In this document: piece after piece, positions 1-64,000 of the stretch
How the letters are laid out: each line of letters begins with the position of its first letter
How positions within the stretch are numbered: the stretch's first letter is position 1
Source of the DNA: Bacteroidia bacterium
Lineage (GTDB): Bacteria > Bacteroidota > Bacteroidia > Bacteroidales > VadinHA17
Assembly: GCA_026391215.1 (NCBI GenBank)
Contig: JAPLDX010000090.1
Span: 1 to 64,000, forward strand
DNA length: 64,000 nt
Direction: 5' to 3'
Program-made: the position numbers and the translations under genes
The notes under the pieces: model-generated
Database searches by the model: none
Told to the model about the DNA's origin: nothing
Seen by the model: the letters and a program-made list of their open reading frames with translations, nothing else

Positions 1-1290
1 TTTGAGATCCGGCATCGGTTTCCACAGCACGCTGGCTACCGGGAGCTTTGGCATATCGGGACATTTAACAACTTCCACATTGTTGACAATCATCCTGAAC
101 CTGTTTCCAAGGTCAATTACAGATACATTTATTCCTTTACCAGGTGTTGTTTTGAAGACAAGTCTTGCCGGGTCTGCCTTCCCTCCTATTGAAAGCTGAT
201 GTATTTCAACTGCCGGTTTACCTGATGCTATTGAAGGACAAACCTCAAGCATATGTGCTCCGAGAACCTTCATACCTGCAGGGTCAAAATGATAAGTATA
301 ATCTTCCATGAATGAAGTTCCTCCTTTGAGTCCCTGGGCCATAACTTTCATTGAACGTACGAGGGCTGCGGTTTTCCAGTCGCCTTCAGCACCGAATCCG
401 TATCCTTTGGCCATCAGGCGCTGTACTGCCAGTCCCGGCAGCTGCTTCAGGCCGTGAAGGTCTTCAAAGGTTGTCGTAAAAGCTTTGAAGTTTCCGGCTT
501 TGAGGAACACCTCCATTCCGGCTTCTATTCTTGCAGCTTCTTTAAGAGTATCTGAGGCGGCAACAGATTTAGTCATTTTGTAATCTGAACTATATTCGGC
601 AACCAGCTTTTTAACAGCAGTGGGAGAAACATAATTTACAGCTTTTACAAGGTCGCCAATACCATATCCATAAACTGAATATCCCATTTTCATCTGGGCA
701 CTGACCTTATTGCCTTCGGTTACGGCTACATCGCGCATGTTGTCGCCAAAGCGGGCAATCTTCATGTTCAGGGCATCATTATATGCAGCCGCAGCTCTTA
801 TCCAGACAGCTATTCGATCTACAGCTTCAGCATCCTGGTAATGACCAACGACAATTTTCCTGTTCAAGCGCATCCTGGCACCAATAAATCCGAATTCACG
901 GTCGCCGTGGGCAGACTGGTTCAGGTTCATGAAATTCATATCGATGGTTTCCCAGGGTATATCCCTGTTCAGCTGTGTGTGAAAATGTAGAAATGGCTTA
1001 TTCAGAACAGATAGCCCTTTTATCCACATTTTCGCCGGAGAGAATGTATGCATCCATGTTATCAGACCGATGCAATTCTTCGCATTGTTTGCTTCCGAGC
1101 ATATTTCGAATACCGATTCAGGTGTTGTAAGAACGGGTTTGAAGACAATCTTCTGCGATATTTTTGGTGACTTATCAAGCGCTGCTGCTATTTTTGCCGA
1201 ATCTGCAGCTACCTGCTTAAGTGTCTGAGGGCCATATAAATGCTGGCTTCCGGTTACGAACCAGACCTCTTTTGTTTTTAATTTATCCAT
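1..1290 (-). CDS. araA: L-arabinose isomerase (3' end runs off window start)
   Basis: Not in the ORF track because it is truncated. Manual translation from ATG at 1290 gives [20 protein letters not shown]...[14 protein letters not shown]...[16 protein letters not shown]...[12 protein letters not shown]...[12 protein letters not shown], all AraA hallmark motifs. An alternative in-frame ATG lies at 1311. Confidence 0.95.
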
Positions 1291-1324
1291 CTCTATAAAT
1301 TTTAATTCCATTTCTTAATGATTT

Positions 1325-1364
1325 ACCCCTTTTCCGCCCCCCCGGGGGAGGGCCAGGGTGGGGT
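1325..1364. repeat. GC-rich REP-like palindromic element (partial copy)
   Basis: ACCCC...CCCCCCCGGGGGAGGGCCAGGGTGGGGT between the symporter and araA; resembles the other C-run/G-run hairpin elements in the window. Confidence 0.5.
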
Positions 1365-1372
1365 TTCTTATT

Positions 1373-3253
1373 CTACCAGAAATAAATATAGAAAGCTACA
1401 ATTATGCCCAGGATAATTATTGTGTGAACAATATCCCATTTATTCCAGCTTTCCCTGGTAGCTTTCTTTTCTTCCGGCGTAGCTGCCCCATAGGTAAATT
1501 TCAGTTGTTCTGCAGTAGGAGCCTTTGTCATAAAGCTTAATATAACCATCAGTGCCAGACAGAATAAGAATAGAAGCGAAGTATAATGATAAATATTAAT
1601 GGAAGCTATACTATAAATCACACCTCCTGTGTCAGCGTATTGAGCGTCTACTCCTGCTTTCACCTGGGCTATAAGCTCTGATGCGTGTGTTTTCCCTTCC
1701 AGAGTCAAGGTAGATAGTGCCTCTTTTGCCGCGTTTAATTTATCAGTAAGAGTTGCAGCCAGTTCTGGCGGGAAGGATTTCTGTATCTTATCCCCGATGG
1801 ATGTAATTTCATCTAATGTATCAGCTTTAGCACTTTCTGCATTGATATAAAGCACTGATTTTACCAATGATCCTACTTTCCCAACCAGACCGTAAATAAC
1901 ATTTAATGCGAGCCTGAACATTCCCAGGGTAAATCCGGATATCATACCCCAGAATGCAGCTTTTGATGTCATTCTTTTCCAGAATACTCCAAGAAGGAAC
2001 ACAGATGCAATTGCGGGTGCAAGCATACCCTGAACACCCTGAAGGTATTCATAGAGTACTTTACCAAGTCCAAGCATAACCGGTATCCACAATACACCAA
2101 GCACCACAACTGTGGCCGTTGCACCTCTTCCAATATTCAGATAATGTCCGGGTGACTGATTGGGGCGCATCTTCTTATAAAAGTCCTCTACGAAAAGCAT
2201 TGCTGATGAATTGAACAATGAAGCCAGGGAGCTCATAAGAGCAGCAAGCAGTCCGCAGACGACTATTCCCGTAATTCCTCTTGGCAGAAGGTCCGCAACC
2301 ATAGCAGCAAATGCTGAATCGCTGCTGCCGACCTGAAGAAGTCCTTTCTGGTTAAGCGCAAATGCGATCATACCCGGGATCAGGAATATAAAGACAGGCA
2401 ATAATTTATAGTACCCGGCAAGTATTGCACCCCGTCTTGATTGCTGCTGATTTCTGCCGGATAATACCCTTTGGACAATATACTGATCAGTGCACCAATA
2501 CCAGAAGCCGATAACTGCGGATGCAAGCAGTACTCCTGTCCACGGGAAATCCGGATCAGCTGCCGATCTTATAAGATGGATGTTATCACCCACGATATTT
2601 TGGACTTCAGCCCATCCTCCGACTTTTCCAAGCCCCACAATCAGAATTACGATTGAGCCAAACAACAGGACAGGTGTTTGCAGTACGGAAGTAGCCAGGA
2701 CGGCTTTCATTCCCCCTAATATGGTATATATACCTGTGATGGCTACAAGTCCTATTGCACTTACCCAGAAAAAATCGATCTCTTTTCCGAAGATGTTTAT
2801 CGATTCAATATTGAATACCTGGTCAAAAACCACCCCTCCTGCATATACGGTTACTGCAACTTTAGTAAGCACATAACTCACCAGCGAAATCCCGGAAAGT
2901 ATGCTCCTTGAACCCGGAGAAAAACGTTTTTCCAGGAACTCTGGCATTGTATACACTTTTATACGATCGTAAAAAGGTACAAAGACCCACCCAAGGATCA
3001 GAATAAACCACGCATGCATTTCCCAGTGGGCCATAGCCATGCCGCTGATAAAGCCCGCACCTGCCAGTCCAACCAGATGCTCCGAACCAATGTTGGAAGC
3101 GAAGATGGATGAACCTATGGAAAGCCATCCTGCATCTTTACTTGCCAGGAAGTAGTCGGTAGTATCTTTGTCTTTCTTGTATAATACCCAAACGATTATA
3201 CCAATCAATCCCAGAAAGAAAATGCCGAGAATAATCCAATCCAATGTTGCCAT
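1373..3253 (-). CDS. Sodium:solute symporter (SGLT/SSS family), probable L-arabinose/pentose transporter
   Basis: Motifs DYFLA, SIFASNIGSEHLVGLAG, YWCTDQYIVQRVL, LAALMSSLASLFNS; directly upstream of araA. Confidence 0.92.
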   Translation of the reverse strand: MATLDWIILGIFFLGLIGIIVWVLYKKDKDTTDYFLASKDAGWLSIGSSIFASNIGSEHLVGLAGAGFISGMAMAHWEMHAWFILILGWVFVPFYDRIKVYTMPEFLEKRFSPGSRSILSGISLVSYVLTKVAVTVYAGGVVFDQVFNIESINIFGKEIDFFWVSAIGLVAITGIYTILGGMKAVLATSVLQTPVLLFGSIVILIVGLGKVGGWAEVQNIVGDNIHLIRSAADPDFPWTGVLLASAVIGFWYWCTDQYIVQRVLSGRNQQQSRRGAILAGYYKLLPVFIFLIPGMIAFALNQKGLLQVGSSDSAFAAMVADLLPRGITGIVVCGLLAALMSSLASLFNSSAMLFVEDFYKKMRPNQSPGHYLNIGRGATATVVVLGVLWIPVMLGLGKVLYEYLQGVQGMLAPAIASVFLLGVFWKRMTSKAAFWGMISGFTLGMFRLALNVIYGLVGKVGSLVKSVLYINAESAKADTLDEITSIGDKIQKSFPPELAATLTDKLNAAKEALSTLTLEGKTHASELIAQVKAGVDAQYADTGGVIYSIASINIYHYTSLLFLFCLALMVILSFMTKAPTAEQLKFTYGAATPEEKKATRESWNKWDIVHTIIILGIIVAFYIYFW

Positions 3254-3353
3254 ATAAAGCGGTTTAAGTTATGATTTATGTTATCAGGTTATTTTTGCCG
3301 GGTTTCTACGCTTTCCCTTCCTCTTTACAAATCTATAAAATTATTTTTTATTA

Positions 3354-3370
3354 AATGTAAAATTTACACT
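3354..3370. promoter_or_regulatory. Palindromic operator candidate (AraR/NrtR-like) upstream of the symporter-araA operon
   Basis: TGTAAA-A-TTTACA perfect palindrome at 3356-3368 (TGT-N7-ACA). It lies just upstream of a minus-strand Bacteroidota -7 box TAGATTTG (3328-3335). Similarity to the Bacteroides AraR motif is from recall only. Confidence 0.5.
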
Positions 3371-3459
3371 CAAAAAACAGGGCATTCAGAGTAAAATAAT
3401 ATATACAAGAAATGGACTGATTAAAGTCCTGCTTAACAATGACTTACCTTATAAGCAAT

Positions 3460-4251
3460 TTATAATTTCTGCCATTCATTCAGCGACGATTGGATAAAAT
3501 CGATAATTTTCTGATTTTCGTCCTTGCCGGATCCTGTTACTTCAAATGGCTTGCCGAATTTTATAAAGATCGCTTTATGCCTATCGATCGGGCCAAGTTC
3601 CTTAATGATTTTCCCCTGTCCCCAGAAATCGGTTTTCAATGCCATTGGGACAACCTTAACACCTGCCTTTTTTGCCAGTTTTACTCCCAGAGTGTTGAAA
3701 TCCTCAGGCTTGAATTCAATGCTTCTTGTGCTCTGCGGAAAAATTATGATTGAAATACCTTTTGACAAAAGTTCCAGACCTTCGTTCAATACTACCTCAA
3801 GATCTTTCCTTGGATCTGTCCTTCCGACAACAATCGGATCCCTGGATCTCATGACATCTCCAAAAAGAGGATGGCTGACCAGGCTTTCCTTGACAACAAA
3901 AGTGACTCTCCTGTGAGGTGCAATTATAGCCGGAAGCACCATCGTTTCAAGAGTGCTCATATGATTCCCTATAAAGAGAACAGGGTCAGGTGTTTCTGCT
4001 ATATGCTCCATCCCCGAAATATGAAATTTCCCGCCCGTCTTTTCGATGATTCTGAAAATAAAATCTGATGAATCAGCCCATGCAATATCATCATAAGAGC
4101 CCATTATGGCTTCCTTACGTGACCTGAAGACAATCCGGGCATATTTCAGGGTAAAGTAAAGCCGGTTATTTAACCGGAATCTCTCCCAAAGGCTAAGCTT
4201 TCCTTTGTCAGGTGTGTCATATATTGATGATCCAAAATAACCTTTTCCCAT
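3460..4251 (-). CDS. 1-acyl-sn-glycerol-3-phosphate (lysophospholipid) acyltransferase, PlsC family
   Basis: NHMSTLET (HX4E variant), FVVKESL, IFPQSTRS motifs. Confidence 0.85.
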   Translation of the reverse strand: MGKGYFGSSIYDTPDKGKLSLWERFRLNNRLYFTLKYARIVFRSRKEAIMGSYDDIAWADSSDFIFRIIEKTGGKFHISGMEHIAETPDPVLFIGNHMSTLETMVLPAIIAPHRRVTFVVKESLVSHPLFGDVMRSRDPIVVGRTDPRKDLEVVLNEGLELLSKGISIIIFPQSTRSIEFKPEDFNTLGVKLAKKAGVKVVPMALKTDFWGQGKIIKELGPIDRHKAIFIKFGKPFEVTGSGKDENQKIIDFIQSSLNEWQKL

Positions 4252-4432
4252 TAAAAATGTAAAAAGTGGTAAACAGAGATAAGAATTTTCAAATTGTCTT
4301 ACTTGTAAAGTTATAATTCATTTCAAAATTACAATGTATTTTTTATGAACCTGAACAGAGGCAGATAAAAATATTGGTAGTAAATTTAGTCATTCATTTC
4401 AGGTTTCGTTTGCCTGTTAACAAACTAATCCC

Positions 4433-4628
4433 ATGAAGCTCTCTTTACTGGATGCAATTGTCTTTTTTGTACTCACATTCGGGAATATATTTATCGGAGC
4501 AAGCTTTTACTGAAGTAAAAAGCCTTGCTTTCAGAAGTCCGTTCCACAGCAATCTGACGATTGTGTTCGGAACGATGATAATTTTTCTCGCTGGATTTCT
4601 ATTGACCAAAATAATCAGAAATAAATGA
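4433..4628 (+). pseudogene. Collapsed remnant of a sodium:solute symporter (N-terminus joined out of frame to C-terminus)
   Basis: ATG at 4433 gives MKLSLLDAIVFFVLTFGNIFIGASFY-stop, like SSS first TM helices. Another frame from 4512 gives EVKSLAFRSPFHSNLTIVFGTMIIFLAGFLLTKIIRNK-stop, like a last TM helix. It lies directly upstream of a sialidase-like gene. Confidence 0.55.
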
Positions 4629-4645
4629 CCAAATTATATCTTTTT

Positions 4646-4717
4646 TCACCCCCCGACCCGCCTAAAGGGGGGCTAAATAGCATATACAATTTCACCTCCC
4701 TTCAGGGGGGCAGGGGG
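4646..4717. repeat. REP-like double-hairpin element
   Basis: CACCCCCCGACCCGCCTAAAGGGGGGCT, an AT-rich spacer, then CCTCCCTTCAGGGGGGCAGGGGG. Confidence 0.7.
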
Positions 4718-4729
4718 ATTTTTAGGTTA

Positions 4730-5794
4730 GTGAAAATAAAATCCTTAATCACTTTTACATTCTTATTAATCAACATGTTACAAGTAACTGCCCAATATAA
4801 GGGTGATCAATGTATTGTTAAATCCGAATTCATCTATCAACCGGGAGAAGTGTCGTTCCCTTCATGTCATGCCTCAACGATAGTACAGACCGAAAAGGAA
4901 CTTCTGGCAGCATGGTTTGGAGGTACAGCCGAAAGGAATCCTGATGTAGGTATATGGATAAGCAGGTATAGAAAAGGTATCTGGAGCAAACCAGTTGAGG
5001 TTGCTGACGGGATCCAGCATAAAGACAAGCGTTATCCATGCTGGAATCCTGTTCTCTATAATACAGGAAAAGAAATTCTGCTTTTTTATAAAGCTGGCCC
5101 CAGTCCGTCAGCATGGTGGGGCGAATTAATTACATCTGATGATGGAGGGAAGACATGGTCGCAACCTTGCAGATTACCGGAAGATATCATTGGACCTGTG
5201 AAGAACAAGCCATTACTGCTAAAAAACGGATATCTGCTTTGTCCCTCAAGCACTGAAAATGAAGGATGGAGGGTTCATATGGAACTCACATCAGACAATG
5301 GACGGACCTGGGAAAGGACCCCTGCCCTCAATGACAGGAATACAGGAGCCATACAGCCGGCAATTTTATTCCATTCGGGGAGCAGGCTCCAGATCCTGTG
5401 CCGCAGTAAAGTATTTAAAGTGCTGTCATCATGGTCAGATGATAATGGCCGGACGTGGAGTGAGCTCACCCCGATCGCAATCCCGAATCCGAATTCCGGG
5501 ATTGATGCCGTTTCTCTCATGGACGGCAGGCATCTTCTGGTATATAATCACCTGAAAAGCGGACGAAATATGCTGAATGTTGCCGTTTCTGAAAACGGCA
5601 CTGACTGGTTAGCTGCTGTGCTCCTTGAAGATGATCAGGAAGGAACTGAATTTTCGTATCCGGCTGTTATACAAACAGCTGACGGCCTGGTCCATATAAC
5701 ATATACATGGAACCGTAAACAGATAAAGCATGTAATAATTGATCCTTCAAAAATTCAGTCCATAGCTCTACTTGGCGAAGAATGGCCAAGATAG
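4730..5794 (+). CDS. Secreted BNR/Asp-box sialidase-like beta-propeller protein (GH33-like)
   Basis: Asp boxes SDDGGKTW, TSDNGRTW, SDDNGRTW; CHASTI, GPVKNKP, PNPNSGID, FSYPAVIQ. Start moved from 4625 to the in-frame GTG at 4730, because the first 35 codons are read through the repeat and a signal peptide follows 4730. Confidence 0.85.
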   Translation: MKIKSLITFTFLLINMLQVTAQYKGDQCIVKSEFIYQPGEVSFPSCHASTIVQTEKELLAAWFGGTAERNPDVGIWISRYRKGIWSKPVEVADGIQHKDKRYPCWNPVLYNTGKEILLFYKAGPSPSAWWGELITSDDGGKTWSQPCRLPEDIIGPVKNKPLLLKNGYLLCPSSTENEGWRVHMELTSDNGRTWERTPALNDRNTGAIQPAILFHSGSRLQILCRSKVFKVLSSWSDDNGRTWSELTPIAIPNPNSGIDAVSLMDGRHLLVYNHLKSGRNMLNVAVSENGTDWLAAVLLEDDQEGTEFSYPAVIQTADGLVHITYTWNRKQIKHVIIDPSKIQSIALLGEEWPR

Positions 5795-6883
5795 AATATC
5801 CTCTATAATCAGCTCTTTTCTTTTATATGGCAACAAAAACTCTTCTAGAGGTACAGGGTTATGGGCTCTTGCCCATTCCTGAGTGAGAACGTACTGCTCC
5901 TGGGAATTACTAAAATTCATCAAGAAAAAATCCTTTTCGAAATCAGGAATCCACACGAATGTCCGTGCCCGCAGTTCAGGCGCTTCTTTTTCAAAAGCCT
6001 GAAGTCCTTTTATAATTCCCTTCTTGAGGATATTTTCGAGAGATATACCTATTCTATCAAAGATCTTTCTGTCTTTAATCCCAAAGTCCGCAAGCTCCTG
6101 GCCTACTTCGGGAATGCTGTCGCTTTTCCTGCTTATTACATACACTTTTTCCACACCTATACCTCTGAACTTTTCAAATTCCAGGAGAGAATGAAATGGG
6201 ACATGATCATCACCCACACCGCCATCGATATATTCGATATCAGGAATTGTGCTGACATTTCTAATTCTTACTGGTGGAAACGCAACAGGGAAAGCCGAAG
6301 AAGCCATCATGATATCGACTAAACTCAGGGTTGTATCAGTTTCTTCGTTTATCTTGCGGCTACACATCCGATAGACTCTTTTTTTCAGGTACAGATCCTT
6401 AACATTTGTAAAGGATATTTCAGTCATAAAAGGCAGATCGCCGATCTGGTGGTAATTAAGTCTGCCCTCGACAATCCTGGTATAAAGTTCCCTGGCCGGT
6501 TCTGTGCTTACAGGAAGTTTCTTGCCTTCCTGAATAAAGATATCCTTGTTTCTCAGGCTGAAAAGAATTTCTTTGTATTCCTTCCAGGTCATTTTGCCAC
6601 TTAAAATACCGTTCAGCATTACTGCATTCAGGGCACCGGAACTTACGCCTGAAATGAAGACCACATTTTTCAGGAGACCTCTTCTGTAAAGCTCTTCAAG
6701 CAGAGCGGCTTCCTGTGGAATCCGGGCGGCAGCGCCAGTCATTATGACAGCGACTCCGTTGCGCTTCTCCTTCAGTTGCGGTTCCGTAAGAAGCTGCTGT
6801 CCCCTTGCTTCACTTATAACGAGCAAAAAGAAAAGGGAAGAAGCTGAAAGGCAGATCCATTTCAACTTATTCATACTAAACAC
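5768..6883 (-). CDS. Patatin-like phospholipase
   Basis: TGAAAR (Gly-loop variant), GVSSG nucleophile elbow, ASSAFP and DGG motifs; signal peptide. Confidence 0.85.
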   Translation of the reverse strand: MFSMNKLKWICLSASSLFFLLVISEARGQQLLTEPQLKEKRNGVAVIMTGAAARIPQEAALLEELYRRGLLKNVVFISGVSSGALNAVMLNGILSGKMTWKEYKEILFSLRNKDIFIQEGKKLPVSTEPARELYTRIVEGRLNYHQIGDLPFMTEISFTNVKDLYLKKRVYRMCSRKINEETDTTLSLVDIMMASSAFPVAFPPVRIRNVSTIPDIEYIDGGVGDDHVPFHSLLEFEKFRGIGVEKVYVISRKSDSIPEVGQELADFGIKDRKIFDRIGISLENILKKGIIKGLQAFEKEAPELRARTFVWIPDFEKDFFLMNFSNSQEQYVLTQEWARAHNPVPLEEFLLPYKRKELIIEDILSWPFFAK

Positions 6884-6926
6884 AATTTGTTACCGGCAAT
6901 AAATTTAAGATTTTTTCAGGCATGTG

Positions 6927-8186
6927 TTACCTGTTGAAAAATGGAAGAACAATCAAGGCGAGAGAAAGCAAAGCAAGAATTATAACTGCGCTCCATCCAA
7001 TAATGTTTGAGGTTGATCCATTGATGTAGGATCCCATAATTTTCTTCTTATTAATAAGGATCATCATGCTTATAAGGACTACCGGCAGGAGAATACCATT
7101 AATGACCTGTGACCAGAGAGAAATTTTTATCAGCGGGGCATTCGGAACAAGTATTATAATGGCTGAGATTACCAGGATACCTGTATAAAGAATATAGAAT
7201 TCCTGGGCTTCATCCCACTTCTTGTCAAGGCCAGCTTCAAAGCCAAAAGCTTCACAGACAAAAAAGGCAGTTGCCAGCGGTAAAATAGTCGCTGAAAAAA
7301 TTGATGCAATAAAGAGACCGAAAGCAAAGACCTGTGATGCAAGGTTGCCGGCAAGAGGTTTCAGGGAAAGAGCCGCATCTTTTGCCTCATTAATCACTAT
7401 CCCGTTAGGATGGAGGGTTGATGCGCAAGCCACCATAATAAAGAATGCCACGACGACAGTAACTACACATCCTACAATAATATCAGCAAGGGTATATTTG
7501 TAGTTCTTCATTTTCAAACCCTTTTCAATCACTGACGACTGCATGTAAAATTGCATCCAAGGAGCGATGGTCGTCCCGACAAGTCCTATTACCATAGCCA
7601 TGCTTTTAGTGCTGATCTCCATTTTCGGATGGACGATTGCTGATCCGATTGCACCCCAATCAGGTTTGCCCATTATCGCAGAAACCACGTAGGCAAGAAG
7701 TGATAGACTGAATATCAGAAAGATCCGCTCTGCGATCTTATAAGTGCCTTTAACTACGAGTATCCATACAAGAACTGCCACAACCGGGACAGAGATATAT
7801 TTGCTGACTCCAAAAACCTCCATGCTGCCCGCAACGCCTGCAAACTCAGTTGTGGTGTTGCCAATTCCTGAAAGGAGGAGACCTATAAAGATCAGGAATG
7901 TAATTTTTATTCCTGCGTTTTCCCGTATCAGGTCAGCAAGCCCCTTGCCGGTCACAATCCCCATCCTGGCATTCATTTCCTGGATGACTACAAGAACGAT
8001 AAATGAAGGTATCAGAGTCCAGATAAGACCGTACCCGTAAAGTGCTCCGGCCACAGAATATGTGGTTATCCCCCCTGCGTCGTTATCGACACTGCCTGTT
8101 ATGATCCCCGGTCCCAGGATCATAAAGAATATAGCCAGTTTTCTGAATATATTCCTTCTGCTTATTCCAATTTTCAACCCGGCCAT
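6927..8186 (-). CDS. Nramp-related divalent metal transporter (Mg2+-type clade that accompanies MgtE-N/CBS proteins)
   Basis: GPGIITGSVDNDAGGITTYS and GTTIAPWMQFY motifs; about 11 TM segments. Confidence 0.88.
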   Translation of the reverse strand: MAGLKIGISRRNIFRKLAIFFMILGPGIITGSVDNDAGGITTYSVAGALYGYGLIWTLIPSFIVLVVIQEMNARMGIVTGKGLADLIRENAGIKITFLIFIGLLLSGIGNTTTEFAGVAGSMEVFGVSKYISVPVVAVLVWILVVKGTYKIAERIFLIFSLSLLAYVVSAIMGKPDWGAIGSAIVHPKMEISTKSMAMVIGLVGTTIAPWMQFYMQSSVIEKGLKMKNYKYTLADIIVGCVVTVVVAFFIMVACASTLHPNGIVINEAKDAALSLKPLAGNLASQVFAFGLFIASIFSATILPLATAFFVCEAFGFEAGLDKKWDEAQEFYILYTGILVISAIIILVPNAPLIKISLWSQVINGILLPVVLISMMILINKKKIMGSYINGSTSNIIGWSAVIILALLSLALIVLPFFNR

Positions 8187-8195
8187 GGTCCCTTT

Positions 8196-9473
8196 TTATT
8201 TTCTTTTCCTGGTTCTCCTTTCGCTAATGAGGTCTTCGACAACATCATCCACCACCACCATTCCCTGCAGTTGTTCATTCTTATCAATGACCGGGACGGC
8301 AAGGAGGTTGTATTTAGATACTAATTCTGCAATATCTTTGGTTTTCTGGTCGTCAAATAATGAAACAGGTTCCGATTTCATTATTGTATTAATCTTTGTA
8401 TCAGGCTCAGCTACAACAAGATCGCGAAGATTAAAGGTTCCTATAAGTTTATCATCTTTTTCAGTGACAAACATATTATAGAGCTCAGCTGATTCAGGTT
8501 TCTTTGCCCGCAGCTCACGAAGGACTTCTTCTACAGTTTTTGTCGCACTGAAAGAAAGATAATCTGTCGTCATGATACTGCCTACCAGGTCATCGTCATA
8601 CTCAAGCAGTTCCCTTACTTCCTGTGATGATTCTGCCTCCATCTCTTTCAACAGCAGTTCAGCCTTATCATCCTCCAGCTCATCAAGGAGATCTGCGACC
8701 TCATCGGCAGGCATTTTTTCAAGAACATCCGCGACCTTATTGACAGGAAGACTTTCTACTATATGGATCTGGGCATTTGTTTCCAGTTCTTCGAGAACAT
8801 CTGCAGCTTTTTCCTCATCAAGGGCCGAGAAAACCGAGGTGCTTGATTTTTTGCCAAGGTCCTCCAGAATATCTGCAAGGTCGGACGGGTGAAGCGTATG
8901 AAGCTTTGCATAGCTTTTTGAAAGCTTGATATTCAGGTTGGAAAAATCTATTGCCTGGACATCATCCCAGAGGATGAACTTTGCAGGTATATTTATTTTA
9001 AAGAGAGAAAGCACTCTTTTAATAGGTATAGACAGGCCTATTCTTCTTAATAAACCTTCAATACCTATATCGACTGCAATGGCAAAAGTACCAGCAGGCA
9101 GGGTTGCCAGCCTGACATCATTGACCCTTACAAGCTTTCGCCCGTTAAGATCCACTATCTGCTTATCCAGGATATTTTCATCGAGTAACAATCCGTTGTC
9201 AACCTCATCTTTGTTCAGCTCAATCAGGTCCGTGCATGTTACATTGATCATCTCCCGAGCTTTTGACACCCTGAAATACTTGAAAGAATAGAATTTTATA
9301 TCCCTTCCGATCTTCAGTTTTACGCCAATGACAAGCTGCTGATTCGGTTCACTCTGTCCTGAAGGAACAGCATTGACAAGCAGATCCTTGATTACACCAA
9401 TGGCATCGCCATCAGAACCAAAAGCTTCTTTGCCTAATATTCCGCTTAAATAAAATGTTGTTAGTGAAGTCAT
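8196..9473 (-). CDS. MgtE intracellular N-domain + CBS-pair protein with N-terminal PRC-barrel, no TM domain
   Basis: LDKQIVDLNGRKLVRVNDV, LHPSDLADILEDL, acidic MgtE-N repeats, VGSIMTTDY, CBS pair. Start set at ATG 9473 because the GTG at 9479 is part of the SD AGGAGGTGA. Confidence 0.88.
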   Translation of the reverse strand: MTSLTTFYLSGILGKEAFGSDGDAIGVIKDLLVNAVPSGQSEPNQQLVIGVKLKIGRDIKFYSFKYFRVSKAREMINVTCTDLIELNKDEVDNGLLLDENILDKQIVDLNGRKLVRVNDVRLATLPAGTFAIAVDIGIEGLLRRIGLSIPIKRVLSLFKINIPAKFILWDDVQAIDFSNLNIKLSKSYAKLHTLHPSDLADILEDLGKKSSTSVFSALDEEKAADVLEELETNAQIHIVESLPVNKVADVLEKMPADEVADLLDELEDDKAELLLKEMEAESSQEVRELLEYDDDLVGSIMTTDYLSFSATKTVEEVLRELRAKKPESAELYNMFVTEKDDKLIGTFNLRDLVVAEPDTKINTIMKSEPVSLFDDQKTKDIAELVSKYNLLAVPVIDKNEQLQGMVVVDDVVEDLISERRTRKRK

Positions 9474-9577
9474 AGTCACCTCCTTTCTGCTTATGATACA
9501 GCAGGAAGTGACCGGGAGAACCGGCTACCCTTCTGTATCAGGATTCAGATTAATATTTCCGCCGGATAGTCGTCCAT
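9474..9577 (-). promoter_or_regulatory. Putative leader-peptide translational attenuator (uORF MDDYPAEILI at 9577-9545 plus alternative hairpins over the SD)
   Basis: The minus strand reads ATG GAC GAC TAT CCG GCG GAA ATA TTA ATC TGA atcc TGATACAG...CCGG ttctc CCGG TCACTTCCTGCTGTATCA taAGCAGaaAGGAGGTGActATG, allowing two mutually exclusive pairings. Confidence 0.6.
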
Positions 9578-9689
9578 TTAATTTTATAAATTGATTGCAG
9601 GCGTAAAAATAAAATTCAAAACAATACTTTCCAAATAAATTTCAAAAAAGAATAAACTTTAAATTAAAAATATTTTTTATTTCTTTTAC

Positions 9690-9870
9690 ATGTACTCATC
9701 CCCTCTACTTCTTGTTTTCATCGGCCTCATCCCCCTGGCCCCCTTCTCCCAAGAGAGAAGGGGGAATTATTTATTATACAACAACTTAGCTCTCCCTCCC
9801 TCTTGGGGGAGGGGGTTGGGGGGAGAGGTCAGAAGAAGTAGAGAGGAGGAAAAGAAGGGGGTGAGTGCGT
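9690..9870. repeat. REP-like nested palindromic element
   Basis: Inner hairpins CCCCTTCTC-CCAAGA-GAGAAGGGG and CCCTCCC-TCTTGG-GGGAGGG; outer arms ATGTACTCATCCCC...GGGGGTGAGTGCGT. Confidence 0.75.
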
Positions 9871-9883
9871 GAGATAAAATGAA

Positions 9884-10633
9884 TTATATTAAAAAAGGTA
9901 TCACAGCCTTTCTATTTACGGGGTATTCCGGGAAATTATTCTTGTACCACCTGTGTGAAGCTATAGCCCTCGGGAAAAGATTTGCGAATGTAAAGACAAA
10001 GAATGCCAATCCTGGAAGAGACCATGTCATCATAGCCCAACCTGCCCATTCGATAAGCTCACCAAAATAATGGGGGCAGGAAATATAATCAAACAACCAG
10101 CCTTTAGGAATTACGTATCCCTGCTGGTTCTGGGACCTCAGCATACGAAGTTTTTCATCAGAGGTTTTATTGATAAAATATCCGCATATAAATAGGGCTA
10201 CTCCCGAAATGAACTGCCATGATAACAACCAGGAATTAGAATAGCTATATAGATGAAAGACACCATAACCATTAATAAAACCGTTCAGACTGTTGAATGT
10301 AATTGCCATAAGGACAATAACCAAAGGATAGGGTTTATTCCTGCCTGACTGGCTGAAAGGATAATAGAATGTCCTGTGTATATAATGTAACAACCAGACG
10401 ATAACAAAAATGATCTGCGGAGCATTTATGTCCGGAGAAAAAATAAAGAAGAGAATAATCAGTGCAGGAGAAGGTAATTCCATTATGAGCCATGCCCATT
10501 TAGATCTGACTGCCGGGCCCCAGCCTTTCCTGGAGAACTTACCGTACGGAGCTGAAATAAAAAAAAGCAGTATAAAAACCAGTGCTGCAACGCTGAATAC
10601 CAGTACTAAAGAAAAATTATAAAAATTTGTCAT
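9884..10633 (-). CDS. 3-oxo-5-alpha-steroid 4-dehydrogenase (steroid 5-alpha-reductase/TECR family) membrane protein
   Basis: APYGKF, AWLIMELPS, HYIHR, SDEKLRMLR, YVIPKGWLFDYISCPHYFGELIEW, NLFPRA, HRWY motifs. Confidence 0.9.
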   Translation of the reverse strand: MTNFYNFSLVLVFSVAALVFILLFFISAPYGKFSRKGWGPAVRSKWAWLIMELPSPALIILFFIFSPDINAPQIIFVIVWLLHYIHRTFYYPFSQSGRNKPYPLVIVLMAITFNSLNGFINGYGVFHLYSYSNSWLLSWQFISGVALFICGYFINKTSDEKLRMLRSQNQQGYVIPKGWLFDYISCPHYFGELIEWAGWAMMTWSLPGLAFFVFTFANLFPRAIASHRWYKNNFPEYPVNRKAVIPFLI

Positions 10634-10745
10634 TTTTGAATAAAATTTAAGGCACCTGGCAGTTCAGACTTCAAATATGCATTAAAACATTAATATTTGT
10701 TATTATTTATTAGTTTTTCTTTTTTTATACATTTGCCAGTCATAA

Positions 10746-11945
<1,200 letters not shown>

Positions 11946-12752
11946 TTGAAAAAAATAATTCTGATAACAGGTATTTCGTCAGGTTTTGGCAAAGAGACAG
12001 CCAGGCTTCTTTCAGAAGCAGGGCATATTGTATATGGAACGGTCCGGCAAGAAGCTGAGCCGGATGGTAAATTACATATACTGAAAATGGACCTTATGGA
12101 TACCCTGTCAATTGATAAAGCTGTCAAAACCGTTATTGAAAAAGAGAGAAGGATTGATGTCCTTATAAATAATGCCGGCATACATACGGGAGGTCCCATT
12201 GAAACATCACCTTCAGAAAACATTAAGTTGCAGATAGATACAAATCTAATTGGGATGGTTCATCTGACCAGAAAGGTATTACCAGTGATGCGGGAGCAGG
12301 GAGGCGGCACAATTATTAACTTCAGCTCAATAGGAGGGATAATGGGATTACCTTATCAGGCATTCTACTCAGCAAGCAAATTTGCCATTGAGGGTTTCAG
12401 TGAAGCTCTTAGGATGGAGGTTGAGCGGTTCAATATAAAGGTCATTGTTATAAATCCAGGAGATTTCTGTACAAATAACTCTGCCAACCGAAGGAAATTT
12501 CTTGCACCATCCTCACCTGGCGATCCATATCAGGATCAGTTTGAAAAAACATTATCGGTAATTGAAAAAGATGAGGCCAACGGCTGGAGGCCGGAAGTGC
12601 TGGCCAGAAAGCTTGTAAAGATAATTGAATGCAGGAATCCCCATCAGAGATATATTATCGCATCATTTGAATATAAACTTGCAGTGGCTTTGAAATATTT
12701 TTTACCAGGGAAATGGTTCAGGAAAATTCTTCAGGGGCATTATAAAATATAA
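11946..12752 (+). CDS. Short-chain dehydrogenase/reductase (candidate 3-ketodihydrosphingosine reductase)
   Basis: TGISSGFG, NNAG, YSASK catalytic motif; abuts the spt stop codon. Confidence 0.85.
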   Translation: MKKIILITGISSGFGKETARLLSEAGHIVYGTVRQEAEPDGKLHILKMDLMDTLSIDKAVKTVIEKERRIDVLINNAGIHTGGPIETSPSENIKLQIDTNLIGMVHLTRKVLPVMREQGGGTIINFSSIGGIMGLPYQAFYSASKFAIEGFSEALRMEVERFNIKVIVINPGDFCTNNSANRRKFLAPSSPGDPYQDQFEKTLSVIEKDEANGWRPEVLARKLVKIIECRNPHQRYIIASFEYKLAVALKYFLPGKWFRKILQGHYKI

Positions 12753-12778
12753 TGAACCATTAATCACCGGGGAGATCT

Positions 12779-13771
12779 CTATTCCCCTCTAATCCACTGA
12801 TCAACAGGTTTTTCAACAGGGATCACCGGGGCCAGTATTTTTTTCACAGTATATCCGGCTGCCTCTTTCTTTGTCAGCTGATGGCTCCAGTCAACTCTCA
12901 GTGAGATATCTGCACCCGGACCAGTATTTCCGTATTCAGCATAAAAAGCGGTTTTATCACGTGTTGTACCCTGCCAGTTTGACCAGCCTTCGGGTACGAT
13001 ATGGGCTCCAAGTTCACATTTTATAAATACTGTCCTGGCATAATCGCGCCATGGACGTCCAAGATACACTTTATCAATCCCGGCTTCCGCGGTCAGCTTG
13101 CAGCCCATGAAAACGTATCCGAATTTTTTCCCCTGAGGAGTACTTGCTGCAGTGATATATGAATTGCTTTTGCTGTGAATTGTACAGCTATTGAAAAGCA
13201 CAGTAGCTGCACCGAAGATGAAATCAGTGGTTCCTTCGATATAACATCCATCAAAATACTGGCGACAGTTAAGACCGTCAGTATAAAGTGTATCCTGGTT
13301 GCCTGTTATTCTGCAATTACGGAAAACGCACCTGTCGCCGCTGATGTGCAGTGCAACTGCCTGACCTACAGGACCTGCTGTATTTTCGATAGTCAGGTTA
13401 GCGGCATAAAAGTCATCGGCTTCAACCAGGAAGGTATAAGTATAAAATGTGCTGTTCCTTCCACGGTTGATCTTATTGAAAAAGTCGCCATATGATATGA
13501 TAGTTTTTTCTGCACTTTCACCTATTATTGAAAGGCGTGTGTTGCATGCAGGCACGACTATTTTTTCTTTATAGATCCCGTTTTTGACAAATATTGTAAC
13601 ACGCTGGTCAGGGAATGATTTGCAGGCATCAATAGCTTGTTGAATTGTAGCATAGTCACCGGTGCCGTCCAGTGAAACGGTCATTGAGTATATTTCCTGG
13701 GAAAATAAACTTGCCGGTACGAGACAGATGATGAAACCTGATAAAATAAGAATTGATCTTAGCATCTTCAT
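12779..13771 (-). CDS. Pectin methylesterase (CE8)
   Basis: GDYATIQQAI, GIYKEK, QAVAL, GNQDTLY, DFIFG, YLGRPW motifs. Confidence 0.93.
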   Translation of the reverse strand: MKMLRSILILSGFIICLVPASLFSQEIYSMTVSLDGTGDYATIQQAIDACKSFPDQRVTIFVKNGIYKEKIVVPACNTRLSIIGESAEKTIISYGDFFNKINRGRNSTFYTYTFLVEADDFYAANLTIENTAGPVGQAVALHISGDRCVFRNCRITGNQDTLYTDGLNCRQYFDGCYIEGTTDFIFGAATVLFNSCTIHSKSNSYITAASTPQGKKFGYVFMGCKLTAEAGIDKVYLGRPWRDYARTVFIKCELGAHIVPEGWSNWQGTTRDKTAFYAEYGNTGPGADISLRVDWSHQLTKKEAAGYTVKKILAPVIPVEKPVDQWIRGE

Positions 13772-13894
13772 ATTCTTGTCATTTTAGTTTTTCCAAGCTC
13801 CTGTTTTAACCTCTTCTGGTTCTACAGGTTAAAAGTATATTTATGAAAAATTTAAATTATCCAAATTTATACTAATTTTGCACATCAAATTTTT

Positions 13895-13967
13895 CGGCCC
13901 GTAGCTCAGCTGGCAGAGCACGTGACTCTTAATCATGGGGTCGAGGGTTCGATTCCCTCCGGGCCGA
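13895..13967 (+). tRNA. tRNA-Lys (anticodon CTT)
   Basis: Acceptor stem CGGCCCG/CGGGCCG, D arm GCTC/GAGC, anticodon loop CT-CTT-AA, T arm GAGGG-TTCGATT-CCCTC; CCA not encoded. -7 box TAATTTTG at 13873-13880. Confidence 0.95.
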
Positions 13968-14151
13968 CAAAAGATAAAAACTCATTAAAAATACCTCAAC
14001 ACTTAAAAAATTATAAGATCAAGAATTGTATTGTTACTGTTGACTTTTACATATAATGCCAACTTCTCACAATCAGAGAGCTATGAATTAGAATCACTCA
14101 TCGCCCACAATTGAAAATCAAAGTGCCAACTAACTATGATCAAGAATAATG

Positions 14152-14183
14152 AAACTCCCCGCGGCAAGCAGCGGGGTATCAAA
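14152..14183. mobile_element. IS200/IS605-type terminal hairpin remnant (no tnpA/tnpB)
   Basis: AAACTCCCCGCGGCAAGCAGCGGGGTATC: an imperfect GC hairpin with a small loop, of the form seen at IS200/IS605 ends. Confidence 0.5.
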
Positions 14184-14407
14184 CCTCCACAAAAATCAGA
14201 AATCTTCAATAAAAGGTCTTATATCATTTGTCTGACAAAGGGATGACGCAGGCGAACATTTATCATCAATAGTGAGGGTTGTGATTTATGTTGCATACCT
14301 TATCTTATGGGTTTTAAAATGCAACACTAAGAGAACAATCCGAACACCTTACTACTCTGTAATTGAAGTAGTACCATATTTAAAAGTAACTACAGTGCTT
14401 TGGTTAT

Positions 14408-17326
14408 TTATTCAACAATGACTTTCCCTGAGTAGCTTTTTGCACCTGATTCAACCTTGTATATAAATATCCCTGGATTGATACCTTCAAGGTTGATTTC
14501 AAAAGGAGAACTATTCATTTCCTTTCTGATTAACTTTTTGCCATGAAGATCTATAAGGGTAAAAACAGGTAGAGTTGCAATATCAAAATTATGTTTTATA
14601 ATAAGAGTCCCCTTGGTCGGATTAGGATAACATAAGATTTCATATTCAGATGAAGAGAGTTCTCTTTCAGATGTGGCTATTGTACTATACTTGAGCAACT
14701 CATAACCACTATTATTAATACTTCCAGCAAAAAACAGATCATCATTTATTGGTGTAGCAAAGCCGTTATAATATACCATCTCACCAGTATAAACAATCTG
14801 TGTACCTGTTTCTGTTCCATCACTTGTCCAAATTTTATTTTGAACTATTAACCACAGTGTATCTTTAAAATAGAAAATTGAATTAGATGATGATGGCCGG
14901 CCGTCAGGAGCTAAAACTTTGACTAGTTCTGTACCTGTTTCTGTTCCATCACTTTTCCATAGTTCAACTCCGTTAGTCTCGTTCCATGCATAGAAATAAA
15001 GAATACCATCAATATCTGTCAAAGTTCTAGGATAACTGGAAACAGAACCGGGATTGATATCTTTTACCATTACTGTTCCTTCACTTGTCCCATCACTTTT
15101 CCATAACTCTTCTCCGCTAGTCTCATTCCATATATAGAAATAAAGAACCCCATTAACAACAGTAAAACCTCCGGGATAGCTATTAGCTTGCCCAGAATTA
15201 ATATCTTTTACTAGTACTGTTCCTTCTTCTATTCCATTACTTTTCCATAACTCCTTGCCATTAGTCCCGTTATCTGAAACGAAATAAAGTATTCCGTTAA
15301 CATTAATTAAATTCTGTGGATTACTAGAAGCAATACCTGGATTGATATCTTTAACCATCACTGTTGCTGCATCCGTTCCATCACTTTTCCATAACTCCCT
15401 ACCATTAACCTCATCTTCTGCACTGAAGTAAAGAGCACCATTTACATTGGTTAGATAATATGGCTGGTAATAACCGAAATCTTTTACCTTGATAGTCCCT
15501 GCACTCGTTCCATCACTTTTCCATAGTCCATCCCTATTTACGTCCAACGCACAGAAACAAAGAACACCATTTAAGTTGATTAATAAATCTTCAATATTTA
15601 CATTTGTTACAAAAACAGTTCCTGCGCTCGTCCCATCACTTTTCCATAATCCCCTTCCATTTATAGCATCCTCGCCAATGAAATAAAGAACTCCATTTAC
15701 ATTGATTAAATTATAAAAGGGAACTCCATTTAAATCATAAAAGGGAACTCCACTTACAGTAAAAACATAAAGTTCTATATCCGTTACTATTACAGTCCCT
15801 GTATTTGTTCCATCACTTTTCCATAGTTTATTTTTATTAATCCCATCAGATGCCCCGAAATAAAGGATCCCATTTACATTGGTTAAATTAAAAGGTTCGG
15901 AAGAAACAGAACAAGGCTCTAAGTCTTTTAGCATAACAGTACCTTCATTTGTTCCATCGCTAATCCATAGTTCAGTTCCGTTAAATCCATCATTTGCACT
16001 GAAATAGAAAACTCCATTTAAATTGGTCAAATAATAAGGGTTTCCAGAAACAGAACCTGGAATGATATCTTTTACCAAAACTGTTCCATCACTCGTACCA
16101 TCACTTTTCCATAATTCAGATCCATTAGATCCATCATTTGCTCTGAAATAAAGAACTCCATTAAGAATGGTTGAATAGGTCATTGGGCTCCCAGAAGCAG
16201 AACCGGGATTGATATCTTTTACCAAAGCAGTTCCTATACTTGTTCCATCACTTCTCCATAGTTCAGATCCATTGGATCCATCATTTGCCCTGAAATAAAG
16301 AACTCCATTAATATTTTTTACTTTAGAAGGATTTGCTGAAGCTGAACCAGGATTAATATCCTTTACTATTACTGTCCCTGTTTCTGTCCCATCACTTTTC
16401 CATAGTTCAGTCCCATTAGTACCTTCATCTGCATTGAAATATAGAACACCATTTATGTTGGTTAAATTACTTACTTGGCTACTTTCAGATCCAGGTCTTA
16501 TATCTTTTAGCATTATAGTTCCTTCAACAGTCCCATCACTCTTCCATAACTCCTGTCCATTGACGCCATTATTTCCCATAAAAAAAAGAACACCGTTTAC
16601 ATTGGTTAAATTAAAAATGGCGCCTGTAGCAGAACCAGGATTGATATCTTTTACCATCATTGTCCCTGTACTAGTCCCATCACTTTTCCATAACTCCCTA
16701 CCATTAACCTCATCTTCTGCACTGAAGTAAAGAATACCATTTACATTGGTTAAAAAAACTGAGCTAGCATTAGCAGCTCCCAAATTAATATCTTTCACTA
16801 TAAAAGTTCCTAAACTGGTTCCATCACTTCTCCATAACCTCCTGAAGTTAATATCATCTATTGCACAGAAAAAAAGAATTCCATTTACATCAGTTATTTC
16901 AGATACCCTACTTAAAGCAGTTTCAGGATTAGTATCTTTAACCATATAAGTTCCTTCACTCGTTCCATCACTTCTCCAAAGTTCATTTCCATTAATCCCA
17001 TCATCTGCACTTAAATAAAGAATCCCATTAACAATTGTAAAGCTACTCGGATAACTTGATGCAGAACCGGGATAGATATCTTTTACCAAAGCAGTTCCTG
17101 TACTTGTTCCATCACTTCTCCATAACTCCGTTCCATATTCAATTGTTGAACATTCGAAATAGATATAATTACCAAACTGTAAAAAATTACTAGGATACGA
17201 AGATCCTGTAAGAGTGTTTATGTCTTTGACTAAAGATACCTGGCTAAAAGATTCAATAGATACACTGTGAACAAACAACAAAAGAATCTTTATCCAATTT
17301 GTTTTAATTAAGTCTAAAAAATTCAT
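14408..17326 (-). CDS. ELWxxDGT repeat protein with C-terminal T9SS sorting domain
   Basis: About 17 repeats of ELWKSDGT..GT..VKDINPG; C-terminal YPNPTKG...GIFIYKV...SGKVIVE (T9SS type A CTD). Confidence 0.93.
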   Translation of the reverse strand: MNFLDLIKTNWIKILLLFVHSVSIESFSQVSLVKDINTLTGSSYPSNFLQFGNYIYFECSTIEYGTELWRSDGTSTGTALVKDIYPGSASSYPSSFTIVNGILYLSADDGINGNELWRSDGTSEGTYMVKDTNPETALSRVSEITDVNGILFFCAIDDINFRRLWRSDGTSLGTFIVKDINLGAANASSVFLTNVNGILYFSAEDEVNGRELWKSDGTSTGTMMVKDINPGSATGAIFNLTNVNGVLFFMGNNGVNGQELWKSDGTVEGTIMLKDIRPGSESSQVSNLTNINGVLYFNADEGTNGTELWKSDGTETGTVIVKDINPGSASANPSKVKNINGVLYFRANDGSNGSELWRSDGTSIGTALVKDINPGSASGSPMTYSTILNGVLYFRANDGSNGSELWKSDGTSDGTVLVKDIIPGSVSGNPYYLTNLNGVFYFSANDGFNGTELWISDGTNEGTVMLKDLEPCSVSSEPFNLTNVNGILYFGASDGINKNKLWKSDGTNTGTVIVTDIELYVFTVSGVPFYDLNGVPFYNLINVNGVLYFIGEDAINGRGLWKSDGTSAGTVFVTNVNIEDLLINLNGVLCFCALDVNRDGLWKSDGTSAGTIKVKDFGYYQPYYLTNVNGALYFSAEDEVNGRELWKSDGTDAATVMVKDINPGIASSNPQNLINVNGILYFVSDNGTNGKELWKSNGIEEGTVLVKDINSGQANSYPGGFTVVNGVLYFYIWNETSGEELWKSDGTSEGTVMVKDINPGSVSSYPRTLTDIDGILYFYAWNETNGVELWKSDGTETGTELVKVLAPDGRPSSSNSIFYFKDTLWLIVQNKIWTSDGTETGTQIVYTGEMVYYNGFATPINDDLFFAGSINNSGYELLKYSTIATSERELSSSEYEILCYPNPTKGTLIIKHNFDIATLPVFTLIDLHGKKLIRKEMNSSPFEINLEGINPGIFIYKVESGAKSYSGKVIVE

Positions 17327-17524
17327 GTATCGATTTATTAGAAATATTTAAGAAATATTTGCGTTTGATTAAAACATAAATAAATTATATAGTTCAGAAC
17401 TTCAATGATTTGAATATAAGGTTCCTAAAAAATAATATTCAAGTCAAGTTTATTTTTATCACTTAACCAAGTAACCTTATACAGAGGACTCGGAGAATGG
17501 TTTAACATGATTGTTCTCAGAAGT

Positions 17525-18646
17525 TTAAAAAGTTCTTATTGCCCTTACTCTTAATTCATATGATTTCCAGCTGTTGTCTTGATATGGATTAAAACTGTAG
17601 CCATTGGCATGAGTAGTATTAATTGCAACACCATATTCACTCGAACTCCAGTAAAATGTAGCCAATAAACCCCCAATACTATTAAGATAAAGGTTATTGT
17701 AAATCATAATTAATTCTTCCAAAGAAGGCAAGTACCAATCATTATATCCATTTAGAACTAAGTCATTACAAACTCTGGCAGCACATAAATCGGAACATTT
17801 AGCGACTATCAGGGCTGTGTTCTCAGCTCCAGTTCCAAAAGCATTAGAAGTTCCTCCTATTCGTGTACCTTCACAACCCCAGAGATATGATCCTTGGTCT
17901 TTGGAAGCGCACGCTAATCCGTGTTGTCCCGTATTATCAAGATAAAATATAATACCACCTGCTGAATTACCTCCTATAATATAATTAGCAATAAATTGCA
18001 TATCATCACCATTTGTAGTTCCAAGTGAATTTGTAGCAACAACTCTAAAGTGGTATGTCTCACCAGTTGTTAAACCTGAAATATTAGCACTTACAACCAT
18101 AGTAGTATCTCCTGAGATAGGACTTTGAACCACGGTGATGGAACTCCCATAACTAGTTGTAGTACCATACTCAAATGTAACAGTCGTGGAAAGCCAGTTA
18201 GGATTAACAGTTCCATATAAAGTAGCAGTAGTTTTTGTAATGTTTGTTGCAGCCTGTGATGATGCGGTTGGCTTAGCTCCTAATGTTGTAAAAGATAATT
18301 CCGATCCATATCCTATACCTTCACGATTTGTAGCATAAGCTTTTACATAATAGGTTGTACCACCTTCCAAATCAGTGATGTTACTGGTGAAACTATAATC
18401 GACTGCGATATCAGTGGTCTTATCATTAGTAATTGTAGGCTCACTCTCCGTACTCCAACAAACACCAGATGATATTATTTTTGCTCCTCCATCGCTAGTT
18501 ATACTCCCTCCACTTTTAGCTGAATTTGCTGTAATCTCGGTAACTTCAGTTGTTACCAAAGTAGGTACTTCTTTCTTTTCACAAGCAGATATGACGCATA
18601 ATAAAGTGAAAAGACAATAGGCTATGAATTTATTTGAATATTTCAT
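17525..18646 (-). CDS. Lipoprotein with two FN3-like domains and C-terminal DUF1566/Lcl (CLec-fold) domain
   Basis: Lipobox ISAC; TTYYVKAYATN and TYHFRVVATN FN3 motifs; GGIIFY, GYNDWYLPSLEEL, YWSSSE, VRAIRTF. Confidence 0.82.
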   Translation of the reverse strand: MKYSNKFIAYCLFTLLCVISACEKKEVPTLVTTEVTEITANSAKSGGSITSDGGAKIISSGVCWSTESEPTITNDKTTDIAVDYSFTSNITDLEGGTTYYVKAYATNREGIGYGSELSFTTLGAKPTASSQAATNITKTTATLYGTVNPNWLSTTVTFEYGTTTSYGSSITVVQSPISGDTTMVVSANISGLTTGETYHFRVVATNSLGTTNGDDMQFIANYIIGGNSAGGIIFYLDNTGQHGLACASKDQGSYLWGCEGTRIGGTSNAFGTGAENTALIVAKCSDLCAARVCNDLVLNGYNDWYLPSLEELIMIYNNLYLNSIGGLLATFYWSSSEYGVAINTTHANGYSFNPYQDNSWKSYELRVRAIRTF

Positions 18647-19414
18647 GAGCTGAAAAATAGATTAACTATCAGAAAACAAGGCAATTCTCAAATTTACGAA
18701 ATATGTATAATATAAACCTCACCCACTTGATTAATTCTGATGAGTGAGATATTAGCACGGTTTGTTTTCAACGGTTCTCCAGTTCCTAAAGTTGAGCTGA
18801 ACCATCCCTGACGAATCTATTAACATTGGTCGAAAGAACACCCATACTATGGCTAGTATCAGGCTGAAGAGATGAAGTCAATAGATATGTGGTTTATAGT
18901 AATGAAAATAACAAGGCAACAGTACGTATATACATAATTATCATATCAAAAAAAAATATCGAAATAATCATAATCATATTGAAATATCTATATATATCAA
19001 TCTGTGTTGTGGACATTAACGGCTCCTTTGCCAGGGATTATAGTTGATCTAGGCATAAAACGTATGTCAGTGGCTGTGGGCAGGCGTGTGCAGGGGTCTT
19101 GCGGGGCTATTCAATATAAGTAGCCTTATCGGCCGAACGGAGTGAGGATTAGATAAGAAACGCTTATGTTCAATAGCTTAGGCTGTGTGTGGGATTATTC
19201 CTGTTACCAGAGAGGATGAACTGGCCGACAATAGAAAACGCAACTGGCAATAAATAGACCGGTTGCGTTTCTGTTTAAATTAAATCGTTCAAAATCGTTT
19301 TGTTTTAATAAGAGTTATGGAACAGGTTTCAAAGGGTAAATTGTTGACTAAATTAAATTTATCATATTTATTAGGAAGGTGACAAAAAATCCTTATTTTT
19401 ACTCATTCTTAATA

Positions 19415-19550
19415 GTGAATGATTCTCATCGGAGAATATTTCTTACTTGAGAATGACTATCATAAGAGAATGATTCTCATTGGAGAATGACCATCAAAAG
19501 ATTATAATTATCATAGGAGAACAATCCTTATTTGAGAAAACAACAAAATA
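19415..19550. promoter_or_regulatory. Tandem array of about 8 degenerate 17-bp units containing Fur/PerR-box-like 7-1-7 palindromes
   Basis: Units start at 19415, 19432, 19449, 19466, 19483, 19500, 19517 and 19534; consensus GAGAATGATTCTCATnn; directly upstream of a Fur-family gene. Confidence 0.75.
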
Positions 19551-19563
19551 ATCTCTACACTCT

Positions 19564-19995
19564 ATGGCAAACAAAACAGTTATCAGGATACTGGCTGAAA
19601 GCGGCTTGAAAATAACTCCTCAGAGAACCGCCGTCCTGGAGGTCATATTAAGCCTCAACAACCACCCGACTGCCGATAATATCGCAGAATATCTAAGAAT
19701 GAGCTATCCCCACATACCTATAGGAACTGTCTATAAAATCCTTGATACATTCTTCGAGAAAGGTATCATCAAAAAAGTAAAAACCGGAGACGATGTAATG
19801 AGATATGATGGCGTACAGAAAAAGCATTATCACCTTTTATGTGCTGATTCTGAGCGTATTGAGGACTATTATGATGATGAACTGAATAAAATCCTTAATG
19901 AATATTTCGGGAAAAAGAGAATACCCGGTTTTATAATTGAAGATTTCAAAGTGCAGATCGTGGGACAATTCAAAGATAAAAACAAGAAAAAATAA
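19564..19995 (+). CDS. Fur family transcriptional regulator (PerR-like)
   Basis: GLKITPQRTAVL, HPTAD, TVYKIL, RYD, HYHLLC motifs. Confidence 0.92.
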   Translation: MANKTVIRILAESGLKITPQRTAVLEVILSLNNHPTADNIAEYLRMSYPHIPIGTVYKILDTFFEKGIIKKVKTGDDVMRYDGVQKKHYHLLCADSERIEDYYDDELNKILNEYFGKKRIPGFIIEDFKVQIVGQFKDKNKKK

Positions 19996-20037
19996 AATCT
20001 AGACACTCAAATTTATAATATTAAAAACTAAATTATT

Positions 20038-20538
20038 ATGGCAGAAACTGGAAGATCAATAGTGAAAATGGATGTTGACAAATTGCTCAGCCTCCTTAAC
20101 AAAGCGCTGGCCGACGAATGGCTGGCTTATTACCAGTACTGGGTAGGGGCCAAAGTTGTAAAAGGCCCAATGAAAGATGCTGTGATTGCCGAACTTACTA
20201 TTCATGCTACTGAGGAACTAAGTCATGCTGAATTGATCGCTACAAGAATAATTCAACTCAGCGGTACTCCTGTCCTTTCCCTGGAGGAATGGCTAAAAAT
20301 AACTAACTGCGGTTATGATACTCCATCGGATCCGTATGTCGAAGCAATACTTGACCAGAATATTAAAGGTGAACAATGCGCTATACGTACTTACAGCAAA
20401 TTACTGGATATTACACGTGAAGCAGATCCGGTAACCTATAATATAATTCTTACAATTATTTCACAAGAGGTTGAACACGAAGAAGATCTTGCCGCTCTTA
20501 AGGAAGATCTGGAATTAATGCTCATGAAAAGAAAGTAA
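20038..20538 (+). CDS. Ferritin-like DPS-like (DPSL/bacterioferritin-related) protein
   Basis: ALADEWLAYYQYW, EELSHAE, RIIQL, the Cys pair in NCGY and EQCAI, and EVEHEEDL diiron ligands. Confidence 0.88.
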   Translation: MAETGRSIVKMDVDKLLSLLNKALADEWLAYYQYWVGAKVVKGPMKDAVIAELTIHATEELSHAELIATRIIQLSGTPVLSLEEWLKITNCGYDTPSDPYVEAILDQNIKGEQCAIRTYSKLLDITREADPVTYNIILTIISQEVEHEEDLAALKEDLELMLMKRK

Positions 20539-20539
20539 C

Positions 20540-20795
20540 ATGGAAATCACATTTGAAGGAGGGAAAGTAGTTACTGCTCATACTCAAGGGCACTCTATTA
20601 AAACAGATCAACCTGTTGATAATGGAGGAAGCAATAGTGCACCGTCTCCTTATGATCTTTTTTTAGCATCAATCGGAACATGTGCAGGAGTTTACGTAAA
20701 ATCTTTTTGTGATAACTGTTGCAGATTTGTGCAAGGTAAAGAAGACCATGGCAAATCCGCCAGTTTTCGAAATAATTACTTCAGAGCTGCTCTGA
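20540..20795 (+). pseudogene. OsmC-family protein with internal deletion and frameshift
   Basis: N-part TDQP..NGG..SAPSPYDLFLASIGTCAGVYVKSFCDN ends at 20716. The C-terminal VADLCKVKKTMANPPVFEIITSELL-stop (second catalytic Cys) follows in the +1 frame from 20718. The central portion is missing. Confidence 0.75.
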
Positions 20796-20802
20796 GTAAT
20801 AA

Positions 20803-22152
20803 TTAACTAAGGTACATATTTATCAGCTGCTCGTAAAGCTCCTGTTTCCCGCTTATGGTTTTGGGTTCACCACTTTTTGCAGCCAGATCTCTCAGCTGTT
20901 TCAGGGTAAGCTTGCCATTTTCAAAATCTTTGCCTGGACCTTTATCGAATGAAGCATATCTCTTTTTTCTCATCTTGAGGTAATCGCTCTCCTTTAGCAC
21001 TTTATCTGCTATCAGCAGAGCCCTTGCGAAGGTATCCATTCCGCTTATATGGGCAATGAATAGATCTTCAAAATCGGTCGAGTTCCTTCTGATATGAGCA
21101 TCAAAATTTATTCCGCCGGTTTTGAATCCGCCTGCCCTTAGTATTACCATCATTGCCTCTGTAACCTCAAAGATATTTGTCGGGAATTCATCGGTATCCC
21201 AGCCGTTCTGGTAATCACCCTTGTTGGCATCTATGCTCCCAAGCAATCCTGCATCTGCAGCAACCTGTATATCATGAGCGAAAGAGTGCCCTGCAAGTGT
21301 TGCATGATTAACTTCCACATTAAGCTTGAAATCCTTGTCAAGTCCGTAATGACGAAGGAATCCTATTACAGTAGCGGCATCATAATCATATTGATGCTTT
21401 GATGGTTCCATAGGTTTCGGTTCAATGAGGAAGGTCCCCCTGAAGCCATTCTTACGTCCGTAATCTCTAGCCAGGGTAAGCATCATTCCCATATGGTCAA
21501 GCTCGCGTTTCATATCCGTATTATGAAGGCTCATATATCCTTCCCTCCCGCCCCAGAAAACGTAATTTTCGCCTCCCAGTGCTACTGTTGCATCTATGGC
21601 ATTTTTAAGCTGTGCTGCTGCATTGGTAACAACAGCAAAATCGGGATTTGTGGCTGCACCGTTCATATAACGTGGATTTCCAAAAAGATTGGCTGTTCCC
21701 CAGAGCAGCTTGACTCCGGTTTGCTGCTGCAGCTTCTTCATCACCGGCACAAATTTCTCAAGTCTTTTTTCTATATCAAGAACTGAACCATCCCCTCCTA
21801 CTACATCAACATCATGAAAACAATAATATGGAGCACCTATTTTGGTTATGAATTCAAATGCAGCATCCAGCCTGTGTTTTACCTTTTCATCAATCGGCAG
21901 GTTGTTCCATTGATAAATATGGGTTGGGTCTCCGAACTGATCTTTCCCGTCACCGCAGAAAGAGTGCCAGAAAGCTATTGCAAAACGAAGGTGATCCTTC
22001 ATTTTCCTGCCTGAAACTACCTGGTCGGGATTATACCACCTGAAAGCCAGGGGATTCTTTGAATTTTTTCCTTCGTACCTGATCTTCCCTATTCCCGGAT
22101 AGTATTCTTTTTTTCCTTTGTAGATCATATCATTAGTTTTATGGTTTGACAT
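20803..22152 (-). CDS. xylA: Xylose isomerase (class II)
   Basis: [54 protein letters not shown] motifs. Confidence 0.97.
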
Positions 22153-22184
22153 TATAACTTCCTAAGTTAAAAATTTTTGTGCTC

Positions 22185-23669
22185 TTAGTTCTCAACTTCT
22201 TTTAGATAATTCAACCAGATTGAGTAAGCTTTCTGGTAGGCTTCAGCTTTTGATTTGTCAGGTGTTGTAACTCCAACCTCCTTTAAGCCGGCAAATGCTT
22301 CTTTGACAGACTTATAGTATCCGCACCCTATACCGGCACCCCTTGCTGCGCCAAGCGAGCCCTCAGTATTGTACAGGTGTATTTCAGTGCCTGTAATGCA
22401 CGACAATGCCTCCCTGAAGATCCTGCTCTGGAACATGTTTGCTGCCCCGGCCCTGATCACTGAAGGTACTATTCCGGTTTCATTCATTATATCAAGTCCA
22501 TATCTGATTGAAAAAACAATGCCTTCCTGTGCTGCCCTGAATAAATGTGCATTCGTGTGGGTATTGAAATTCAATCCTGATATTCTTGCACCAACATCAC
22601 GGTTTCCCAGCATTCTTTCAGCACCATTGCCAAAAGGCAAAATGCTGAGCCTTTCAGAACCCGGAGATACTTTTTCGGCCAGATGATTCATTTCATCATA
22701 GCTCATATTATTTCCGGTATTCCTTCTCAGCCATGAATTTAAAATGCCGGTTCCGCTGATGCATAATAAAACCCCAAGGCGTGGGTTGGCTGATTCGTGG
22801 TTAACATGAAGGAAACTGTTGACCCTGGAAAGAGGTTCATGTTTTTTCTGGTCTGTAACACCATAAATCACTCCTGATGTTCCTGCAGTAGCTGCAACTT
22901 CTCCGGGTTCCATCACGTTCAGTGATAAAGCATTGTTTGGCTGATCACCTGCCCGGTATGAAACCGGGATTGCCACAGGCAGTCCAAGCTCAGAGGCAAC
23001 GGTTTTCAATAGTTTCCCCTGGATTGAAAATGATGGTACTGCAGTGGCAAGGATATTATTATCAAAGCCAAAGAAATCTATCAGTTCCTTTGAAACACCT
23101 TCTTTCTTAAAATCCCAGAAAATGCCTTCCGAAAGGCCTGAGAAGGTTGTCAATAGTTCTCCTGTAAGCCTTAAGGCAAAATAATCGCCGGGGAGCATAA
23201 TCTTATAGATCTTTGCATAGAGTTCAGGTTCATTCTCCTTTACCCACGCCAGCTTGGTGGCGGTAAAATTTCCCGGAGAATTCAGAAGATGAGAAAGACA
23301 AAAATCCTTTCCAATCCCTGCAAATGCTTTCTCTCCGTAAGTTACCGCTCTTCCGTCGCACCATATTATTGAGGGACGAAGAACCTTAAGATCTTTATCA
23401 ATGGTAACAAGCCCGTGCATCTGGTATGAAATTCCGATTGCACCAATTTCTTTTTTCTTTGCTCCAAGCTGATTATTACAATCAGCTATTGAAGATTTGA
23501 GGTTTGTCCACCAGTTTTCCGGATCCTGTTCAGCCCAGCCTGGTTTCCTTGAGATGAACTTCATCTCATCTTTCGGGTAAAATGCTGAAGCGAGACATTT
23601 ACCTGTTTCTCCGTCAATTACCGAAGCTTTAACTGAGGAGCTTCCCAGATCAATTCCAAGCAATAGCAT
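22185..23669 (-). CDS. xylB: Xylulokinase (FGGY family)
   Basis: GIDLGSSSVK, GISYQMHGLV, IIWCDGR, RAGDQPNNA, AGTSGV; adjacent to xylA. Confidence 0.93.
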   Translation of the reverse strand: MLLLGIDLGSSSVKASVIDGETGKCLASAFYPKDEMKFISRKPGWAEQDPENWWTNLKSSIADCNNQLGAKKKEIGAIGISYQMHGLVTIDKDLKVLRPSIIWCDGRAVTYGEKAFAGIGKDFCLSHLLNSPGNFTATKLAWVKENEPELYAKIYKIMLPGDYFALRLTGELLTTFSGLSEGIFWDFKKEGVSKELIDFFGFDNNILATAVPSFSIQGKLLKTVASELGLPVAIPVSYRAGDQPNNALSLNVMEPGEVAATAGTSGVIYGVTDQKKHEPLSRVNSFLHVNHESANPRLGVLLCISGTGILNSWLRRNTGNNMSYDEMNHLAEKVSPGSERLSILPFGNGAERMLGNRDVGARISGLNFNTHTNAHLFRAAQEGIVFSIRYGLDIMNETGIVPSVIRAGAANMFQSRIFREALSCITGTEIHLYNTEGSLGAARGAGIGCGYYKSVKEAFAGLKEVGVTTPDKSKAEAYQKAYSIWLNYLKEVEN

Positions 23670-23694
23670 ATTATGAGTTTTTTGTTCTTCCTAA

Positions 23695-24723
23695 TTATTT
23701 ATTCCGCAGAGAGGATCCCCTAATAATAAGCTTATGGTTTAAAACGATAGTACTTAAATTAGAGGTTCCTGTATTTTTAAGTTTATTTATTAATGAAGTG
23801 GCTGCTATCTCTCCCATGTCGATTGCAGGATAGTCGATTGTGGTAAGATTTGGTTTAACAACCTTGCTGACAGGTTCATTGTTAAATCCGGCAATGGCAA
23901 TTTCTTCGGGCACTTTTACACCTAGCTTTTGCAATTCACAGATTGCTGCAACAGCTGTTGCATCGTTAGCTGCGAATATCCCGTCAGGCCGGTTTTTCAT
24001 TTTCATTAATTTGTGTACTGAACTGATTCCTGCTTCGTCACTAAGCTCGCTGATAATCAGCACATCCTGATCATATTTAATACCATTATCAGTAAGTGCC
24101 TGCTTGTAGCCTTTGAACCGTTCTGAATATACGTTTCGAAGAAGATTCCCACCAAGATGTGCTATCCGCATACATCCCTGTTCTATGAGATGTGATGTTG
24201 CTTCGTATCCGGCTTTGAAATTATCTATAATAACACTCATACAACCATGACAATCTGCTACACGGTCGAAGAAAACCACAGGTATGTTCTTGTTGAAAAG
24301 AATATTAAAATGATTCATATTCTTTGTATCGTAGGCGAGAGAGACTATCATTCCATCCACCCTGCTGTTAAAAAGGGTGGAGATACATGTCATTTCCTGT
24401 TTGCCTGATTCCTGTGACTGACTTATCAGCAAGCCATAACCATGCATATTGGTGATTTTTTCTATCCCAGCGATAACTGTAGCCTGGAAATAACTATTTA
24501 GTTTGGGTACCACTACTCCAATTGTATCAGTTCTCTGTTTTCTCAGGCTGCTGGCAAACTTGTTTCGCTGATATCCCATTTCACTTGCTAAAGCCTTTAT
24601 TTTTTCCCTGGTTTCCTTCTTGATATGAGGATGATCCTTAAGACCCCTGCTGACAGTTGAAGGAGATATCTGTAATGCTCTGGCAACATCATAGATGGTA
24701 ATTTCCTTGTTACCTTTCGTCAT
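23695..24723 (-). CDS. LacI family transcriptional regulator
   Basis: ITIYDVARALQISPSTVSRGL HTH; periplasmic-binding-fold effector domain (VFFDR, GFNN, PNLTTI). Confidence 0.95.
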   Translation of the reverse strand: MTKGNKEITIYDVARALQISPSTVSRGLKDHPHIKKETREKIKALASEMGYQRNKFASSLRKQRTDTIGVVVPKLNSYFQATVIAGIEKITNMHGYGLLISQSQESGKQEMTCISTLFNSRVDGMIVSLAYDTKNMNHFNILFNKNIPVVFFDRVADCHGCMSVIIDNFKAGYEATSHLIEQGCMRIAHLGGNLLRNVYSERFKGYKQALTDNGIKYDQDVLIISELSDEAGISSVHKLMKMKNRPDGIFAANDATAVAAICELQKLGVKVPEEIAIAGFNNEPVSKVVKPNLTTIDYPAIDMGEIAATSLINKLKNTGTSNLSTIVLNHKLIIRGSSLRNK

Positions 24724-24790
24724 TTTATTTGCATTAGTATTACAAAAATAGCATAATCATGTTTATTATGAAATAAAGTTAAATAAATCT

Positions 24791-24824
24791 GCAATCGGTT
24801 GCGAATTTTTATTCAACCGATTGC
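24791..24824. promoter_or_regulatory. Tandem LacI-type operators
   Basis: GCAATCGGTTGC (24791-24802) and inverted copy TCAACCGATTGC (24813-24824); central CG palindrome typical of LacI sites, in the divergent promoter region. Confidence 0.8.
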
Positions 24825-24930
24825 ATTCTTTGTAACTTTTTATTATTTTTATAGGTTATTATTTACTTGTTTACTATTTAAACCGATTAAAAACAGATGT
24901 ACAGGGGATAAATTTTATATTCCATTACAG

Positions 24931-25116
24931 ATGGCAGTTAATTTTATTCAAAAGTGCTTAATAGTCACAGTACTGGCCTCCCCGTGCTTTTTATTCTCAA
25001 AAATATGGATGGTAGATCCGGGTGTTGTTATTCAAAAGATAATTGTCAATACCGGGGGCTTAAAGCCCAGTTACCTGGGACTCCCTGAGAGCTTTTATAA
25101 ACCCGTTATAAATTAA
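24931..25116 (+). pseudogene. GH115 alpha-(4-O-methyl)-glucuronidase remnant: signal peptide fused in frame to the extreme C-terminus
   Basis: MAVNFIQKCLIVTVLASPCFLFS followed directly by KIWMVDPGVVIQKIIVNTGGLKPSYLGLPES, which matches the recalled GH115 C-terminal motif (WMVDPGVVxQKIVxxxGGxKPSYLGPPES). Confidence 0.75.
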
Positions 25117-25145
25117 ATTCATTAACCAGTTAAAACTTCAAGATT

Positions 25146-26405
25146 ATGTATCCAAAACCCTGCCTGAAAATTCTGTTAACAGCTGTTTTGACAGTTTTTG
25201 TACTTAACGGTTATTCGCAAAAGATCGCATCACTGGAAGTTGAACTTCCAGGGACTACAAATGGAGTGGATGTTCCTGTATCTGTAAATCTTGACGAGAT
25301 AACATATCTTTCAGATAGTTTGCTAACCCTGATTGAGGTAAAAGGCAAATCCAGGATTTCTGTACCTTTCCAGATCGAGTCCGGAAATCCGAGAAAACTA
25401 TATTGGATCATAACAACAGAAACAGGTTCATCCGTTAAACATCTTTTTGAACTTGTAAAGGGCAAGGCAAATCAGAAAGCTGAAGTGACAGCGACTGCAA
25501 AAGGTGGAACTCTTGTTATTCATAAAGGAGATCAGAATTTTCTGCAGTACTATTATAAGACAGTCTATCCGCCTCATGGAGTGGATACTGCATATAAAAG
25601 AAGCGGTTTCATTCATCCGCTGTGGTCTCCTCAAGGTCAGGTTCTTACACGAATTCAGCCGCCTGATCATCTTCATCATTACGGTATATGGAATCCATGG
25701 ACTCATGTTCAGTATGAAGGAGATACGATTGATTTTTGGAATATAAACTCCAAACAGGGGACAGTCCGCTTTTCAAAATTCGTTTCTGTTGAGAACGGAT
25801 CTGTATTTTCCGAATTTGCGGTACTCCATGAACATGTGGTTTACAAAAAAGGTGGAGGAGAAAAGGTTGCGATGAACGAGCTTCAAAGCGTACGGGTCTA
25901 TCCTTTACGGGCAAATAAGGATTATTTCATTGTTGATTTCACTATTCAGCTTAATTGTGCTGACGAAAGTCCGGTCAAACTACTTGAATACAGGTATGCG
26001 GGACTGGGATGGAGGACCACCGAGAAATGGGATAAGAACAACAGCATGGTACTGACATCAGAAGGTAAAACAAGAAAAGACGCTGATGGCAGTAAAGCAC
26101 GCTGGTGCATTGTCCAGGGGGAAATTGATAATGCTTATGCGGGAGTGGTAATGATGTCGTTCCCGACCAACTATAATTTCCCTGAACCATTAAGAATATG
26201 GCCGGAGAACCAGTATAACCGCGGAGATATGTTTGCAAATTTCTGTCCTACAAAAGATATGGACTGGTTGTTATTACCAGGACATAACTATGTGCTTAAA
26301 TACAGGTTCCTTGTTTTTAACGGAAAAGTTGAAAAAGAAAAAGCTGAGAGCGCCTGGTCCTGTTATGCAAATCCGCCAAAAGTGGTTGTAAAAACCGTTA
26401 AATAA
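25146..26405 (+). CDS. DUF6807 / 'PmoA-family' secreted protein with N-terminal extension
   Basis: RSGFIHPLWSPQGQVLT, DHLHHYGIW, YRYAGLGWR, SEGKTRKDADG..ARW motifs; signal peptide. Confidence 0.78.
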   Translation: MYPKPCLKILLTAVLTVFVLNGYSQKIASLEVELPGTTNGVDVPVSVNLDEITYLSDSLLTLIEVKGKSRISVPFQIESGNPRKLYWIITTETGSSVKHLFELVKGKANQKAEVTATAKGGTLVIHKGDQNFLQYYYKTVYPPHGVDTAYKRSGFIHPLWSPQGQVLTRIQPPDHLHHYGIWNPWTHVQYEGDTIDFWNINSKQGTVRFSKFVSVENGSVFSEFAVLHEHVVYKKGGGEKVAMNELQSVRVYPLRANKDYFIVDFTIQLNCADESPVKLLEYRYAGLGWRTTEKWDKNNSMVLTSEGKTRKDADGSKARWCIVQGEIDNAYAGVVMMSFPTNYNFPEPLRIWPENQYNRGDMFANFCPTKDMDWLLLPGHNYVLKYRFLVFNGKVEKEKAESAWSCYANPPKVVVKTVK

Positions 26406-26438
26406 TTAAGAAATATTGTTTCTGCGTAAAAAATTATG

Positions 26439-26478
26439 GCAATCGGTTGCGCTATTCTATTTTTATGTTATAAATTTG
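26439..26478 (+). promoter_or_regulatory. LacI-type operator plus Bacteroidota -7 promoter element of susC
   Basis: GCAATCGGTTGC at 26439-26450, identical to the 24791 site; TAAATTTG at 26471-26478. Confidence 0.8.
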
Positions 26479-26555
26479 AGTGATTGCCATGTGTTTAAAT
26501 GAAGAAACATTTAGTTAACCAAATATTTTTTATATCTACCCTTTAATCTAACTCT

Positions 26556-29500
26556 ATGAAAAAAATCTTACTGATGCTAATTGTGCTGGCCGGATTTTCA
26601 GTCAGTCTGGTTGCACAAAAAGTCGTTACGGGTAAAGTAACGGACGAAAACCAGGCACCCCTTGCAGGAGTGTCTGTAATGGTAAAAGGTACGACTGTTG
26701 GTACTCTGACAAATGTTGAGGGTACATTCAGCTTATCAATTCCGGAAAACGCCAAGATTCTCTCCTTTTCCTTCATCGGAATGAAGTCCAATGATCTTGA
26801 AATAGGCGATCAGACAACTGTTAATGTCGTGATGTCTATTGATGTTGGCTTACTGGAAGAAGTTATTGTAATTGGATACGGTACTGTAAAGAAAAAGGAC
26901 CTTACCGGAGCTGTCACAAGGATAAATGCTGAAGAACTTAAGACAGAAGCCACTTCAAACATGACTTCCATTTTACGAGGATCTATACCCGGATTAAATG
27001 TTAGTATGAACACCACTGCCAAAGGATTAAGCAGTCCCAGAGACATGATGATCAGGGGAGAAACTTCTTTAAGGGCAGTGGATGCGAATGGGACCGATCA
27101 ACCTCAGAGAGATGCCAATGCACCATTGATTGTTGTTGACGGAATGATATATTATGGCGACCTTGCTGATATTAATCCTCAGGATATCGAATCGTTTGAT
27201 GTCCTGAAGGATGCCTCTTCTGCAGCAATATATGGCGCTAGGGCTTCAAACGGAGTGGTAATTATTACTACCAAGAAAGGCTCAAAAGGGAAACCTGTAA
27301 TTAATATCAATACGAGTACAGGTATGGCTTATGCTTCTCCGGCCAGTCTTGACCTTATGAACGGCGAACAATTCATCGCCAGGAGGATTGCAGGTTATGA
27401 AGCTAACGAACGTCGTCAGACCACAATTGGTGCCGGTTATTATACAAAATATGACAACCTTCCATCCGGTGTAACCCTTGACCAGTGGAAAGCTTATGAT
27501 GGTTCTGCTGCGGCAACTGATCTGGATGCAATCTGGCTGAACCGTATCGGCTTTGCCCCTATTGAGGTTGTAAATTATGAGGCAGGAAACGAAATGGATT
27601 ATACCAAGTATATGCGGCAAAAAGGATTGACGCAGGATTATACTATGAGTGTATCGAACGCTACCGATGCCGTATCTTATTATTTTTCGCTTGGATATAC
27701 AAACAACGAAGGTATAAGGTACAATGAAAGTTTCAATACCTACCGTTCGCGTATCAATCTTGAAACAACCATCACCAGCTGGCTGAAAGTGGGAACCAAT
27801 ACGCAGATTGCATTAAGGGATGAAAGTCCTATTGTTGTTGGTCGCAGCTTTTATGTCACCCCTTATTCATCAATGTATGAAGCTGACGGGACTACCCTCT
27901 TGTTTGCACCCTCGGGTTATATAAATGCTCCCAACCCGTTGCTTGAACTGGAGTACCATGACCAGTTCATTAAATACAATACCCTGAACAGTAAATTGTA
28001 TGCAACGCTTTCCTTGCCTTTTGGTTTCTCATTTACTTCCGAATTTATCCCCAGGTTTAACTGGAACAGGGATTATCAATCATTTTCCTCCGGACATGCA
28101 CTCTGGCTACCTCAGGGTGGAAGAGCCTCAAGGCAAAATACCACAATTTTTGAGTGGCAGGTAAACAATATGCTTAAATGGAACAAAACTTTCGATATCC
28201 ATGCATTTGATGTCACCCTTGTGCAGACTGCAGAGAAATATCAGTACTGGAGAGACTACATGTACAGACAACGGTTTCTGCCAAGCGATGTTCTTGGTTA
28301 CCACAGGATGCAGGCAGCAGCAGAAGACCTTGAAATATCAAGCAATGACGAAGTAAGCACCGGAGACGCTTTGCTGGCACGTGTTAACTATACGATGGCA
28401 GAGAAGTATAATCTTACTGCTTCATTTCGTCGTGATGGCTATTCAGCTTTTGGCCAAAGTAATCCCAGGGCCAGCTTCTGGTCAGTAGCCGGAGGATGGA
28501 CTATCAGCAAAGAAAACTTTTTCACTGTTACATGGGTTGACCAGTTGAAACTCAGACTTTCATACGGGACCAATGGCAACCGCGGAGTCGGTATTTATGA
28601 TGCACTTTCCAATTTGAATACCGGGAAGTTCGTTTTAATTTCTGGTACCACTCCTTCATATGTATCACAGCTTTACACAAGCCGTATGGCAAATCCCAAC
28701 CTGAAATGGGAACGTACAAGTGCGTATAATATAGGACTTGATTTCGCAATCTTTAAAGGAAGATTGACAGGCAATATTGAGGGATATTATATGATAACCA
28801 AAGACTTGCTCATACCACGGCAATTACCCAATATTACCGGTTATGCAAGTGTGATGTCTAATATGGGACAGGTTGATAACAAGGGTATTGAAATATCTTT
28901 AAATTCAGTTAATATAAGTACTCAGGACCTGACATGGTCAACTGATTTTTCACTGGCTCATAACAGGAATAAGATAGTGCATCTTTTTGGTGACTATAGT
29001 ACGGATCCCATCACAGGAGAGACCAAAGAGGTCGATGATATTACGAACCAGTGGTTTATCGGTCATGCTGTTGATCAGATATGGGATTACAAAATTCTTG
29101 GCATCTGGCAGACGGATGAAGCAGCTGAAGCTACAACGTATTCAAGAAATCCGGGCGATTATAAGCTGGAGGATGTTAACGGTGATGGGTATTATACTGA
29201 CGCTGACAAGTCATTCCAGGGTTACAAAAGACCTATAGTCAGATTGACCCTCAGAAACACGGTTCAGTATAAAGACTTTGAACTTTCTGTTAAAATGTAT
29301 TCCTATCTCGGACATTTTAAAGACGACTACTGGTTAAGGAACAATGAAGCTTTCTATGACAGGTCGACTTTTTATAATGTTCCTTACTGGACACCTGATA
29401 ATCCAGGGAATAAATGGGCCAGGATTGATAGTTATGAAACCGGATTCAGCGTATGGGAAAACAATTCATTCGTAAGGATCGATAACGTTTCACTGTCCTA

Positions 29501-29666
29501 TAATGTACCCCAAAGCTTCCTGAACAAACTTAAGATAGTTGCCTGCAGGTTATCGATTGTATCGGAGAATCCTTTAGTCTGGGCTCCGGGCTGGTCATGG
29601 ATGGATCCTGAGGAAGATGAATACATACCCTCCTATTTATCATTTAAACTGAATATAACACTTTAA
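26556..29666 (+). CDS. susC: SusC/RagA TonB-dependent transporter
   Basis: LEEVIVIGYG, PLIVVDG, DIESFDVLKDASSAAIYGARASNGVVIITTKKG, NPNLKWERT motifs. Confidence 0.96.
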   Translation: MKKILLMLIVLAGFSVSLVAQKVVTGKVTDENQAPLAGVSVMVKGTTVGTLTNVEGTFSLSIPENAKILSFSFIGMKSNDLEIGDQTTVNVVMSIDVGLLEEVIVIGYGTVKKKDLTGAVTRINAEELKTEATSNMTSILRGSIPGLNVSMNTTAKGLSSPRDMMIRGETSLRAVDANGTDQPQRDANAPLIVVDGMIYYGDLADINPQDIESFDVLKDASSAAIYGARASNGVVIITTKKGSKGKPVININTSTGMAYASPASLDLMNGEQFIARRIAGYEANERRQTTIGAGYYTKYDNLPSGVTLDQWKAYDGSAAATDLDAIWLNRIGFAPIEVVNYEAGNEMDYTKYMRQKGLTQDYTMSVSNATDAVSYYFSLGYTNNEGIRYNESFNTYRSRINLETTITSWLKVGTNTQIALRDESPIVVGRSFYVTPYSSMYEADGTTLLFAPSGYINAPNPLLELEYHDQFIKYNTLNSKLYATLSLPFGFSFTSEFIPRFNWNRDYQSFSSGHALWLPQGGRASRQNTTIFEWQVNNMLKWNKTFDIHAFDVTLVQTAEKYQYWRDYMYRQRFLPSDVLGYHRMQAAAEDLEISSNDEVSTGDALLARVNYTMAEKYNLTASFRRDGYSAFGQSNPRASFWSVAGGWTISKENFFTVTWVDQLKLRLSYGTNGNRGVGIYDALSNLNTGKFVLISGTTPSYVSQLYTSRMANPNLKWERTSAYNIGLDFAIFKGRLTGNIEGYYMITKDLLIPRQLPNITGYASVMSNMGQVDNKGIEISLNSVNISTQDLTWSTDFSLAHNRNKIVHLFGDYSTDPITGETKEVDDITNQWFIGHAVDQIWDYKILGIWQTDEAAEATTYSRNPGDYKLEDVNGDGYYTDADKSFQGYKRPIVRLTLRNTVQYKDFELSVKMYSYLGHFKDDYWLRNNEAFYDRSTFYNVPYWTPDNPGNKWARIDSYETGFSVWENNSFVRIDNVSLSYNVPQSFLNKLKIVACRLSIVSENPLVWAPGWSWMDPEEDEYIPSYLSFKLNITL

Positions 29667-29677
29667 TAATAAATGAT

Positions 29678-31564
29678 ATGAAAAAGTTTAAGATAATCTC
29701 AATTTTAATAGTGATGATGGTTTTTATCGGCATTCGCTGCTCAGAGGATTTTCTTACTCCAAAACCATTATCTTTTTATGCACCTGAAAACACATTTGTT
29801 GATGCAAATGGGTTAAATGCTGCCCTGATCGCCTGCCTGCGCAATGCACGGCACGAAATGTATGGAGATACACCTCCGTTCATTTCTGAAGGGATATTTT
29901 CCGACATTGCCGTTGAAGGTACTACAGATAAAACCGGAGTGCATATGGATATGCCGGCTCAAATACTTCCAAATGAGAATATGGATTACTCGGACAGGAC
30001 CAAGCTGGGCAGATACTGGACTGAAGCATATAACAGGATTAAATATGCCAATGTTGTTATAAACAGAATTGACGTTGCAAAATGGAAAAGTGAAGCTGAG
30101 CGGAATAATGTTCTTGGCAAGGCATACTTTCACAGAGCCAACGTTTACTATAGGCTTGTGAACCAGTACGGAGATGTGCCGTTTATCCTGACTGAGATAA
30201 TGGAACCCAAACTTGATTTCTACACATGCACACGTGAGAGTATCCTCAGGAAAATAAAGAAAGATCTGGAATTTGCCGCACTATGGGTTTATACCGATGC
30301 GCAGGGGTGTCCGATCGGGGATATCAACAATGCTGCTGTAAATCACTTGCTTACAAAAGTAAATCTTTCGCTTGGGGAATTTGATGATGCCATTGCTTCA
30401 GCCAATGCCGTTATAAACGATGGCGTCCACTCATTGATGACCACCAGATTTGGATCTTACAAGGATGATCCCACACATGATGTTATCTGGGACCTTCACC
30501 AGGAAGAAAATAAAGCCCTCGCTGAAAATAAGGAAAGGATCTGGCTTTTTGTCTGCAGTGAGACATTAACCGAAGACGGCGCCAGTGAAAAACTTACTGT
30601 TATGAGGCAGGCTGTACCATACTGGGGAGGTGCCGGTAAAAATAAAACTCCGACTGGTCAGACAGGTACCACTGATCAGCCTTTGGGTGCAAAAGTAGGA
30701 GGTAAAGCTGTTGAGATAGACCTTGTTGCAAAATACGGAAGGGGGATTGGTCGTTTCCGCCCGTCACCTTATTCTCAGTTTGATGTATGGGATGATCCTA
30801 ATGACAAACGACACCTGTATCCAAACTGGATAACAATGGAAAACCTGGTTTATAATAACCCGGTTTTGAAATCGCTTGGTGATCCATACTATAATAAACC
30901 TCTTCAGAAATATGATGCTACGGGGGGTATTTTATGCACCGATACCATTAGGTCATGGTACAACTGGCCGCATTATAAACTATTTGTTATTGACCCGACC
31001 AACCCAATGCCCCAGGGTGGAAATGGCGACTGGTATGCCTTCCGCCTGGCTGAAACCTATTTGTTAAGGGCTGAGGCTTATTGCTGGAAAGGTGATCTTA
31101 CAAATGCTGCTGCCGATGTTAATAAGGTCAGGAACAGGGCAGGTTGTGCTTCTTATACTCCTGCCCAGATAAACATAGGTACTATCCTCGATGAACGTAA
31201 TCGTGAATTGTACTATGAAGAGCCACGTAAGACCGAACTCACCCGTATTGCATATATATATGCGATGACCGGGATAACATGCTATAATGGGAAAACCTAT
31301 AGCCTGGCTAATTTCTCGACCGACAACTTCTGGTATGACAGGATAATTGAAAAGAACAAATTCTACCGGGACCAGGTCAAGGCTCCTTTCTATAATTACA
31401 GAATAGCTGAGTGGATCGTCCTCTGGCCTGTTCCAACAGCTGCCATAAGTGCAAACAGCCTCGGACATATCAATCAGAATCTGGGTTATCCCGGAGCTGA
31501 AACCAACATTACACCAATGAAATGGGTTGATGGCGCGGGTGAAGGATCAATTGTAGCTCAGTAA
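29678..31564 (+). CDS. susD: SusD/RagB outer-membrane glycan-binding lipoprotein
   Basis: Lipoprotein signal (IRC-SEDFL), AYFHRA..Y..LV..YGDVP, FRLAETYLLRAEA, ILDERNRELYYE, QNLGY. Confidence 0.95.
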   Translation: MKKFKIISILIVMMVFIGIRCSEDFLTPKPLSFYAPENTFVDANGLNAALIACLRNARHEMYGDTPPFISEGIFSDIAVEGTTDKTGVHMDMPAQILPNENMDYSDRTKLGRYWTEAYNRIKYANVVINRIDVAKWKSEAERNNVLGKAYFHRANVYYRLVNQYGDVPFILTEIMEPKLDFYTCTRESILRKIKKDLEFAALWVYTDAQGCPIGDINNAAVNHLLTKVNLSLGEFDDAIASANAVINDGVHSLMTTRFGSYKDDPTHDVIWDLHQEENKALAENKERIWLFVCSETLTEDGASEKLTVMRQAVPYWGGAGKNKTPTGQTGTTDQPLGAKVGGKAVEIDLVAKYGRGIGRFRPSPYSQFDVWDDPNDKRHLYPNWITMENLVYNNPVLKSLGDPYYNKPLQKYDATGGILCTDTIRSWYNWPHYKLFVIDPTNPMPQGGNGDWYAFRLAETYLLRAEAYCWKGDLTNAAADVNKVRNRAGCASYTPAQINIGTILDERNRELYYEEPRKTELTRIAYIYAMTGITCYNGKTYSLANFSTDNFWYDRIIEKNKFYRDQVKAPFYNYRIAEWIVLWPVPTAAISANSLGHINQNLGYPGAETNITPMKWVDGAGEGSIVAQ

Positions 31565-31583
31565 TTTGTTAAATATGTATAAT

Positions 31584-31628
31584 AGAGAAGCCTGCTTCAT
31601 ACGGAAGAGGCTTCTCTTCTTTTCCTTT
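31584..31628 (+). terminator. Rho-independent terminator/attenuator after susD
   Basis: AGAGAAGCCT...AGGCTTCTCT stem followed by a T-rich tract. Confidence 0.65.
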
Positions 31629-31681
31629 ATGTAATTTTATATCAGTTTTTATCACATTTTTAAATAAATCATCTGACAGAT

Positions 31682-33055
31682 ATGAAAAGAAGAAAATTTA
31701 TTGCGAATACCGCAGCTGCTGCAGCTGGTACTATAATAATGCCGACGATTATCCCTTCATCAGTCATCGGTAACAATCCGCCGAGCGATAAGATCAATAT
31801 TGGCTGGATAGGCAACGGCAGACAGGGAAGAGGTGACATTATGGGAACTATGAGGTTTGATTCAGCCATGGTAGTCGCTGTTTCTGATGTGGATTCAAAC
31901 AGAATGGCTCTCGGTAAAAAAATGGTTGAAGATTTTTATGCCAAAAAAACAGGCCAGGCAGGATACGTGGATGTTAAAAGCCATGCGGATTATCATACTT
32001 TGCTGGCCGATAAAGATATTGATGCCGTTATGATCACAACACCTGATCACTGGCATTCGCAGCCTGCTCTTGAAGCAGCGCTCGCAAGCAAGGATATCTA
32101 TCTCGAAAAGCCCACTTCACTTACCATTGCTGAAGGCAGAGTGCTGAGCGATGTGGTAAGACGTCAGAAGGTTATCCTTCAGGTCGGGACTCAGCAGCGC
32201 TCAAGCACACAGTGGAGATATGCTGCCGAGCTGGTCAGAAACGGCAGGATAGGTAAACTCCATACTGTTAAAATAGGACTTCCCGGAGATCCGGCCGGAC
32301 CTGAAGCTGCCGAGATGCCGATCCCTGAAAACCTGAATTATGATATGTGGCTTGGATCAACACCCGAGGTCTATTATACTGAAATAAGGGTACATCCGCA
32401 AAAGGATTTTGATCGCCCGGGATGGCTCAGATGCGAGCAATTTGGAGCAGGGATGATAACAGGATGGGGACAGCATCATTTCGATTCAGCAGCCTGGGGT
32501 ATGGATACTGAATTAACAGGTCCAATTTCAATAGAAGCTGTAGCACAATTTCCGAAATCAGGTCTCTGGGATGTTCATGGCGATTTTATGTCAATAGCAG
32601 AATATAAAAACGGAATAACACAGCTGACAAGCGGAAACTATCCAAACGGAGTGAGGTATGAAGGTACTGATGGCTGGATTTTTGTTACACGCGGTAACTA
32701 CAGGGCAACCGACAGTGATCCTGTTTCACAGGAAAATAATACAAAAGCGCTTAATGCAAGCGATCTCAAGATCCTGTCTTCGGTGATCGGACCGAATGAA
32801 ATACATCTTTATGAAAGCGATTCACAGCAGGGCAACTGGCTTGATTGCATAAAATCAAGGAAAGAGCCCATCTCACCTGTTGAGATAGGGCACCGGGCAT
32901 GTTCAGTATGTCTTGTTACTCATATAGCAATGAAGCTTGGAAGAAAGCTCAACTGGGACCCTGATAAGGAGAAATTTGTGAATGACGATGAAGCGAACAG
33001 CATGCTTTCACGCCCTCAGAGAGCGCCTTACGGAACAAATTATGTAAAGATTTAA
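31682..33055 (+). CDS. Gfo/Idh/MocA family oxidoreductase, Tat-exported
   Basis: MKRRKF Tat motif, IGNGRQG, TPDHWH, EKP, QVGTQQRS, YDMWLG, WGQHHFD. Confidence 0.92.
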   Translation: MKRRKFIANTAAAAAGTIIMPTIIPSSVIGNNPPSDKINIGWIGNGRQGRGDIMGTMRFDSAMVVAVSDVDSNRMALGKKMVEDFYAKKTGQAGYVDVKSHADYHTLLADKDIDAVMITTPDHWHSQPALEAALASKDIYLEKPTSLTIAEGRVLSDVVRRQKVILQVGTQQRSSTQWRYAAELVRNGRIGKLHTVKIGLPGDPAGPEAAEMPIPENLNYDMWLGSTPEVYYTEIRVHPQKDFDRPGWLRCEQFGAGMITGWGQHHFDSAAWGMDTELTGPISIEAVAQFPKSGLWDVHGDFMSIAEYKNGITQLTSGNYPNGVRYEGTDGWIFVTRGNYRATDSDPVSQENNTKALNASDLKILSSVIGPNEIHLYESDSQQGNWLDCIKSRKEPISPVEIGHRACSVCLVTHIAMKLGRKLNWDPDKEKFVNDDEANSMLSRPQRAPYGTNYVKI

Positions 33056-33065
33056 TACTCCTGTC

Positions 33066-33971
33066 ATGAGAAGAATTTTGATTTATGCCTCGTTTATGCT
33101 TGCAGGCGCAGTAATGACTTTACCCGGGAAAGGAGCAAAGATAGAAGCTGTTAAAGTCGGTTCAAAGATCAATGTTACAATTGATGGCAAGTTTTTTACC
33201 AGCTACATCTTTTCGGAAGATGAGAAATATCCTTTCTTCTATCCTGTAAATGGACCTGTATCAGGAGGATCAGTTACTTCGATGAGAAATGCAGTTTATC
33301 CTCATCACACCTCGCTTTTTTTTGGATGTGACCAGGTAAACGGCGGAAATTACTGGCAGGAGGGACTGGATAGAGGCCGGATAATCTCTGTAAATGCTCA
33401 GATACTGAAACAGGGAGGCGATTCAGTCGTAATAACTGATGAATGTATCTGGAGCCGCCCGGGAGCCTTATCACCTGTAAAAGATACCCGTGAATTCATT
33501 ATAACCGCCCCATCTGCAACAGTTACTCAGATAGATGTGGAGATAACCATGGAGATGCTTATAGATGTCCATATCCGCAAGACAAACCATTCTCTTTTCA
33601 GTGCAAGAATGGCAGCCGATCTTGCAGTGACCAGCGGGGGAACTATGATAAACGCTGAAGGAGCAAAAGGCGAAAAAGAAACATTCGGGAAAGGTTCTCC
33701 CTGGATTGACTTTTACGGGAAACGGGGCAATGCAGTCGAAGGACTGGCTATAATGCAGCACCCATCCAATCCATGGTATCCGTCACCCTGGTTTACACGT
33801 GATTACGGATTCATCTCACCAACACCTATGTACTGGCCTAAGGACGATGCGGAAACTTTCATGGAAAAAGGAACACAGCTTAAGCTGAGGTATCGTGTGC
33901 TTATTCATTCCGGAACTCATACTGATGCTGATATTGCAGGTCAGTTTGAGAAGTATAAAATCAGCAATTAA
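33066..33971 (+). CDS. DUF6807 / 'PmoA-family' secreted protein
   Basis: KYPFFYPVNGP, YPHHTSLFFG, VNGGNYW, HPSNP, WFTRDYG, LRYRVLIH. Confidence 0.78.
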   Translation: MRRILIYASFMLAGAVMTLPGKGAKIEAVKVGSKINVTIDGKFFTSYIFSEDEKYPFFYPVNGPVSGGSVTSMRNAVYPHHTSLFFGCDQVNGGNYWQEGLDRGRIISVNAQILKQGGDSVVITDECIWSRPGALSPVKDTREFIITAPSATVTQIDVEITMEMLIDVHIRKTNHSLFSARMAADLAVTSGGTMINAEGAKGEKETFGKGSPWIDFYGKRGNAVEGLAIMQHPSNPWYPSPWFTRDYGFISPTPMYWPKDDAETFMEKGTQLKLRYRVLIHSGTHTDADIAGQFEKYKISN

Positions 33972-34010
33972 AACACGAGCTCATCCTCCCGACTCCCTTA
34001 TTTTGTCTTC

Positions 34011-34131
34011 ATGTACTCACCCCCTTAATCCCCCTCTCTGCTAAAGCAAAGAGGGGGAAAATATTGATTTACAATAGCTTAAGCCCCCTGCCTTGCGCTA
34101 GCAGGGAAGGGGGTTGGGGGAAGGGTACATG
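34011..34131. repeat. REP-like nested palindromic element between convergent genes
   Basis: Outer arms ATGTACTCACCCCC...GGGGGAAGGGTACAT; inner hairpins CCCCCTCTCTGCTAAAGCAAAGAGGGGG and CCCCCTGCCTTGCGCTAGCAGGGAAGGGGG. Confidence 0.75.
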
Positions 34132-34165
34132 TAATTCAAGAAAGGTGTGAGTATATAAATGAAAT

Positions 34166-35521
34166 TTATTTCAAATACCTCTTTGCAAACTGGATGAAAT
34201 AAGGCCAGTTTGGTCCTGAGGTATGCCCGCCGGAATGCTGCCGGTATGCTATATCTCCATCAGTCAGCGTTGTTTCAAGAGGAGGATGCTCAGTGGTTCC
34301 CAAACCCTTTTTGCCAAGGAGTTCATAAACAGGACCGGCATATGCACCTGCCAGGAACATTCCTTTTCCATCAATCCAGGCATCTCCGTTTTCCGTGGAA
34401 CCTGAACCTATAAATACCGGACGAGGGGCACATAAAGCAACAAGTTCATGTGCGTCTAAAGGAAGATCGTTCTGTGTTAACGGATCTGCACCGTACTTAA
34501 TAAAATTACCTGCAAACCAGTGATACTCACCCGAAGCGGCAAGGTTTTCAATCTGCTCTCCGAAAATGCGACGATAAAGCTTTACTCCTCCCGCGCCTGA
34601 TGAACCTATAAATCCTATTGCGAACCTTTCATCATATGCCATTGTAACAATAGAAGCTTTACCATAGCGGGAAAGTCCTTCAATGCCAACTTTTTTCGCA
34701 TTCACATCCTTATCTGTTTCGAAGTAATCGAGAGCCATGGAAGCTCCCCATGCCCATGCTCTTAAAGCTCCCCAGTCATCAGGTTTGCGCCGTTCTCCTT
34801 TATTCACAAGTCCTATTATTCCGGCTGTAAGACCAGCTCCATTATCTGCCTGTACGCTTACCGGAATCAGAATTGCATAACCCCATCCGGCTTCCAGAAT
34901 CTGCTCCATCCACGTTGGCTCGGGTGGTCCTTGAGGGCGATTTGAAACCGGAGGCTTCCAACCGGCCGGAAAAACAAAACCGAATTCCATGATCACCGGG
35001 ACAGGACCTACAGCTCCTGCCGGAGTAGTAAGAGTGAGGTCAATGTTTACCACAATTGCCGGATATGCAGAGTTATCGACATGACCTGATAGCTTTTTAG
35101 TTACAACAGGTACGCTGCCGACACTATCCCTTGTAACATTCAGTACCTTCCAGGTCACTTCCGGTACATTATCCGGGACGCGACCGTAAAGCTCATTGTC
35201 AAACAATTCAATAAGTTCCGGGCGGCGTTTCTTCCACCATTCTTTTGCAGATTTAACACGTTTACCATTGTTCAGGATCAGCGGATCTGGCAGAGACGTA
35301 TATTGACCTGCCTTTGATTCGTCCATGTTAGCAGCATTAGGGGCAGTTGGATTTCCTGAAGGGCCGGGACGCACCGAGGTAATACCAATCTGATCCAGCA
35401 TATTCTTATAATCCTCCCGGGTGAGCTTATTTATACTATCCATGGCAGCCTTGGAAAACTGACCAGATGCAATGCATGCAAGAAGCAGGAATATTGAGAT
35501 AAATAAAAATAACTTTTTCAC
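34166..35521 (-). CDS. CE15-like glucuronoyl/4-O-methylglucuronoyl esterase
   Basis: WGALRAWAWGAS..LDY, GLSRYGK nucleophile motif (CE15 G-x-S-R-x-G-K), SGAGG, LPLDAHELVALCAPRPVF, HSGGH. Confidence 0.8.
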   Translation of the reverse strand: MKKLFLFISIFLLLACIASGQFSKAAMDSINKLTREDYKNMLDQIGITSVRPGPSGNPTAPNAANMDESKAGQYTSLPDPLILNNGKRVKSAKEWWKKRRPELIELFDNELYGRVPDNVPEVTWKVLNVTRDSVGSVPVVTKKLSGHVDNSAYPAIVVNIDLTLTTPAGAVGPVPVIMEFGFVFPAGWKPPVSNRPQGPPEPTWMEQILEAGWGYAILIPVSVQADNGAGLTAGIIGLVNKGERRKPDDWGALRAWAWGASMALDYFETDKDVNAKKVGIEGLSRYGKASIVTMAYDERFAIGFIGSSGAGGVKLYRRIFGEQIENLAASGEYHWFAGNFIKYGADPLTQNDLPLDAHELVALCAPRPVFIGSGSTENGDAWIDGKGMFLAGAYAGPVYELLGKKGLGTTEHPPLETTLTDGDIAYRQHSGGHTSGPNWPYFIQFAKRYLK

Positions 35522-35527
35522 GGAAAA

Positions 35528-37756
35528 TTATAGTAATGTCACAGTTTTCTTAAGAATCCTTGGCTCTTTCACTCCGGTTACAGCTTTTGGCTGACTGCCA
35601 CCGACAGTCAGTTCAAAAATGCCGGGATTTACTACCCTTTTATTCTGTTCATCGATAACCGAGAATGCATCAGGGGAAACTGAGAATGTGACAGTCTTGT
35701 TTTCACCGGGAAGCAGATTGATCCGCTTGAAACCTTTAAGGGCACGGATTGGCACAGGAACTGAAGAACCCAGGTTAGAGAGATAAAGCTGAACTACTTC
35801 ATCACCGGCTATTTTACCTGTATTCTTCACAGTCACAGTTACTGTTACTTCATCCCCGGATTTAATTTTTTTTGCCACCTTTAATTTGCTGTATCTGAAT
35901 GTAGTATAGCTGAGCCCAAAACCAAAGGGGTAGAGAGCTTCTCCCTTAAAATAACGATAGGTCCGGTTTTCCATCCTGTATTCGGTAAAATCAGGAAGAT
36001 CCTCCACTGATTTATAAACTGTTACAGGAAGTCGTCCGCCCGGATTATAATCTCCGAAGATCACATCAGCCAAAGCCTGACCTGCAGCCTGACCGCCGTA
36101 CCATGTCTCGATAATAACCGGGATATTATCATTTTCCCAGTTGACCGTAAGAGCACTGCCATTAAGCAGTACCAGCACAACCGGCTTGCCAAGGGCATGG
36201 ATCTCTTTAATGAGCGCCTGCTGCACATCAGGAAGATCTATCCGGGTGCGGTCGCCGCCCCTGAATCCATCGACGGTGACTTTCATTTCTTCTCCTTCGA
36301 GTCTCGGTGTTATTCCCATGCACATGATCACTATGTCAGCTTTTTTTGCAGTTTCCAGAGCTTCGGCTTTCATTTCTTCATCAGTTCTTTTCTCCGGCAA
36401 ACCTGCCACCCAGTTACAGCCCTGGGCATAAAGAACCTCAGATAATCCTTCAAGTTCTTCCCTGATCCCTCTTAAAGGCGTATATGGATCCGATGGAGTA
36501 CCGTTATAATTTCCCAGTAAAACAAATGACTGGTCAGAGTTGGGACCTATTACAGCAACTGTCCCGATATCTTTCTTTAACGGAAGCAGATTACCATGAT
36601 TTTTTAAAAGCACTATTGATTTAAGGGCAGTCTCTTTTGCAAGAGCTTTATTCTGTTCGCTGTCATTGACACTGTATGGTATCTGGGCATACTTTACCAT
36701 TTCAGGAGGATCGAACATGCCCAGTTTGAATCTTGCAGTGAAAAGTCTTTTAACAGAAACATCAACTTCCTGTTCTGTAATAAGTCCCTTATTCAGTGAT
36801 TCCTTCAGGCTCCTGTAAGCCGATCCGCATTCAAGATCCGTACCGGCGCGTACACTAATGGCTGATGCTTCTTCCGATGTAGCAACTACTTTATGAAACC
36901 TGTAGATATCATCAATAGCCCCGCAGTCAGAAACTATATATCCGTCAAATCCCCATTCATTGCGCAAAATACTTTTAATAAGCATGTCTCCGCCGCAGCA
37001 GGTCTCTCCATTGTACCTGTTATAGGCACACATCACAGAATAGGCTTTTCCTTCCTTTATACCCATCTCAAACTGCGGCAGATATGTCTCTCTCAGATCT
37101 CTTTCATCTGTCTTAGCATCAAATGAGTGTCTTTCAGGCTCCGGACCACTGTGAACTGCATAATGTTTGAGTGTTGCAATGGTTTTAAAGTATTTAGGAT
37201 CATCGCCCTGGAGTCCTTTTACAAATTGTACAGCAATTTTCCCTGTCAGGAACGGATCTTCACCATAGGTTTCCTGCCCTCTTCCCCAGCGTGGATCCCT
37301 GAAAAGATTAATATTAGGAGACCAGAACGTCAGACCCTGGTAAATCCTTCTGGAATTATTCCTTACAAATTCATGATGCTTGGCTCGGGCTTCATCTGAA
37401 ATAGCAGTGGCTACTCTGAATATCAGGTCCTCATCCCATGTAGCGCCCAGTCCAATTGCCTGGGGAAACACTGTTGCCACTCCTGCTCTTGCAACACCAT
37501 GGAGGCATTCATTCCACCAGTTATAAGCCGGGATGCCCAGTCTTTCTATTGCAGGCGCCGAGTTCATCATCTGGCCGATCTTTTCATCAACCGTCAATCT
37601 GCTAACCAGATCATTTACACGTACTTCTATCGACAAATCTGGATTCTGAAAAGGAAGCTCCCAGGTTTGCTGAGCTTTAGCAATCTGGCTGATACAAACC
37701 AGTATAAGCAGAGCTATAAGAACTCTCTTAAGGATCAATTTAATGTTTATCTTCAT
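35528..37756 (-). CDS. GH3 beta-xylosidase/beta-glucosidase
   Basis: WWNECLHGVA, WSPNINLFRDPRWGRGQETYGEDP, KHYAVH, YIVSDCGAI nucleophile, EGEE, FN3-like C-terminus. Confidence 0.93.
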   Translation of the reverse strand: MKINIKLILKRVLIALLILVCISQIAKAQQTWELPFQNPDLSIEVRVNDLVSRLTVDEKIGQMMNSAPAIERLGIPAYNWWNECLHGVARAGVATVFPQAIGLGATWDEDLIFRVATAISDEARAKHHEFVRNNSRRIYQGLTFWSPNINLFRDPRWGRGQETYGEDPFLTGKIAVQFVKGLQGDDPKYFKTIATLKHYAVHSGPEPERHSFDAKTDERDLRETYLPQFEMGIKEGKAYSVMCAYNRYNGETCCGGDMLIKSILRNEWGFDGYIVSDCGAIDDIYRFHKVVATSEEASAISVRAGTDLECGSAYRSLKESLNKGLITEQEVDVSVKRLFTARFKLGMFDPPEMVKYAQIPYSVNDSEQNKALAKETALKSIVLLKNHGNLLPLKKDIGTVAVIGPNSDQSFVLLGNYNGTPSDPYTPLRGIREELEGLSEVLYAQGCNWVAGLPEKRTDEEMKAEALETAKKADIVIMCMGITPRLEGEEMKVTVDGFRGGDRTRIDLPDVQQALIKEIHALGKPVVLVLLNGSALTVNWENDNIPVIIETWYGGQAAGQALADVIFGDYNPGGRLPVTVYKSVEDLPDFTEYRMENRTYRYFKGEALYPFGFGLSYTTFRYSKLKVAKKIKSGDEVTVTVTVKNTGKIAGDEVVQLYLSNLGSSVPVPIRALKGFKRINLLPGENKTVTFSVSPDAFSVIDEQNKRVVNPGIFELTVGGSQPKAVTGVKEPRILKKTVTLL

Positions 37757-37815
37757 GGCGATATTAATGAGGTTTTCTTATTTTTATACCGTTAAGCCGT
37801 TGAACCTTTGTGCCG

Positions 37816-38517
37816 TTATGCCTTGCTTCTCCTATAAATACAGTCTTTCATATCGCAAAGGCTGCAGGTATAAGGGTGTCTTTTTACATTCTTGCCTATA
37901 CCGATAATTCCGCTGATTGATTTCATCGGATACATCAGTGCTGAAGACGATAATTTTATTTCGCAAAAGTTATCCGTCAACAGCTGAAACAGTTTATGCT
38001 GTTCAGCAACAAGCCAGCCGCAGTATCCCGGGCTGAACCTGTTAGTGATCCCTTTACCCAGGGCGTTTATTTCTCTTTCAAGCTGGTCCTGCATAAGATC
38101 TGCAGCTGCCTCAACAGCCTCACTACCAACAACATCATAGATATAACCTCTCAGCAGATCCCCTTCCTTCATCGATTTCTTACTCCTGGCTCCGATCTCC
38201 TCTCCTGCCGTACATAAAAACAAAGCTGCTGAATCCGATTTCTTAATCTGGCTGTAAATGATCTTTTTTATTTGGAAGACCAGGCCGTTTATAGTCACAG
38301 TTTTTTCGGCTTCGTCAAATGCAATATCATCAAAAAACCTGTATTCTGCTTTCATTGTACAGATCTCCTCTGCTTCTTTCAGAACCTCTGAAACAAGTTC
38401 AGAAATAGTCTCCTGTGACTCTCCTTCCTTATAACCCATGACACTTTCAACCTGGGAAACAGCGAGTTTCAGATCCTTAAAGTCAAATTGAAAAGTTGAT
38501 CCGGTCATTAATTCCAT
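37816..38517 (-). CDS. Stand-alone B12-dependent methionine-synthase-type reactivation (SAM-binding) domain protein
   Basis: FLCTAG, GSEAVEAAAD, TNRFSPGYCGW, MYPMKSISGIIG; C-terminal CxxCxxxxC. Confidence 0.85.
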   Translation of the reverse strand: MELMTGSTFQFDFKDLKLAVSQVESVMGYKEGESQETISELVSEVLKEAEEICTMKAEYRFFDDIAFDEAEKTVTINGLVFQIKKIIYSQIKKSDSAALFLCTAGEEIGARSKKSMKEGDLLRGYIYDVVGSEAVEAAADLMQDQLEREINALGKGITNRFSPGYCGWLVAEQHKLFQLLTDNFCEIKLSSSALMYPMKSISGIIGIGKNVKRHPYTCSLCDMKDCIYRRSKA

Positions 38518-38523
38518 TATTCA

Positions 38524-38598
38524 TCACCCCCCATCCCCCCTGAAGGGGGGCTAAAATGTACTGCTAATTAAGCCCCATTTAGGGGGTTTGGGGGTCAG
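38524..38598. repeat. REP-like double-hairpin element overlapping the metVF stop codon
   Basis: CACCCCCCATCCCCCCTGAAGGGGGGCT, a spacer, then AGCCCCATTTAGGGGGTTTGGGGGTC; close to the 4646 and 45671 copies. Confidence 0.75.
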
Positions 38599-40030
38599 TT
38601 AATCCTGATTCTTTTACTATCCTTTCCACAACATCTTCCCAGCCCAGAGTCATAAGATGTATTCCATTTACTCCTTTCTTCCCTTTGAGTGATTCTATGA
38701 TTTCCAGCACTATCTGTATTCCTTCCTCTGCTGCTCCGTCTCCTGCCTTCTCCATACGCTTCAGAACATTCTCCGGTAAAAAGACTCCCGGAACTTTGTC
38801 ATGAAGGTATCTGGCCACATTATAACTTTTCAAAGGTGCGATGCCAACCAATATGAAGACCTTTTTAAGCACATCTCTTTTATCCAGCTCTTCCATCCAA
38901 TTGCTCAGCCTTGAAGGTTCAAAAATGATATTTGTCTGGAAGAACTGTGCGCCTGCATTGACTTTTTTATGATCTCTTATAGCTTGCAATTCAGGATCGG
39001 ATGCAAATGGCGATGTTGCTGCGCCAAGAAAATACATGGGAGGATATTTTATATTTCTTCCATCAAGATAAATACCTTCATCTCTCATTTTCCTCAGTAT
39101 CCATAGCATCTGGACAGAATCTATATCAAGAAGATTCATCTCTGCAGTTGGTGCCGGGCCAACTTTCGGGCTGTCGCCTGTTACGCACAGAATATTTTTC
39201 ACTCCGAACTGGCTGGAACCTATTACTGTGGACTGAAGCCCTATGCGGGTGGTATCGCGGGCAGCTATTTGCAGTACAGGTTCAACATGCAGGTCATTTG
39301 CCACCCTGCAGCATGCCAGGCTCGACATTTTAGGATTTGCTGAAGCAGCGTCAGTAAAATTAATAGCAGTTACATAAGGCCTTACAAGCTCAATATCCCT
39401 GATAAGTTTTCCTGAAGCTGCACCCAGCGGAGGTATTACCTCCGTGGCAACTATAAATTCACCGTTCCTTAATTTTGTTTCCAGATTTGAAGCAGGTTCC
39501 TGATAAGAGGCAGGATGAAAATCAGAATCCCCGGCCCACCATTCCGGCTGCCGGATAGTTTTGAAAACAGAATCCCAGGTCCTGTCGCTCTTTTCCTTGT
39601 CTCTTGATAAGTATCCACTCAGAAATGAAACAGTACCAACCTTTCTCACCTGGCGTATCACTTCTCCCCAGGTTTCAGTTCCGACCTTGTTATAGTCGAG
39701 AGGGGGTAATACCTCAAGAAGGGTTTCCTTGCGTCCTGTTTTCAGCGCTCTTTTATAAATGGCGTACCAGATGCAATCACGTGTCTCATCTACGTAACAT
39801 TTTTTTTCAGGTGTTACTCCTCCGCAGGGTCCGTTTCTCAATCCTTTAGGACACTCCATCGGACAGATCATGGCTGTCTCCTGCAAGAGGCAATTTCCGC
39901 ACATTCTGCAGCCAAAAACAGGTCCTTTGATAATTAGTTCTGTTTTGGCAAGGAGTCTTCGGCCGAATTTTTCCTTCTTAAAGGGATAAAAGGCAGGCTG
40001 CCATCTGCGGGAGGGTTTGATACCTGACAT
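38579..40030 (-). CDS. metF: Methylenetetrahydrofolate reductase, MetV-like Cys-rich domain fused N-terminally to MetF
   Basis: N-terminal CRMCGNC..ICPMECPKGLRNGPCGG...C...CIW (MetV-type); C-terminal EVIPP, INFTD, ARD, NILCVTGD, KKVNAGAQFFQT, GIHLM (MetF). Confidence 0.88.
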   Translation of the reverse strand: MSGIKPSRRWQPAFYPFKKEKFGRRLLAKTELIIKGPVFGCRMCGNCLLQETAMICPMECPKGLRNGPCGGVTPEKKCYVDETRDCIWYAIYKRALKTGRKETLLEVLPPLDYNKVGTETWGEVIRQVRKVGTVSFLSGYLSRDKEKSDRTWDSVFKTIRQPEWWAGDSDFHPASYQEPASNLETKLRNGEFIVATEVIPPLGAASGKLIRDIELVRPYVTAINFTDAASANPKMSSLACCRVANDLHVEPVLQIAARDTTRIGLQSTVIGSSQFGVKNILCVTGDSPKVGPAPTAEMNLLDIDSVQMLWILRKMRDEGIYLDGRNIKYPPMYFLGAATSPFASDPELQAIRDHKKVNAGAQFFQTNIIFEPSRLSNWMEELDKRDVLKKVFILVGIAPLKSYNVARYLHDKVPGVFLPENVLKRMEKAGDGAAEEGIQIVLEIIESLKGKKGVNGIHLMTLGWEDVVERIVKESGLTDPQTP

Positions 40031-40869
40031 TATTGCCGGCTCTGGAAATATTCAACAAATCTTACTGCATAGTCATCCCTCCCAAGGACCAGGTCTGTAG
40101 CACGTACCATAGCAGTTATTTTTTCGGGATTGGCGATGGGACATGTCAGCCCGTTATAGATTGACAGAGCCATATATGATGCATTCAATGTCTCCCTGTC
40201 GGGTAATCCGAAAGAAATATTGCTGGCGCCCTGGGTAATATTATGGCCCAGCTTCTGATGCACAAGCCTCATTGTTTCCAGGGTTACCATGCAGGCTTTC
40301 TGATCAGCGCTTACTGCCATAGCCAGAGGGTCAATAATAACATCCTCTGCTTTAATCCCGGCTTTTATAGCTCGTTCAATTATTTTTTCCGCAACTGCTA
40401 CTCTTTTTACCGGGTCATTCGTGATTCCTTCCTCGTCCATGCATAATCCTATAATTGCAGCACCATACTCCTTTGCTACCGGCAGAAGAGCTTTCATTGA
40501 AGCCTCTTCACCGTTTACTGAATTTATAAGACATTTGCCCTCTGCTGCTTTTAGAGCAGCCTCTATGGCTTTTGGATTCGGTGAATCCAGACACAGGGGA
40601 ACTTCAAATTTATCCTGAAGCCTTTTTACGGTTTCCGCAAGCAGCTTCACATCATCCACACCGGGAAATCCGACATTCACATCAAGCACATCAGCACCTG
40701 CTTTAATCTGACATTCTGCAAGTTCGAGAACATATTCAAAATTTCCTTCCAGGAGGGTGGAAACCAGCTTTTTCCTCCTGGTTGGATTTATGGATTCACC
40801 TATGATAATGACAGGGCCGCTGGTATCAATTATAACTTCCTTGTACCTCCCCTTAAGAATTGTTTTCAT
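40030..40869 (-). CDS. Pterin-binding methyltetrahydrofolate:corrinoid methyltransferase (AcsE/MT2-like)
   Basis: IIGESINPT, GADVLDVNVG, PLCLDS, LINSVNGE, IIDPL, GASNISFGLP.R. Confidence 0.9.
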   Translation of the reverse strand: MKTILKGRYKEVIIDTSGPVIIIGESINPTRRKKLVSTLLEGNFEYVLELAECQIKAGADVLDVNVGFPGVDDVKLLAETVKRLQDKFEVPLCLDSPNPKAIEAALKAAEGKCLINSVNGEEASMKALLPVAKEYGAAIIGLCMDEEGITNDPVKRVAVAEKIIERAIKAGIKAEDVIIDPLAMAVSADQKACMVTLETMRLVHQKLGHNITQGASNISFGLPDRETLNASYMALSIYNGLTCPIANPEKITAMVRATDLVLGRDDYAVRFVEYFQSRQ

Positions 40870-40885
40870 TTCGCGTATTTTCCAG

Positions 40886-41554
40886 CTAAGATACTATTTG
40901 GTTCAAATAATTTACTGCTCCCTGCGGGTCGGGAGAATAATAATCTGCTCCTATTTTTTCACAATATTCCTTAGTGACAGGTGCACCACCAACGAGAATT
41001 TTAATGCCGGATTTTTTTTCACGGATAGCCGTGACGGTTTTCTTCATGTTTTCCATGGTTGTGGTAAGCAAGGCTGAGAGACCTATTACTGCTCCGGGAT
41101 TTTCATCAATGGCTTTAATGAACTTATCTGTCCCTACATCCACTCCAAGGTCTATCACTTCCCATCCTCCTCCCTCGATCATCATAGCCACAAGGTTTTT
41201 ACCTATATCGTGCAGGTCACCTGCTACGGTACCGATAATAAATTTCCCTTTCCTCTTGGCTTCTCCTGACTGGAAAAATGGTTTAAGATGTTTCATAGCG
41301 CTGCTCATAGATTTAGCTGCCATTAACATCTGGGGCACATAAATTTCCTTCCTGCTGAATTTGTCCCCGACAATTGCCATTGCAGGAATCAACGCCTTTT
41401 CAAGAATATCACCAGGCTTCATTCCATCGTCGATGGCCTTCCTTGTCAGTTCATCGGCTCCATCCTGGCCTTTCATATCTGGTGGATAAGGAGATGCTTT
41501 ATCTATTTTACCAAATTCAACACAACTGGAAATCTTACTTAAAATATCATCCAT
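40886..41554 (-). CDS. Corrinoid (cobalamin-binding) methyl-carrier protein
   Basis: Cap domain (LIPAMAIVGDKF..EIYVPQML) and DLHDIGKNLV (DxHxxG), DLGVDV, LSALLTTT, VGGAPV. Confidence 0.93.
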   Translation of the reverse strand: MDDILSKISSCVEFGKIDKASPYPPDMKGQDGADELTRKAIDDGMKPGDILEKALIPAMAIVGDKFSRKEIYVPQMLMAAKSMSSAMKHLKPFFQSGEAKRKGKFIIGTVAGDLHDIGKNLVAMMIEGGGWEVIDLGVDVGTDKFIKAIDENPGAVIGLSALLTTTMENMKKTVTAIREKKSGIKILVGGAPVTKEYCEKIGADYYSPDPQGAVNYLNQIVS

Positions 41555-41637
41555 AGATTATCTGTATTTGAAAAAGACAAAATTATGATAATAGATCAGT
41601 GTTTACTTTGATTCTGTATCAAATTTAGTAATTAATT

Positions 41638-41656
41638 TAATTTTGCAACCGATTGC
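41638..41656. promoter_or_regulatory. LacI-type operator overlapping the -7 box in the divergent corrinoid-operon/TolB-like promoter region
   Basis: GCAACCGATTGC (41645-41656) is the exact reverse complement of the 24791/26439 site. TAATTTTG occurs at 41638-41645 (+) and at 41578-41585 (-). Confidence 0.78.
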
Positions 41657-41743
41657 AATTATTTTTTTAAGATTTTTATACTGTAAGTTGATTATCTTTA
41701 TTACAATAGCATATATTTTACAAAAGGGTAAATTCTGTTATAT

Positions 41744-43267
41744 ATGAAATACTTTGTGATTTTGGCTTTAAGCTGTTTCTTCAGCCTTGCTTCCGCTCAG
41801 AACATGGATACAGGAATCTTTCAGAACAGTAAAGATATCGGGAATCCTAAGAATCCCGGTTCTGCACTCTATGATGCAGCAGACCAAACCTATACCCTGA
41901 AAGGTTCAGGCTATAACATATGGTTTGAGAGAGATGAATTCCACTTCCTCTATAATGAAATAAAAGGGGACTTTATCATGACTGCCAATTTTAAATTTAC
42001 AGGCGATGGCAGTAACCCACACAGAAAGACCGGATGGATGCTGCGTGCATCGACAAATGATGATTCGCCGCATATCTCGGCCGTCCTTCATGGTGACGGT
42101 CTGACAGTGATGCAATGGAGAGACTTCGCCGGAGCTCCAATGAAAGATCCCGAAGACGAGGTGTTTGCAAAAGGATCCGGCTATGAAATCATCCAGATAG
42201 AACGTGCCGGCAAGATTATTTTCATGAGGGCAGCACACCAGGGAGAGCCACTTGAAACAATCGGATCATACGAAATGATGAACCTTCCTGATGAGATTAT
42301 AGCAGGACCTTTCATCTGCTCCCATGATTCTGATATTGTTGAAGAAGCAACTATATGGAACGTCCGCATTGATAAACCTGTCGGAGATAACCTTAATCCC
42401 GGCAGAGAAGGTTCTTCCGGATGTCGTCTTGAAACGATGGATGTCTTTGACGGCAAGAGAACTATTATATTTGAGAAGGCAGGCAGGTTTGAAGCTCCAA
42501 ACTGGATGCCCGATGGCAAAAAGCTCCTTTTTAATATGGATGGACTGCTGTATAAAATACCGGTGACCGGAGGAGAAATTGAAAAGCTAAATACTGGTTT
42601 TGCCGACAGGAACAATAATGATCATGGCATTTCATTCAATGGTAAATTACTGGCTATCAGTCATCAGCGCGAAGGTTTGCCAGGAGGTGGCTCAACAGTT
42701 TATGTTCTTCCGCTTAAGGGAGGCACTCCCCGCATGGTAACTGAAAACACTCCCTCATACTGGCATGGATGGGCACCAAATAATAAAGAGGTGGTATATG
42801 TTGCCCAGCGGAATGGTAAAAATATCTATAACATTTACAGGAATTCAATAAAGGGAGGCAAAGAGGTTGCTCTTACCGACATCGGGCCCGGTGAGCATGT
42901 GGATGGATGTGAATATTCTCCTGACGGTAAATATATTTATTATAATGGCAGCCATACCGGGAACATGCAGATCTGGCGCATGAAACCTGACGGTACGGGC
43001 AGAGAACAGCTTACTTTCGATGAATATAGAAACTGGTTCCCCCATATTTCAACCGATGGCAAATGGATAGCTTTCATTTCATTCCCTCCTGATATAGAAA
43101 AAAACAGCCACCCTTCGTACAAACGGGTCATGCTCAGGCTGATGCCTGTGACAGGAGGTCAGCCAAAGGTTATTGCATATCTTTACGGCGGACAGGGAAC
43201 AATTAACGTTCCCTCCTGGTCCCCCGACAGCAGACATATTGCATTTGTCAGTAATTCAGGGAAATAG
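41744..43267 (+). CDS. TolB-like PD40/WD40 beta-propeller protein with N-terminal lectin-like beta-sandwich
   Basis: FEAPNWMPDGK, NNDHGISFNGK, SYWHGWAP, DGCEYSPDGK, NWFPHISTDGK, GTINVPSWSPDS repeats. Confidence 0.8.
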   Translation: MKYFVILALSCFFSLASAQNMDTGIFQNSKDIGNPKNPGSALYDAADQTYTLKGSGYNIWFERDEFHFLYNEIKGDFIMTANFKFTGDGSNPHRKTGWMLRASTNDDSPHISAVLHGDGLTVMQWRDFAGAPMKDPEDEVFAKGSGYEIIQIERAGKIIFMRAAHQGEPLETIGSYEMMNLPDEIIAGPFICSHDSDIVEEATIWNVRIDKPVGDNLNPGREGSSGCRLETMDVFDGKRTIIFEKAGRFEAPNWMPDGKKLLFNMDGLLYKIPVTGGEIEKLNTGFADRNNNDHGISFNGKLLAISHQREGLPGGGSTVYVLPLKGGTPRMVTENTPSYWHGWAPNNKEVVYVAQRNGKNIYNIYRNSIKGGKEVALTDIGPGEHVDGCEYSPDGKYIYYNGSHTGNMQIWRMKPDGTGREQLTFDEYRNWFPHISTDGKWIAFISFPPDIEKNSHPSYKRVMLRLMPVTGGQPKVIAYLYGGQGTINVPSWSPDSRHIAFVSNSGK

Positions 43268-43341
43268 ACAGCAGATAATCATATATTGAATAAAAACTTC
43301 GTGAATATAAAAAAAGAATTTACTTTGCTTCGGGTAAACTA

Positions 43342-44064
43342 TTGCTAATGATATTCTCAGGTCTCTATACAATTCTTACAGTACCCGTTTACGGAATACT
43401 ATATGTCTTTACTGCATTAGGGGTCCTTATGGCCATGTTTTTATCGATAATAAATGCCAAAAGACCGGTATTCTTCCTGTCACGGATATGGGCCAAATCG
43501 GTATTTCTCCTTATGGGAAAATCCATACATGTCACCGGCAGGGAGAATATAAATAAAAAAGATAAATACATACTGATAGCAAATCATGCCAGCCTTTTTG
43601 ATATAGTGGCAATTATGTCAGTTTACCCTGAGGTTTCATGGTTCGGACATGAACGTCTTTTAAAGGTACCGGTATTAAGCAGTTTCCTGAAAATGACAGA
43701 TTATGTTCCATTCAGGGATCCAACGGTCACAAACACACGCCATATGCTTGAACAGCTGATGGATAGAGCAAACAACAGGTCGGTGGCTTTGTTCCCGGAA
43801 GGCACAAGAACTACAAGTGGCAAGATCAATCCATTTTTCAGAGGCTTTATTTACTTATTCCGGTCCAGGGAAATAGGCCTATTGCCTGTCACTCTAAATG
43901 GTTTTTATGATTTCAAGCCAAAAACAAGGTTCTACATCAATTTCGGGAAAAGGCTTGAAGTGATAATCCATAAACCTATACCAAGGGAAGATCTTATAGA
44001 TAAAGATGACAACGAGATAGTTGAAACAGTTAAAACTGTAATAGAATCAGCATATCATAAATGA
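43342..44064 (+). CDS. Lysophospholipid acyltransferase (PlsC family)
   Basis: ANHASLFD (HX4D), LFPEGTRT. Confidence 0.88.
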   Translation: MLMIFSGLYTILTVPVYGILYVFTALGVLMAMFLSIINAKRPVFFLSRIWAKSVFLLMGKSIHVTGRENINKKDKYILIANHASLFDIVAIMSVYPEVSWFGHERLLKVPVLSSFLKMTDYVPFRDPTVTNTRHMLEQLMDRANNRSVALFPEGTRTTSGKINPFFRGFIYLFRSREIGLLPVTLNGFYDFKPKTRFYINFGKRLEVIIHKPIPREDLIDKDDNEIVETVKTVIESAYHK

Positions 44065-45011
44065 AAGAATCAAAACAAATGGCAGAAGAAAAAAAAGAAA
44101 AGTGGGTTTTTATAGTTAATCCGATAGCGGGAAATGGATTTGCTTTATCCTTCGTTCCTGTAATAGAGAAGAAGATAAAGGAATTTAATATTGACGCGGA
44201 AATCCTCATGACAGAAAGGCCGGGGCATGCTTCAGAGCTTTCAAAGAGTTCCGCAGAAAAAGGTGCCAGGTATATTATCGGGGTTGGCGGCGATGGAACG
44301 ATTAATGAAATCGCCAGGCCTCTTATAAATAATAAGGAAGTTATCGTCGGTATTGTTCCGGCCGGAACTGGCAATGATTATGGGCAGATACCCGGATTCC
44401 CAAACCGGTTCAATGATAATGACTGGGAGATATTTTTCAGGAAAAACATTATCTCCCAGGATGTGGGAATCGTAAATGGCACAATTTTTCTGAACGGACT
44501 GGGAATTGGCTTTGATGCCGAAGTTGCAGCCCAGAACTATACCGAAGGAGGTAAAGTCAAAAAAGGAGGGGGTGATAAATACATCTGGCATATTGTGAAA
44601 ACACTTCTGCTTTTCAGGGAAAAAAGGATGTTAGTCATAAGCAACGGGGAACGTCATGAAACCGAATGCTTTATGAATACAATTTCTATCGGAAGACGGT
44701 TTGCCGGCAGCTTTTTTTTAACCCCAAAAGCAATAGCCAATGATGGCTTGCTGGATGTCTGCTCAATTAAAAAATTAAATCTTTTTCACAGGTTCAGACT
44801 ATTGCTGATGGTCCCGAAGGGCAATCATATTACTGACAAAAGGGTTAATTATTTTCAAACTTCATCCATTGACCTTGAATTCCCCAAAGAGGTCCCATAT
44901 CATGTTGATGGTGAAATGTATTATGCCAGAATATTCAAAATCAGGATTATCAAGGGAGGACTTAATATAATTTACAATCCTGACGGCAACCATTTCTTTA
45001 AAAGGACCTGA
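44061..45011 (+). CDS. Diacylglycerol/sphingosine kinase family lipid kinase (YegS/DgkB-like)
   Basis: IVNPIAG, GGDGTINE, PAGTGND, GIGFDA, DGLLD, HVDGE. Confidence 0.9.
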   Translation: MKESKQMAEEKKEKWVFIVNPIAGNGFALSFVPVIEKKIKEFNIDAEILMTERPGHASELSKSSAEKGARYIIGVGGDGTINEIARPLINNKEVIVGIVPAGTGNDYGQIPGFPNRFNDNDWEIFFRKNIISQDVGIVNGTIFLNGLGIGFDAEVAAQNYTEGGKVKKGGGDKYIWHIVKTLLLFREKRMLVISNGERHETECFMNTISIGRRFAGSFFLTPKAIANDGLLDVCSIKKLNLFHRFRLLLMVPKGNHITDKRVNYFQTSSIDLEFPKEVPYHVDGEMYYARIFKIRIIKGGLNIIYNPDGNHFFKRT

Positions 45012-45012
45012 T

Positions 45013-45669
45013 GTGAACAGCTATATTGCTTTCTTTGACATGGACCGGACCATAACAAAAGCGGTCAGCGGCAATGTGCTTGCATTGACTGCATACAGGA
45101 AAGGGCTGATGTCAAATTCTGACATGCTTTATGCTATATGGCTTCTGTTAGGTTATAAGTTATCCTTTAAGGATCCTCAAAAGATAATATATGAGATGGC
45201 TGGATGGGTTAAGGGCATTCCCGAAAAGACATTGAATGACCTTTCTGTTGAAATCACACATAAAACTCTCCTGCCTGCTGTATATCCTGATGCTATTTCC
45301 GAAATCAGAATGCACTCTGAAAATAAGGCAAGGACAGTAATCCTTTCATCCTCTCCTGCTCCTGTCTGCCGTGAAATGTCAAAAGCACTGGGCATTGATG
45401 ATTTCGTTTGTTCTGAACTTGAAGTAGCAGACGGTGTTCTTACGGGACGCTCCCTGAGACCTCTCTGTTTCGGCTCCGAAAAAGTCATCAGGATGAAAGA
45501 GTATTGTGAAATAAATAACACTGATCCCGGCAAGTGCTGGTACTATGGAGATTCAATAGCCGATTTCCCGGCTCTATCTGTAGTCGGCCATCCGGTTTGT
45601 GTCAATCCCGACAGGAAACTGCTTATAAAAGCCAGGGAGAACAGATGGAAAATATGTTACTGGGAGTAA
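45013..45669 (+). CDS. HAD-IB family phosphatase
   Basis: AFFDMDRT, LSSS, K, YGDSIAD, VGHPVCVNPD. Confidence 0.88.
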   Translation: MNSYIAFFDMDRTITKAVSGNVLALTAYRKGLMSNSDMLYAIWLLLGYKLSFKDPQKIIYEMAGWVKGIPEKTLNDLSVEITHKTLLPAVYPDAISEIRMHSENKARTVILSSSPAPVCREMSKALGIDDFVCSELEVADGVLTGRSLRPLCFGSEKVIRMKEYCEINNTDPGKCWYYGDSIADFPALSVVGHPVCVNPDRKLLIKARENRWKICYWE

Positions 45670-45670
45670 A

Positions 45671-45830
45671 TACCCCCGGTCACACTAAAGTGTGACCTGC
45701 CCCCTAAAGGGGGCTTAATCTCTTGTATTACAGTGTATTAGATAATGGTTTATAGCCCCCCTGTAGGGGGGTCGGGTGGGTCGGGCTCAGGTGGGATTGG
45801 GGGGTCGGGCTCAGGTGGGATTGGGGGTCA
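45671..45830. repeat. REP-like double-hairpin element with a perfect 24-bp G-rich tandem duplication
   Basis: GGTCACACTAAAGTGTGACC, GCCCCCTAAAGGGGGC and CCCCCCTGTAGGGGGG hairpins; GGGTCGGGCTCAGGTGGGATTGGG twice (45778-45801, 45802-45825). Confidence 0.78.
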
Positions 45831-45892
45831 GACGAAATTGATTAATTTTGATAATTATACTGTTTGAAAAATCTATTTAAACCATATTACCT

Positions 45893-48004
45893 ATGAAAAA
45901 GTACTTTATTATTTTACCGGCGCTGATTATCCTTTGCGCATGCACTGGCGGCAACAAGGAAAAAATCACTTATCCTGTGACCCGGGCCGGCAACGTCGTT
46001 GATACCATTTTCGGAACTCCGGTTCCTGATCCGTACAGGTGGCTCGAGGATGACATTTCGGAAGAAACCGCTGCCTGGGTAAAGGAGCAGAACCTTGTCA
46101 CTTTCGGCTATCTGGAAAAGATCCCTTACAGGGAACAGATCAAAGAACGCCTGACAAAGATGTATAACTATGAAAAATACGGTATTCCTCATAAGGAAGA
46201 TGATTATACTTATTTTTCAAAAAATGACGGTCTTCAAAATCAGTATGTTATCTACCGGCAAAAAGAGGGAGCAGAACTTGAAGTTTTTCTCGATCCGAAT
46301 TCATTCTCTGCTGACGGTACGACATCCCTGGGTGAGATGGGTTTTTCAAAGGATGGAAGCCTCGTTGCCTGGTCAATTTCTGAAGGCGGATCAGACTGGC
46401 GCAAGATAATAGTGATGGATGCCCCTGCAAAAAAGATTATCGGGGATACACTAACCGATATCAAGTTCACCGGTATCTCCTGGCAGGGCAATGACGGATT
46501 TTACTATTCCAGCTACGACAAGCCAAAAGGGAGTGAACTCTCGGCAATGACAGATCACCATAAGCTCTATTATCATAAGCTGGGAACAAAACAATCTGAA
46601 GACAAGGTAGTATTCGGAGCTGATAAAGTAAGAAGATATGTCGGAGGCTATGTTACTGAAGATGAAAGGTATCTTGTCGTTACTGCTTCTGTATCCACAA
46701 CAGGAAATGAATTGTATATAAAGGATCTGACAAAGAAAAACAGTGATTTTCAAACTGTTGTGGGCAATTTTGACAGCGACAGCTATATTATTGACAACGA
46801 CGGATCAAAACTCTACATAGCTACAAATCTGAATGCACCAAATGCAAAGATCATAACTGTGGATGCTGCAAAACCCGGTACTGAAAACTGGGTCGATTTC
46901 ATTCCTGAAACAGAAAATGTGCTTAATCCATCGACCGGAGCCGGATTTTTCTTTGCCAGCTACCTTAAGGATGCCATTTCATATGTCAAACAATATGATA
47001 AAGCTGGTCAGTTTGTCCGCGACATCACACTACCGGGACCAGGAAGTGCCGACGGATTCAATGCGAAAAAGGAAGATACTGAAATCTATTATTCATTTAC
47101 AAATTATACCATCCCTTCGACAATCTATAAAATGAATCCACTCAGCGGAGATGCCGGGATTTACAAAAAACCTTCAGTAGCATTCAATGGTGATGATTAT
47201 GAATCAATCCAGGTTTTTTATGAATCAAAAGACGGAACACGTATCCCTATGATAATCACCTTCAGAAAAAACACTCCGCTTAATGGAAAGAATCCTGCTA
47301 TGCTATACGGTTACGGTGGATTTAATTCAAGCATGACACCAGGATTCAGCATTACCAATGCCTTATGGCTTGACATGGGAGGAATTTATGCAGTACCCAA
47401 TATCAGGGGAGGTGGCGAATACGGTGAAAAATGGCATCTCGCAGGAACAAAAATGAATAAGCAGAATGTGTACGATGATTTTATAGCTGCTGCTGAATAC
47501 CTTATTATTAATAAGTATACATCGCCTGATTTTCTGGTAGTAAGAGGCGGTTCAAACGGAGGACTGCTTGTTGGCGCAGTAATGACACAAAGACCTGAAC
47601 TTTTTAAAGTGGCTCTTCCGGCTGTCGGAGTTATGGACATGCTCAGGTATCATAAATTTACTGCCGGAGCAGGCTGGGCTTACGATTACGGAACTGCTGA
47701 CGAAAGCCCTGAAATGTTTAACTATATCCTGAAATACTCTCCTGTTCAAAATGTCAGGGAGGGCACTGAATACCCTGCTACTCTTGTAACAACAGGCGAT
47801 CATGATGACAGAGTAGTACCGGCACATTCATTCAAGTTTGCAGCCCATCTGCAGGCAAAACAGGCTGGTTCCGCTCCCGTCCTGATCCGGATCGAAACAA
47901 AAGCAGGACATAGTGCCGGCACCCCTGTAAGCAAAATCATTGAGCAGTATACCGATATCTACAGCTTCACACTCTGGAACATGGGGATAAAGGAGCTGAA
48001 ATGA
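45893..48004 (+). CDS. Prolyl oligopeptidase (S9A), lipoprotein
   Basis: DPYRWLED, YGYGGF, NIRGGGEYG, GGSNGGLL, DHDDRVVP, KAGH. Confidence 0.96.
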   Translation: MKKYFIILPALIILCACTGGNKEKITYPVTRAGNVVDTIFGTPVPDPYRWLEDDISEETAAWVKEQNLVTFGYLEKIPYREQIKERLTKMYNYEKYGIPHKEDDYTYFSKNDGLQNQYVIYRQKEGAELEVFLDPNSFSADGTTSLGEMGFSKDGSLVAWSISEGGSDWRKIIVMDAPAKKIIGDTLTDIKFTGISWQGNDGFYYSSYDKPKGSELSAMTDHHKLYYHKLGTKQSEDKVVFGADKVRRYVGGYVTEDERYLVVTASVSTTGNELYIKDLTKKNSDFQTVVGNFDSDSYIIDNDGSKLYIATNLNAPNAKIITVDAAKPGTENWVDFIPETENVLNPSTGAGFFFASYLKDAISYVKQYDKAGQFVRDITLPGPGSADGFNAKKEDTEIYYSFTNYTIPSTIYKMNPLSGDAGIYKKPSVAFNGDDYESIQVFYESKDGTRIPMIITFRKNTPLNGKNPAMLYGYGGFNSSMTPGFSITNALWLDMGGIYAVPNIRGGGEYGEKWHLAGTKMNKQNVYDDFIAAAEYLIINKYTSPDFLVVRGGSNGGLLVGAVMTQRPELFKVALPAVGVMDMLRYHKFTAGAGWAYDYGTADESPEMFNYILKYSPVQNVREGTEYPATLVTTGDHDDRVVPAHSFKFAAHLQAKQAGSAPVLIRIETKAGHSAGTPVSKIIEQYTDIYSFTLWNMGIKELK

Positions 48005-48014
48005 AACAACTATC

Positions 48015-49196
48015 ATGACAGATAAAATAATCCGAAGCGGGATTGCCGGTTCAGGTTATGCTGCAAGGTTTCATTATGATGCCCTGCAGCGGCTTTATTC
48101 TGTTAAAGTAAAAATAACCGGTGCATACTCCCCTACTTCTCAAAGACTTAAGCTGTTCACTGAAGAACGCCACCTGAAAGCTTTCAGCAATCTTGAGTCT
48201 CTGATTGATGAATCAGATGTCATTCATGTCTGTACTCCCCCTTCAGCCCATGAACCGATAGTAATTGAAGCTCTTAAGCAAAATAAACATGTTATCGTTG
48301 AAAAGCCTTTGACCGGATATTTCGGGGATGATAGCGATAATTTTAATGGAGATACTTTCCCGCGTGAGAAGGGACTTGAACAGGCTCTGTCCAGTGTAAA
48401 AAGAATGATTGGTGCAGAAAAGAAGAGCCGCGGAAAGATCATGTATGCTGAGAACTGGATATATGCCCCGGCCGTAATAAAGGAAAGCGACATCCTGCGG
48501 AAGACAAAAGCCCAGATCCTGTGGATGCACGGTGAGGAATCTCATTCCGGCTCACATTCATTAAATTACGGACAATGGAAATTCTCAGGAGGAGGTTCAA
48601 TGATCGGCAAGGGATGCCATCCCCTCACGGCAGCATTATATTTTAAACAGGTTGAAGGTAAGGCTCGTGATGGCAAGCCGGTAAGACCTGCAGCTGTATC
48701 AGCCCGTACTCATGCTGTTACCCGTATGCCGGGATATATGGATGAAGGTCATCTCAGAACTACCTATAAAGATATTGAAGACTTTGCAGCCATTCATATC
48801 ATTTTTGAAGACGGCACATTTGCTGATATTTTTGCCAGCGAGCTGGTGCTTGGAGGAGTACATAACTGGATAGAGGTAAACACCAATAACCACAGGACCA
48901 TCTGCAATATAAGCCCTAACGATGCTATGCAGAGCTATACTCCCGATGAGAAGCATTTTAAAGACGTTTATACTGTTGAAAAGACAGAAACAAAACAGGG
49001 ATGGTCGTCCGTCTCTCCTGATGAAAGCTGGTTTACGGGTTATCAGCACGAGATGGAGGCTTTTTACCGTTCTGCTGCTTTCGGTGAAGCAGTTGAAAGC
49101 AACAGCAGTTTAGCAGCTGATGCAATAGCAACTATTTATGCAGGTTACCTGTCGGCTGAAAGAAAAGGATCAGAGGTACCAGTTACACTACTTTAA
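48015..49196 (+). CDS. Gfo/Idh/MocA family oxidoreductase (cytoplasmic)
   Basis: GIAGSGYAA, CTPPSAH, HVIVEKPL, YAENW, GGGSMIGKGCH. Confidence 0.88.
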   Translation: MTDKIIRSGIAGSGYAARFHYDALQRLYSVKVKITGAYSPTSQRLKLFTEERHLKAFSNLESLIDESDVIHVCTPPSAHEPIVIEALKQNKHVIVEKPLTGYFGDDSDNFNGDTFPREKGLEQALSSVKRMIGAEKKSRGKIMYAENWIYAPAVIKESDILRKTKAQILWMHGEESHSGSHSLNYGQWKFSGGGSMIGKGCHPLTAALYFKQVEGKARDGKPVRPAAVSARTHAVTRMPGYMDEGHLRTTYKDIEDFAAIHIIFEDGTFADIFASELVLGGVHNWIEVNTNNHRTICNISPNDAMQSYTPDEKHFKDVYTVEKTETKQGWSSVSPDESWFTGYQHEMEAFYRSAAFGEAVESNSSLAADAIATIYAGYLSAERKGSEVPVTLL

Positions 49197-51709
49197 TCTA
49201 TAATAAAGTCTTTGACAGTAATCTCACCAAAGGTTACATCGAGGAAAGGCTTGCCATTTTTCATTCCGGCATTTCCAAAACCTGTGGCTGTTGAAATAAA
49301 TGAAGTATAATCACCTGTTCCCGAATTTAAATACATTACCTGATCGACTGCATCGTACCTGATCCCTGAAAGAGCCTGGAGCATTGCATAGCTCGATAGC
49401 GCTCTTGCATACCAGTTACCGCATTCGTACTCATTGAAAGGATTCCGGATCCTTCCGTCATACCTGTCGCGGGCTATCCTTACTATTTCCAGTCCTTTTT
49501 CCGATTCGCCCATCATCATAAGATGAGAGGCTACCTGGTACTCAATACCTGTCCACACTTCATCACTGTAAACGAAGGGAAGTGACAACTTTCCTCCCTT
49601 TGGCCAACTGCAAAGCAACAGTCCTCCCTCATTCCCAAGTGCATATGAAGGGCGCTGAGGATTTGAATGATCTGAAAGATCCCTGCGTAAATTATATTTA
49701 TATACTGATTTCAGGTGACTTGCCACTTTAAAGGAATCGACAACATCACTAAGGCCGCATACCTCCCCTATCCATGCACCCAGGATACCATCAGAAAGAC
49801 ATCCTGTGCCATACTGATATTTTGGACCTTCCTTCTGAAGTAGTGCCCTGGCTTCTTCTGAATAATCCGACGACCATGATCCTTCAGAAGCTTTTACAGG
49901 ATCCGGAGAACTTAGTCCCTCCCATTTTATCTTCTGTATGAAATATTCACCATCAAACAGTTCCGATTCTAACGTCTTCCTCCCTTTTGAATAAAGTAAT
50001 TCATATTTTGAAACATCAGCACCAAGGTATTTGCCCATTTCCGCTATAGCTTTCAGGGCTCCCAGGTAGAAGCTTGTACACATCCCATCCGGTCCCCAGA
50101 ATTCTATGTCGTAAGTGTTATGGTGTGGTTCTTCCAGTGTTCCGGTAGAACGGGGATCCCATGTCTTAATGCAATAATCCATGCTTTCTACCACTTTTGG
50201 ATACAGCTTTTTAAGCCATTCGGCATTGCCGCTGATATGCCAGTCGCGGTATACTTTCATGATCCCTCCCAGCTGACCATCTGATGCAGCATAAAAAGTA
50301 GTTGCGACAGGACGGATCGGCAAAGCTGATCTGAATGTCTGATGTCCTTCCATATCCTGGCTCGGGAGAAATTCCGTCTCACGCAGGGTTCTCTCAAGTG
50401 AAGGGAAAAGATGAGGGATTGCCTGGGCATAATTCCATACATGGGTGCAGGAGCCGGCACAACAGCCTGAATTATCACCGCATCCCTCCCAGTTCCATAA
50501 TTTTCCGTCACGCTGACGAAGAATCGTCGGTGATTTTAAAATTGTAAGGTTAGCAGCTACTGCTTCAATCACTTCAGGAGGATGGGTTGTATTGTAAAAT
50601 GCATTGCAGAACAATTCGGATTTCCCCAGAAGATCACTGTAATTTGTTTTCCAGTAATCTGCAACTTCATTTATCCCGGGAAATTTCGCTGAATACCATG
50701 GTTTATAATAGGGATCCTTGCAGGTACAATCAGTGTCGGTGCACTCCTCATCATCGGGCTCCTTTGAATCCTGGCCGTACTTCATATTAGTGTTTGGTAC
50801 ATACCAGGCCATCATGATCCTTATTACTTTTGACTCTCCCGGATTTAATGATAATGGCACATAAAGTGATGCACCCGGCGCATCATCCTCAACAGGCGAT
50901 GTGTTCCTGGTTTCTCCTCTCAGAATTGTATTCCACGTCATGGTCATCGGGTCCCACCATCCTCCCCTGAACCAGCAATGGTCCACAATAGCTTCAGGCT
51001 CTGTGGTATATATTGCAAAATCGCCCTGCTTCTCCGGATTTTCCTTGTTCCCCTCCTCAGACAGGATGAATCCTCCTGCAATGGGTTTTACTGAAGCTTT
51101 CCCGCCGGATTGGCTCATAAAATTTTTGGTATTGTAAGAAAATACACATTCCAGAACTGAACTGCCGGTGTTTTTAAATGAATATTCCAGTGCTCCCACT
51201 GGCAAGCTTGAATTATCGGCATCAGTAGGAATAAAAGGGCTCCATCCTTTTATCTGGACATTGAGCGGAATATCATTGTCATTCAGCTCAATGCCGGCAA
51301 ATGGGAATCTTGCATGGAATGTCGCATTTTTAAATCTTGGAAGTCCATAGGTTGCTCCTGCGGAACCGTTCCCCGAACCAGGTTGTCCAAAGCGCTTCCA
51401 GTCCGGGACCTGGCCTTCAAGGACTTTTGTACCGTTTTCAATTCCCTTGACCGAAATGGCTGCGAATATGCACGGCTCATTGAAAACCTCAGGCTTGTTT
51501 CTTACCGACATGTGAGAAATTGCACCGGTCCCTTCCAGACAAAACATTCCTGCTCCCAATCCTCCGATCGGGAAAGCTATCCTGTTGAGGTATTCTCCTG
51601 AATATGTTCCGTTATACTCATGTTTCGGATTATCGATTGTACCTTTTTTTTCAGCACAGGAGGTTAATAGCAATCCTCCGGATACTAATAGTACTAAGAT
51701 CTTATTCAT
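49193..51709 (-). CDS. GH116 glycoside hydrolase (non-lysosomal glucosylceramidase family), lipoprotein
   Basis: FPIGGLGAG, PFIPTD..NSSLP, WEGC...CAGSCTHVWNY, HHNTYD, EVWTGIEY, NEYECGNWYARA. Confidence 0.9.
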   Translation of the reverse strand: MNKILVLLVSGGLLLTSCAEKKGTIDNPKHEYNGTYSGEYLNRIAFPIGGLGAGMFCLEGTGAISHMSVRNKPEVFNEPCIFAAISVKGIENGTKVLEGQVPDWKRFGQPGSGNGSAGATYGLPRFKNATFHARFPFAGIELNDNDIPLNVQIKGWSPFIPTDADNSSLPVGALEYSFKNTGSSVLECVFSYNTKNFMSQSGGKASVKPIAGGFILSEEGNKENPEKQGDFAIYTTEPEAIVDHCWFRGGWWDPMTMTWNTILRGETRNTSPVEDDAPGASLYVPLSLNPGESKVIRIMMAWYVPNTNMKYGQDSKEPDDEECTDTDCTCKDPYYKPWYSAKFPGINEVADYWKTNYSDLLGKSELFCNAFYNTTHPPEVIEAVAANLTILKSPTILRQRDGKLWNWEGCGDNSGCCAGSCTHVWNYAQAIPHLFPSLERTLRETEFLPSQDMEGHQTFRSALPIRPVATTFYAASDGQLGGIMKVYRDWHISGNAEWLKKLYPKVVESMDYCIKTWDPRSTGTLEEPHHNTYDIEFWGPDGMCTSFYLGALKAIAEMGKYLGADVSKYELLYSKGRKTLESELFDGEYFIQKIKWEGLSSPDPVKASEGSWSSDYSEEARALLQKEGPKYQYGTGCLSDGILGAWIGEVCGLSDVVDSFKVASHLKSVYKYNLRRDLSDHSNPQRPSYALGNEGGLLLCSWPKGGKLSLPFVYSDEVWTGIEYQVASHLMMMGESEKGLEIVRIARDRYDGRIRNPFNEYECGNWYARALSSYAMLQALSGIRYDAVDQVMYLNSGTGDYTSFISTATGFGNAGMKNGKPFLDVTFGEITVKDFIID

Positions 51710-51729
51710 AAAAATATCATTAAATGGTA

Positions 51730-52626
51730 CTAGCTCTCCAATATTTTAACCAGTCTGTCACACAAGTCTTTAAGTCCCTCTGGAGTATCTCCTCCCGGCT
51801 GCTCAATTGTAGCCCATCCATTATACCCGATCCCGTCAAGGGCTTTCATGACTTTTGTCCAGTTCACATCACCTTCAGTCAATTTAACTTCAAAACCAGC
51901 AGATTTGCCCTGTTTGTCCGCAATCTTGCGACTATATTCCTTGATATGAACTTTGGCTATCCTTTTCTCCAGGATTTTGATCCACTGTTCTGGCCAACCA
52001 TAAGCAAGGATATTGCCACAGTCAAAATAAAAACCTACAAAAGGACTCCCGAACTGATCGACATAAGAAGCCGCTTCCATCGGACTTAGCAGGAAATTAT
52101 TCCAGACATTTTCCACTCCAATCTTTACATTGAGTTTTTCAGCAAGTGGTATAGCTTTCTTTAACTCATCTGACGATCTGTTCCAGCACTCATCATAGCT
52201 GACAGTGTCATTTACTCTTCCGGGTACAAGCAGAACCGTATCTGCTCCATAGACCTGTGAATCTTCAATTGCAACTTTCAGTGCCTCCACACCTTTTTCT
52301 CTCACTTGAGGATCCGGATCAGACAGAGGGAATTTCCAATGCATTTCGTCGCAAACACTGGGTATCGATAAACCTGTCGCATCACGCGCTTTAAGTACTT
52401 CGTTCCTGTCAAGATGACTCATTACTTCAATCCCGTCGAAACCGGCGGCTTTTGCAGACTGGAATTTTTCATAAATGGTTTTGCCAACACCATTGCTCCC
52501 CCACATTATTCCTTTTTTTATACTTCTCACGGGAGGAAGAAGTTTTCCTGAGAGACCATGAAAAGGCGCAATTGAAAACGCTGCAGAAGCCATCATGGTT
52601 CCTTTTGTGAATTGCCTTCTATTCAT
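51730..52626 (-). CDS. Xylose-isomerase-like TIM-barrel sugar isomerase/epimerase/lyase, Tat-exported
   Basis: MNRRQF Tat motif, GFDGIE, LLVPG, IGVENVWNNFLLSP, YFDCGN, VHIKE, GYNGWATIE. Confidence 0.85.
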   Translation of the reverse strand: MNRRQFTKGTMMASAAFSIAPFHGLSGKLLPPVRSIKKGIMWGSNGVGKTIYEKFQSAKAAGFDGIEVMSHLDRNEVLKARDATGLSIPSVCDEMHWKFPLSDPDPQVREKGVEALKVAIEDSQVYGADTVLLVPGRVNDTVSYDECWNRSSDELKKAIPLAEKLNVKIGVENVWNNFLLSPMEAASYVDQFGSPFVGFYFDCGNILAYGWPEQWIKILEKRIAKVHIKEYSRKIADKQGKSAGFEVKLTEGDVNWTKVMKALDGIGYNGWATIEQPGGDTPEGLKDLCDRLVKILES

Positions 52627-52653
52627 AAATAACTTATTTTGAGCATTATAATG

Positions 52654-54009
52654 TTAAACATTTGATTCTGTCCCGATTATCGGAATCACCTCCGGAATAC
52701 CAGGGACGGGGCCAAATGCATATGTTTTCGGACCGAGATACAGGTCTGAATTCATTACCTCCTCCCATGTCACGTCTTTTCCCGAATATGCTGACATACG
52801 TCCCATAATTGTAATAAGGGAGGAGTTCACCTGAGCTTCAGCATCGTTAACTACGTTGCCCGTACGGATCCCTGTTATCAGATTAATATGTTCCTGAACA
52901 TAAGGATCAGTTACCTTCCAGGTTTCATCAGCCGATCCCTCTTCTGGTGTTGGATATTTCCATATCTCCTCTCCTTTCAGGTTATATAATATCCCCTTTG
53001 CGTCAGCAAATCCATTGGTGCCCACTATAAACTGTTTTGTAAGATTACTGCAGCCGGTGATCTGTCGTGCAGCACAATGGGTATGCATGCCGTTGTCATA
53101 AATATATTCTATGCTGAAGAAGTCATACTGGTCACCAGTCACCCTTCTCTGGCGTCCGCCCCAGCCGATAGCCTTTACAGGGATCTTTCCAAGATACCAG
53201 TTCATCACATCAATTTCATGAATGAACTGCTCAACAATATGATCACCTGAAAGCCAGCAGAAATTCGCCCAGTTTCTGAGCATATACTCCATATCGGTCC
53301 ATCCGGGTTTTCGTTTTATAACCCAGAGTGAACCGCCATTGCGGATAATATGAGCGCTGACGATATCCCCTATTTCACCGTTCATTACTCTCCTCTTTGT
53401 TTCCATGAAATCTTTCTGAACCCTCCTGATCGTTCCGCTGACCAGGCATAATCCCTTTTCCTTTGCTCTTTCAATGGAAACCATCACTGAACGAGCCCCT
53501 ACAGGATCGACTGCACATGGTTTTTCAAGGAATATATGTTTGCCCGCTTCGACCGCTGCTGCAATATGGACAGGACGGAAATGAGGAGGTGTGCATAGAA
53601 GCACAACATCAACGCCTGAGTCAATTACTTTCTGATAGCTGTCAAATCCAGTGAAGCATTTTTCATCAGCTATTTCAATGTTCCTTTCCTTTTTAAGCTG
53701 CTCCCGGCATTGATCAAGTCTGTCCCTGAAAACATCTCCAAGGGCAGTTATCTGAAGGTTTGGACCTGCATCCACGAAGTTAACTGCAGCTCCCGTACCT
53801 CTACCTCCACATCCTACGAGCCCCGCTTTAAGGACTGGTCCGTCTGGAGCCTGTGTCAGAAGAGCAGGAAGCTTTTCTTCCTCTTTCTTTGGTTCTGTTC
53901 CTTTGCATGAACTGATGATTCCCATTGAGCCTAATGCAGCCGCAGCCATAGTAGTGTTCGAGATAAATTTTCTGCGGCCGATTTTCTTGTGTGAAGTCTC
54001 TTTTTTCAT
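52654..54009 (-). CDS. Gfo/Idh/MocA family oxidoreductase, Tat lipoprotein
   Basis: Start moved to ATG 54009 (MKKETSHKKIGRRKF..SSC); GLVGCGGRGTGA, TPPHFRP, EKP, SGDHIVEQFIHEID. Confidence 0.9.
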   Translation of the reverse strand: MKKETSHKKIGRRKFISNTTMAAAALGSMGIISSCKGTEPKKEEEKLPALLTQAPDGPVLKAGLVGCGGRGTGAAVNFVDAGPNLQITALGDVFRDRLDQCREQLKKERNIEIADEKCFTGFDSYQKVIDSGVDVVLLCTPPHFRPVHIAAAVEAGKHIFLEKPCAVDPVGARSVMVSIERAKEKGLCLVSGTIRRVQKDFMETKRRVMNGEIGDIVSAHIIRNGGSLWVIKRKPGWTDMEYMLRNWANFCWLSGDHIVEQFIHEIDVMNWYLGKIPVKAIGWGGRQRRVTGDQYDFFSIEYIYDNGMHTHCAARQITGCSNLTKQFIVGTNGFADAKGILYNLKGEEIWKYPTPEEGSADETWKVTDPYVQEHINLITGIRTGNVVNDAEAQVNSSLITIMGRMSAYSGKDVTWEEVMNSDLYLGPKTYAFGPVPGIPEVIPIIGTESNV

Positions 54010-54031
54010 AAAAGCTTTTTTAGCGTAATTA

Positions 54032-55222
54032 TTAATAAACTTCAAGTTCCCGCCATGAGGGCATAGCAGGATATTTAGCATGAGGTTCGGTCTGGTACCA
54101 GTAGCACACCGATGCAATGTCAGATTTCTGTGCCAGGTATCTTCCTCCCTGACGCCATCCAAGGTCCTGAATGGTAATTTTCAGGTCTTTATCAAATCTG
54201 ACAGGATCCATAATGTGCCAGCGGTACATTCCGAAGCGCTGCATCACGTTATAATGCCCGTCGCCCCTGATAACCTGGTGAAGACCTGTATAGGGAGTGC
54301 TGAACTCTGTATAATTGACTTCTTCGACACCTGCTGCATTTTTTAGTCTTGTGTCAAAATCATAGGAGCCGCAGAAATAATCTTCTGTGCCAGTGCCGCA
54401 AATTGTCGGGAATTTTGTATCGCCGTCCAAAAAGAATTTTATTTCTCCTTCACCCCACCAACCGTTGTTGTTCACCCCTAAAGCCAGATAGACACCTACA
54501 TACTGGCCTTTCCCCTTGATACCATCCGCGATAGTATAATCAGAGGTTGTATTTGGATTTGCCCTCCGGAACTGGGTATGGAAATATGCTGCGTCAGCCG
54601 GTACTTCAGTAAGTGTATAGTCTATCTGGTAGTAAAGGGTCATTCTGTCCTCATCTCCTGTATTTGTCATTGTAATTTTGCATTTCTTTCTGAACGGCAT
54701 TGCCCAGTAGCAGTTGAAAGCGCTTCCCGGATTGACACATATGGCCAGCGATGTAAGTGGAGCGTAACTTCCCCATCCCATTGCGAAAAAATCACCTACA
54801 GGACATTCAACTGAAGGTTCAGTTTCTCCATCCCAATAGATGCGGAGTATGTTATAACGCCATTTGCCAGCAGGGGTCATCCAGATATGCTGGATCGCTC
54901 CCGGGCCCTCAATATCTGCAAGTGTAAATGTTTCTCCGGGCATTATCCTGACATACGGATTCACTTTCCAGCCCTGTCCGAGATCGCGGGCTGCATTGTA
55001 TGCATTTGCCACATTGGGCTTATCCTTGTCGGCAACAGGATCAGCCATCCCTGCTTTGCCTTTCTCGCCGGTAAAGTTTTCAGGGCTTATGGACCGCGTT
55101 TTTGCATCGGATAACCTGTAGAGGTTACCCATGTTCATGTCGAGACCATTGAATTTGCTCTGCGCGAATGCAAATAATGGCAGAAAACAGAATACTGAAA
55201 TAACTACAAGAAGCCTTTTCAT
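54032..55222 (-). CDS. DUF2961 / GH172 family glycosidase
   Basis: RSISPENFTGEKG, GPGAIQHIWMT, YWDGE..PSVECPVGDFF, WWGEGEIKFF, GTGTEDYF, YRWHIMDPVRF. Start placed at ATG 55222. Confidence 0.9.
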   Translation of the reverse strand: MKRLLVVISVFCFLPLFAFAQSKFNGLDMNMGNLYRLSDAKTRSISPENFTGEKGKAGMADPVADKDKPNVANAYNAARDLGQGWKVNPYVRIMPGETFTLADIEGPGAIQHIWMTPAGKWRYNILRIYWDGETEPSVECPVGDFFAMGWGSYAPLTSLAICVNPGSAFNCYWAMPFRKKCKITMTNTGDEDRMTLYYQIDYTLTEVPADAAYFHTQFRRANPNTTSDYTIADGIKGKGQYVGVYLALGVNNNGWWGEGEIKFFLDGDTKFPTICGTGTEDYFCGSYDFDTRLKNAAGVEEVNYTEFSTPYTGLHQVIRGDGHYNVMQRFGMYRWHIMDPVRFDKDLKITIQDLGWRQGGRYLAQKSDIASVCYWYQTEPHAKYPAMPSWRELEVY

Positions 55223-55306
55223 ATTATTAAGTTTAGATTTAGTAATCATTACAATCTAAAATTAATAAATAGACAGGAATTGCAGGGTATATTTTGAATG
55301 AATCTG

Positions 55307-55341
55307 AAAAAAAACAGGGGCGCTGTATGCAACGCCCCTGC
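55307..55341 (-). terminator. Rho-independent terminator for the minus-strand OMP gene
   Basis: Minus strand: CAGGGGCG-ttgcataca-GCGCCCCTG followed by a T run. Confidence 0.75.
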
Positions 55342-55377
55342 TTTGTGCTATTTGAAGTTATTATCCAAATTTGGTTA

Positions 55378-55848
55378 TTACCAGATATACCTTATTGACA
55401 AAGCACCACCATCACCCCAGAAATGTGAATAGCCGATAAAATTGAATGCAGGCTTCCAGTCTAAGCTTATATTGATCGGGAGCTCCGTAAAATTGTATTC
55501 CAGTCCGAGGATCCCGTCAACACCAACCACAGTATATCCTGTCCCTGCAGTACCCCAACTGGTATTATCACCATTATAAAAACCTACGTGTGCCCCTATT
55601 CCATAATACCAGTTAAGCCTGTCAACATCGAAAGCGCGGTTATGTATTTCATATAATCCGGTTATTTCAAAACCGCTCCACCTGGTTGATCCTAAAAGTT
55701 CAACAGCAGTTTTGTCACCAAGAAAGTGCTTGAATGTAAGACCATTATACAAACCGCCTCTTAATCCGATACCATTTCTATAATCCTGAGCCCCGGCGAC
55801 AGCTGTAAACAATACAGCAATTGTAATTATAGCTAAAAACTTTTTCAT
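55378..55848 (-). CDS. Small outer-membrane beta-barrel protein
   Basis: Signal peptide, alternating strands, GLRGG, WYYGIGAH, SLDWKPAFN, terminal aromatic residue. Confidence 0.8.
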   Translation of the reverse strand: MKKFLAIITIAVLFTAVAGAQDYRNGIGLRGGLYNGLTFKHFLGDKTAVELLGSTRWSGFEITGLYEIHNRAFDVDRLNWYYGIGAHVGFYNGDNTSWGTAGTGYTVVGVDGILGLEYNFTELPINISLDWKPAFNFIGYSHFWGDGGALSIRYIW

Positions 55849-55991
55849 AGTAAATAATTATGATTAAGCCACAAAAATAACAAAATTTAAACAAACTAAA
55901 TTTTTTAAAACCTAATGAGAGATTTTTTGATCTGCTTTGTTGGGATTGTATAATGATTTTTTTTGTAAATTACTGTTAGAAATATTACTGA

Positions 55992-56507
55992 TTGAAGAGA
56001 CAATCTATAATTAAGAAAATCCCATTATTTCTGTCATTCCTGATATTCATGAATTATTCAGGCAATGCTCAATTCTCATTTAAATTGCAGACAGGGATCA
56101 GCTATATCGAGCACTTTTCAACAGGAATAACTTTCAGCTTTTCAGAGAGACATAACTTATCGCTGCTGTACGGTTCAAATTTCTTTATTAAGCCCAGGGA
56201 CTTTTCATGTCTCATGCTTCAGTACGATTTTCTGTTCAGTAAACTGGATTTTGCAGGAATAATCCCCGCAATCGGCATTAAGGGAGGATATTCAGTTTAT
56301 ACCAATAGCTATTACAAGTGGAACCTGTCTTCTTTTGTACCATTCACCGGACTCAGGTATAAGGCTGGTAATAAATTAGAAATCGATCTGGATATTGGAA
56401 CAGCAATATCCATTGAACATTCTGTAAAAAGGATTTCATACGGGGAAATAGGAATGTACAAAGAGTATCTGCCGGAGTTTAAACTAGGCTTAAAATATAA
56501 ACTTTGA
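55992..56507 (+). CDS. Hypothetical outer-membrane beta-barrel-like protein
   Basis: Signal peptide, amphipathic strands, C-terminal LGLKYKL. Confidence 0.6.
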   Translation: MKRQSIIKKIPLFLSFLIFMNYSGNAQFSFKLQTGISYIEHFSTGITFSFSERHNLSLLYGSNFFIKPRDFSCLMLQYDFLFSKLDFAGIIPAIGIKGGYSVYTNSYYKWNLSSFVPFTGLRYKAGNKLEIDLDIGTAISIEHSVKRISYGEIGMYKEYLPEFKLGLKYKL

Positions 56508-56514
56508 AAATAAT

Positions 56515-57363
56515 TTGAAAAGGATCCTGATACTAATATTGATAATTGAGATTGTTGCTTCTTTATCGTGCGACAGGGTGGAATATTATCCTGATAACCC
56601 GGTTGTTTTCGACAAAACCAATCTGTTAGCTCATAAAGGAGGCGGCGATTATGACGCAGGAAATACAATTGATGGCTGTATACTTGGATTTAATCTCTTC
56701 GACGGTATTGAATGCGATATTCAAACGAGCTCTGAGAACACATTATGGTTGAGCCATTCCCCGTATCTGCCATCATGCGGCTCTTTTGAAGAAGAATGTT
56801 TTGTCTTACTGGATGACCAGACGATAATTGAAATTGATTCATGCCTGGGAAGAGATATTAACTATACAAAGCTGGAGACAGTATTTCAGTATATGAGCAA
56901 TAATTATCCCGGTAAATTTATTTCTCTTGACACTAAAGCCTGGACACCATGCGGGATATCAGGCATCAATCTGATAAGAACTATGAATTTGATCGGCCAG
57001 GCAATAATTGATCTGACTTTAAAATATCATCTCGAAAACCGGGTAATGGTTGAATCAGAAAACGGGGATTTTCTTTACTATATAAAAATGAATGCAGATT
57101 ATATTGATACATACCTTACCTCTTTCGGGGATTTTGAACTTGGTGTTTCAAGGGCATTGGATGCCGGGTTCTCCGGCATTTCCTTTGCCTACAGGGTAAA
57201 GGAAGAAATAACAAATGAACAAATAGAACTTATCCACCGGAAAGGTCTTAAAATACAGCTTTGGACTGTCAATGATTCTACTGATATTGAAGAGGCTAAA
57301 GCAATGAATCCCGATTATATCCAAACAGACAATCTGGATTACATAACTGGCAACAACCGCTGA
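56515..57363 (+). CDS. Glycerophosphodiester phosphodiesterase family lipoprotein
   Basis: LAHKGG, GNT, GIECDIQ, LSH, LWTVND, IQTD. Confidence 0.85.
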   Translation: MKRILILILIIEIVASLSCDRVEYYPDNPVVFDKTNLLAHKGGGDYDAGNTIDGCILGFNLFDGIECDIQTSSENTLWLSHSPYLPSCGSFEEECFVLLDDQTIIEIDSCLGRDINYTKLETVFQYMSNNYPGKFISLDTKAWTPCGISGINLIRTMNLIGQAIIDLTLKYHLENRVMVESENGDFLYYIKMNADYIDTYLTSFGDFELGVSRALDAGFSGISFAYRVKEEITNEQIELIHRKGLKIQLWTVNDSTDIEEAKAMNPDYIQTDNLDYITGNNR

Positions 57364-57370
57364 AAAGATC

Positions 57371-57961
57371 TTACACTGTTGCCAGAACTTCTTTTCCAAA
57401 TGCCATACACTCAGGTCTTTTGAGGTTGTCATAGTCCTTCATCCCGGGGAATGACTGCATCTGTTTGCGGACATCCGGTTCCATCAGCCCGAATGTGATC
57501 CTTCCCAGGAAAACCTTTGATAGCACATTGCTTACTCCACAGATCCTGGCCAGGTGATTTTCAATGAATGCTGCTGTCTGTTCCGGTCCGACTGGCTGCA
57601 TCATATTGCCGCAGACAGCGAAATAGCCGCGGATTTTACTTTTAAGCATATCCTTGTTCTTCTCAAGATACTCATGCAGGAGCTGTGATGTTACCCCGGC
57701 CCGTATGGCTCCCCCTATCACAATATGTTCATATCCCGACAGATCGGGATTTTCCCGAACGTCGAATACATTAGCTATTCCATCCATCCCCTCGGAGATC
57801 CAGAGAGCCGCATCACGTGTTGAACCGCACCATGTTGCATACAATACAGCCCACTTTTTATCAGAAGGCATGGGATAATATTCAAGCGGAAAAGCTTTTT
57901 TGGGAATCAAAAGTGCACTCATACCCAATAATCCTGTTTTGAAAAAGATTCTTTTATTCAT
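57371..57961 (-). CDS. Exported flavodoxin-domain protein (HemG/Flavodoxin_5-like)
   Basis: VLYATWCGSTRDAA, IVIGGAI, FAVCG; start placed at ATG 57961 (MNKRIFFKTG, Tat-like). Confidence 0.75.
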   Translation of the reverse strand: MNKRIFFKTGLLGMSALLIPKKAFPLEYYPMPSDKKWAVLYATWCGSTRDAALWISEGMDGIANVFDVRENPDLSGYEHIVIGGAIRAGVTSQLLHEYLEKNKDMLKSKIRGYFAVCGNMMQPVGPEQTAAFIENHLARICGVSNVLSKVFLGRITFGLMEPDVRKQMQSFPGMKDYDNLKRPECMAFGKEVLATV

Positions 57962-58028
57962 TATAATAAAATAATGGTTTCTTATACAAATATAGCTACA
58001 GGAATGCAGACGGCAAAAAGAATGTTTT

Positions 58029-58790
58029 TTACTGATTGTCAATCAATTTCCTTAGTTCGGATGTTGTTATTGTGACAATATTCTTTATGTCAGCTGCGCC
58101 AAGTTCCTGTTTATAATTGGAAATATACTCCATACCAGAAGAATCTATTTTGCCGTTTTGCAGATTGAGCTTCATGACCCTGAACGGATCAGAGCAGAAA
58201 AGAAATATTTCATTTTCATTTTCCCAGCTTATATATACCGGCGTTATTTCAACAGGATACCTTGTTATTGATGTTTTAATGGAATAATCTTCAACCGTCA
58301 ATATTTTATTACTGCAGTAAGCTATCTGTGAGCCTGTTATCGCAAGTGTCGGGGAAGCCTCTTCATTTGAATACTTCAGAATTTTACCTGAATCAATATT
58401 ATACAGATATATTCCATTTATCGAATCAGGCAGATTAATATTCACTATGCCAATGGCAATATCAGAATTGTTCTTCTCAATACGTGTTTTGTACCTTACA
58501 GGCCAGCCATACACATCTCCAAGTCTGGCTGCCAGGACAGTTTTTTTGTTGATACTGTCTGTCTTAAAAAGTCCAAAAATCTGCCTGATCTCCTTTGTCT
58601 GCCCTCCGTCAGGAAACCGGCTGATACCTTTTGGATTGCGATATTCTCTTACCTGAGCAAGGTAATAGCATGAAGAGCCAACCATTACTCCTCCGGATGA
58701 TTTCTCAAAAGAATAGATCAGTTCCATGTGATAACATGAACTTAGTATTAACATAGTTATTATTGCCAGAATGCTGATCTTGATATTCAT
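58029..58790 (-). CDS. Hypothetical lipoprotein
   Basis: 253-aa ORF with lipobox LSSC; no recognised family. Confidence 0.65.
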   Translation of the reverse strand: MNIKISILAIITMLILSSCYHMELIYSFEKSSGGVMVGSSCYYLAQVREYRNPKGISRFPDGGQTKEIRQIFGLFKTDSINKKTVLAARLGDVYGWPVRYKTRIEKNNSDIAIGIVNINLPDSINGIYLYNIDSGKILKYSNEEASPTLAITGSQIAYCSNKILTVEDYSIKTSITRYPVEITPVYISWENENEIFLFCSDPFRVMKLNLQNGKIDSSGMEYISNYKQELGAADIKNIVTITTSELRKLIDNQ

Positions 58791-58921
58791 TTGCCAACCA
58801 CGTTTATCATCAGATTCTCCTTATTTTAACTGCTTAAATATAAATTTACTACATTGTTTTTAAATTTCTTTGTAAATTGATGTCAGTTTCAAAAATTAAA
58901 TATTTAATCAGGAGGCTAATC

Positions 58922-60367
58922 ATGAAAAGAAATCTTTCCTTTTTTCTTTCACTATTACTTCTTTTAACAAGTTCGTGCAGTAATAAAGGCAAAATGATCA
59001 TAACAAGCGTGTATGAAGGGGATAATGGAAAAGCTGTTTATTTTGACACTGAGGAGAAGAAGGGAAATCTCTTCATTTCTGACAACCTGCATCTTTATAC
59101 AATTCTTGACAAGACTGATGGTAATACATGGATAATTGTAGAACAGGCACCTGCAGTTGTTGGAGAAGGCCGTGTTGAAACAGAGCTTCAGCTTTGGAAT
59201 ATTCCTGAATCAAGGCAAATTGATCCTCCTTATTCGCTCTATGGAAGCAGTTTTGAGAAGAAGGACGGTAAGGATTGCCTTGTAATTTCTACCGGAGACG
59301 GCACAAAAGAGATTATAGTTTCGCTGGCTGATCTGCTTTCAGGAACTTTACCTGAAAAAGCGGAAAGTGCTGAAGCAGAACAGGAGATACAGGATGAAAC
59401 AGGCAAGGAATCAGGTACGGAAAGTACACCTGAAACAGGACTCCAGACTGTCGTTCTCCTGAAGCTTGGCACAAAGGAAAATGAGATTGGTCAGGGGATG
59501 GTGGATAAACAGCTTGAAGGCGGAAGATTCATTTATGCTGTGCCTTCTTTCGCTGCCTTTGAAAACAGGCTTTATATTGTTGATGCCATTAATTTCAGAG
59601 TGCTCGTTTATGATTATTCCGGCAATTTTGTGAGAAAAATAAGCTATCCCGAAAAATCTGAAGACGGATCCGTGAATGTGGTAATGGATATTTGTGTTGA
59701 TAAGGGAGTATTGTACCTCGCTGCAACCTATTCAAATTTAGTTTATGTAGTAGATTCTGAAACTGAGGATATAATTGAGATCATTACCGGATCCGATACA
59801 GAAAAAGGGAAATTCAAATATCTGGATATTCTCGCACTTGATCATGAGAAAAACCTCTTAATATCTGATTATGAGTACAATATCCTTTATGTTTACAAAA
59901 GGGACGTGGATGGCATGCATCTTTTAAGAGGCTTTCCCTATACAGAGAAAGATCAGCTTGTATTTGATACTGAGGGAAAAAACTATTCAGCTGCATCAAA
60001 CGGACAGGAAGTGACAGTATCTGATTCACAGGGAAATGTTGTCGGCAGTTTTATGTACAAATTTCCATCTGGTAATTCGCATATAATTGATATTGACGAC
60101 AATAATGTCATTTATATCCAGACTTTTGAATCCGAGTCACCTGGTGCCCAGGTAGATGAAGGTTCATACCTTAAAGTCATGCAACAGGATGGCACTATTC
60201 TGAATGATTATCCCGTACCCGTGTGGCCGGGAGGACCAATGACAAAATATATTGTTGTGGATGAACAGGGAAATATTTTTGTTGCTGAATATGATTTTAC
60301 AGGATCAGCTGATACTGAATCACAGGATATTCCTCCAACAGGATTGTTGATCAGGAAAGCAGATTAA
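58922..60367 (+). CDS. Acidic lipoprotein with C-terminal NHL/6-bladed beta-propeller
   Basis: ATG 58922 preceded by AGGAGG; lipobox TSSC; LYIVDAINFRVLVYD..G.FVR and IVVDEQGNIFVAE NHL-like blades. Confidence 0.72.
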   Translation: MKRNLSFFLSLLLLLTSSCSNKGKMIITSVYEGDNGKAVYFDTEEKKGNLFISDNLHLYTILDKTDGNTWIIVEQAPAVVGEGRVETELQLWNIPESRQIDPPYSLYGSSFEKKDGKDCLVISTGDGTKEIIVSLADLLSGTLPEKAESAEAEQEIQDETGKESGTESTPETGLQTVVLLKLGTKENEIGQGMVDKQLEGGRFIYAVPSFAAFENRLYIVDAINFRVLVYDYSGNFVRKISYPEKSEDGSVNVVMDICVDKGVLYLAATYSNLVYVVDSETEDIIEIITGSDTEKGKFKYLDILALDHEKNLLISDYEYNILYVYKRDVDGMHLLRGFPYTEKDQLVFDTEGKNYSAASNGQEVTVSDSQGNVVGSFMYKFPSGNSHIIDIDDNNVIYIQTFESESPGAQVDEGSYLKVMQQDGTILNDYPVPVWPGGPMTKYIVVDEQGNIFVAEYDFTGSADTESQDIPPTGLLIRKAD

Positions 60368-60370
60368 GAA

Positions 60371-61036
60371 ATGAAAACAAAAGTACTCTCATTTCTTTAT
60401 TTCCTCACCGGGATCTTATTTATTGTACTGGAGGATCATTCTTCTTCCCTGACAGAGCATATCCTTAAAGCTCTCATCATACCATGGCTTATTATCATAT
60501 TCATAATAAACCTCAAGCCATTTGCCAACTGTCTTAACATCCTCATGTTAGCCGGCCTTCTTTTTTCATGGGCCGGAGACATTATCCTGCAGTTTTCATT
60601 TGTTCCGGGACTTCTCTGTTTCCTGATAGCGCATGTAATGTATCTTGTCGCTTTCTTCCTGACACCGGGCAAAAATGTGATATTCACAAGTCAGTTTTAT
60701 CTGCTGATTATCTTATTACTGTACGGTGCAGGACTGATATATTATTTATATGGCGATCTTGGAGATATGCGTCTGCCTGTTTTGATATATGCCATAGTGA
60801 TCCTTACTATGCTTGCGGGGGCAATTAACAGGATGGAAAAAGTAAACAGGATCAGTTACTGGCTTGTCCTTACAGGAGCAATTTTATTTGTTCTCTCCGA
60901 TTCAGCTATTGCTGTCCATAAGTTCAGCTGGGATTTCAATTATTCAGGTGTTGCGATAATGTCAACATATATTGCTGCACAATACCTGATTACAACAGGA
61001 TTCATAAAACAATATTCCCTGAACACAAATTCCTGA
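60371..61036 (+). CDS. YhhN/TMEM86 lysoplasmalogenase family membrane protein
   Basis: GLLFSWAGDIIL, GLLCFLIAHVMY, GAILFVLSDS, TYIAAQ. Confidence 0.9.
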   Translation: MKTKVLSFLYFLTGILFIVLEDHSSSLTEHILKALIIPWLIIIFIINLKPFANCLNILMLAGLLFSWAGDIILQFSFVPGLLCFLIAHVMYLVAFFLTPGKNVIFTSQFYLLIILLLYGAGLIYYLYGDLGDMRLPVLIYAIVILTMLAGAINRMEKVNRISYWLVLTGAILFVLSDSAIAVHKFSWDFNYSGVAIMSTYIAAQYLITTGFIKQYSLNTNS

Positions 61037-61092
61037 AAAAATTTAAAATATTTCCGCTACCATTTCGTCTATGGTGGTAAAGATCCTTTGAA

Positions 61093-61653
61093 ATGAGTCC
61101 AAAAGAATCGGAAAGAATAACAGCTGCCTATAAAGACGAACATAAGCGTTTGCTCGGCTATATCAGGAACCGGATTTCCGACAGGGTTCAGGCTGAGGAT
61201 ATCCTGCAGGATGTCTTTTATCAGCTTACCGTAGGATTCAATGATATAAGGAGAATTGGAAATCTGACAGCCTGGCTCTATAAGGTCGCAGACAACCGTA
61301 TTACTGATCAATACCGCAAGAGAAGGCCGGTGATACTCAATTTTAACGATAATATATCGGATGGAGAAGAAGGTCCGCTGACTCTCGAAGAAATTTTGCC
61401 GTCGATGGGAACAACGCCTGCCGACGAAGAGTTGAAGGAGATGATATGGGAAACCATTGAAGAGTCGCTGTCAAAATTACCTGAAGAGCAGAGAAGTGTG
61501 TTCATTGAAAATGAGTTTGAGGAAAAAAGCTTCCGGGAGATATCTGAAAGAACCGGCGTGGGAGTAAATACCCTCATCTCGCGTAAACGTTATGCGGTAC
61601 TTTCTCTCCGTGAGAATCTGGCAGAATTGTATAAACTATTAAAAAATAATTAG
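61093..61653 (+). CDS. ECF RNA polymerase sigma factor
   Basis: AEDILQDVF, AWLYKVADNRITD, LPEEQRSVF, SFREISE..GV.VNTLISRKRYA. Confidence 0.93.
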   Translation: MSPKESERITAAYKDEHKRLLGYIRNRISDRVQAEDILQDVFYQLTVGFNDIRRIGNLTAWLYKVADNRITDQYRKRRPVILNFNDNISDGEEGPLTLEEILPSMGTTPADEELKEMIWETIEESLSKLPEEQRSVFIENEFEEKSFREISERTGVGVNTLISRKRYAVLSLRENLAELYKLLKNN

Positions 61654-61654
61654 T

Positions 61655-61960
61655 ATGAAAAAAGTGTTAAATGTTTTGAAGTACATTGGTTTCGGTATCC
61701 TCGGTATTGGTTTCATGATAGCTTTGACTTTCGGTATACAGGCTCTCTGGAACTGGCTGATACCTGCACTGTTCAATGGCCCTGAACTTACATTCTGGCA
61801 AACAGTCGGATTATTTATCCTGTCAAAGATCCTTCTCACTGGTGTTGCTCCCGGCGGATCAGATAAAAATGATAGTAAAAAGTGGAAGAAAAAGTACCAG
61901 GAGAAATGCAAACAGAAGGAAGCAGAAAGCCAAATCATTACAACTGCTGAACAGGTATAA
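61655..61960 (+). CDS. Small membrane protein coupled to the ECF sigma factor
   Basis: LWNWLIPALF..LTFWQ..GLFILSKIL motif, two TM segments, basic tail. Confidence 0.75.
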   Translation: MKKVLNVLKYIGFGILGIGFMIALTFGIQALWNWLIPALFNGPELTFWQTVGLFILSKILLTGVAPGGSDKNDSKKWKKKYQEKCKQKEAESQIITTAEQV

Positions 61961-61992
61961 ACTTATTAATTAAGAAACAGTAGTTTTCTTTT

Positions 61993-62031
61993 GTCCCGCA
62001 GATCATTGATCTTGCGGGACTTTGTTTTTTT
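61993..62031 (+). terminator. Rho-independent terminator
   Basis: GTCCCGCA-GATCATTGATC-TTGCGGGAC followed by TTTGTTTTTT. Confidence 0.75.
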
Positions 62032-62079
62032 CCTTATCTTTAATGTACAAGTTCGATAAGGAAACACATAAATAAGAAA

Positions 62080-64000
62080 ATGAACAGGGCAACTATTTTA
62101 TTATTGTTCATTTTAATTAATCATGTTATTTATTCTCAGGATCTGACTCAAAACATCAGAGGGAAAGTGGTTGATTCCCAAACCGAAGCTCCGCTGTTTG
62201 GCGCTGTATTAATAATCAGAAATTCAGATCCGGTACTGGGTACCAGGACTGATGTTGACGGGAATTTTGTGATTGAAAAAGTACCTGTCGGAAGACAGAC
62301 TGTTGAGGTGAGCCATATTGGCTATTTGTCATATGCCATGGAGAATATTTTTATCACCTCAAACAAGGAGACATACCTGAATTTAAAACTCGAAGAATCA
62401 GTAACTTCATTGAGTGAGGTATTAATAACGAGTAAGCTGAAGAAGGATCAGCCGTTAAATCAGAATGCTGCAGTATCTGCCAGGACATTTTCAATAGAAG
62501 AAACCGAAAAGTATTCCGGAAGTATAGGCGATCCAGCAAGGATGGCTTCGAATTTCGCAGGAATAGCCACTATCTGCGACCAGCGAAATGATATTGTAAT
62601 TCGCGGAAATTCCCCTCTTGGAGTGTTGTGGCGGCTGGATGGAATTGATATACCAAATCCAAATCATTTTTCATCCTTTGGCGCAAGCGGAGGTCCGATA
62701 AGTATTTTGAATAATAATCTTCTCACCAATTCCGATTTTTTCACGGGTGCTTTCCCGGCAGAATATGGGAATGCCCTTAGCGGGGTTTTCGATCTCAAAA
62801 TGCGGTCAGCAAGCAACCTGAAATACGAATTTGTCACCCAGGTTGGAATGAATGGTTTTGAAATCGGTGCTGAAGGCCCTATAATAAATAACAAATCTTC
62901 CTTTCTGATAAATTACAGATACTCAACGCTTGCCATTGTTGATGCAATGGGCTTTAAGGTAGGAATAGATGCTATCCCTTACTATCAGGATGCTTCATTT
63001 AAAATTACTTCAAATAATACAAAATTCGGGAAATTCTCACTTATAGGGATAGGCGGTTACAGCTATGACCATGAGTTTGACTCTAAGAAAGACACATCGC
63101 AGCTTAAAAACGGAAGCGGAGAAGATTTTACCTTCGGATCGGGAATGGGATCAGTCGGATTAATTCATAAGCTGCTGATTAATAACAGAATCAATATCGA
63201 AAACATAATCAGCCTTTCATATACAATAAGCCACATTTCTGAAGATAATTTTACCATCCAGGATCCGGTACCTGCAATATATTACCGTCAGAAATCGGAT
63301 GAGAAAGGCATTAATTTTTCAACAAATATCCGGTATAAGCCGGATCCAAGAAACGCATTCCAGGCTGGCATTAGTTTTCAGATGCTCAAATTTCAATTCG
63401 CCGATAGCGTAAAATCCGGAAATGATTTTATAGTAAACCTCGACCAGAAAGGAACTTATGATCTTTTGAAATCTTTTGTTCAATGGCAGCATAAATTCTC
63501 TGATAATTTACTCGTTTACAGCGGATTCAATTTTATGCTTTTTACGTTTAACAACAAATCTTCTGCTGAGCCGAGGCTTGGGCTGAAGTGGAGTTTTAAT
63601 CCAAGACATTCTGTAAATATAGGATTCGGATTACACAGCCAGCTTATTCCCCGGATGTTTTATGTAGTTGAAAGTGAAATAAATCCTGGCGAATATGATC
63701 CGATGAATCAGAAACTTGGCTTCTCGAAAAGCCTGCATTCAGTTATTGGCTACAACTTTCTGATATCAGAGAATCTGCGATTGAAATTTGAAACATATTT
63801 TCAGCATTTGTATGAAATCCCCGTAAAGAAAGGGAATCCAGTTTATTCAATCATAAACTTTGGCGATAGTTATTTTGACCAGCTCCCGATCATTGATAGT
63901 CTCGTAAATAAAGGGACAGGTAAAAATTACGGAATAGAATTAACCCTGGAAAAATTCCTCGATAAAGGTTATTATGCTCTTTTTACAGGGTCCCTGTTCG
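62080..64000 (+). CDS. TonB-dependent receptor with N-terminal carboxypeptidase-regulatory-like domain (runs off window end)
   Basis: Manual translation from ATG 62080: MNRATILLLFIL...IRGKVVDSQTEAPLFGA...DPARMASNFAG...RNDIVIRGNSPLGVLWRLDGIDIPNPNHF...GAFPAEYGNALSGVFD. Confidence 0.9.
   Translation, partial: MNRATILLLFILINHVIYSQDLTQNIRGKVVDSQTEAPLFGAVLIIRNSDPVLGTRTDVDGNFVIEKVPVGRQTVEVSHIGYLSYAMENIFITSNKETYLNLKLEESVTSLSEVLITSKLKKDQPLNQNAAVSARTFSIEETEKYSGSIGDPARMASNFAGIATICDQRNDIVIRGNSPLGVLWRLDGIDIPNPNHFSSFGASGGPISILNNNLLTNSDFFTGAFPAEYGNALSGVFDLKMRSASNLKYEFVTQVGMNGFEIGAEGPIINNKSSFLINYRYSTLAIVDAMGFKVGIDAIPYYQDASFKITSNNTKFGKFSLIGIGGYSYDHEFDSKKDTSQLKNGSGEDFTFGSGMGSVGLIHKLLINNRINIENIISLSYTISHISEDNFTIQDPVPAIYYRQKSDEKGINFSTNIRYKPDPRNAFQAGISFQMLKFQFADSVKSGNDFIVNLDQKGTYDLLKSFVQWQHKFSDNLLVYSGFNFMLFTFNNKSSAEPRLGLKWSFNPRHSVNIGFGLHSQLIPRMFYVVESEINPGEYDPMNQKLGFSKSLHSVIGYNFLISENLRLKFETYFQHLYEIPVKKGNPVYSIINFGDSYFDQLPIIDSLVNKGTGKNYGIELTLEKFLDKGYYALFTGSLF

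What the first reader, a model, noticed from the sequence alone, without database searches (positions are those of the whole stretch)
34166..41656. Cobalamin methyl-transfer module co-operonic with xylan enzymes: candidate anaerobic sugar O-demethylase system
Seen: six co-oriented minus-strand genes encoding a corrinoid protein, a pterin-binding methyltransferase, a MetV-MetF fusion, a SAM reactivation domain, a GH3 xylosidase and a CE15 esterase. Gaps are 0-61 bp with no evident terminator. The promoter region carries the same LacI operator as the xylA/xylB/SusCD locus, which also holds a GH115 remnant. Established: corrinoid protein + MT2 + activator + MetVF is the architecture of acetogen O-demethylases that move methyl groups onto THF, and GH115 and CE15 act on 4-O-methylglucuronoyl groups of xylan. 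Inference: the module strips the methyl ether from 4-O-methylglucuronate (or a related methylated sugar) and feeds C1 metabolism. I know of no characterised anaerobic route for this in Bacteroidota PULs. Caveat: no substrate-specific MT1 is in the window, and the same four domains could be a split methionine synthase lacking its homocysteine-binding part.
Basis: partly seen in the sequence, partly recalled or inferred. Interest (0 to 1): 0.85.

Follow-up and report, generated by a model that had tools for sequence, protein, structure and literature searches.

The report
Vitamin-B12 methyl-transfer genes in xylan locus
A sediment bacterium keeps a vitamin-B12-dependent methyl-transfer gene set under the same sugar switch as its xylose and xylan genes, which suggests that anaerobes can strip and use the methyl groups that plants put on xylan sugars.

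Summary
Six minus-strand genes are present: a corrinoid protein, a methyl-THF:corrinoid methyltransferase, a MetV-MetF fusion, a MetH-type reactivation domain, GH3 and CE15. They sit behind a LacI operator shared with the xylAB/SusCD locus, and the GH115 remnant is real.

The genome has its own SAM-riboswitch-controlled metH/metF, so this is a second system. The four-gene core is conserved in 32 of 36 genomes of the genus. In 43 of 50 long loci it lies beside xylose/xylan genes. GH3 and CE15 are lineage-specific additions.

The missing MT1 is probably a URO-D-family protein encoded elsewhere (C38:162573-163607). In other Bacteroidales its orthologues sit beside GH115, CE15, UxaC, the same LacI and operator, xylBA-MetVF, or the corrinoid protein. 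A complex model supports binding to the corrinoid protein.

Best reading, about 0.55: this is the shared core of a corrinoid O-demethylase for xylan-derived methylated sugars, most likely 4-O-methylglucuronate, feeding methyl-THF.

Weak points:
- This genome lacks GH115, GH67 and GH10.
- Its MT1 candidates lack the operator.
- Aliphatic ether cleavage by such enzymes is unproven.
- In other families the corrinoid protein pairs with a small homocysteine methyltransferase.

Nine literature searches found no precedent.

The parts
41644..41657 (.). LacI-type palindromic operator TGCAACCGATTGCA, about 90 bp upstream of the corrinoid-protein gene
   Evidence: Read. It is one of 2 perfect copies in the genome. 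An operator stands 60-140 bp upstream of the orthologous gene in 20 of 68 loci.
40886..41554 (-). Corrinoid (cobalamin) protein with a cap domain and a Rossmann domain carrying DxHxxG (DLHDIG)
   Evidence: Pfam B12-binding_2 and B12-binding. Sequence read. Closest solved chain 1y80, E 1.7e-47.
40030..40869 (-). Methyl-THF:corrinoid methyltransferase (MT2, MeTr/AcsE-like)
   Evidence: Pterin_bind 103 bits. NF005719 271 bits against a cut-off of 259. 4o0q, 2yck and 1q7m at E 1e-36 to 1e-38.
38579..40030 (-). MetV-MetF fusion, a methylene-THF reductase with an N-terminal Cys-rich MetV part
   Evidence: DUF5981 87.7 bits plus MTHFR 104.8 bits. Sequence read. Orthologues of 52-65% identity end acsB-acsD-acsC-RACo-acsE clusters of Anaerolineae.
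37816..38517 (-). Free-standing MetH-type reactivation (SAM-binding) domain protein
   Evidence: Met_synt_B12 36.6 bits. 1j6r, E 1.5e-4. R[FY]SPGY aligns with RPAPGY of this genome's MetH.
35528..37756 (-). GH3 glycosidase, probably a beta-xylosidase, with a signal peptide
   Evidence: Pfam. The top solved matches are beta-xylosidases. N-terminus read by eye.
34166..35521 (-). CE15 glucuronoyl esterase with a lipoprotein-like signal
   Evidence: GCE_fung 97.6 bits. 6hsw, E 2.1e-115. N-terminus read by eye.
25146..33971 (+). Divergent operon DUF6807 - SusC - SusD - TAT-signal GFO oxidoreductase - DUF6807
   Evidence: Pfam. A 2-mismatch operator stands at 26438 before SusC. The operon flanks the module in most relatives.
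24970..25107 (+). C-terminal remnant (46 aa) of a GH115 alpha-glucuronidase gene
   Evidence: tblastn with GH115 of L019: 61% identity, E 1.4e-12. Full-length GH115 occupies this position in relatives.
24790..24825 (.). Two operator copies (TGCAATCGGTTGCG, TTCAACCGATTGCA) in the LacI/DUF6807 divergent promoter
20803..24723 (-). LacI-family regulator - xylulokinase-like FGGY kinase - xylose isomerase operon
   Evidence: Pfam. XylA reaches TIGR02630 at 654 bits against 533. XylB has TIGR01312 as best match at 322 bits, below its cut-off of 380.

Best explanation
Window 37816-41554 encodes the substrate-independent core of a corrinoid-dependent O-demethylase. Its parts are a cobalamin carrier protein, a methyltransferase that passes the methyl from methyl-cobalamin to tetrahydrofolate, a MetV-MetF reductase, and a reactivation protein. 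The reductase interconverts methyl-THF and methylene-THF, so the methyl enters the C1 pool, canonical MetH, or oxidation towards formate through FTHFS. The reactivation protein is MetH-type and SAM-dependent, and rescues oxidised Co(II).

The core is repressed and induced by the LacI regulator of the adjacent xylose/glucuronoxylan locus. In this genome it is transcribed together with a secreted GH3 beta-xylosidase and a CE15 glucuronoyl esterase.

The substrate-specific methyltransferase (MT1) is not in the window. The best candidate is the URO-D-family protein at C38:162573-163607 ('UroD344'). Two further URO-D paralogues beside MFS sugar transporters (C130, C133) probably serve other methylated sugars.

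The most likely methyl donor is 4-O-methylglucuronate from glucuronoxylan, giving glucuronate for UxaC. I put this at about 0.4 on its own, and at about 0.55 for 'a methylated carbohydrate'.

Shown: the domains, the separate housekeeping metH/metF, the regulon, the synteny and the co-occurrence. Inferred: the direction of methyl flow, the identity of MT1 and the substrate.
For: (1) A second system.
- The genome has metY-metX-hom-metH-metF behind a SAM-I riboswitch on C105.
- The in-frame TAA in that metH is read as TAC in all 4 of 4 runs laid.
- 4 of 5 genus genomes checked have a 1216-1247-aa MetH frame and no other S-methyl_trans match.
- No riboswitch lies in the window.

(2) Regulon.
- The operator occurs 5 times in the genome. 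Four copies lie upstream of sugar operons, including this one.
- It is conserved upstream of the corrinoid gene in 20 of 68 loci, not de-duplicated.

(3) Synteny.
- The MT2 gene was found in 32 of 36 genus genomes.
- The four-gene core is intact in 18 of 20 genus loci fetched. L028 shows no MetVF match and L020 ends at a contig end.
- Of 50 unique loci of >=15 kb, 43 carry xylose-locus genes: 21 xylA/B, 7 GH115, 6 CE15, 11 GH3.
- In L021 and L028 the core runs straight into xylB-xylA.

(4) MT1 candidates.
- The genome has four URO-D/MtaA-like genes and no MtaB or MttB.
- In 201 genomes of the order, all 8 with the module have a URO-D-like gene, against 21 of the other 193. All 19 with UroD344 have the corrinoid protein, against 15 of 182.
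- Of 18 UroD344 orthologue loci: GH115 in 4, CE15 in 1, the LacI orthologue in 3, and GFO/DUF6807 in 4. In 4 more, one or more of the corrinoid, homocysteine-methyltransferase and reactivation genes lie beside UroD344, and UxaC ends 20 bp upstream in 1.
- The operator stands by LacI-UroD344 in L131, L133 and L135.
- L118 reads operator-LacI-UroD344-XylB-XylA-MetVF.

(5) Complex model of the corrinoid protein with UroD344.
- Score 0.80; best of 3 controls 0.00. The mark was reached by 58 of 80 solved complexes and 2 of 110 mismatched pairs.
- Runs agree in >=84% of contacts; partner pLDDT >=91.
- I used my own alignments, so these counts hold only roughly. A pass may reflect likeness to solved corrinoid complexes.

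(6) C1 link. In other families the core is fused to FTHFS and a formate channel behind a GntR/sugar-binding-type regulator. This genome has FTHFS.
Against: - The own genome (98.9% complete) has no GH115, GH67 or GH10 at E<=0.01. It would depend on other organisms for free 4-O-methylglucuronate.
- None of its four URO-D genes has an operator-like site, even at 3 mismatches in the upstream stretches checked. UroD344 lies on another contig, and where one contig holds both in relatives it lies about 80-140 kb from the module.
- Two genus genomes (G007, G014; 97-99% complete) have the module but no UroD344 match.
- CE15 and GH3 accompany the core in only 7 and 14 of 70 unique loci.
- UroD344 is about equally like HemE and MtaA in sequence and in fold. 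No solved O-demethylase MT1 was matched.
- From recall: known corrinoid O-demethylases act on aryl methyl ethers. Cleavage of an aliphatic sugar ether has no characterised precedent.
- No uronate gene neighbours the module itself in any locus fetched. UxaC was seen only beside UroD344, in one genome.
- No expression data could be found.
Confidence: 0.55

Rival explanations
1. The system is an aryl methyl ether O-demethylase. The URO-D-type MT1 and this core remove methyl groups from methoxylated aromatics that travel with xylan, such as ferulate or lignin-carbohydrate fragments freed by CE15. This is the classical chemistry of acetogen and Desulfitobacterium O-demethylases. Co-regulation with xylose genes would reflect only the shared source material.
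For: - The architecture (URO-D-type MT1, corrinoid protein, pterin-type MT2) matches the aryl O-demethylases (recalled).
- The closest solved MT2 is the D. hafniense O-demethylase component 4o0q, and the corrinoid protein matches 4jgi and 1y80.
- CE15 acts at lignin-carbohydrate esters (established CAZy knowledge).
- The chemistry has precedent.
Against: - UroD344 orthologues sit directly in sugar operons: LacI-UroD344-XylB-XylA-MetVF in L118, UxaC-UroD344 in L139, and beside GH115 and an MFS_2 symporter.
- The paralogues UroD424 and UroD417 are co-operonic with Sugar_tr transporters.
- No aromatic-catabolic gene was seen in any neighbourhood annotated.
- UroD344 matched no solved aryl O-demethylase MT1.
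Confidence: 0.17
2. The chemistry is the same but the sugar differs. The donor would be another O-methyl sugar whose product is xylose or a neutral sugar, for example 2-O-methylxylose, rather than 4-O-methylglucuronate.
For: - The tightest links of the core are to xylB-xylA (21 of 50 long loci; contiguous in L021, L028 and L118), not to uronate genes.
- This genome lacks alpha-glucuronidases.
- In L117 and L029 the core is followed by a Sugar_tr transporter and a GH2-like gene. In this genome their orthologues follow the URO-D paralogue UroD417.
Against: - GH115 and CE15 both act on (methyl)glucuronoyl xylan. They recur at the module locus (8 and 7 of 70 unique loci) and beside UroD344 in other families.
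- UxaC directly precedes UroD344 in G154.
- From recall: the 4-O-methyl of glucuronate is the main methyl ether of xylan.
Confidence: 0.15
3. The module is a split or auxiliary methionine synthase. Methyl-THF made by MetVF is passed through MT2 and the corrinoid protein to homocysteine, using a homocysteine-binding protein encoded elsewhere. It would be a second MetH used during growth on xylan.
For: - The domain set equals MetH minus its homocysteine domain, plus an MTHFR.
- The reactivation protein is MetH-type with RxxxGY.
- In other families the corrinoid and reactivation genes lie beside a ~300-aa S-methyl_trans gene (L039, L105, L136, L137, G114 C21, G154 C6).
- 27 of the 29 genomes with that small gene are among the 34 with the corrinoid protein.
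- G221 has no full-length MetH.
Against: - In this genus the only S-methyl_trans domain is that of the intact, riboswitch-controlled metH.
- The module carries a sugar-regulator operator and no riboswitch.
- Only 2 of 70 unique module loci have a homocysteine methyltransferase nearby, while 43 of 50 long loci have xylose/xylan genes.
- A duplicate MetH gives no reason for linkage with xylBA, GH115 or CE15.
Confidence: 0.1
4. There is no functional link. The C1 module is merely parked next to the xylose locus, the operator match serves the divergent PD40 gene, and the GH3/CE15 genes have their own promoter.
For: - Promoter-like hexamers exist inside the cluster, though not above chance: 18 against 14.5 +/- 3.9.
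- GH3 and CE15 are absent from most relatives' loci.
- The 59-61-bp gaps could hold promoters.
Against: - The operator position is conserved 60-140 bp upstream of the corrinoid gene across many species.
- In L010, L058, L063 and L073 the operator precedes a SusC-like gene that lies upstream of the module on the same strand. In L010 a SusD-like gene follows that SusC.
- The same regulator and operator control UroD344 in three other loci and in L118.
- The core is fused into xylBA operons in several genomes.
Confidence: 0.04

Closest known systems
Corrinoid-dependent O-demethylases of acetogens and Desulfitobacterium (MT1 - corrinoid protein - MT2 - activating enzyme; Odm/Mtv systems; architecture recalled)
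   Same: - The corrinoid protein has a cap and a DxHxxG Rossmann domain.
- A pterin-type MT2 transfers the methyl to THF. The closest solved MT2 is the D. hafniense component 4o0q, and the corrinoid protein matches 1y80 and 4jgi.
- The candidate MT1 is of the URO-D superfamily.
- A MetVF-type reductase follows downstream.
   Different: - MT1 is unlinked and very divergent; it matched no solved MT1.
- Reactivation is by a MetH-type SAM domain, not an ATP-dependent RACo enzyme. None was seen in the window; RACo appears only in the Anaerolineae clusters.
- MetV and MetF are fused.
- The host is a fermentative Bacteroidales organism, and the genes sit in a SusCD/LacI sugar locus.
- The inferred substrate is an aliphatic sugar ether.
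MtgBCD of Ruegeria pomeroyi (PMC12478193; abstract and start of introduction read)
   Same: A core corrinoid protein plus a bidirectional THF methyltransferase is shared between a catabolic demethylation and methionine synthesis. Substrate-specific methyltransferases plug into it.
   Different: - The donor there is glycine betaine, through an MttB-type MT1, in aerobic marine Alphaproteobacteria.
- Here the MT1 candidates are of the URO-D type.
- The context is plant-glycan loci in anaerobes.
- This genus keeps a separate complete MetH.
Split methionine synthase of Thermotoga maritima (TM0268 + TM0269; biology recalled, only the 1j6r match is)
   Same: The activation domain is a free-standing ~215-235-aa protein that serves a separately encoded cobalamin domain.
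   Different: - The match is weak (E 1.5e-4).
- The proteins here carry four extra conserved cysteines.
- They are not next to a homocysteine-binding domain in this genus.
Oxidative (P450) demethylation of 6-O-methyl-D-galactose in marine Bacteroidetes porphyran loci (recalled; not retrieved)
   Same: A dedicated demethylase is embedded in a polysaccharide-utilisation locus so that a methylated sugar can enter central metabolism.
   Different: That route needs O2 and releases formaldehyde. The route proposed here is anaerobic, cobalamin-dependent and conserves the methyl as methyl-THF.
MetVF-type methylene-THF reductase of the Wood-Ljungdahl pathway
   Same: It has a MetV Cys-rich part plus MTHFR. 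Orthologues of 52-65% identity close acsB-acsD-acsC-RACo-acsE clusters in Anaerolineae MAGs.
   Different: Here the two parts are fused in one 483-aa chain. The organism shows no ACS/CODH genes in the loci examined.

Membership tests
Corrinoid-dependent O-demethylase system (MT1/CP/MT2/activator) | Corrinoid protein with B12-binding_2 cap and a B12-binding Rossmann domain carrying DxHxxG | tested here: met
   Pfam 66.8 and 93.6 bits. DLHDIG read. These residues are invariant in 13 orthologues.
Corrinoid-dependent O-demethylase system (MT1/CP/MT2/activator) | Pterin-binding MT2 (methylcorrinoid:THF methyltransferase) | tested here: met
   Pterin_bind 103 bits. NF005719 271 against 259. 4o0q and 2yck at E 1.2e-37.
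Corrinoid-dependent O-demethylase system (MT1/CP/MT2/activator) | Substrate-specific MT1 encoded with the system | tested here: not met
   There is no MT1 in the window or in 20 genus loci. Four URO-D-like genes lie elsewhere. An MT1-like gene is adjacent to the module or corrinoid protein only in other genomes. The complex model supports binding: 0.80 against a best control of 0.00; the mark was reached by 58 of 80 solved and 2 of 110 mismatched pairs; >=84% contact agreement; pLDDT >=91.
Corrinoid-dependent O-demethylase system (MT1/CP/MT2/activator) | ATP-dependent RACo-type activating enzyme | tested here: not met
   No RACo domains appeared in any window ORF scanned. A MetH-type activation domain stands in its place. 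I did not search the whole genome for RACo.
Corrinoid-dependent O-demethylase system (MT1/CP/MT2/activator) | Methyl transfer from an O-methyl substrate to THF | not testable with these tools
   This needs an anaerobic enzyme assay.
Cobalamin-dependent methionine synthase (MetH, split form) | Homocysteine-binding S-methyl_trans domain belonging to the system | tested here: not met
   The only PF02574 match in the genome is in the canonical metH on C105. No small homologue was found in G000 or G161. 4 of 5 genus genomes have only MetH.
Cobalamin-dependent methionine synthase (MetH, split form) | Pterin, cobalamin and activation domains (RxxxGY) | tested here: met
   The name and role of the motif are recalled.
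Cobalamin-dependent methionine synthase (MetH, split form) | Methionine/SAM-responsive control or met-gene neighbourhood | tested here: not met
   There is no riboswitch in the window. The SAM-I riboswitch stands before the C105 met cluster. A LacI operator stands here instead.
CE15 glucuronoyl esterase | CE15 catalytic domain | tested here: met
   GCE_fung 97.6 against 27. 6hsw at E 2.1e-115 and OtCE15A at E 3e-57. I did not inspect the catalytic triad.
GH3 beta-xylosidase | GH3 N-terminal, C-terminal and Fn3-like domains; xylosidase specificity | tested here: inconclusive
   The domains are present. The best solved relatives are beta-xylosidases, with beta-glucosidases close behind. Specificity cannot be read from sequence.
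MetVF-type methylene-THF reductase | MetV (DUF5981, Cys-rich) plus an MTHFR barrel | tested here: met
   87.7 and 104.8 bits. Cysteine clusters read. Orthologues lie in acs clusters.
URO-D superfamily corrinoid methyltransferase (MtaA/CmuA/O-demethylase MT1), for the candidate UroD344 | URO-D fold, and closer to the methyltransferases than to HemE | tested here: inconclusive
   URO-D 105 bits. MtaA-type NCBIfam models are the best matches but fall below their cut-offs. By Foldseek, HemE and MtaA 4ay7 are alike (TMq 0.75-0.79). H240, D242 and S319 are invariant.

The most novel reading that the evidence does not exclude
Anaerobic Bacteroidales carry an unrecognised family of URO-D-type, cobalamin-dependent methyltransferases that cleave aliphatic sugar methyl ethers. 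One clade would act on the 4-O-methylglucuronate of xylan. A second clade, linked to MFS sugar transporters, would act on other O-methyl sugars or cyclitols.

The plant-derived methyl would then go one of two ways. In this genus it goes to THF and on to the C1 pool or formate. In most other families it goes straight onto homocysteine through a ~300-aa S-methyltransferase, so that methionine is made from plant methyl groups without methyl-THF.
Probability: 0.45. Interest if true: 0.9.

Novelty: new variant of a known kind. Interest (0 to 1): 0.8.

Why it matters
Most glucuronate side chains of hardwood and dicot xylan are 4-O-methylated, and other cell-wall sugars carry methyl ethers too. How anaerobes deal with these methyl groups is not described in the literature I could search. 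The only route I recall is aerobic: the P450 route for 6-O-methylgalactose.

A cobalamin-dependent route would have several consequences:
- It would explain how fermenters in sediments, peat, digesters and perhaps guts use 4-O-methylglucuronate.
- It would add a plant-polymer source of C1 units (methyl-THF, formate, methionine) to anoxic carbon budgets.
- It would tie glycan use to vitamin B12 supply.
- It would give function to thousands of genes now labelled 'uroporphyrinogen decarboxylase' in organisms that make no haem.
- It would extend corrinoid methyltransferase chemistry from aryl ethers to aliphatic ethers.

The candidate genes are now named, so the question can be tested directly with four or five recombinant proteins.

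Tried and rejected
- MtaB (methanol) and MttB-superfamily MT1s were not found in the own genome at E<=0.01. Methanol or quaternary-amine donors are therefore unlikely.
- I searched for operator-like sites next to the four URO-D genes and the second corrinoid gene. None was found at <=3 mismatches, except one weak 3-mismatch site near the paralogous corrinoid gene.
- The idea that the module compensates for a broken metH is rejected. The in-frame TAA (L009:6324-6326) is read as TAC in all four runs laid.
- My guess that the 283-aa neighbour of UxaC is KduI was wrong. It is an SDR. The 484-aa gene is 6-phosphogluconate dehydrogenase.
- The sequence search of solved structures with UroD424 gave no match. 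The Foldseek search with the UroD344 model did not separate HemE from MtaA.
- Expression: no RNA holder was listed for the stretch, so co-transcription and induction could not be examined.
- Literature: nine searches returned no paper on cobalamin- or corrinoid-dependent demethylation of 4-O-methylglucuronate, 6-O-methylgalactose, pinitol or other methyl sugars, or on such genes in polysaccharide utilisation loci. Only listings were seen, except PMC12478193 (abstract and start of introduction) and PMC10418091 (abstract and two passages). The second paper has no occurrence of 'Bacteroid' or 'sugar'. The cluster tables of PMC10418091 could list Bacteroidota clusters that I could not see. Subscription journals are not covered.
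- I did not look for the corrinoid protein or MT2 elsewhere in the genome that holds L118, or for RACo, FolD and uronate genes other than UxaC in the own genome.
I corrected the field name and sent the same report again.

Full report
**1. What is there**

ORF listing and Pfam scans confirm six co-oriented minus-strand genes:
- a corrinoid protein, 40886-41554, with B12-binding_2 + B12-binding and DLHDIG;
- a pterin-binding methyltransferase, 40030-40869, which also passes NCBIfam NF005719 'methyltetrahydrofolate:corrinoid/iron-sulfur protein methyltransferase', 271 against 259 bits;
- a 483-aa fusion of MetV (DUF5981) and MTHFR, 38579-40030;
- a 233-aa MetH-type activation domain, 37816-38517, with Met_synt_B12 at 36.6 bits against a cut-off of 25;
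- a GH3, 35528-37756;
- a CE15, 34166-35521.

The gaps are 16, -1, 61, 59 and 6 bp. Terminator-like sites are at chance level and none falls in a gap.

The closest solved relatives are these:
- for MT2, the D. hafniense O-demethylase component 4o0q, MeTr 2yck and T. maritima MetH, all near E 1e-37;
- for the corrinoid protein, Moorella 1y80;
- for the activation protein, T. maritima 1j6r;
- for CE15, 6hsw at E 2e-115;
- for GH3, beta-xylosidases.

By eye, GH3, CE15, the GFO oxidoreductase (RRKF, TAT-like) and the DUF6807 proteins have signal peptides, and the four core proteins do not.

**2. The regulatory claim**

The palindrome TGCAAYCGRTTGCA occurs at <=1 mismatch five times in the 3.39-Mb genome:
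- at 41644, about 90 bp upstream of the corrinoid gene;
- twice in the divergent LacI/DUF6807 promoter (24790, 24812);
- at C18:4270, upstream of an MFS_2 symporter-GH3 operon;
- once inside dnaE.

A 2-mismatch copy stands before SusC at 26438. By my own arithmetic, assuming uniform base frequencies, about 0.05 perfect copies are expected. Two are seen, both upstream of sugar operons.

XylA passes TIGR02630. The window holds no riboswitch.

**3. The GH115 remnant**

A full-length GH115 of 1047 aa lies between LacI and GFO in a relative's locus, L019. Its last 46 residues match window 24970-25107 at 61% identity, E 1.4e-12. The own genome has lost the gene. Whole-genome six-frame searches find no GH115, GH67 or GH10. 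UxaC is present.

**4. Not the housekeeping methionine synthase**

Contig C105 carries metY, metX, hom, metH and a canonical metF behind a SAM-I riboswitch. The assembly shows an in-frame TAA at the start of the MetH pterin domain. All four metagenome runs laid on it read TAC there, at depths 13/13, 11.7/11.7, 8.5/8.5 and 4.0/4.0. MetH is therefore intact in the population.

Four of five other genus genomes have one 1216-1247-aa MetH frame and no other S-methyl_trans match. The MetH frame of G018 is only 353 aa, and only G029 has two extra S-methyl_trans genes.

**5. Conservation and neighbourhood of the core**

- The MT2 gene was found in 32 of 36 genomes of the genus. It was found in 1 of 24 other families in the first draw, and in 8 of 201 genomes of an order-wide sample.
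- In 20 genus loci the order corrinoid protein-MT2-MetVF-activation protein is intact in 18. L028 shows no MetVF match and L020 stops at a contig end. One flank is PD40-acyltransferase-DAGK-HAD. The other is DUF6807-GFO-(SusD-SusC / DUF6807 / LacI / xylB-xylA). In L021 and L028 the core runs directly into xylB-xylA.
- A scan of named genome contigs with MetVF gave 80 loci from uncultured Bacteroidales and Anaerolineae MAGs of fens, peat, lake sediment and digesters.
- After removing identical copies there are 70 Bacteroidales-type module loci. Of the 50 that are >=15 kb, 43 carry at least one gene of the xylose/xylan set: 21 xylA/B, 7 GH115, 6 CE15, 11 GH3. Five carry FTHFS and one carries a homocysteine methyltransferase.
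- GH3 and CE15 are thus accessories. The core plus the xylose/glucuronoxylan locus is the conserved unit.
- The operator lies 60-140 bp upstream of the corrinoid gene in 20 of 68 loci (not de-duplicated). In four more it precedes a SusC-like gene that lies upstream of the core on the same strand.

**6. C1 context elsewhere**

- In other families the core reads: GntR/Peripla_BP_3 regulator-corrinoid protein-MT2-MetVF-FTHFS-formate channel (L040, L041, L059, L100, L113). This fits methyl oxidation to formate, or the reverse.
- In Anaerolineae the 52-65% identical MetVF closes acsB-acsD-acsC-RACo-acsE clusters. The fusion is therefore a C1-pathway reductase, probably exchanged between phyla.
- The own genome has FTHFS on C53 and no formate-channel match.

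**7. The missing MT1**

The genome has no MtaB or MttB. It has four URO-D-family genes that are closer to MtaA/CmuA models than to HemE, but below their cut-offs:
- C119:5423-6436;
- C38:162573-163607 ('UroD344'), between gcvP and an Oxidoreduct_C gene;
- C130:29417-30691 ('UroD424'), in GFO-Sugar_tr-UroD424-AP_endonuc_2, beside DUF2961 and a heparinase II/III-like gene;
- C133:32900-34153 ('UroD417'), followed by Sugar_tr, DUF5107/TPR and a GH2-like gene.

Order-wide co-occurrence in 201 genomes:

| Gene | Genomes with it |
|---|---|
| Corrinoid protein (>=57% identity) | 34 |
| UroD344 | 19 |
| UroD424-like | 24 |
| Small homocysteine methyltransferase | 29 |
| Module (MT2 orthologue) | 8 |

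- All 19 UroD344 genomes are among the 34 with the corrinoid protein.
- All 8 module genomes have a URO-D-like gene, against 21 of the other 193.
- 27 of the 29 genomes with the small homocysteine methyltransferase are among the 34.
- These genomes are relatives of one another, so the counts overstate independence.

Coordinates place URO-D-like genes next to the corrinoid gene in G101, G127, G148, G154, G212 and G229, and within about 1-1.2 kb of it in G040, G214 and G221.

**8. What UroD344 keeps company with**

Eighteen orthologue loci were fetched, 17 of them from other families:
- GH115 in L131, L133, L135 and L142;
- CE15 in L131;
- the LacI orthologue (56-61% identity) in L131, L133 and L135, each with the same operator at or near the LacI start, 0-79 bp upstream;
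- an MFS_2 symporter in L135 and L142;
- GFO/DUF6807/Oxidoreduct_C in L129, L139, L140 and L141;
- corrinoid protein, small homocysteine methyltransferase or activation protein in L132, L136, L137 and L144.

In L139, UxaC ends 20 bp before UroD344 in a long co-directional cluster. L118 reads operator-LacI-UroD344-XylB-XylA-MetVF, with gaps of 13-40 bp. L039 and L105 read UroD344 | homocysteine methyltransferase-corrinoid protein-activation protein-...-MT2-MetVF.

Within the genus, UroD344 is present in 33 of 36 genomes and the module in 32 of 36:
- 30 genomes have both.
- G007 and G014 have the module only.
- G002, G003 and G016 (all below 90% complete) have UroD344 only.
- G012 (97% complete) has neither.

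A second bridge links the paralogues to the core. In L117 and L029 the core is followed by a Sugar_tr gene and a GH2-like gene. Their orthologues (69-71% and 60% identity) follow UroD417 in the own genome.

**9. Models**

The UroD344 model is confident (pLDDT 91.3) and has the URO-D barrel. HemE and MtaA (4ay7; TMq 0.79, rmsd 3.2) match about equally well.

The complex model of the corrinoid protein with UroD344 'supports binding; it does not show it':
- The score is 0.80 and the best of 3 controls is 0.00.
- The mark was reached by 58 of 80 solved complexes and 2 of 110 mismatched pairs.
- The runs agree in >=84% of contacts, and the partner's pLDDT is >=91.
- I used my own alignments, so the counts hold only roughly.
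- The interface joins the DxHxxG/GGAP face of the carrier (residues 116-120, 191-194) to the barrel mouth (160-170, 210-216, 244-246, 288-289), which includes invariant G210, F211, R288 and D289.
- Corrinoid protein-methyltransferase complexes have been solved, so the pass may be family likeness.

The activation proteins keep R[FY]SPGY opposite the RPAPGY of MetH. They also add four conserved cysteines. The role of the motif is recalled, not tested.

**10. Reading**

The window holds the acceptor half of a modular corrinoid methyl-transfer system. The methyl passes from methyl-Co(III) on the carrier to THF through MT2, and then through MetVF into C1 metabolism. A SAM-dependent protein repairs the cofactor.

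The donor half is supplied in trans by URO-D-type methyltransferases. Three lines point to UroD344 as a 4-O-methylglucuronate:corrinoid methyltransferase:
- the conserved LacI control;
- the placement in a locus that ancestrally had GH115, CE15, GH3, SusCD and xylAB;
- the company UroD344 keeps in other families (GH115, CE15, UxaC, xylBA-MetVF, the same operator).

In most other Bacteroidales the acceptor appears to be homocysteine, through a ~300-aa S-methyltransferase, rather than THF.

**11. What weakens it**

- This organism cannot release 4-O-methylglucuronate itself.
- Its MT1 candidates are outside the detectable regulon.
- Two module-bearing relatives lack UroD344.
- The core itself never neighbours uronate genes.
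- Methoxylated aromatics are the chemically precedented donors, and they co-occur with xylan.
- There are no expression or activity data.

I therefore give 0.55 to 'methylated-carbohydrate O-demethylase core', with about 0.4 of that for 4-O-methylglucuronate. I give 0.17 to aromatic donors and 0.10 to an auxiliary methionine synthase.

**12. Novelty**

Corrinoid O-demethylases and shared corrinoid cores are known; MtgBCD (PMC12478193, abstract) is an example of a shared core. The new features are these:
- the carbohydrate-locus setting in Bacteroidales;
- the URO-D clades, which databases name 'uroporphyrinogen decarboxylase';
- the MetH-type repair protein;
- the MetV-MetF fusion;
- the implied aliphatic ether cleavage.

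Nine full-text searches found no description of it.

Noticed in passing
G000 contig C105, L009:6324-6326: The assembly has an in-frame TAA inside metH, replacing a Tyr at the start of the pterin domain. Contigs of all four runs laid read TAC there. This is probably an assembly or consensus error, or a rare variant.
   Followed up: yes
G000 C130:12049-12708 (L008:10026-10709): A second corrinoid protein, 76% identical to the window's, stands alone. It lies next to a 422-aa ORF with no Pfam match and a sigma/anti-sigma-SusC-SusD-GH88 locus.
   Followed up: partly
G000 C130:28518-33919 and C133:32900-41768: Two URO-D paralogues (424 and 417 aa, 59% identical to each other) are co-operonic with Sugar_tr MFS transporters. 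The first is in GFO-Sugar_tr-UroD-AP_endonuc_2. The second is in UroD-Sugar_tr-DUF5107/TPR-GH2-like. They are candidate demethylases for other methylated sugars or cyclitols such as pinitol; the cyclitol idea is my speculation.
   Followed up: partly
G154 C6:75452-78926; G114 C21:51682-53942; L136, L137, L039, L105: In other Bacteroidales families there are operons of URO-D-like gene, corrinoid protein, ~300-aa homocysteine S-methyltransferase and MetH-type activation protein, without a pterin methyltransferase. This looks like a methyl-donor:homocysteine route to methionine. The small methyltransferase is in 29 of 201 order genomes.
   Followed up: partly
window 37816-38517 and orthologues: The free-standing activation proteins share four conserved cysteines (PGYCGW plus C-x2-C-x4/5-C at the C-terminus) that the MetH activation domain lacks. 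This may be a metal or Fe-S site.
   Followed up: no
L087-L126 (Anaerolineae/Chloroflexota MAGs): MetV-MetF fusions 52-65% identical to the window's sit at the end of acsB-acsD-acsC-RACo-acsE Wood-Ljungdahl clusters. This suggests exchange of the fusion gene between Chloroflexota and Bacteroidales of the same habitats.
   Followed up: partly
window 25146-33971; L129, L139-L141; G000 C38:161167-162561: A TAT-signal GFO/IDH/MocA oxidoreductase, DUF6807 (PF14100) proteins and an Oxidoreduct_C protein travel both with the corrinoid core and with UroD344 orthologues. I could assign no role.
   Followed up: no
window 49193-55249: A minus-strand cluster of GH116, a xylose-isomerase-like TIM barrel (AP_endonuc_2), a GFO oxidoreductase and DUF2961. 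From recall, it resembles oxidative 3-keto-glycoside cleavage clusters.
   Followed up: no
window 12779-17326: A pectin methylesterase (12779-13771), a tRNA gene (13895-13967) and a 972-aa protein with a type IX secretion sorting domain in a low-GC stretch (GC 0.34-0.35 at 14-18 kb).
   Followed up: no
L014 (G027:C5), positions 2-2991: The GH115 match is split into two overlapping pieces (query residues 119-474 and 433-1039). It may be frameshifted, which would be a second case of GH115 decay at this locus.
   Followed up: no
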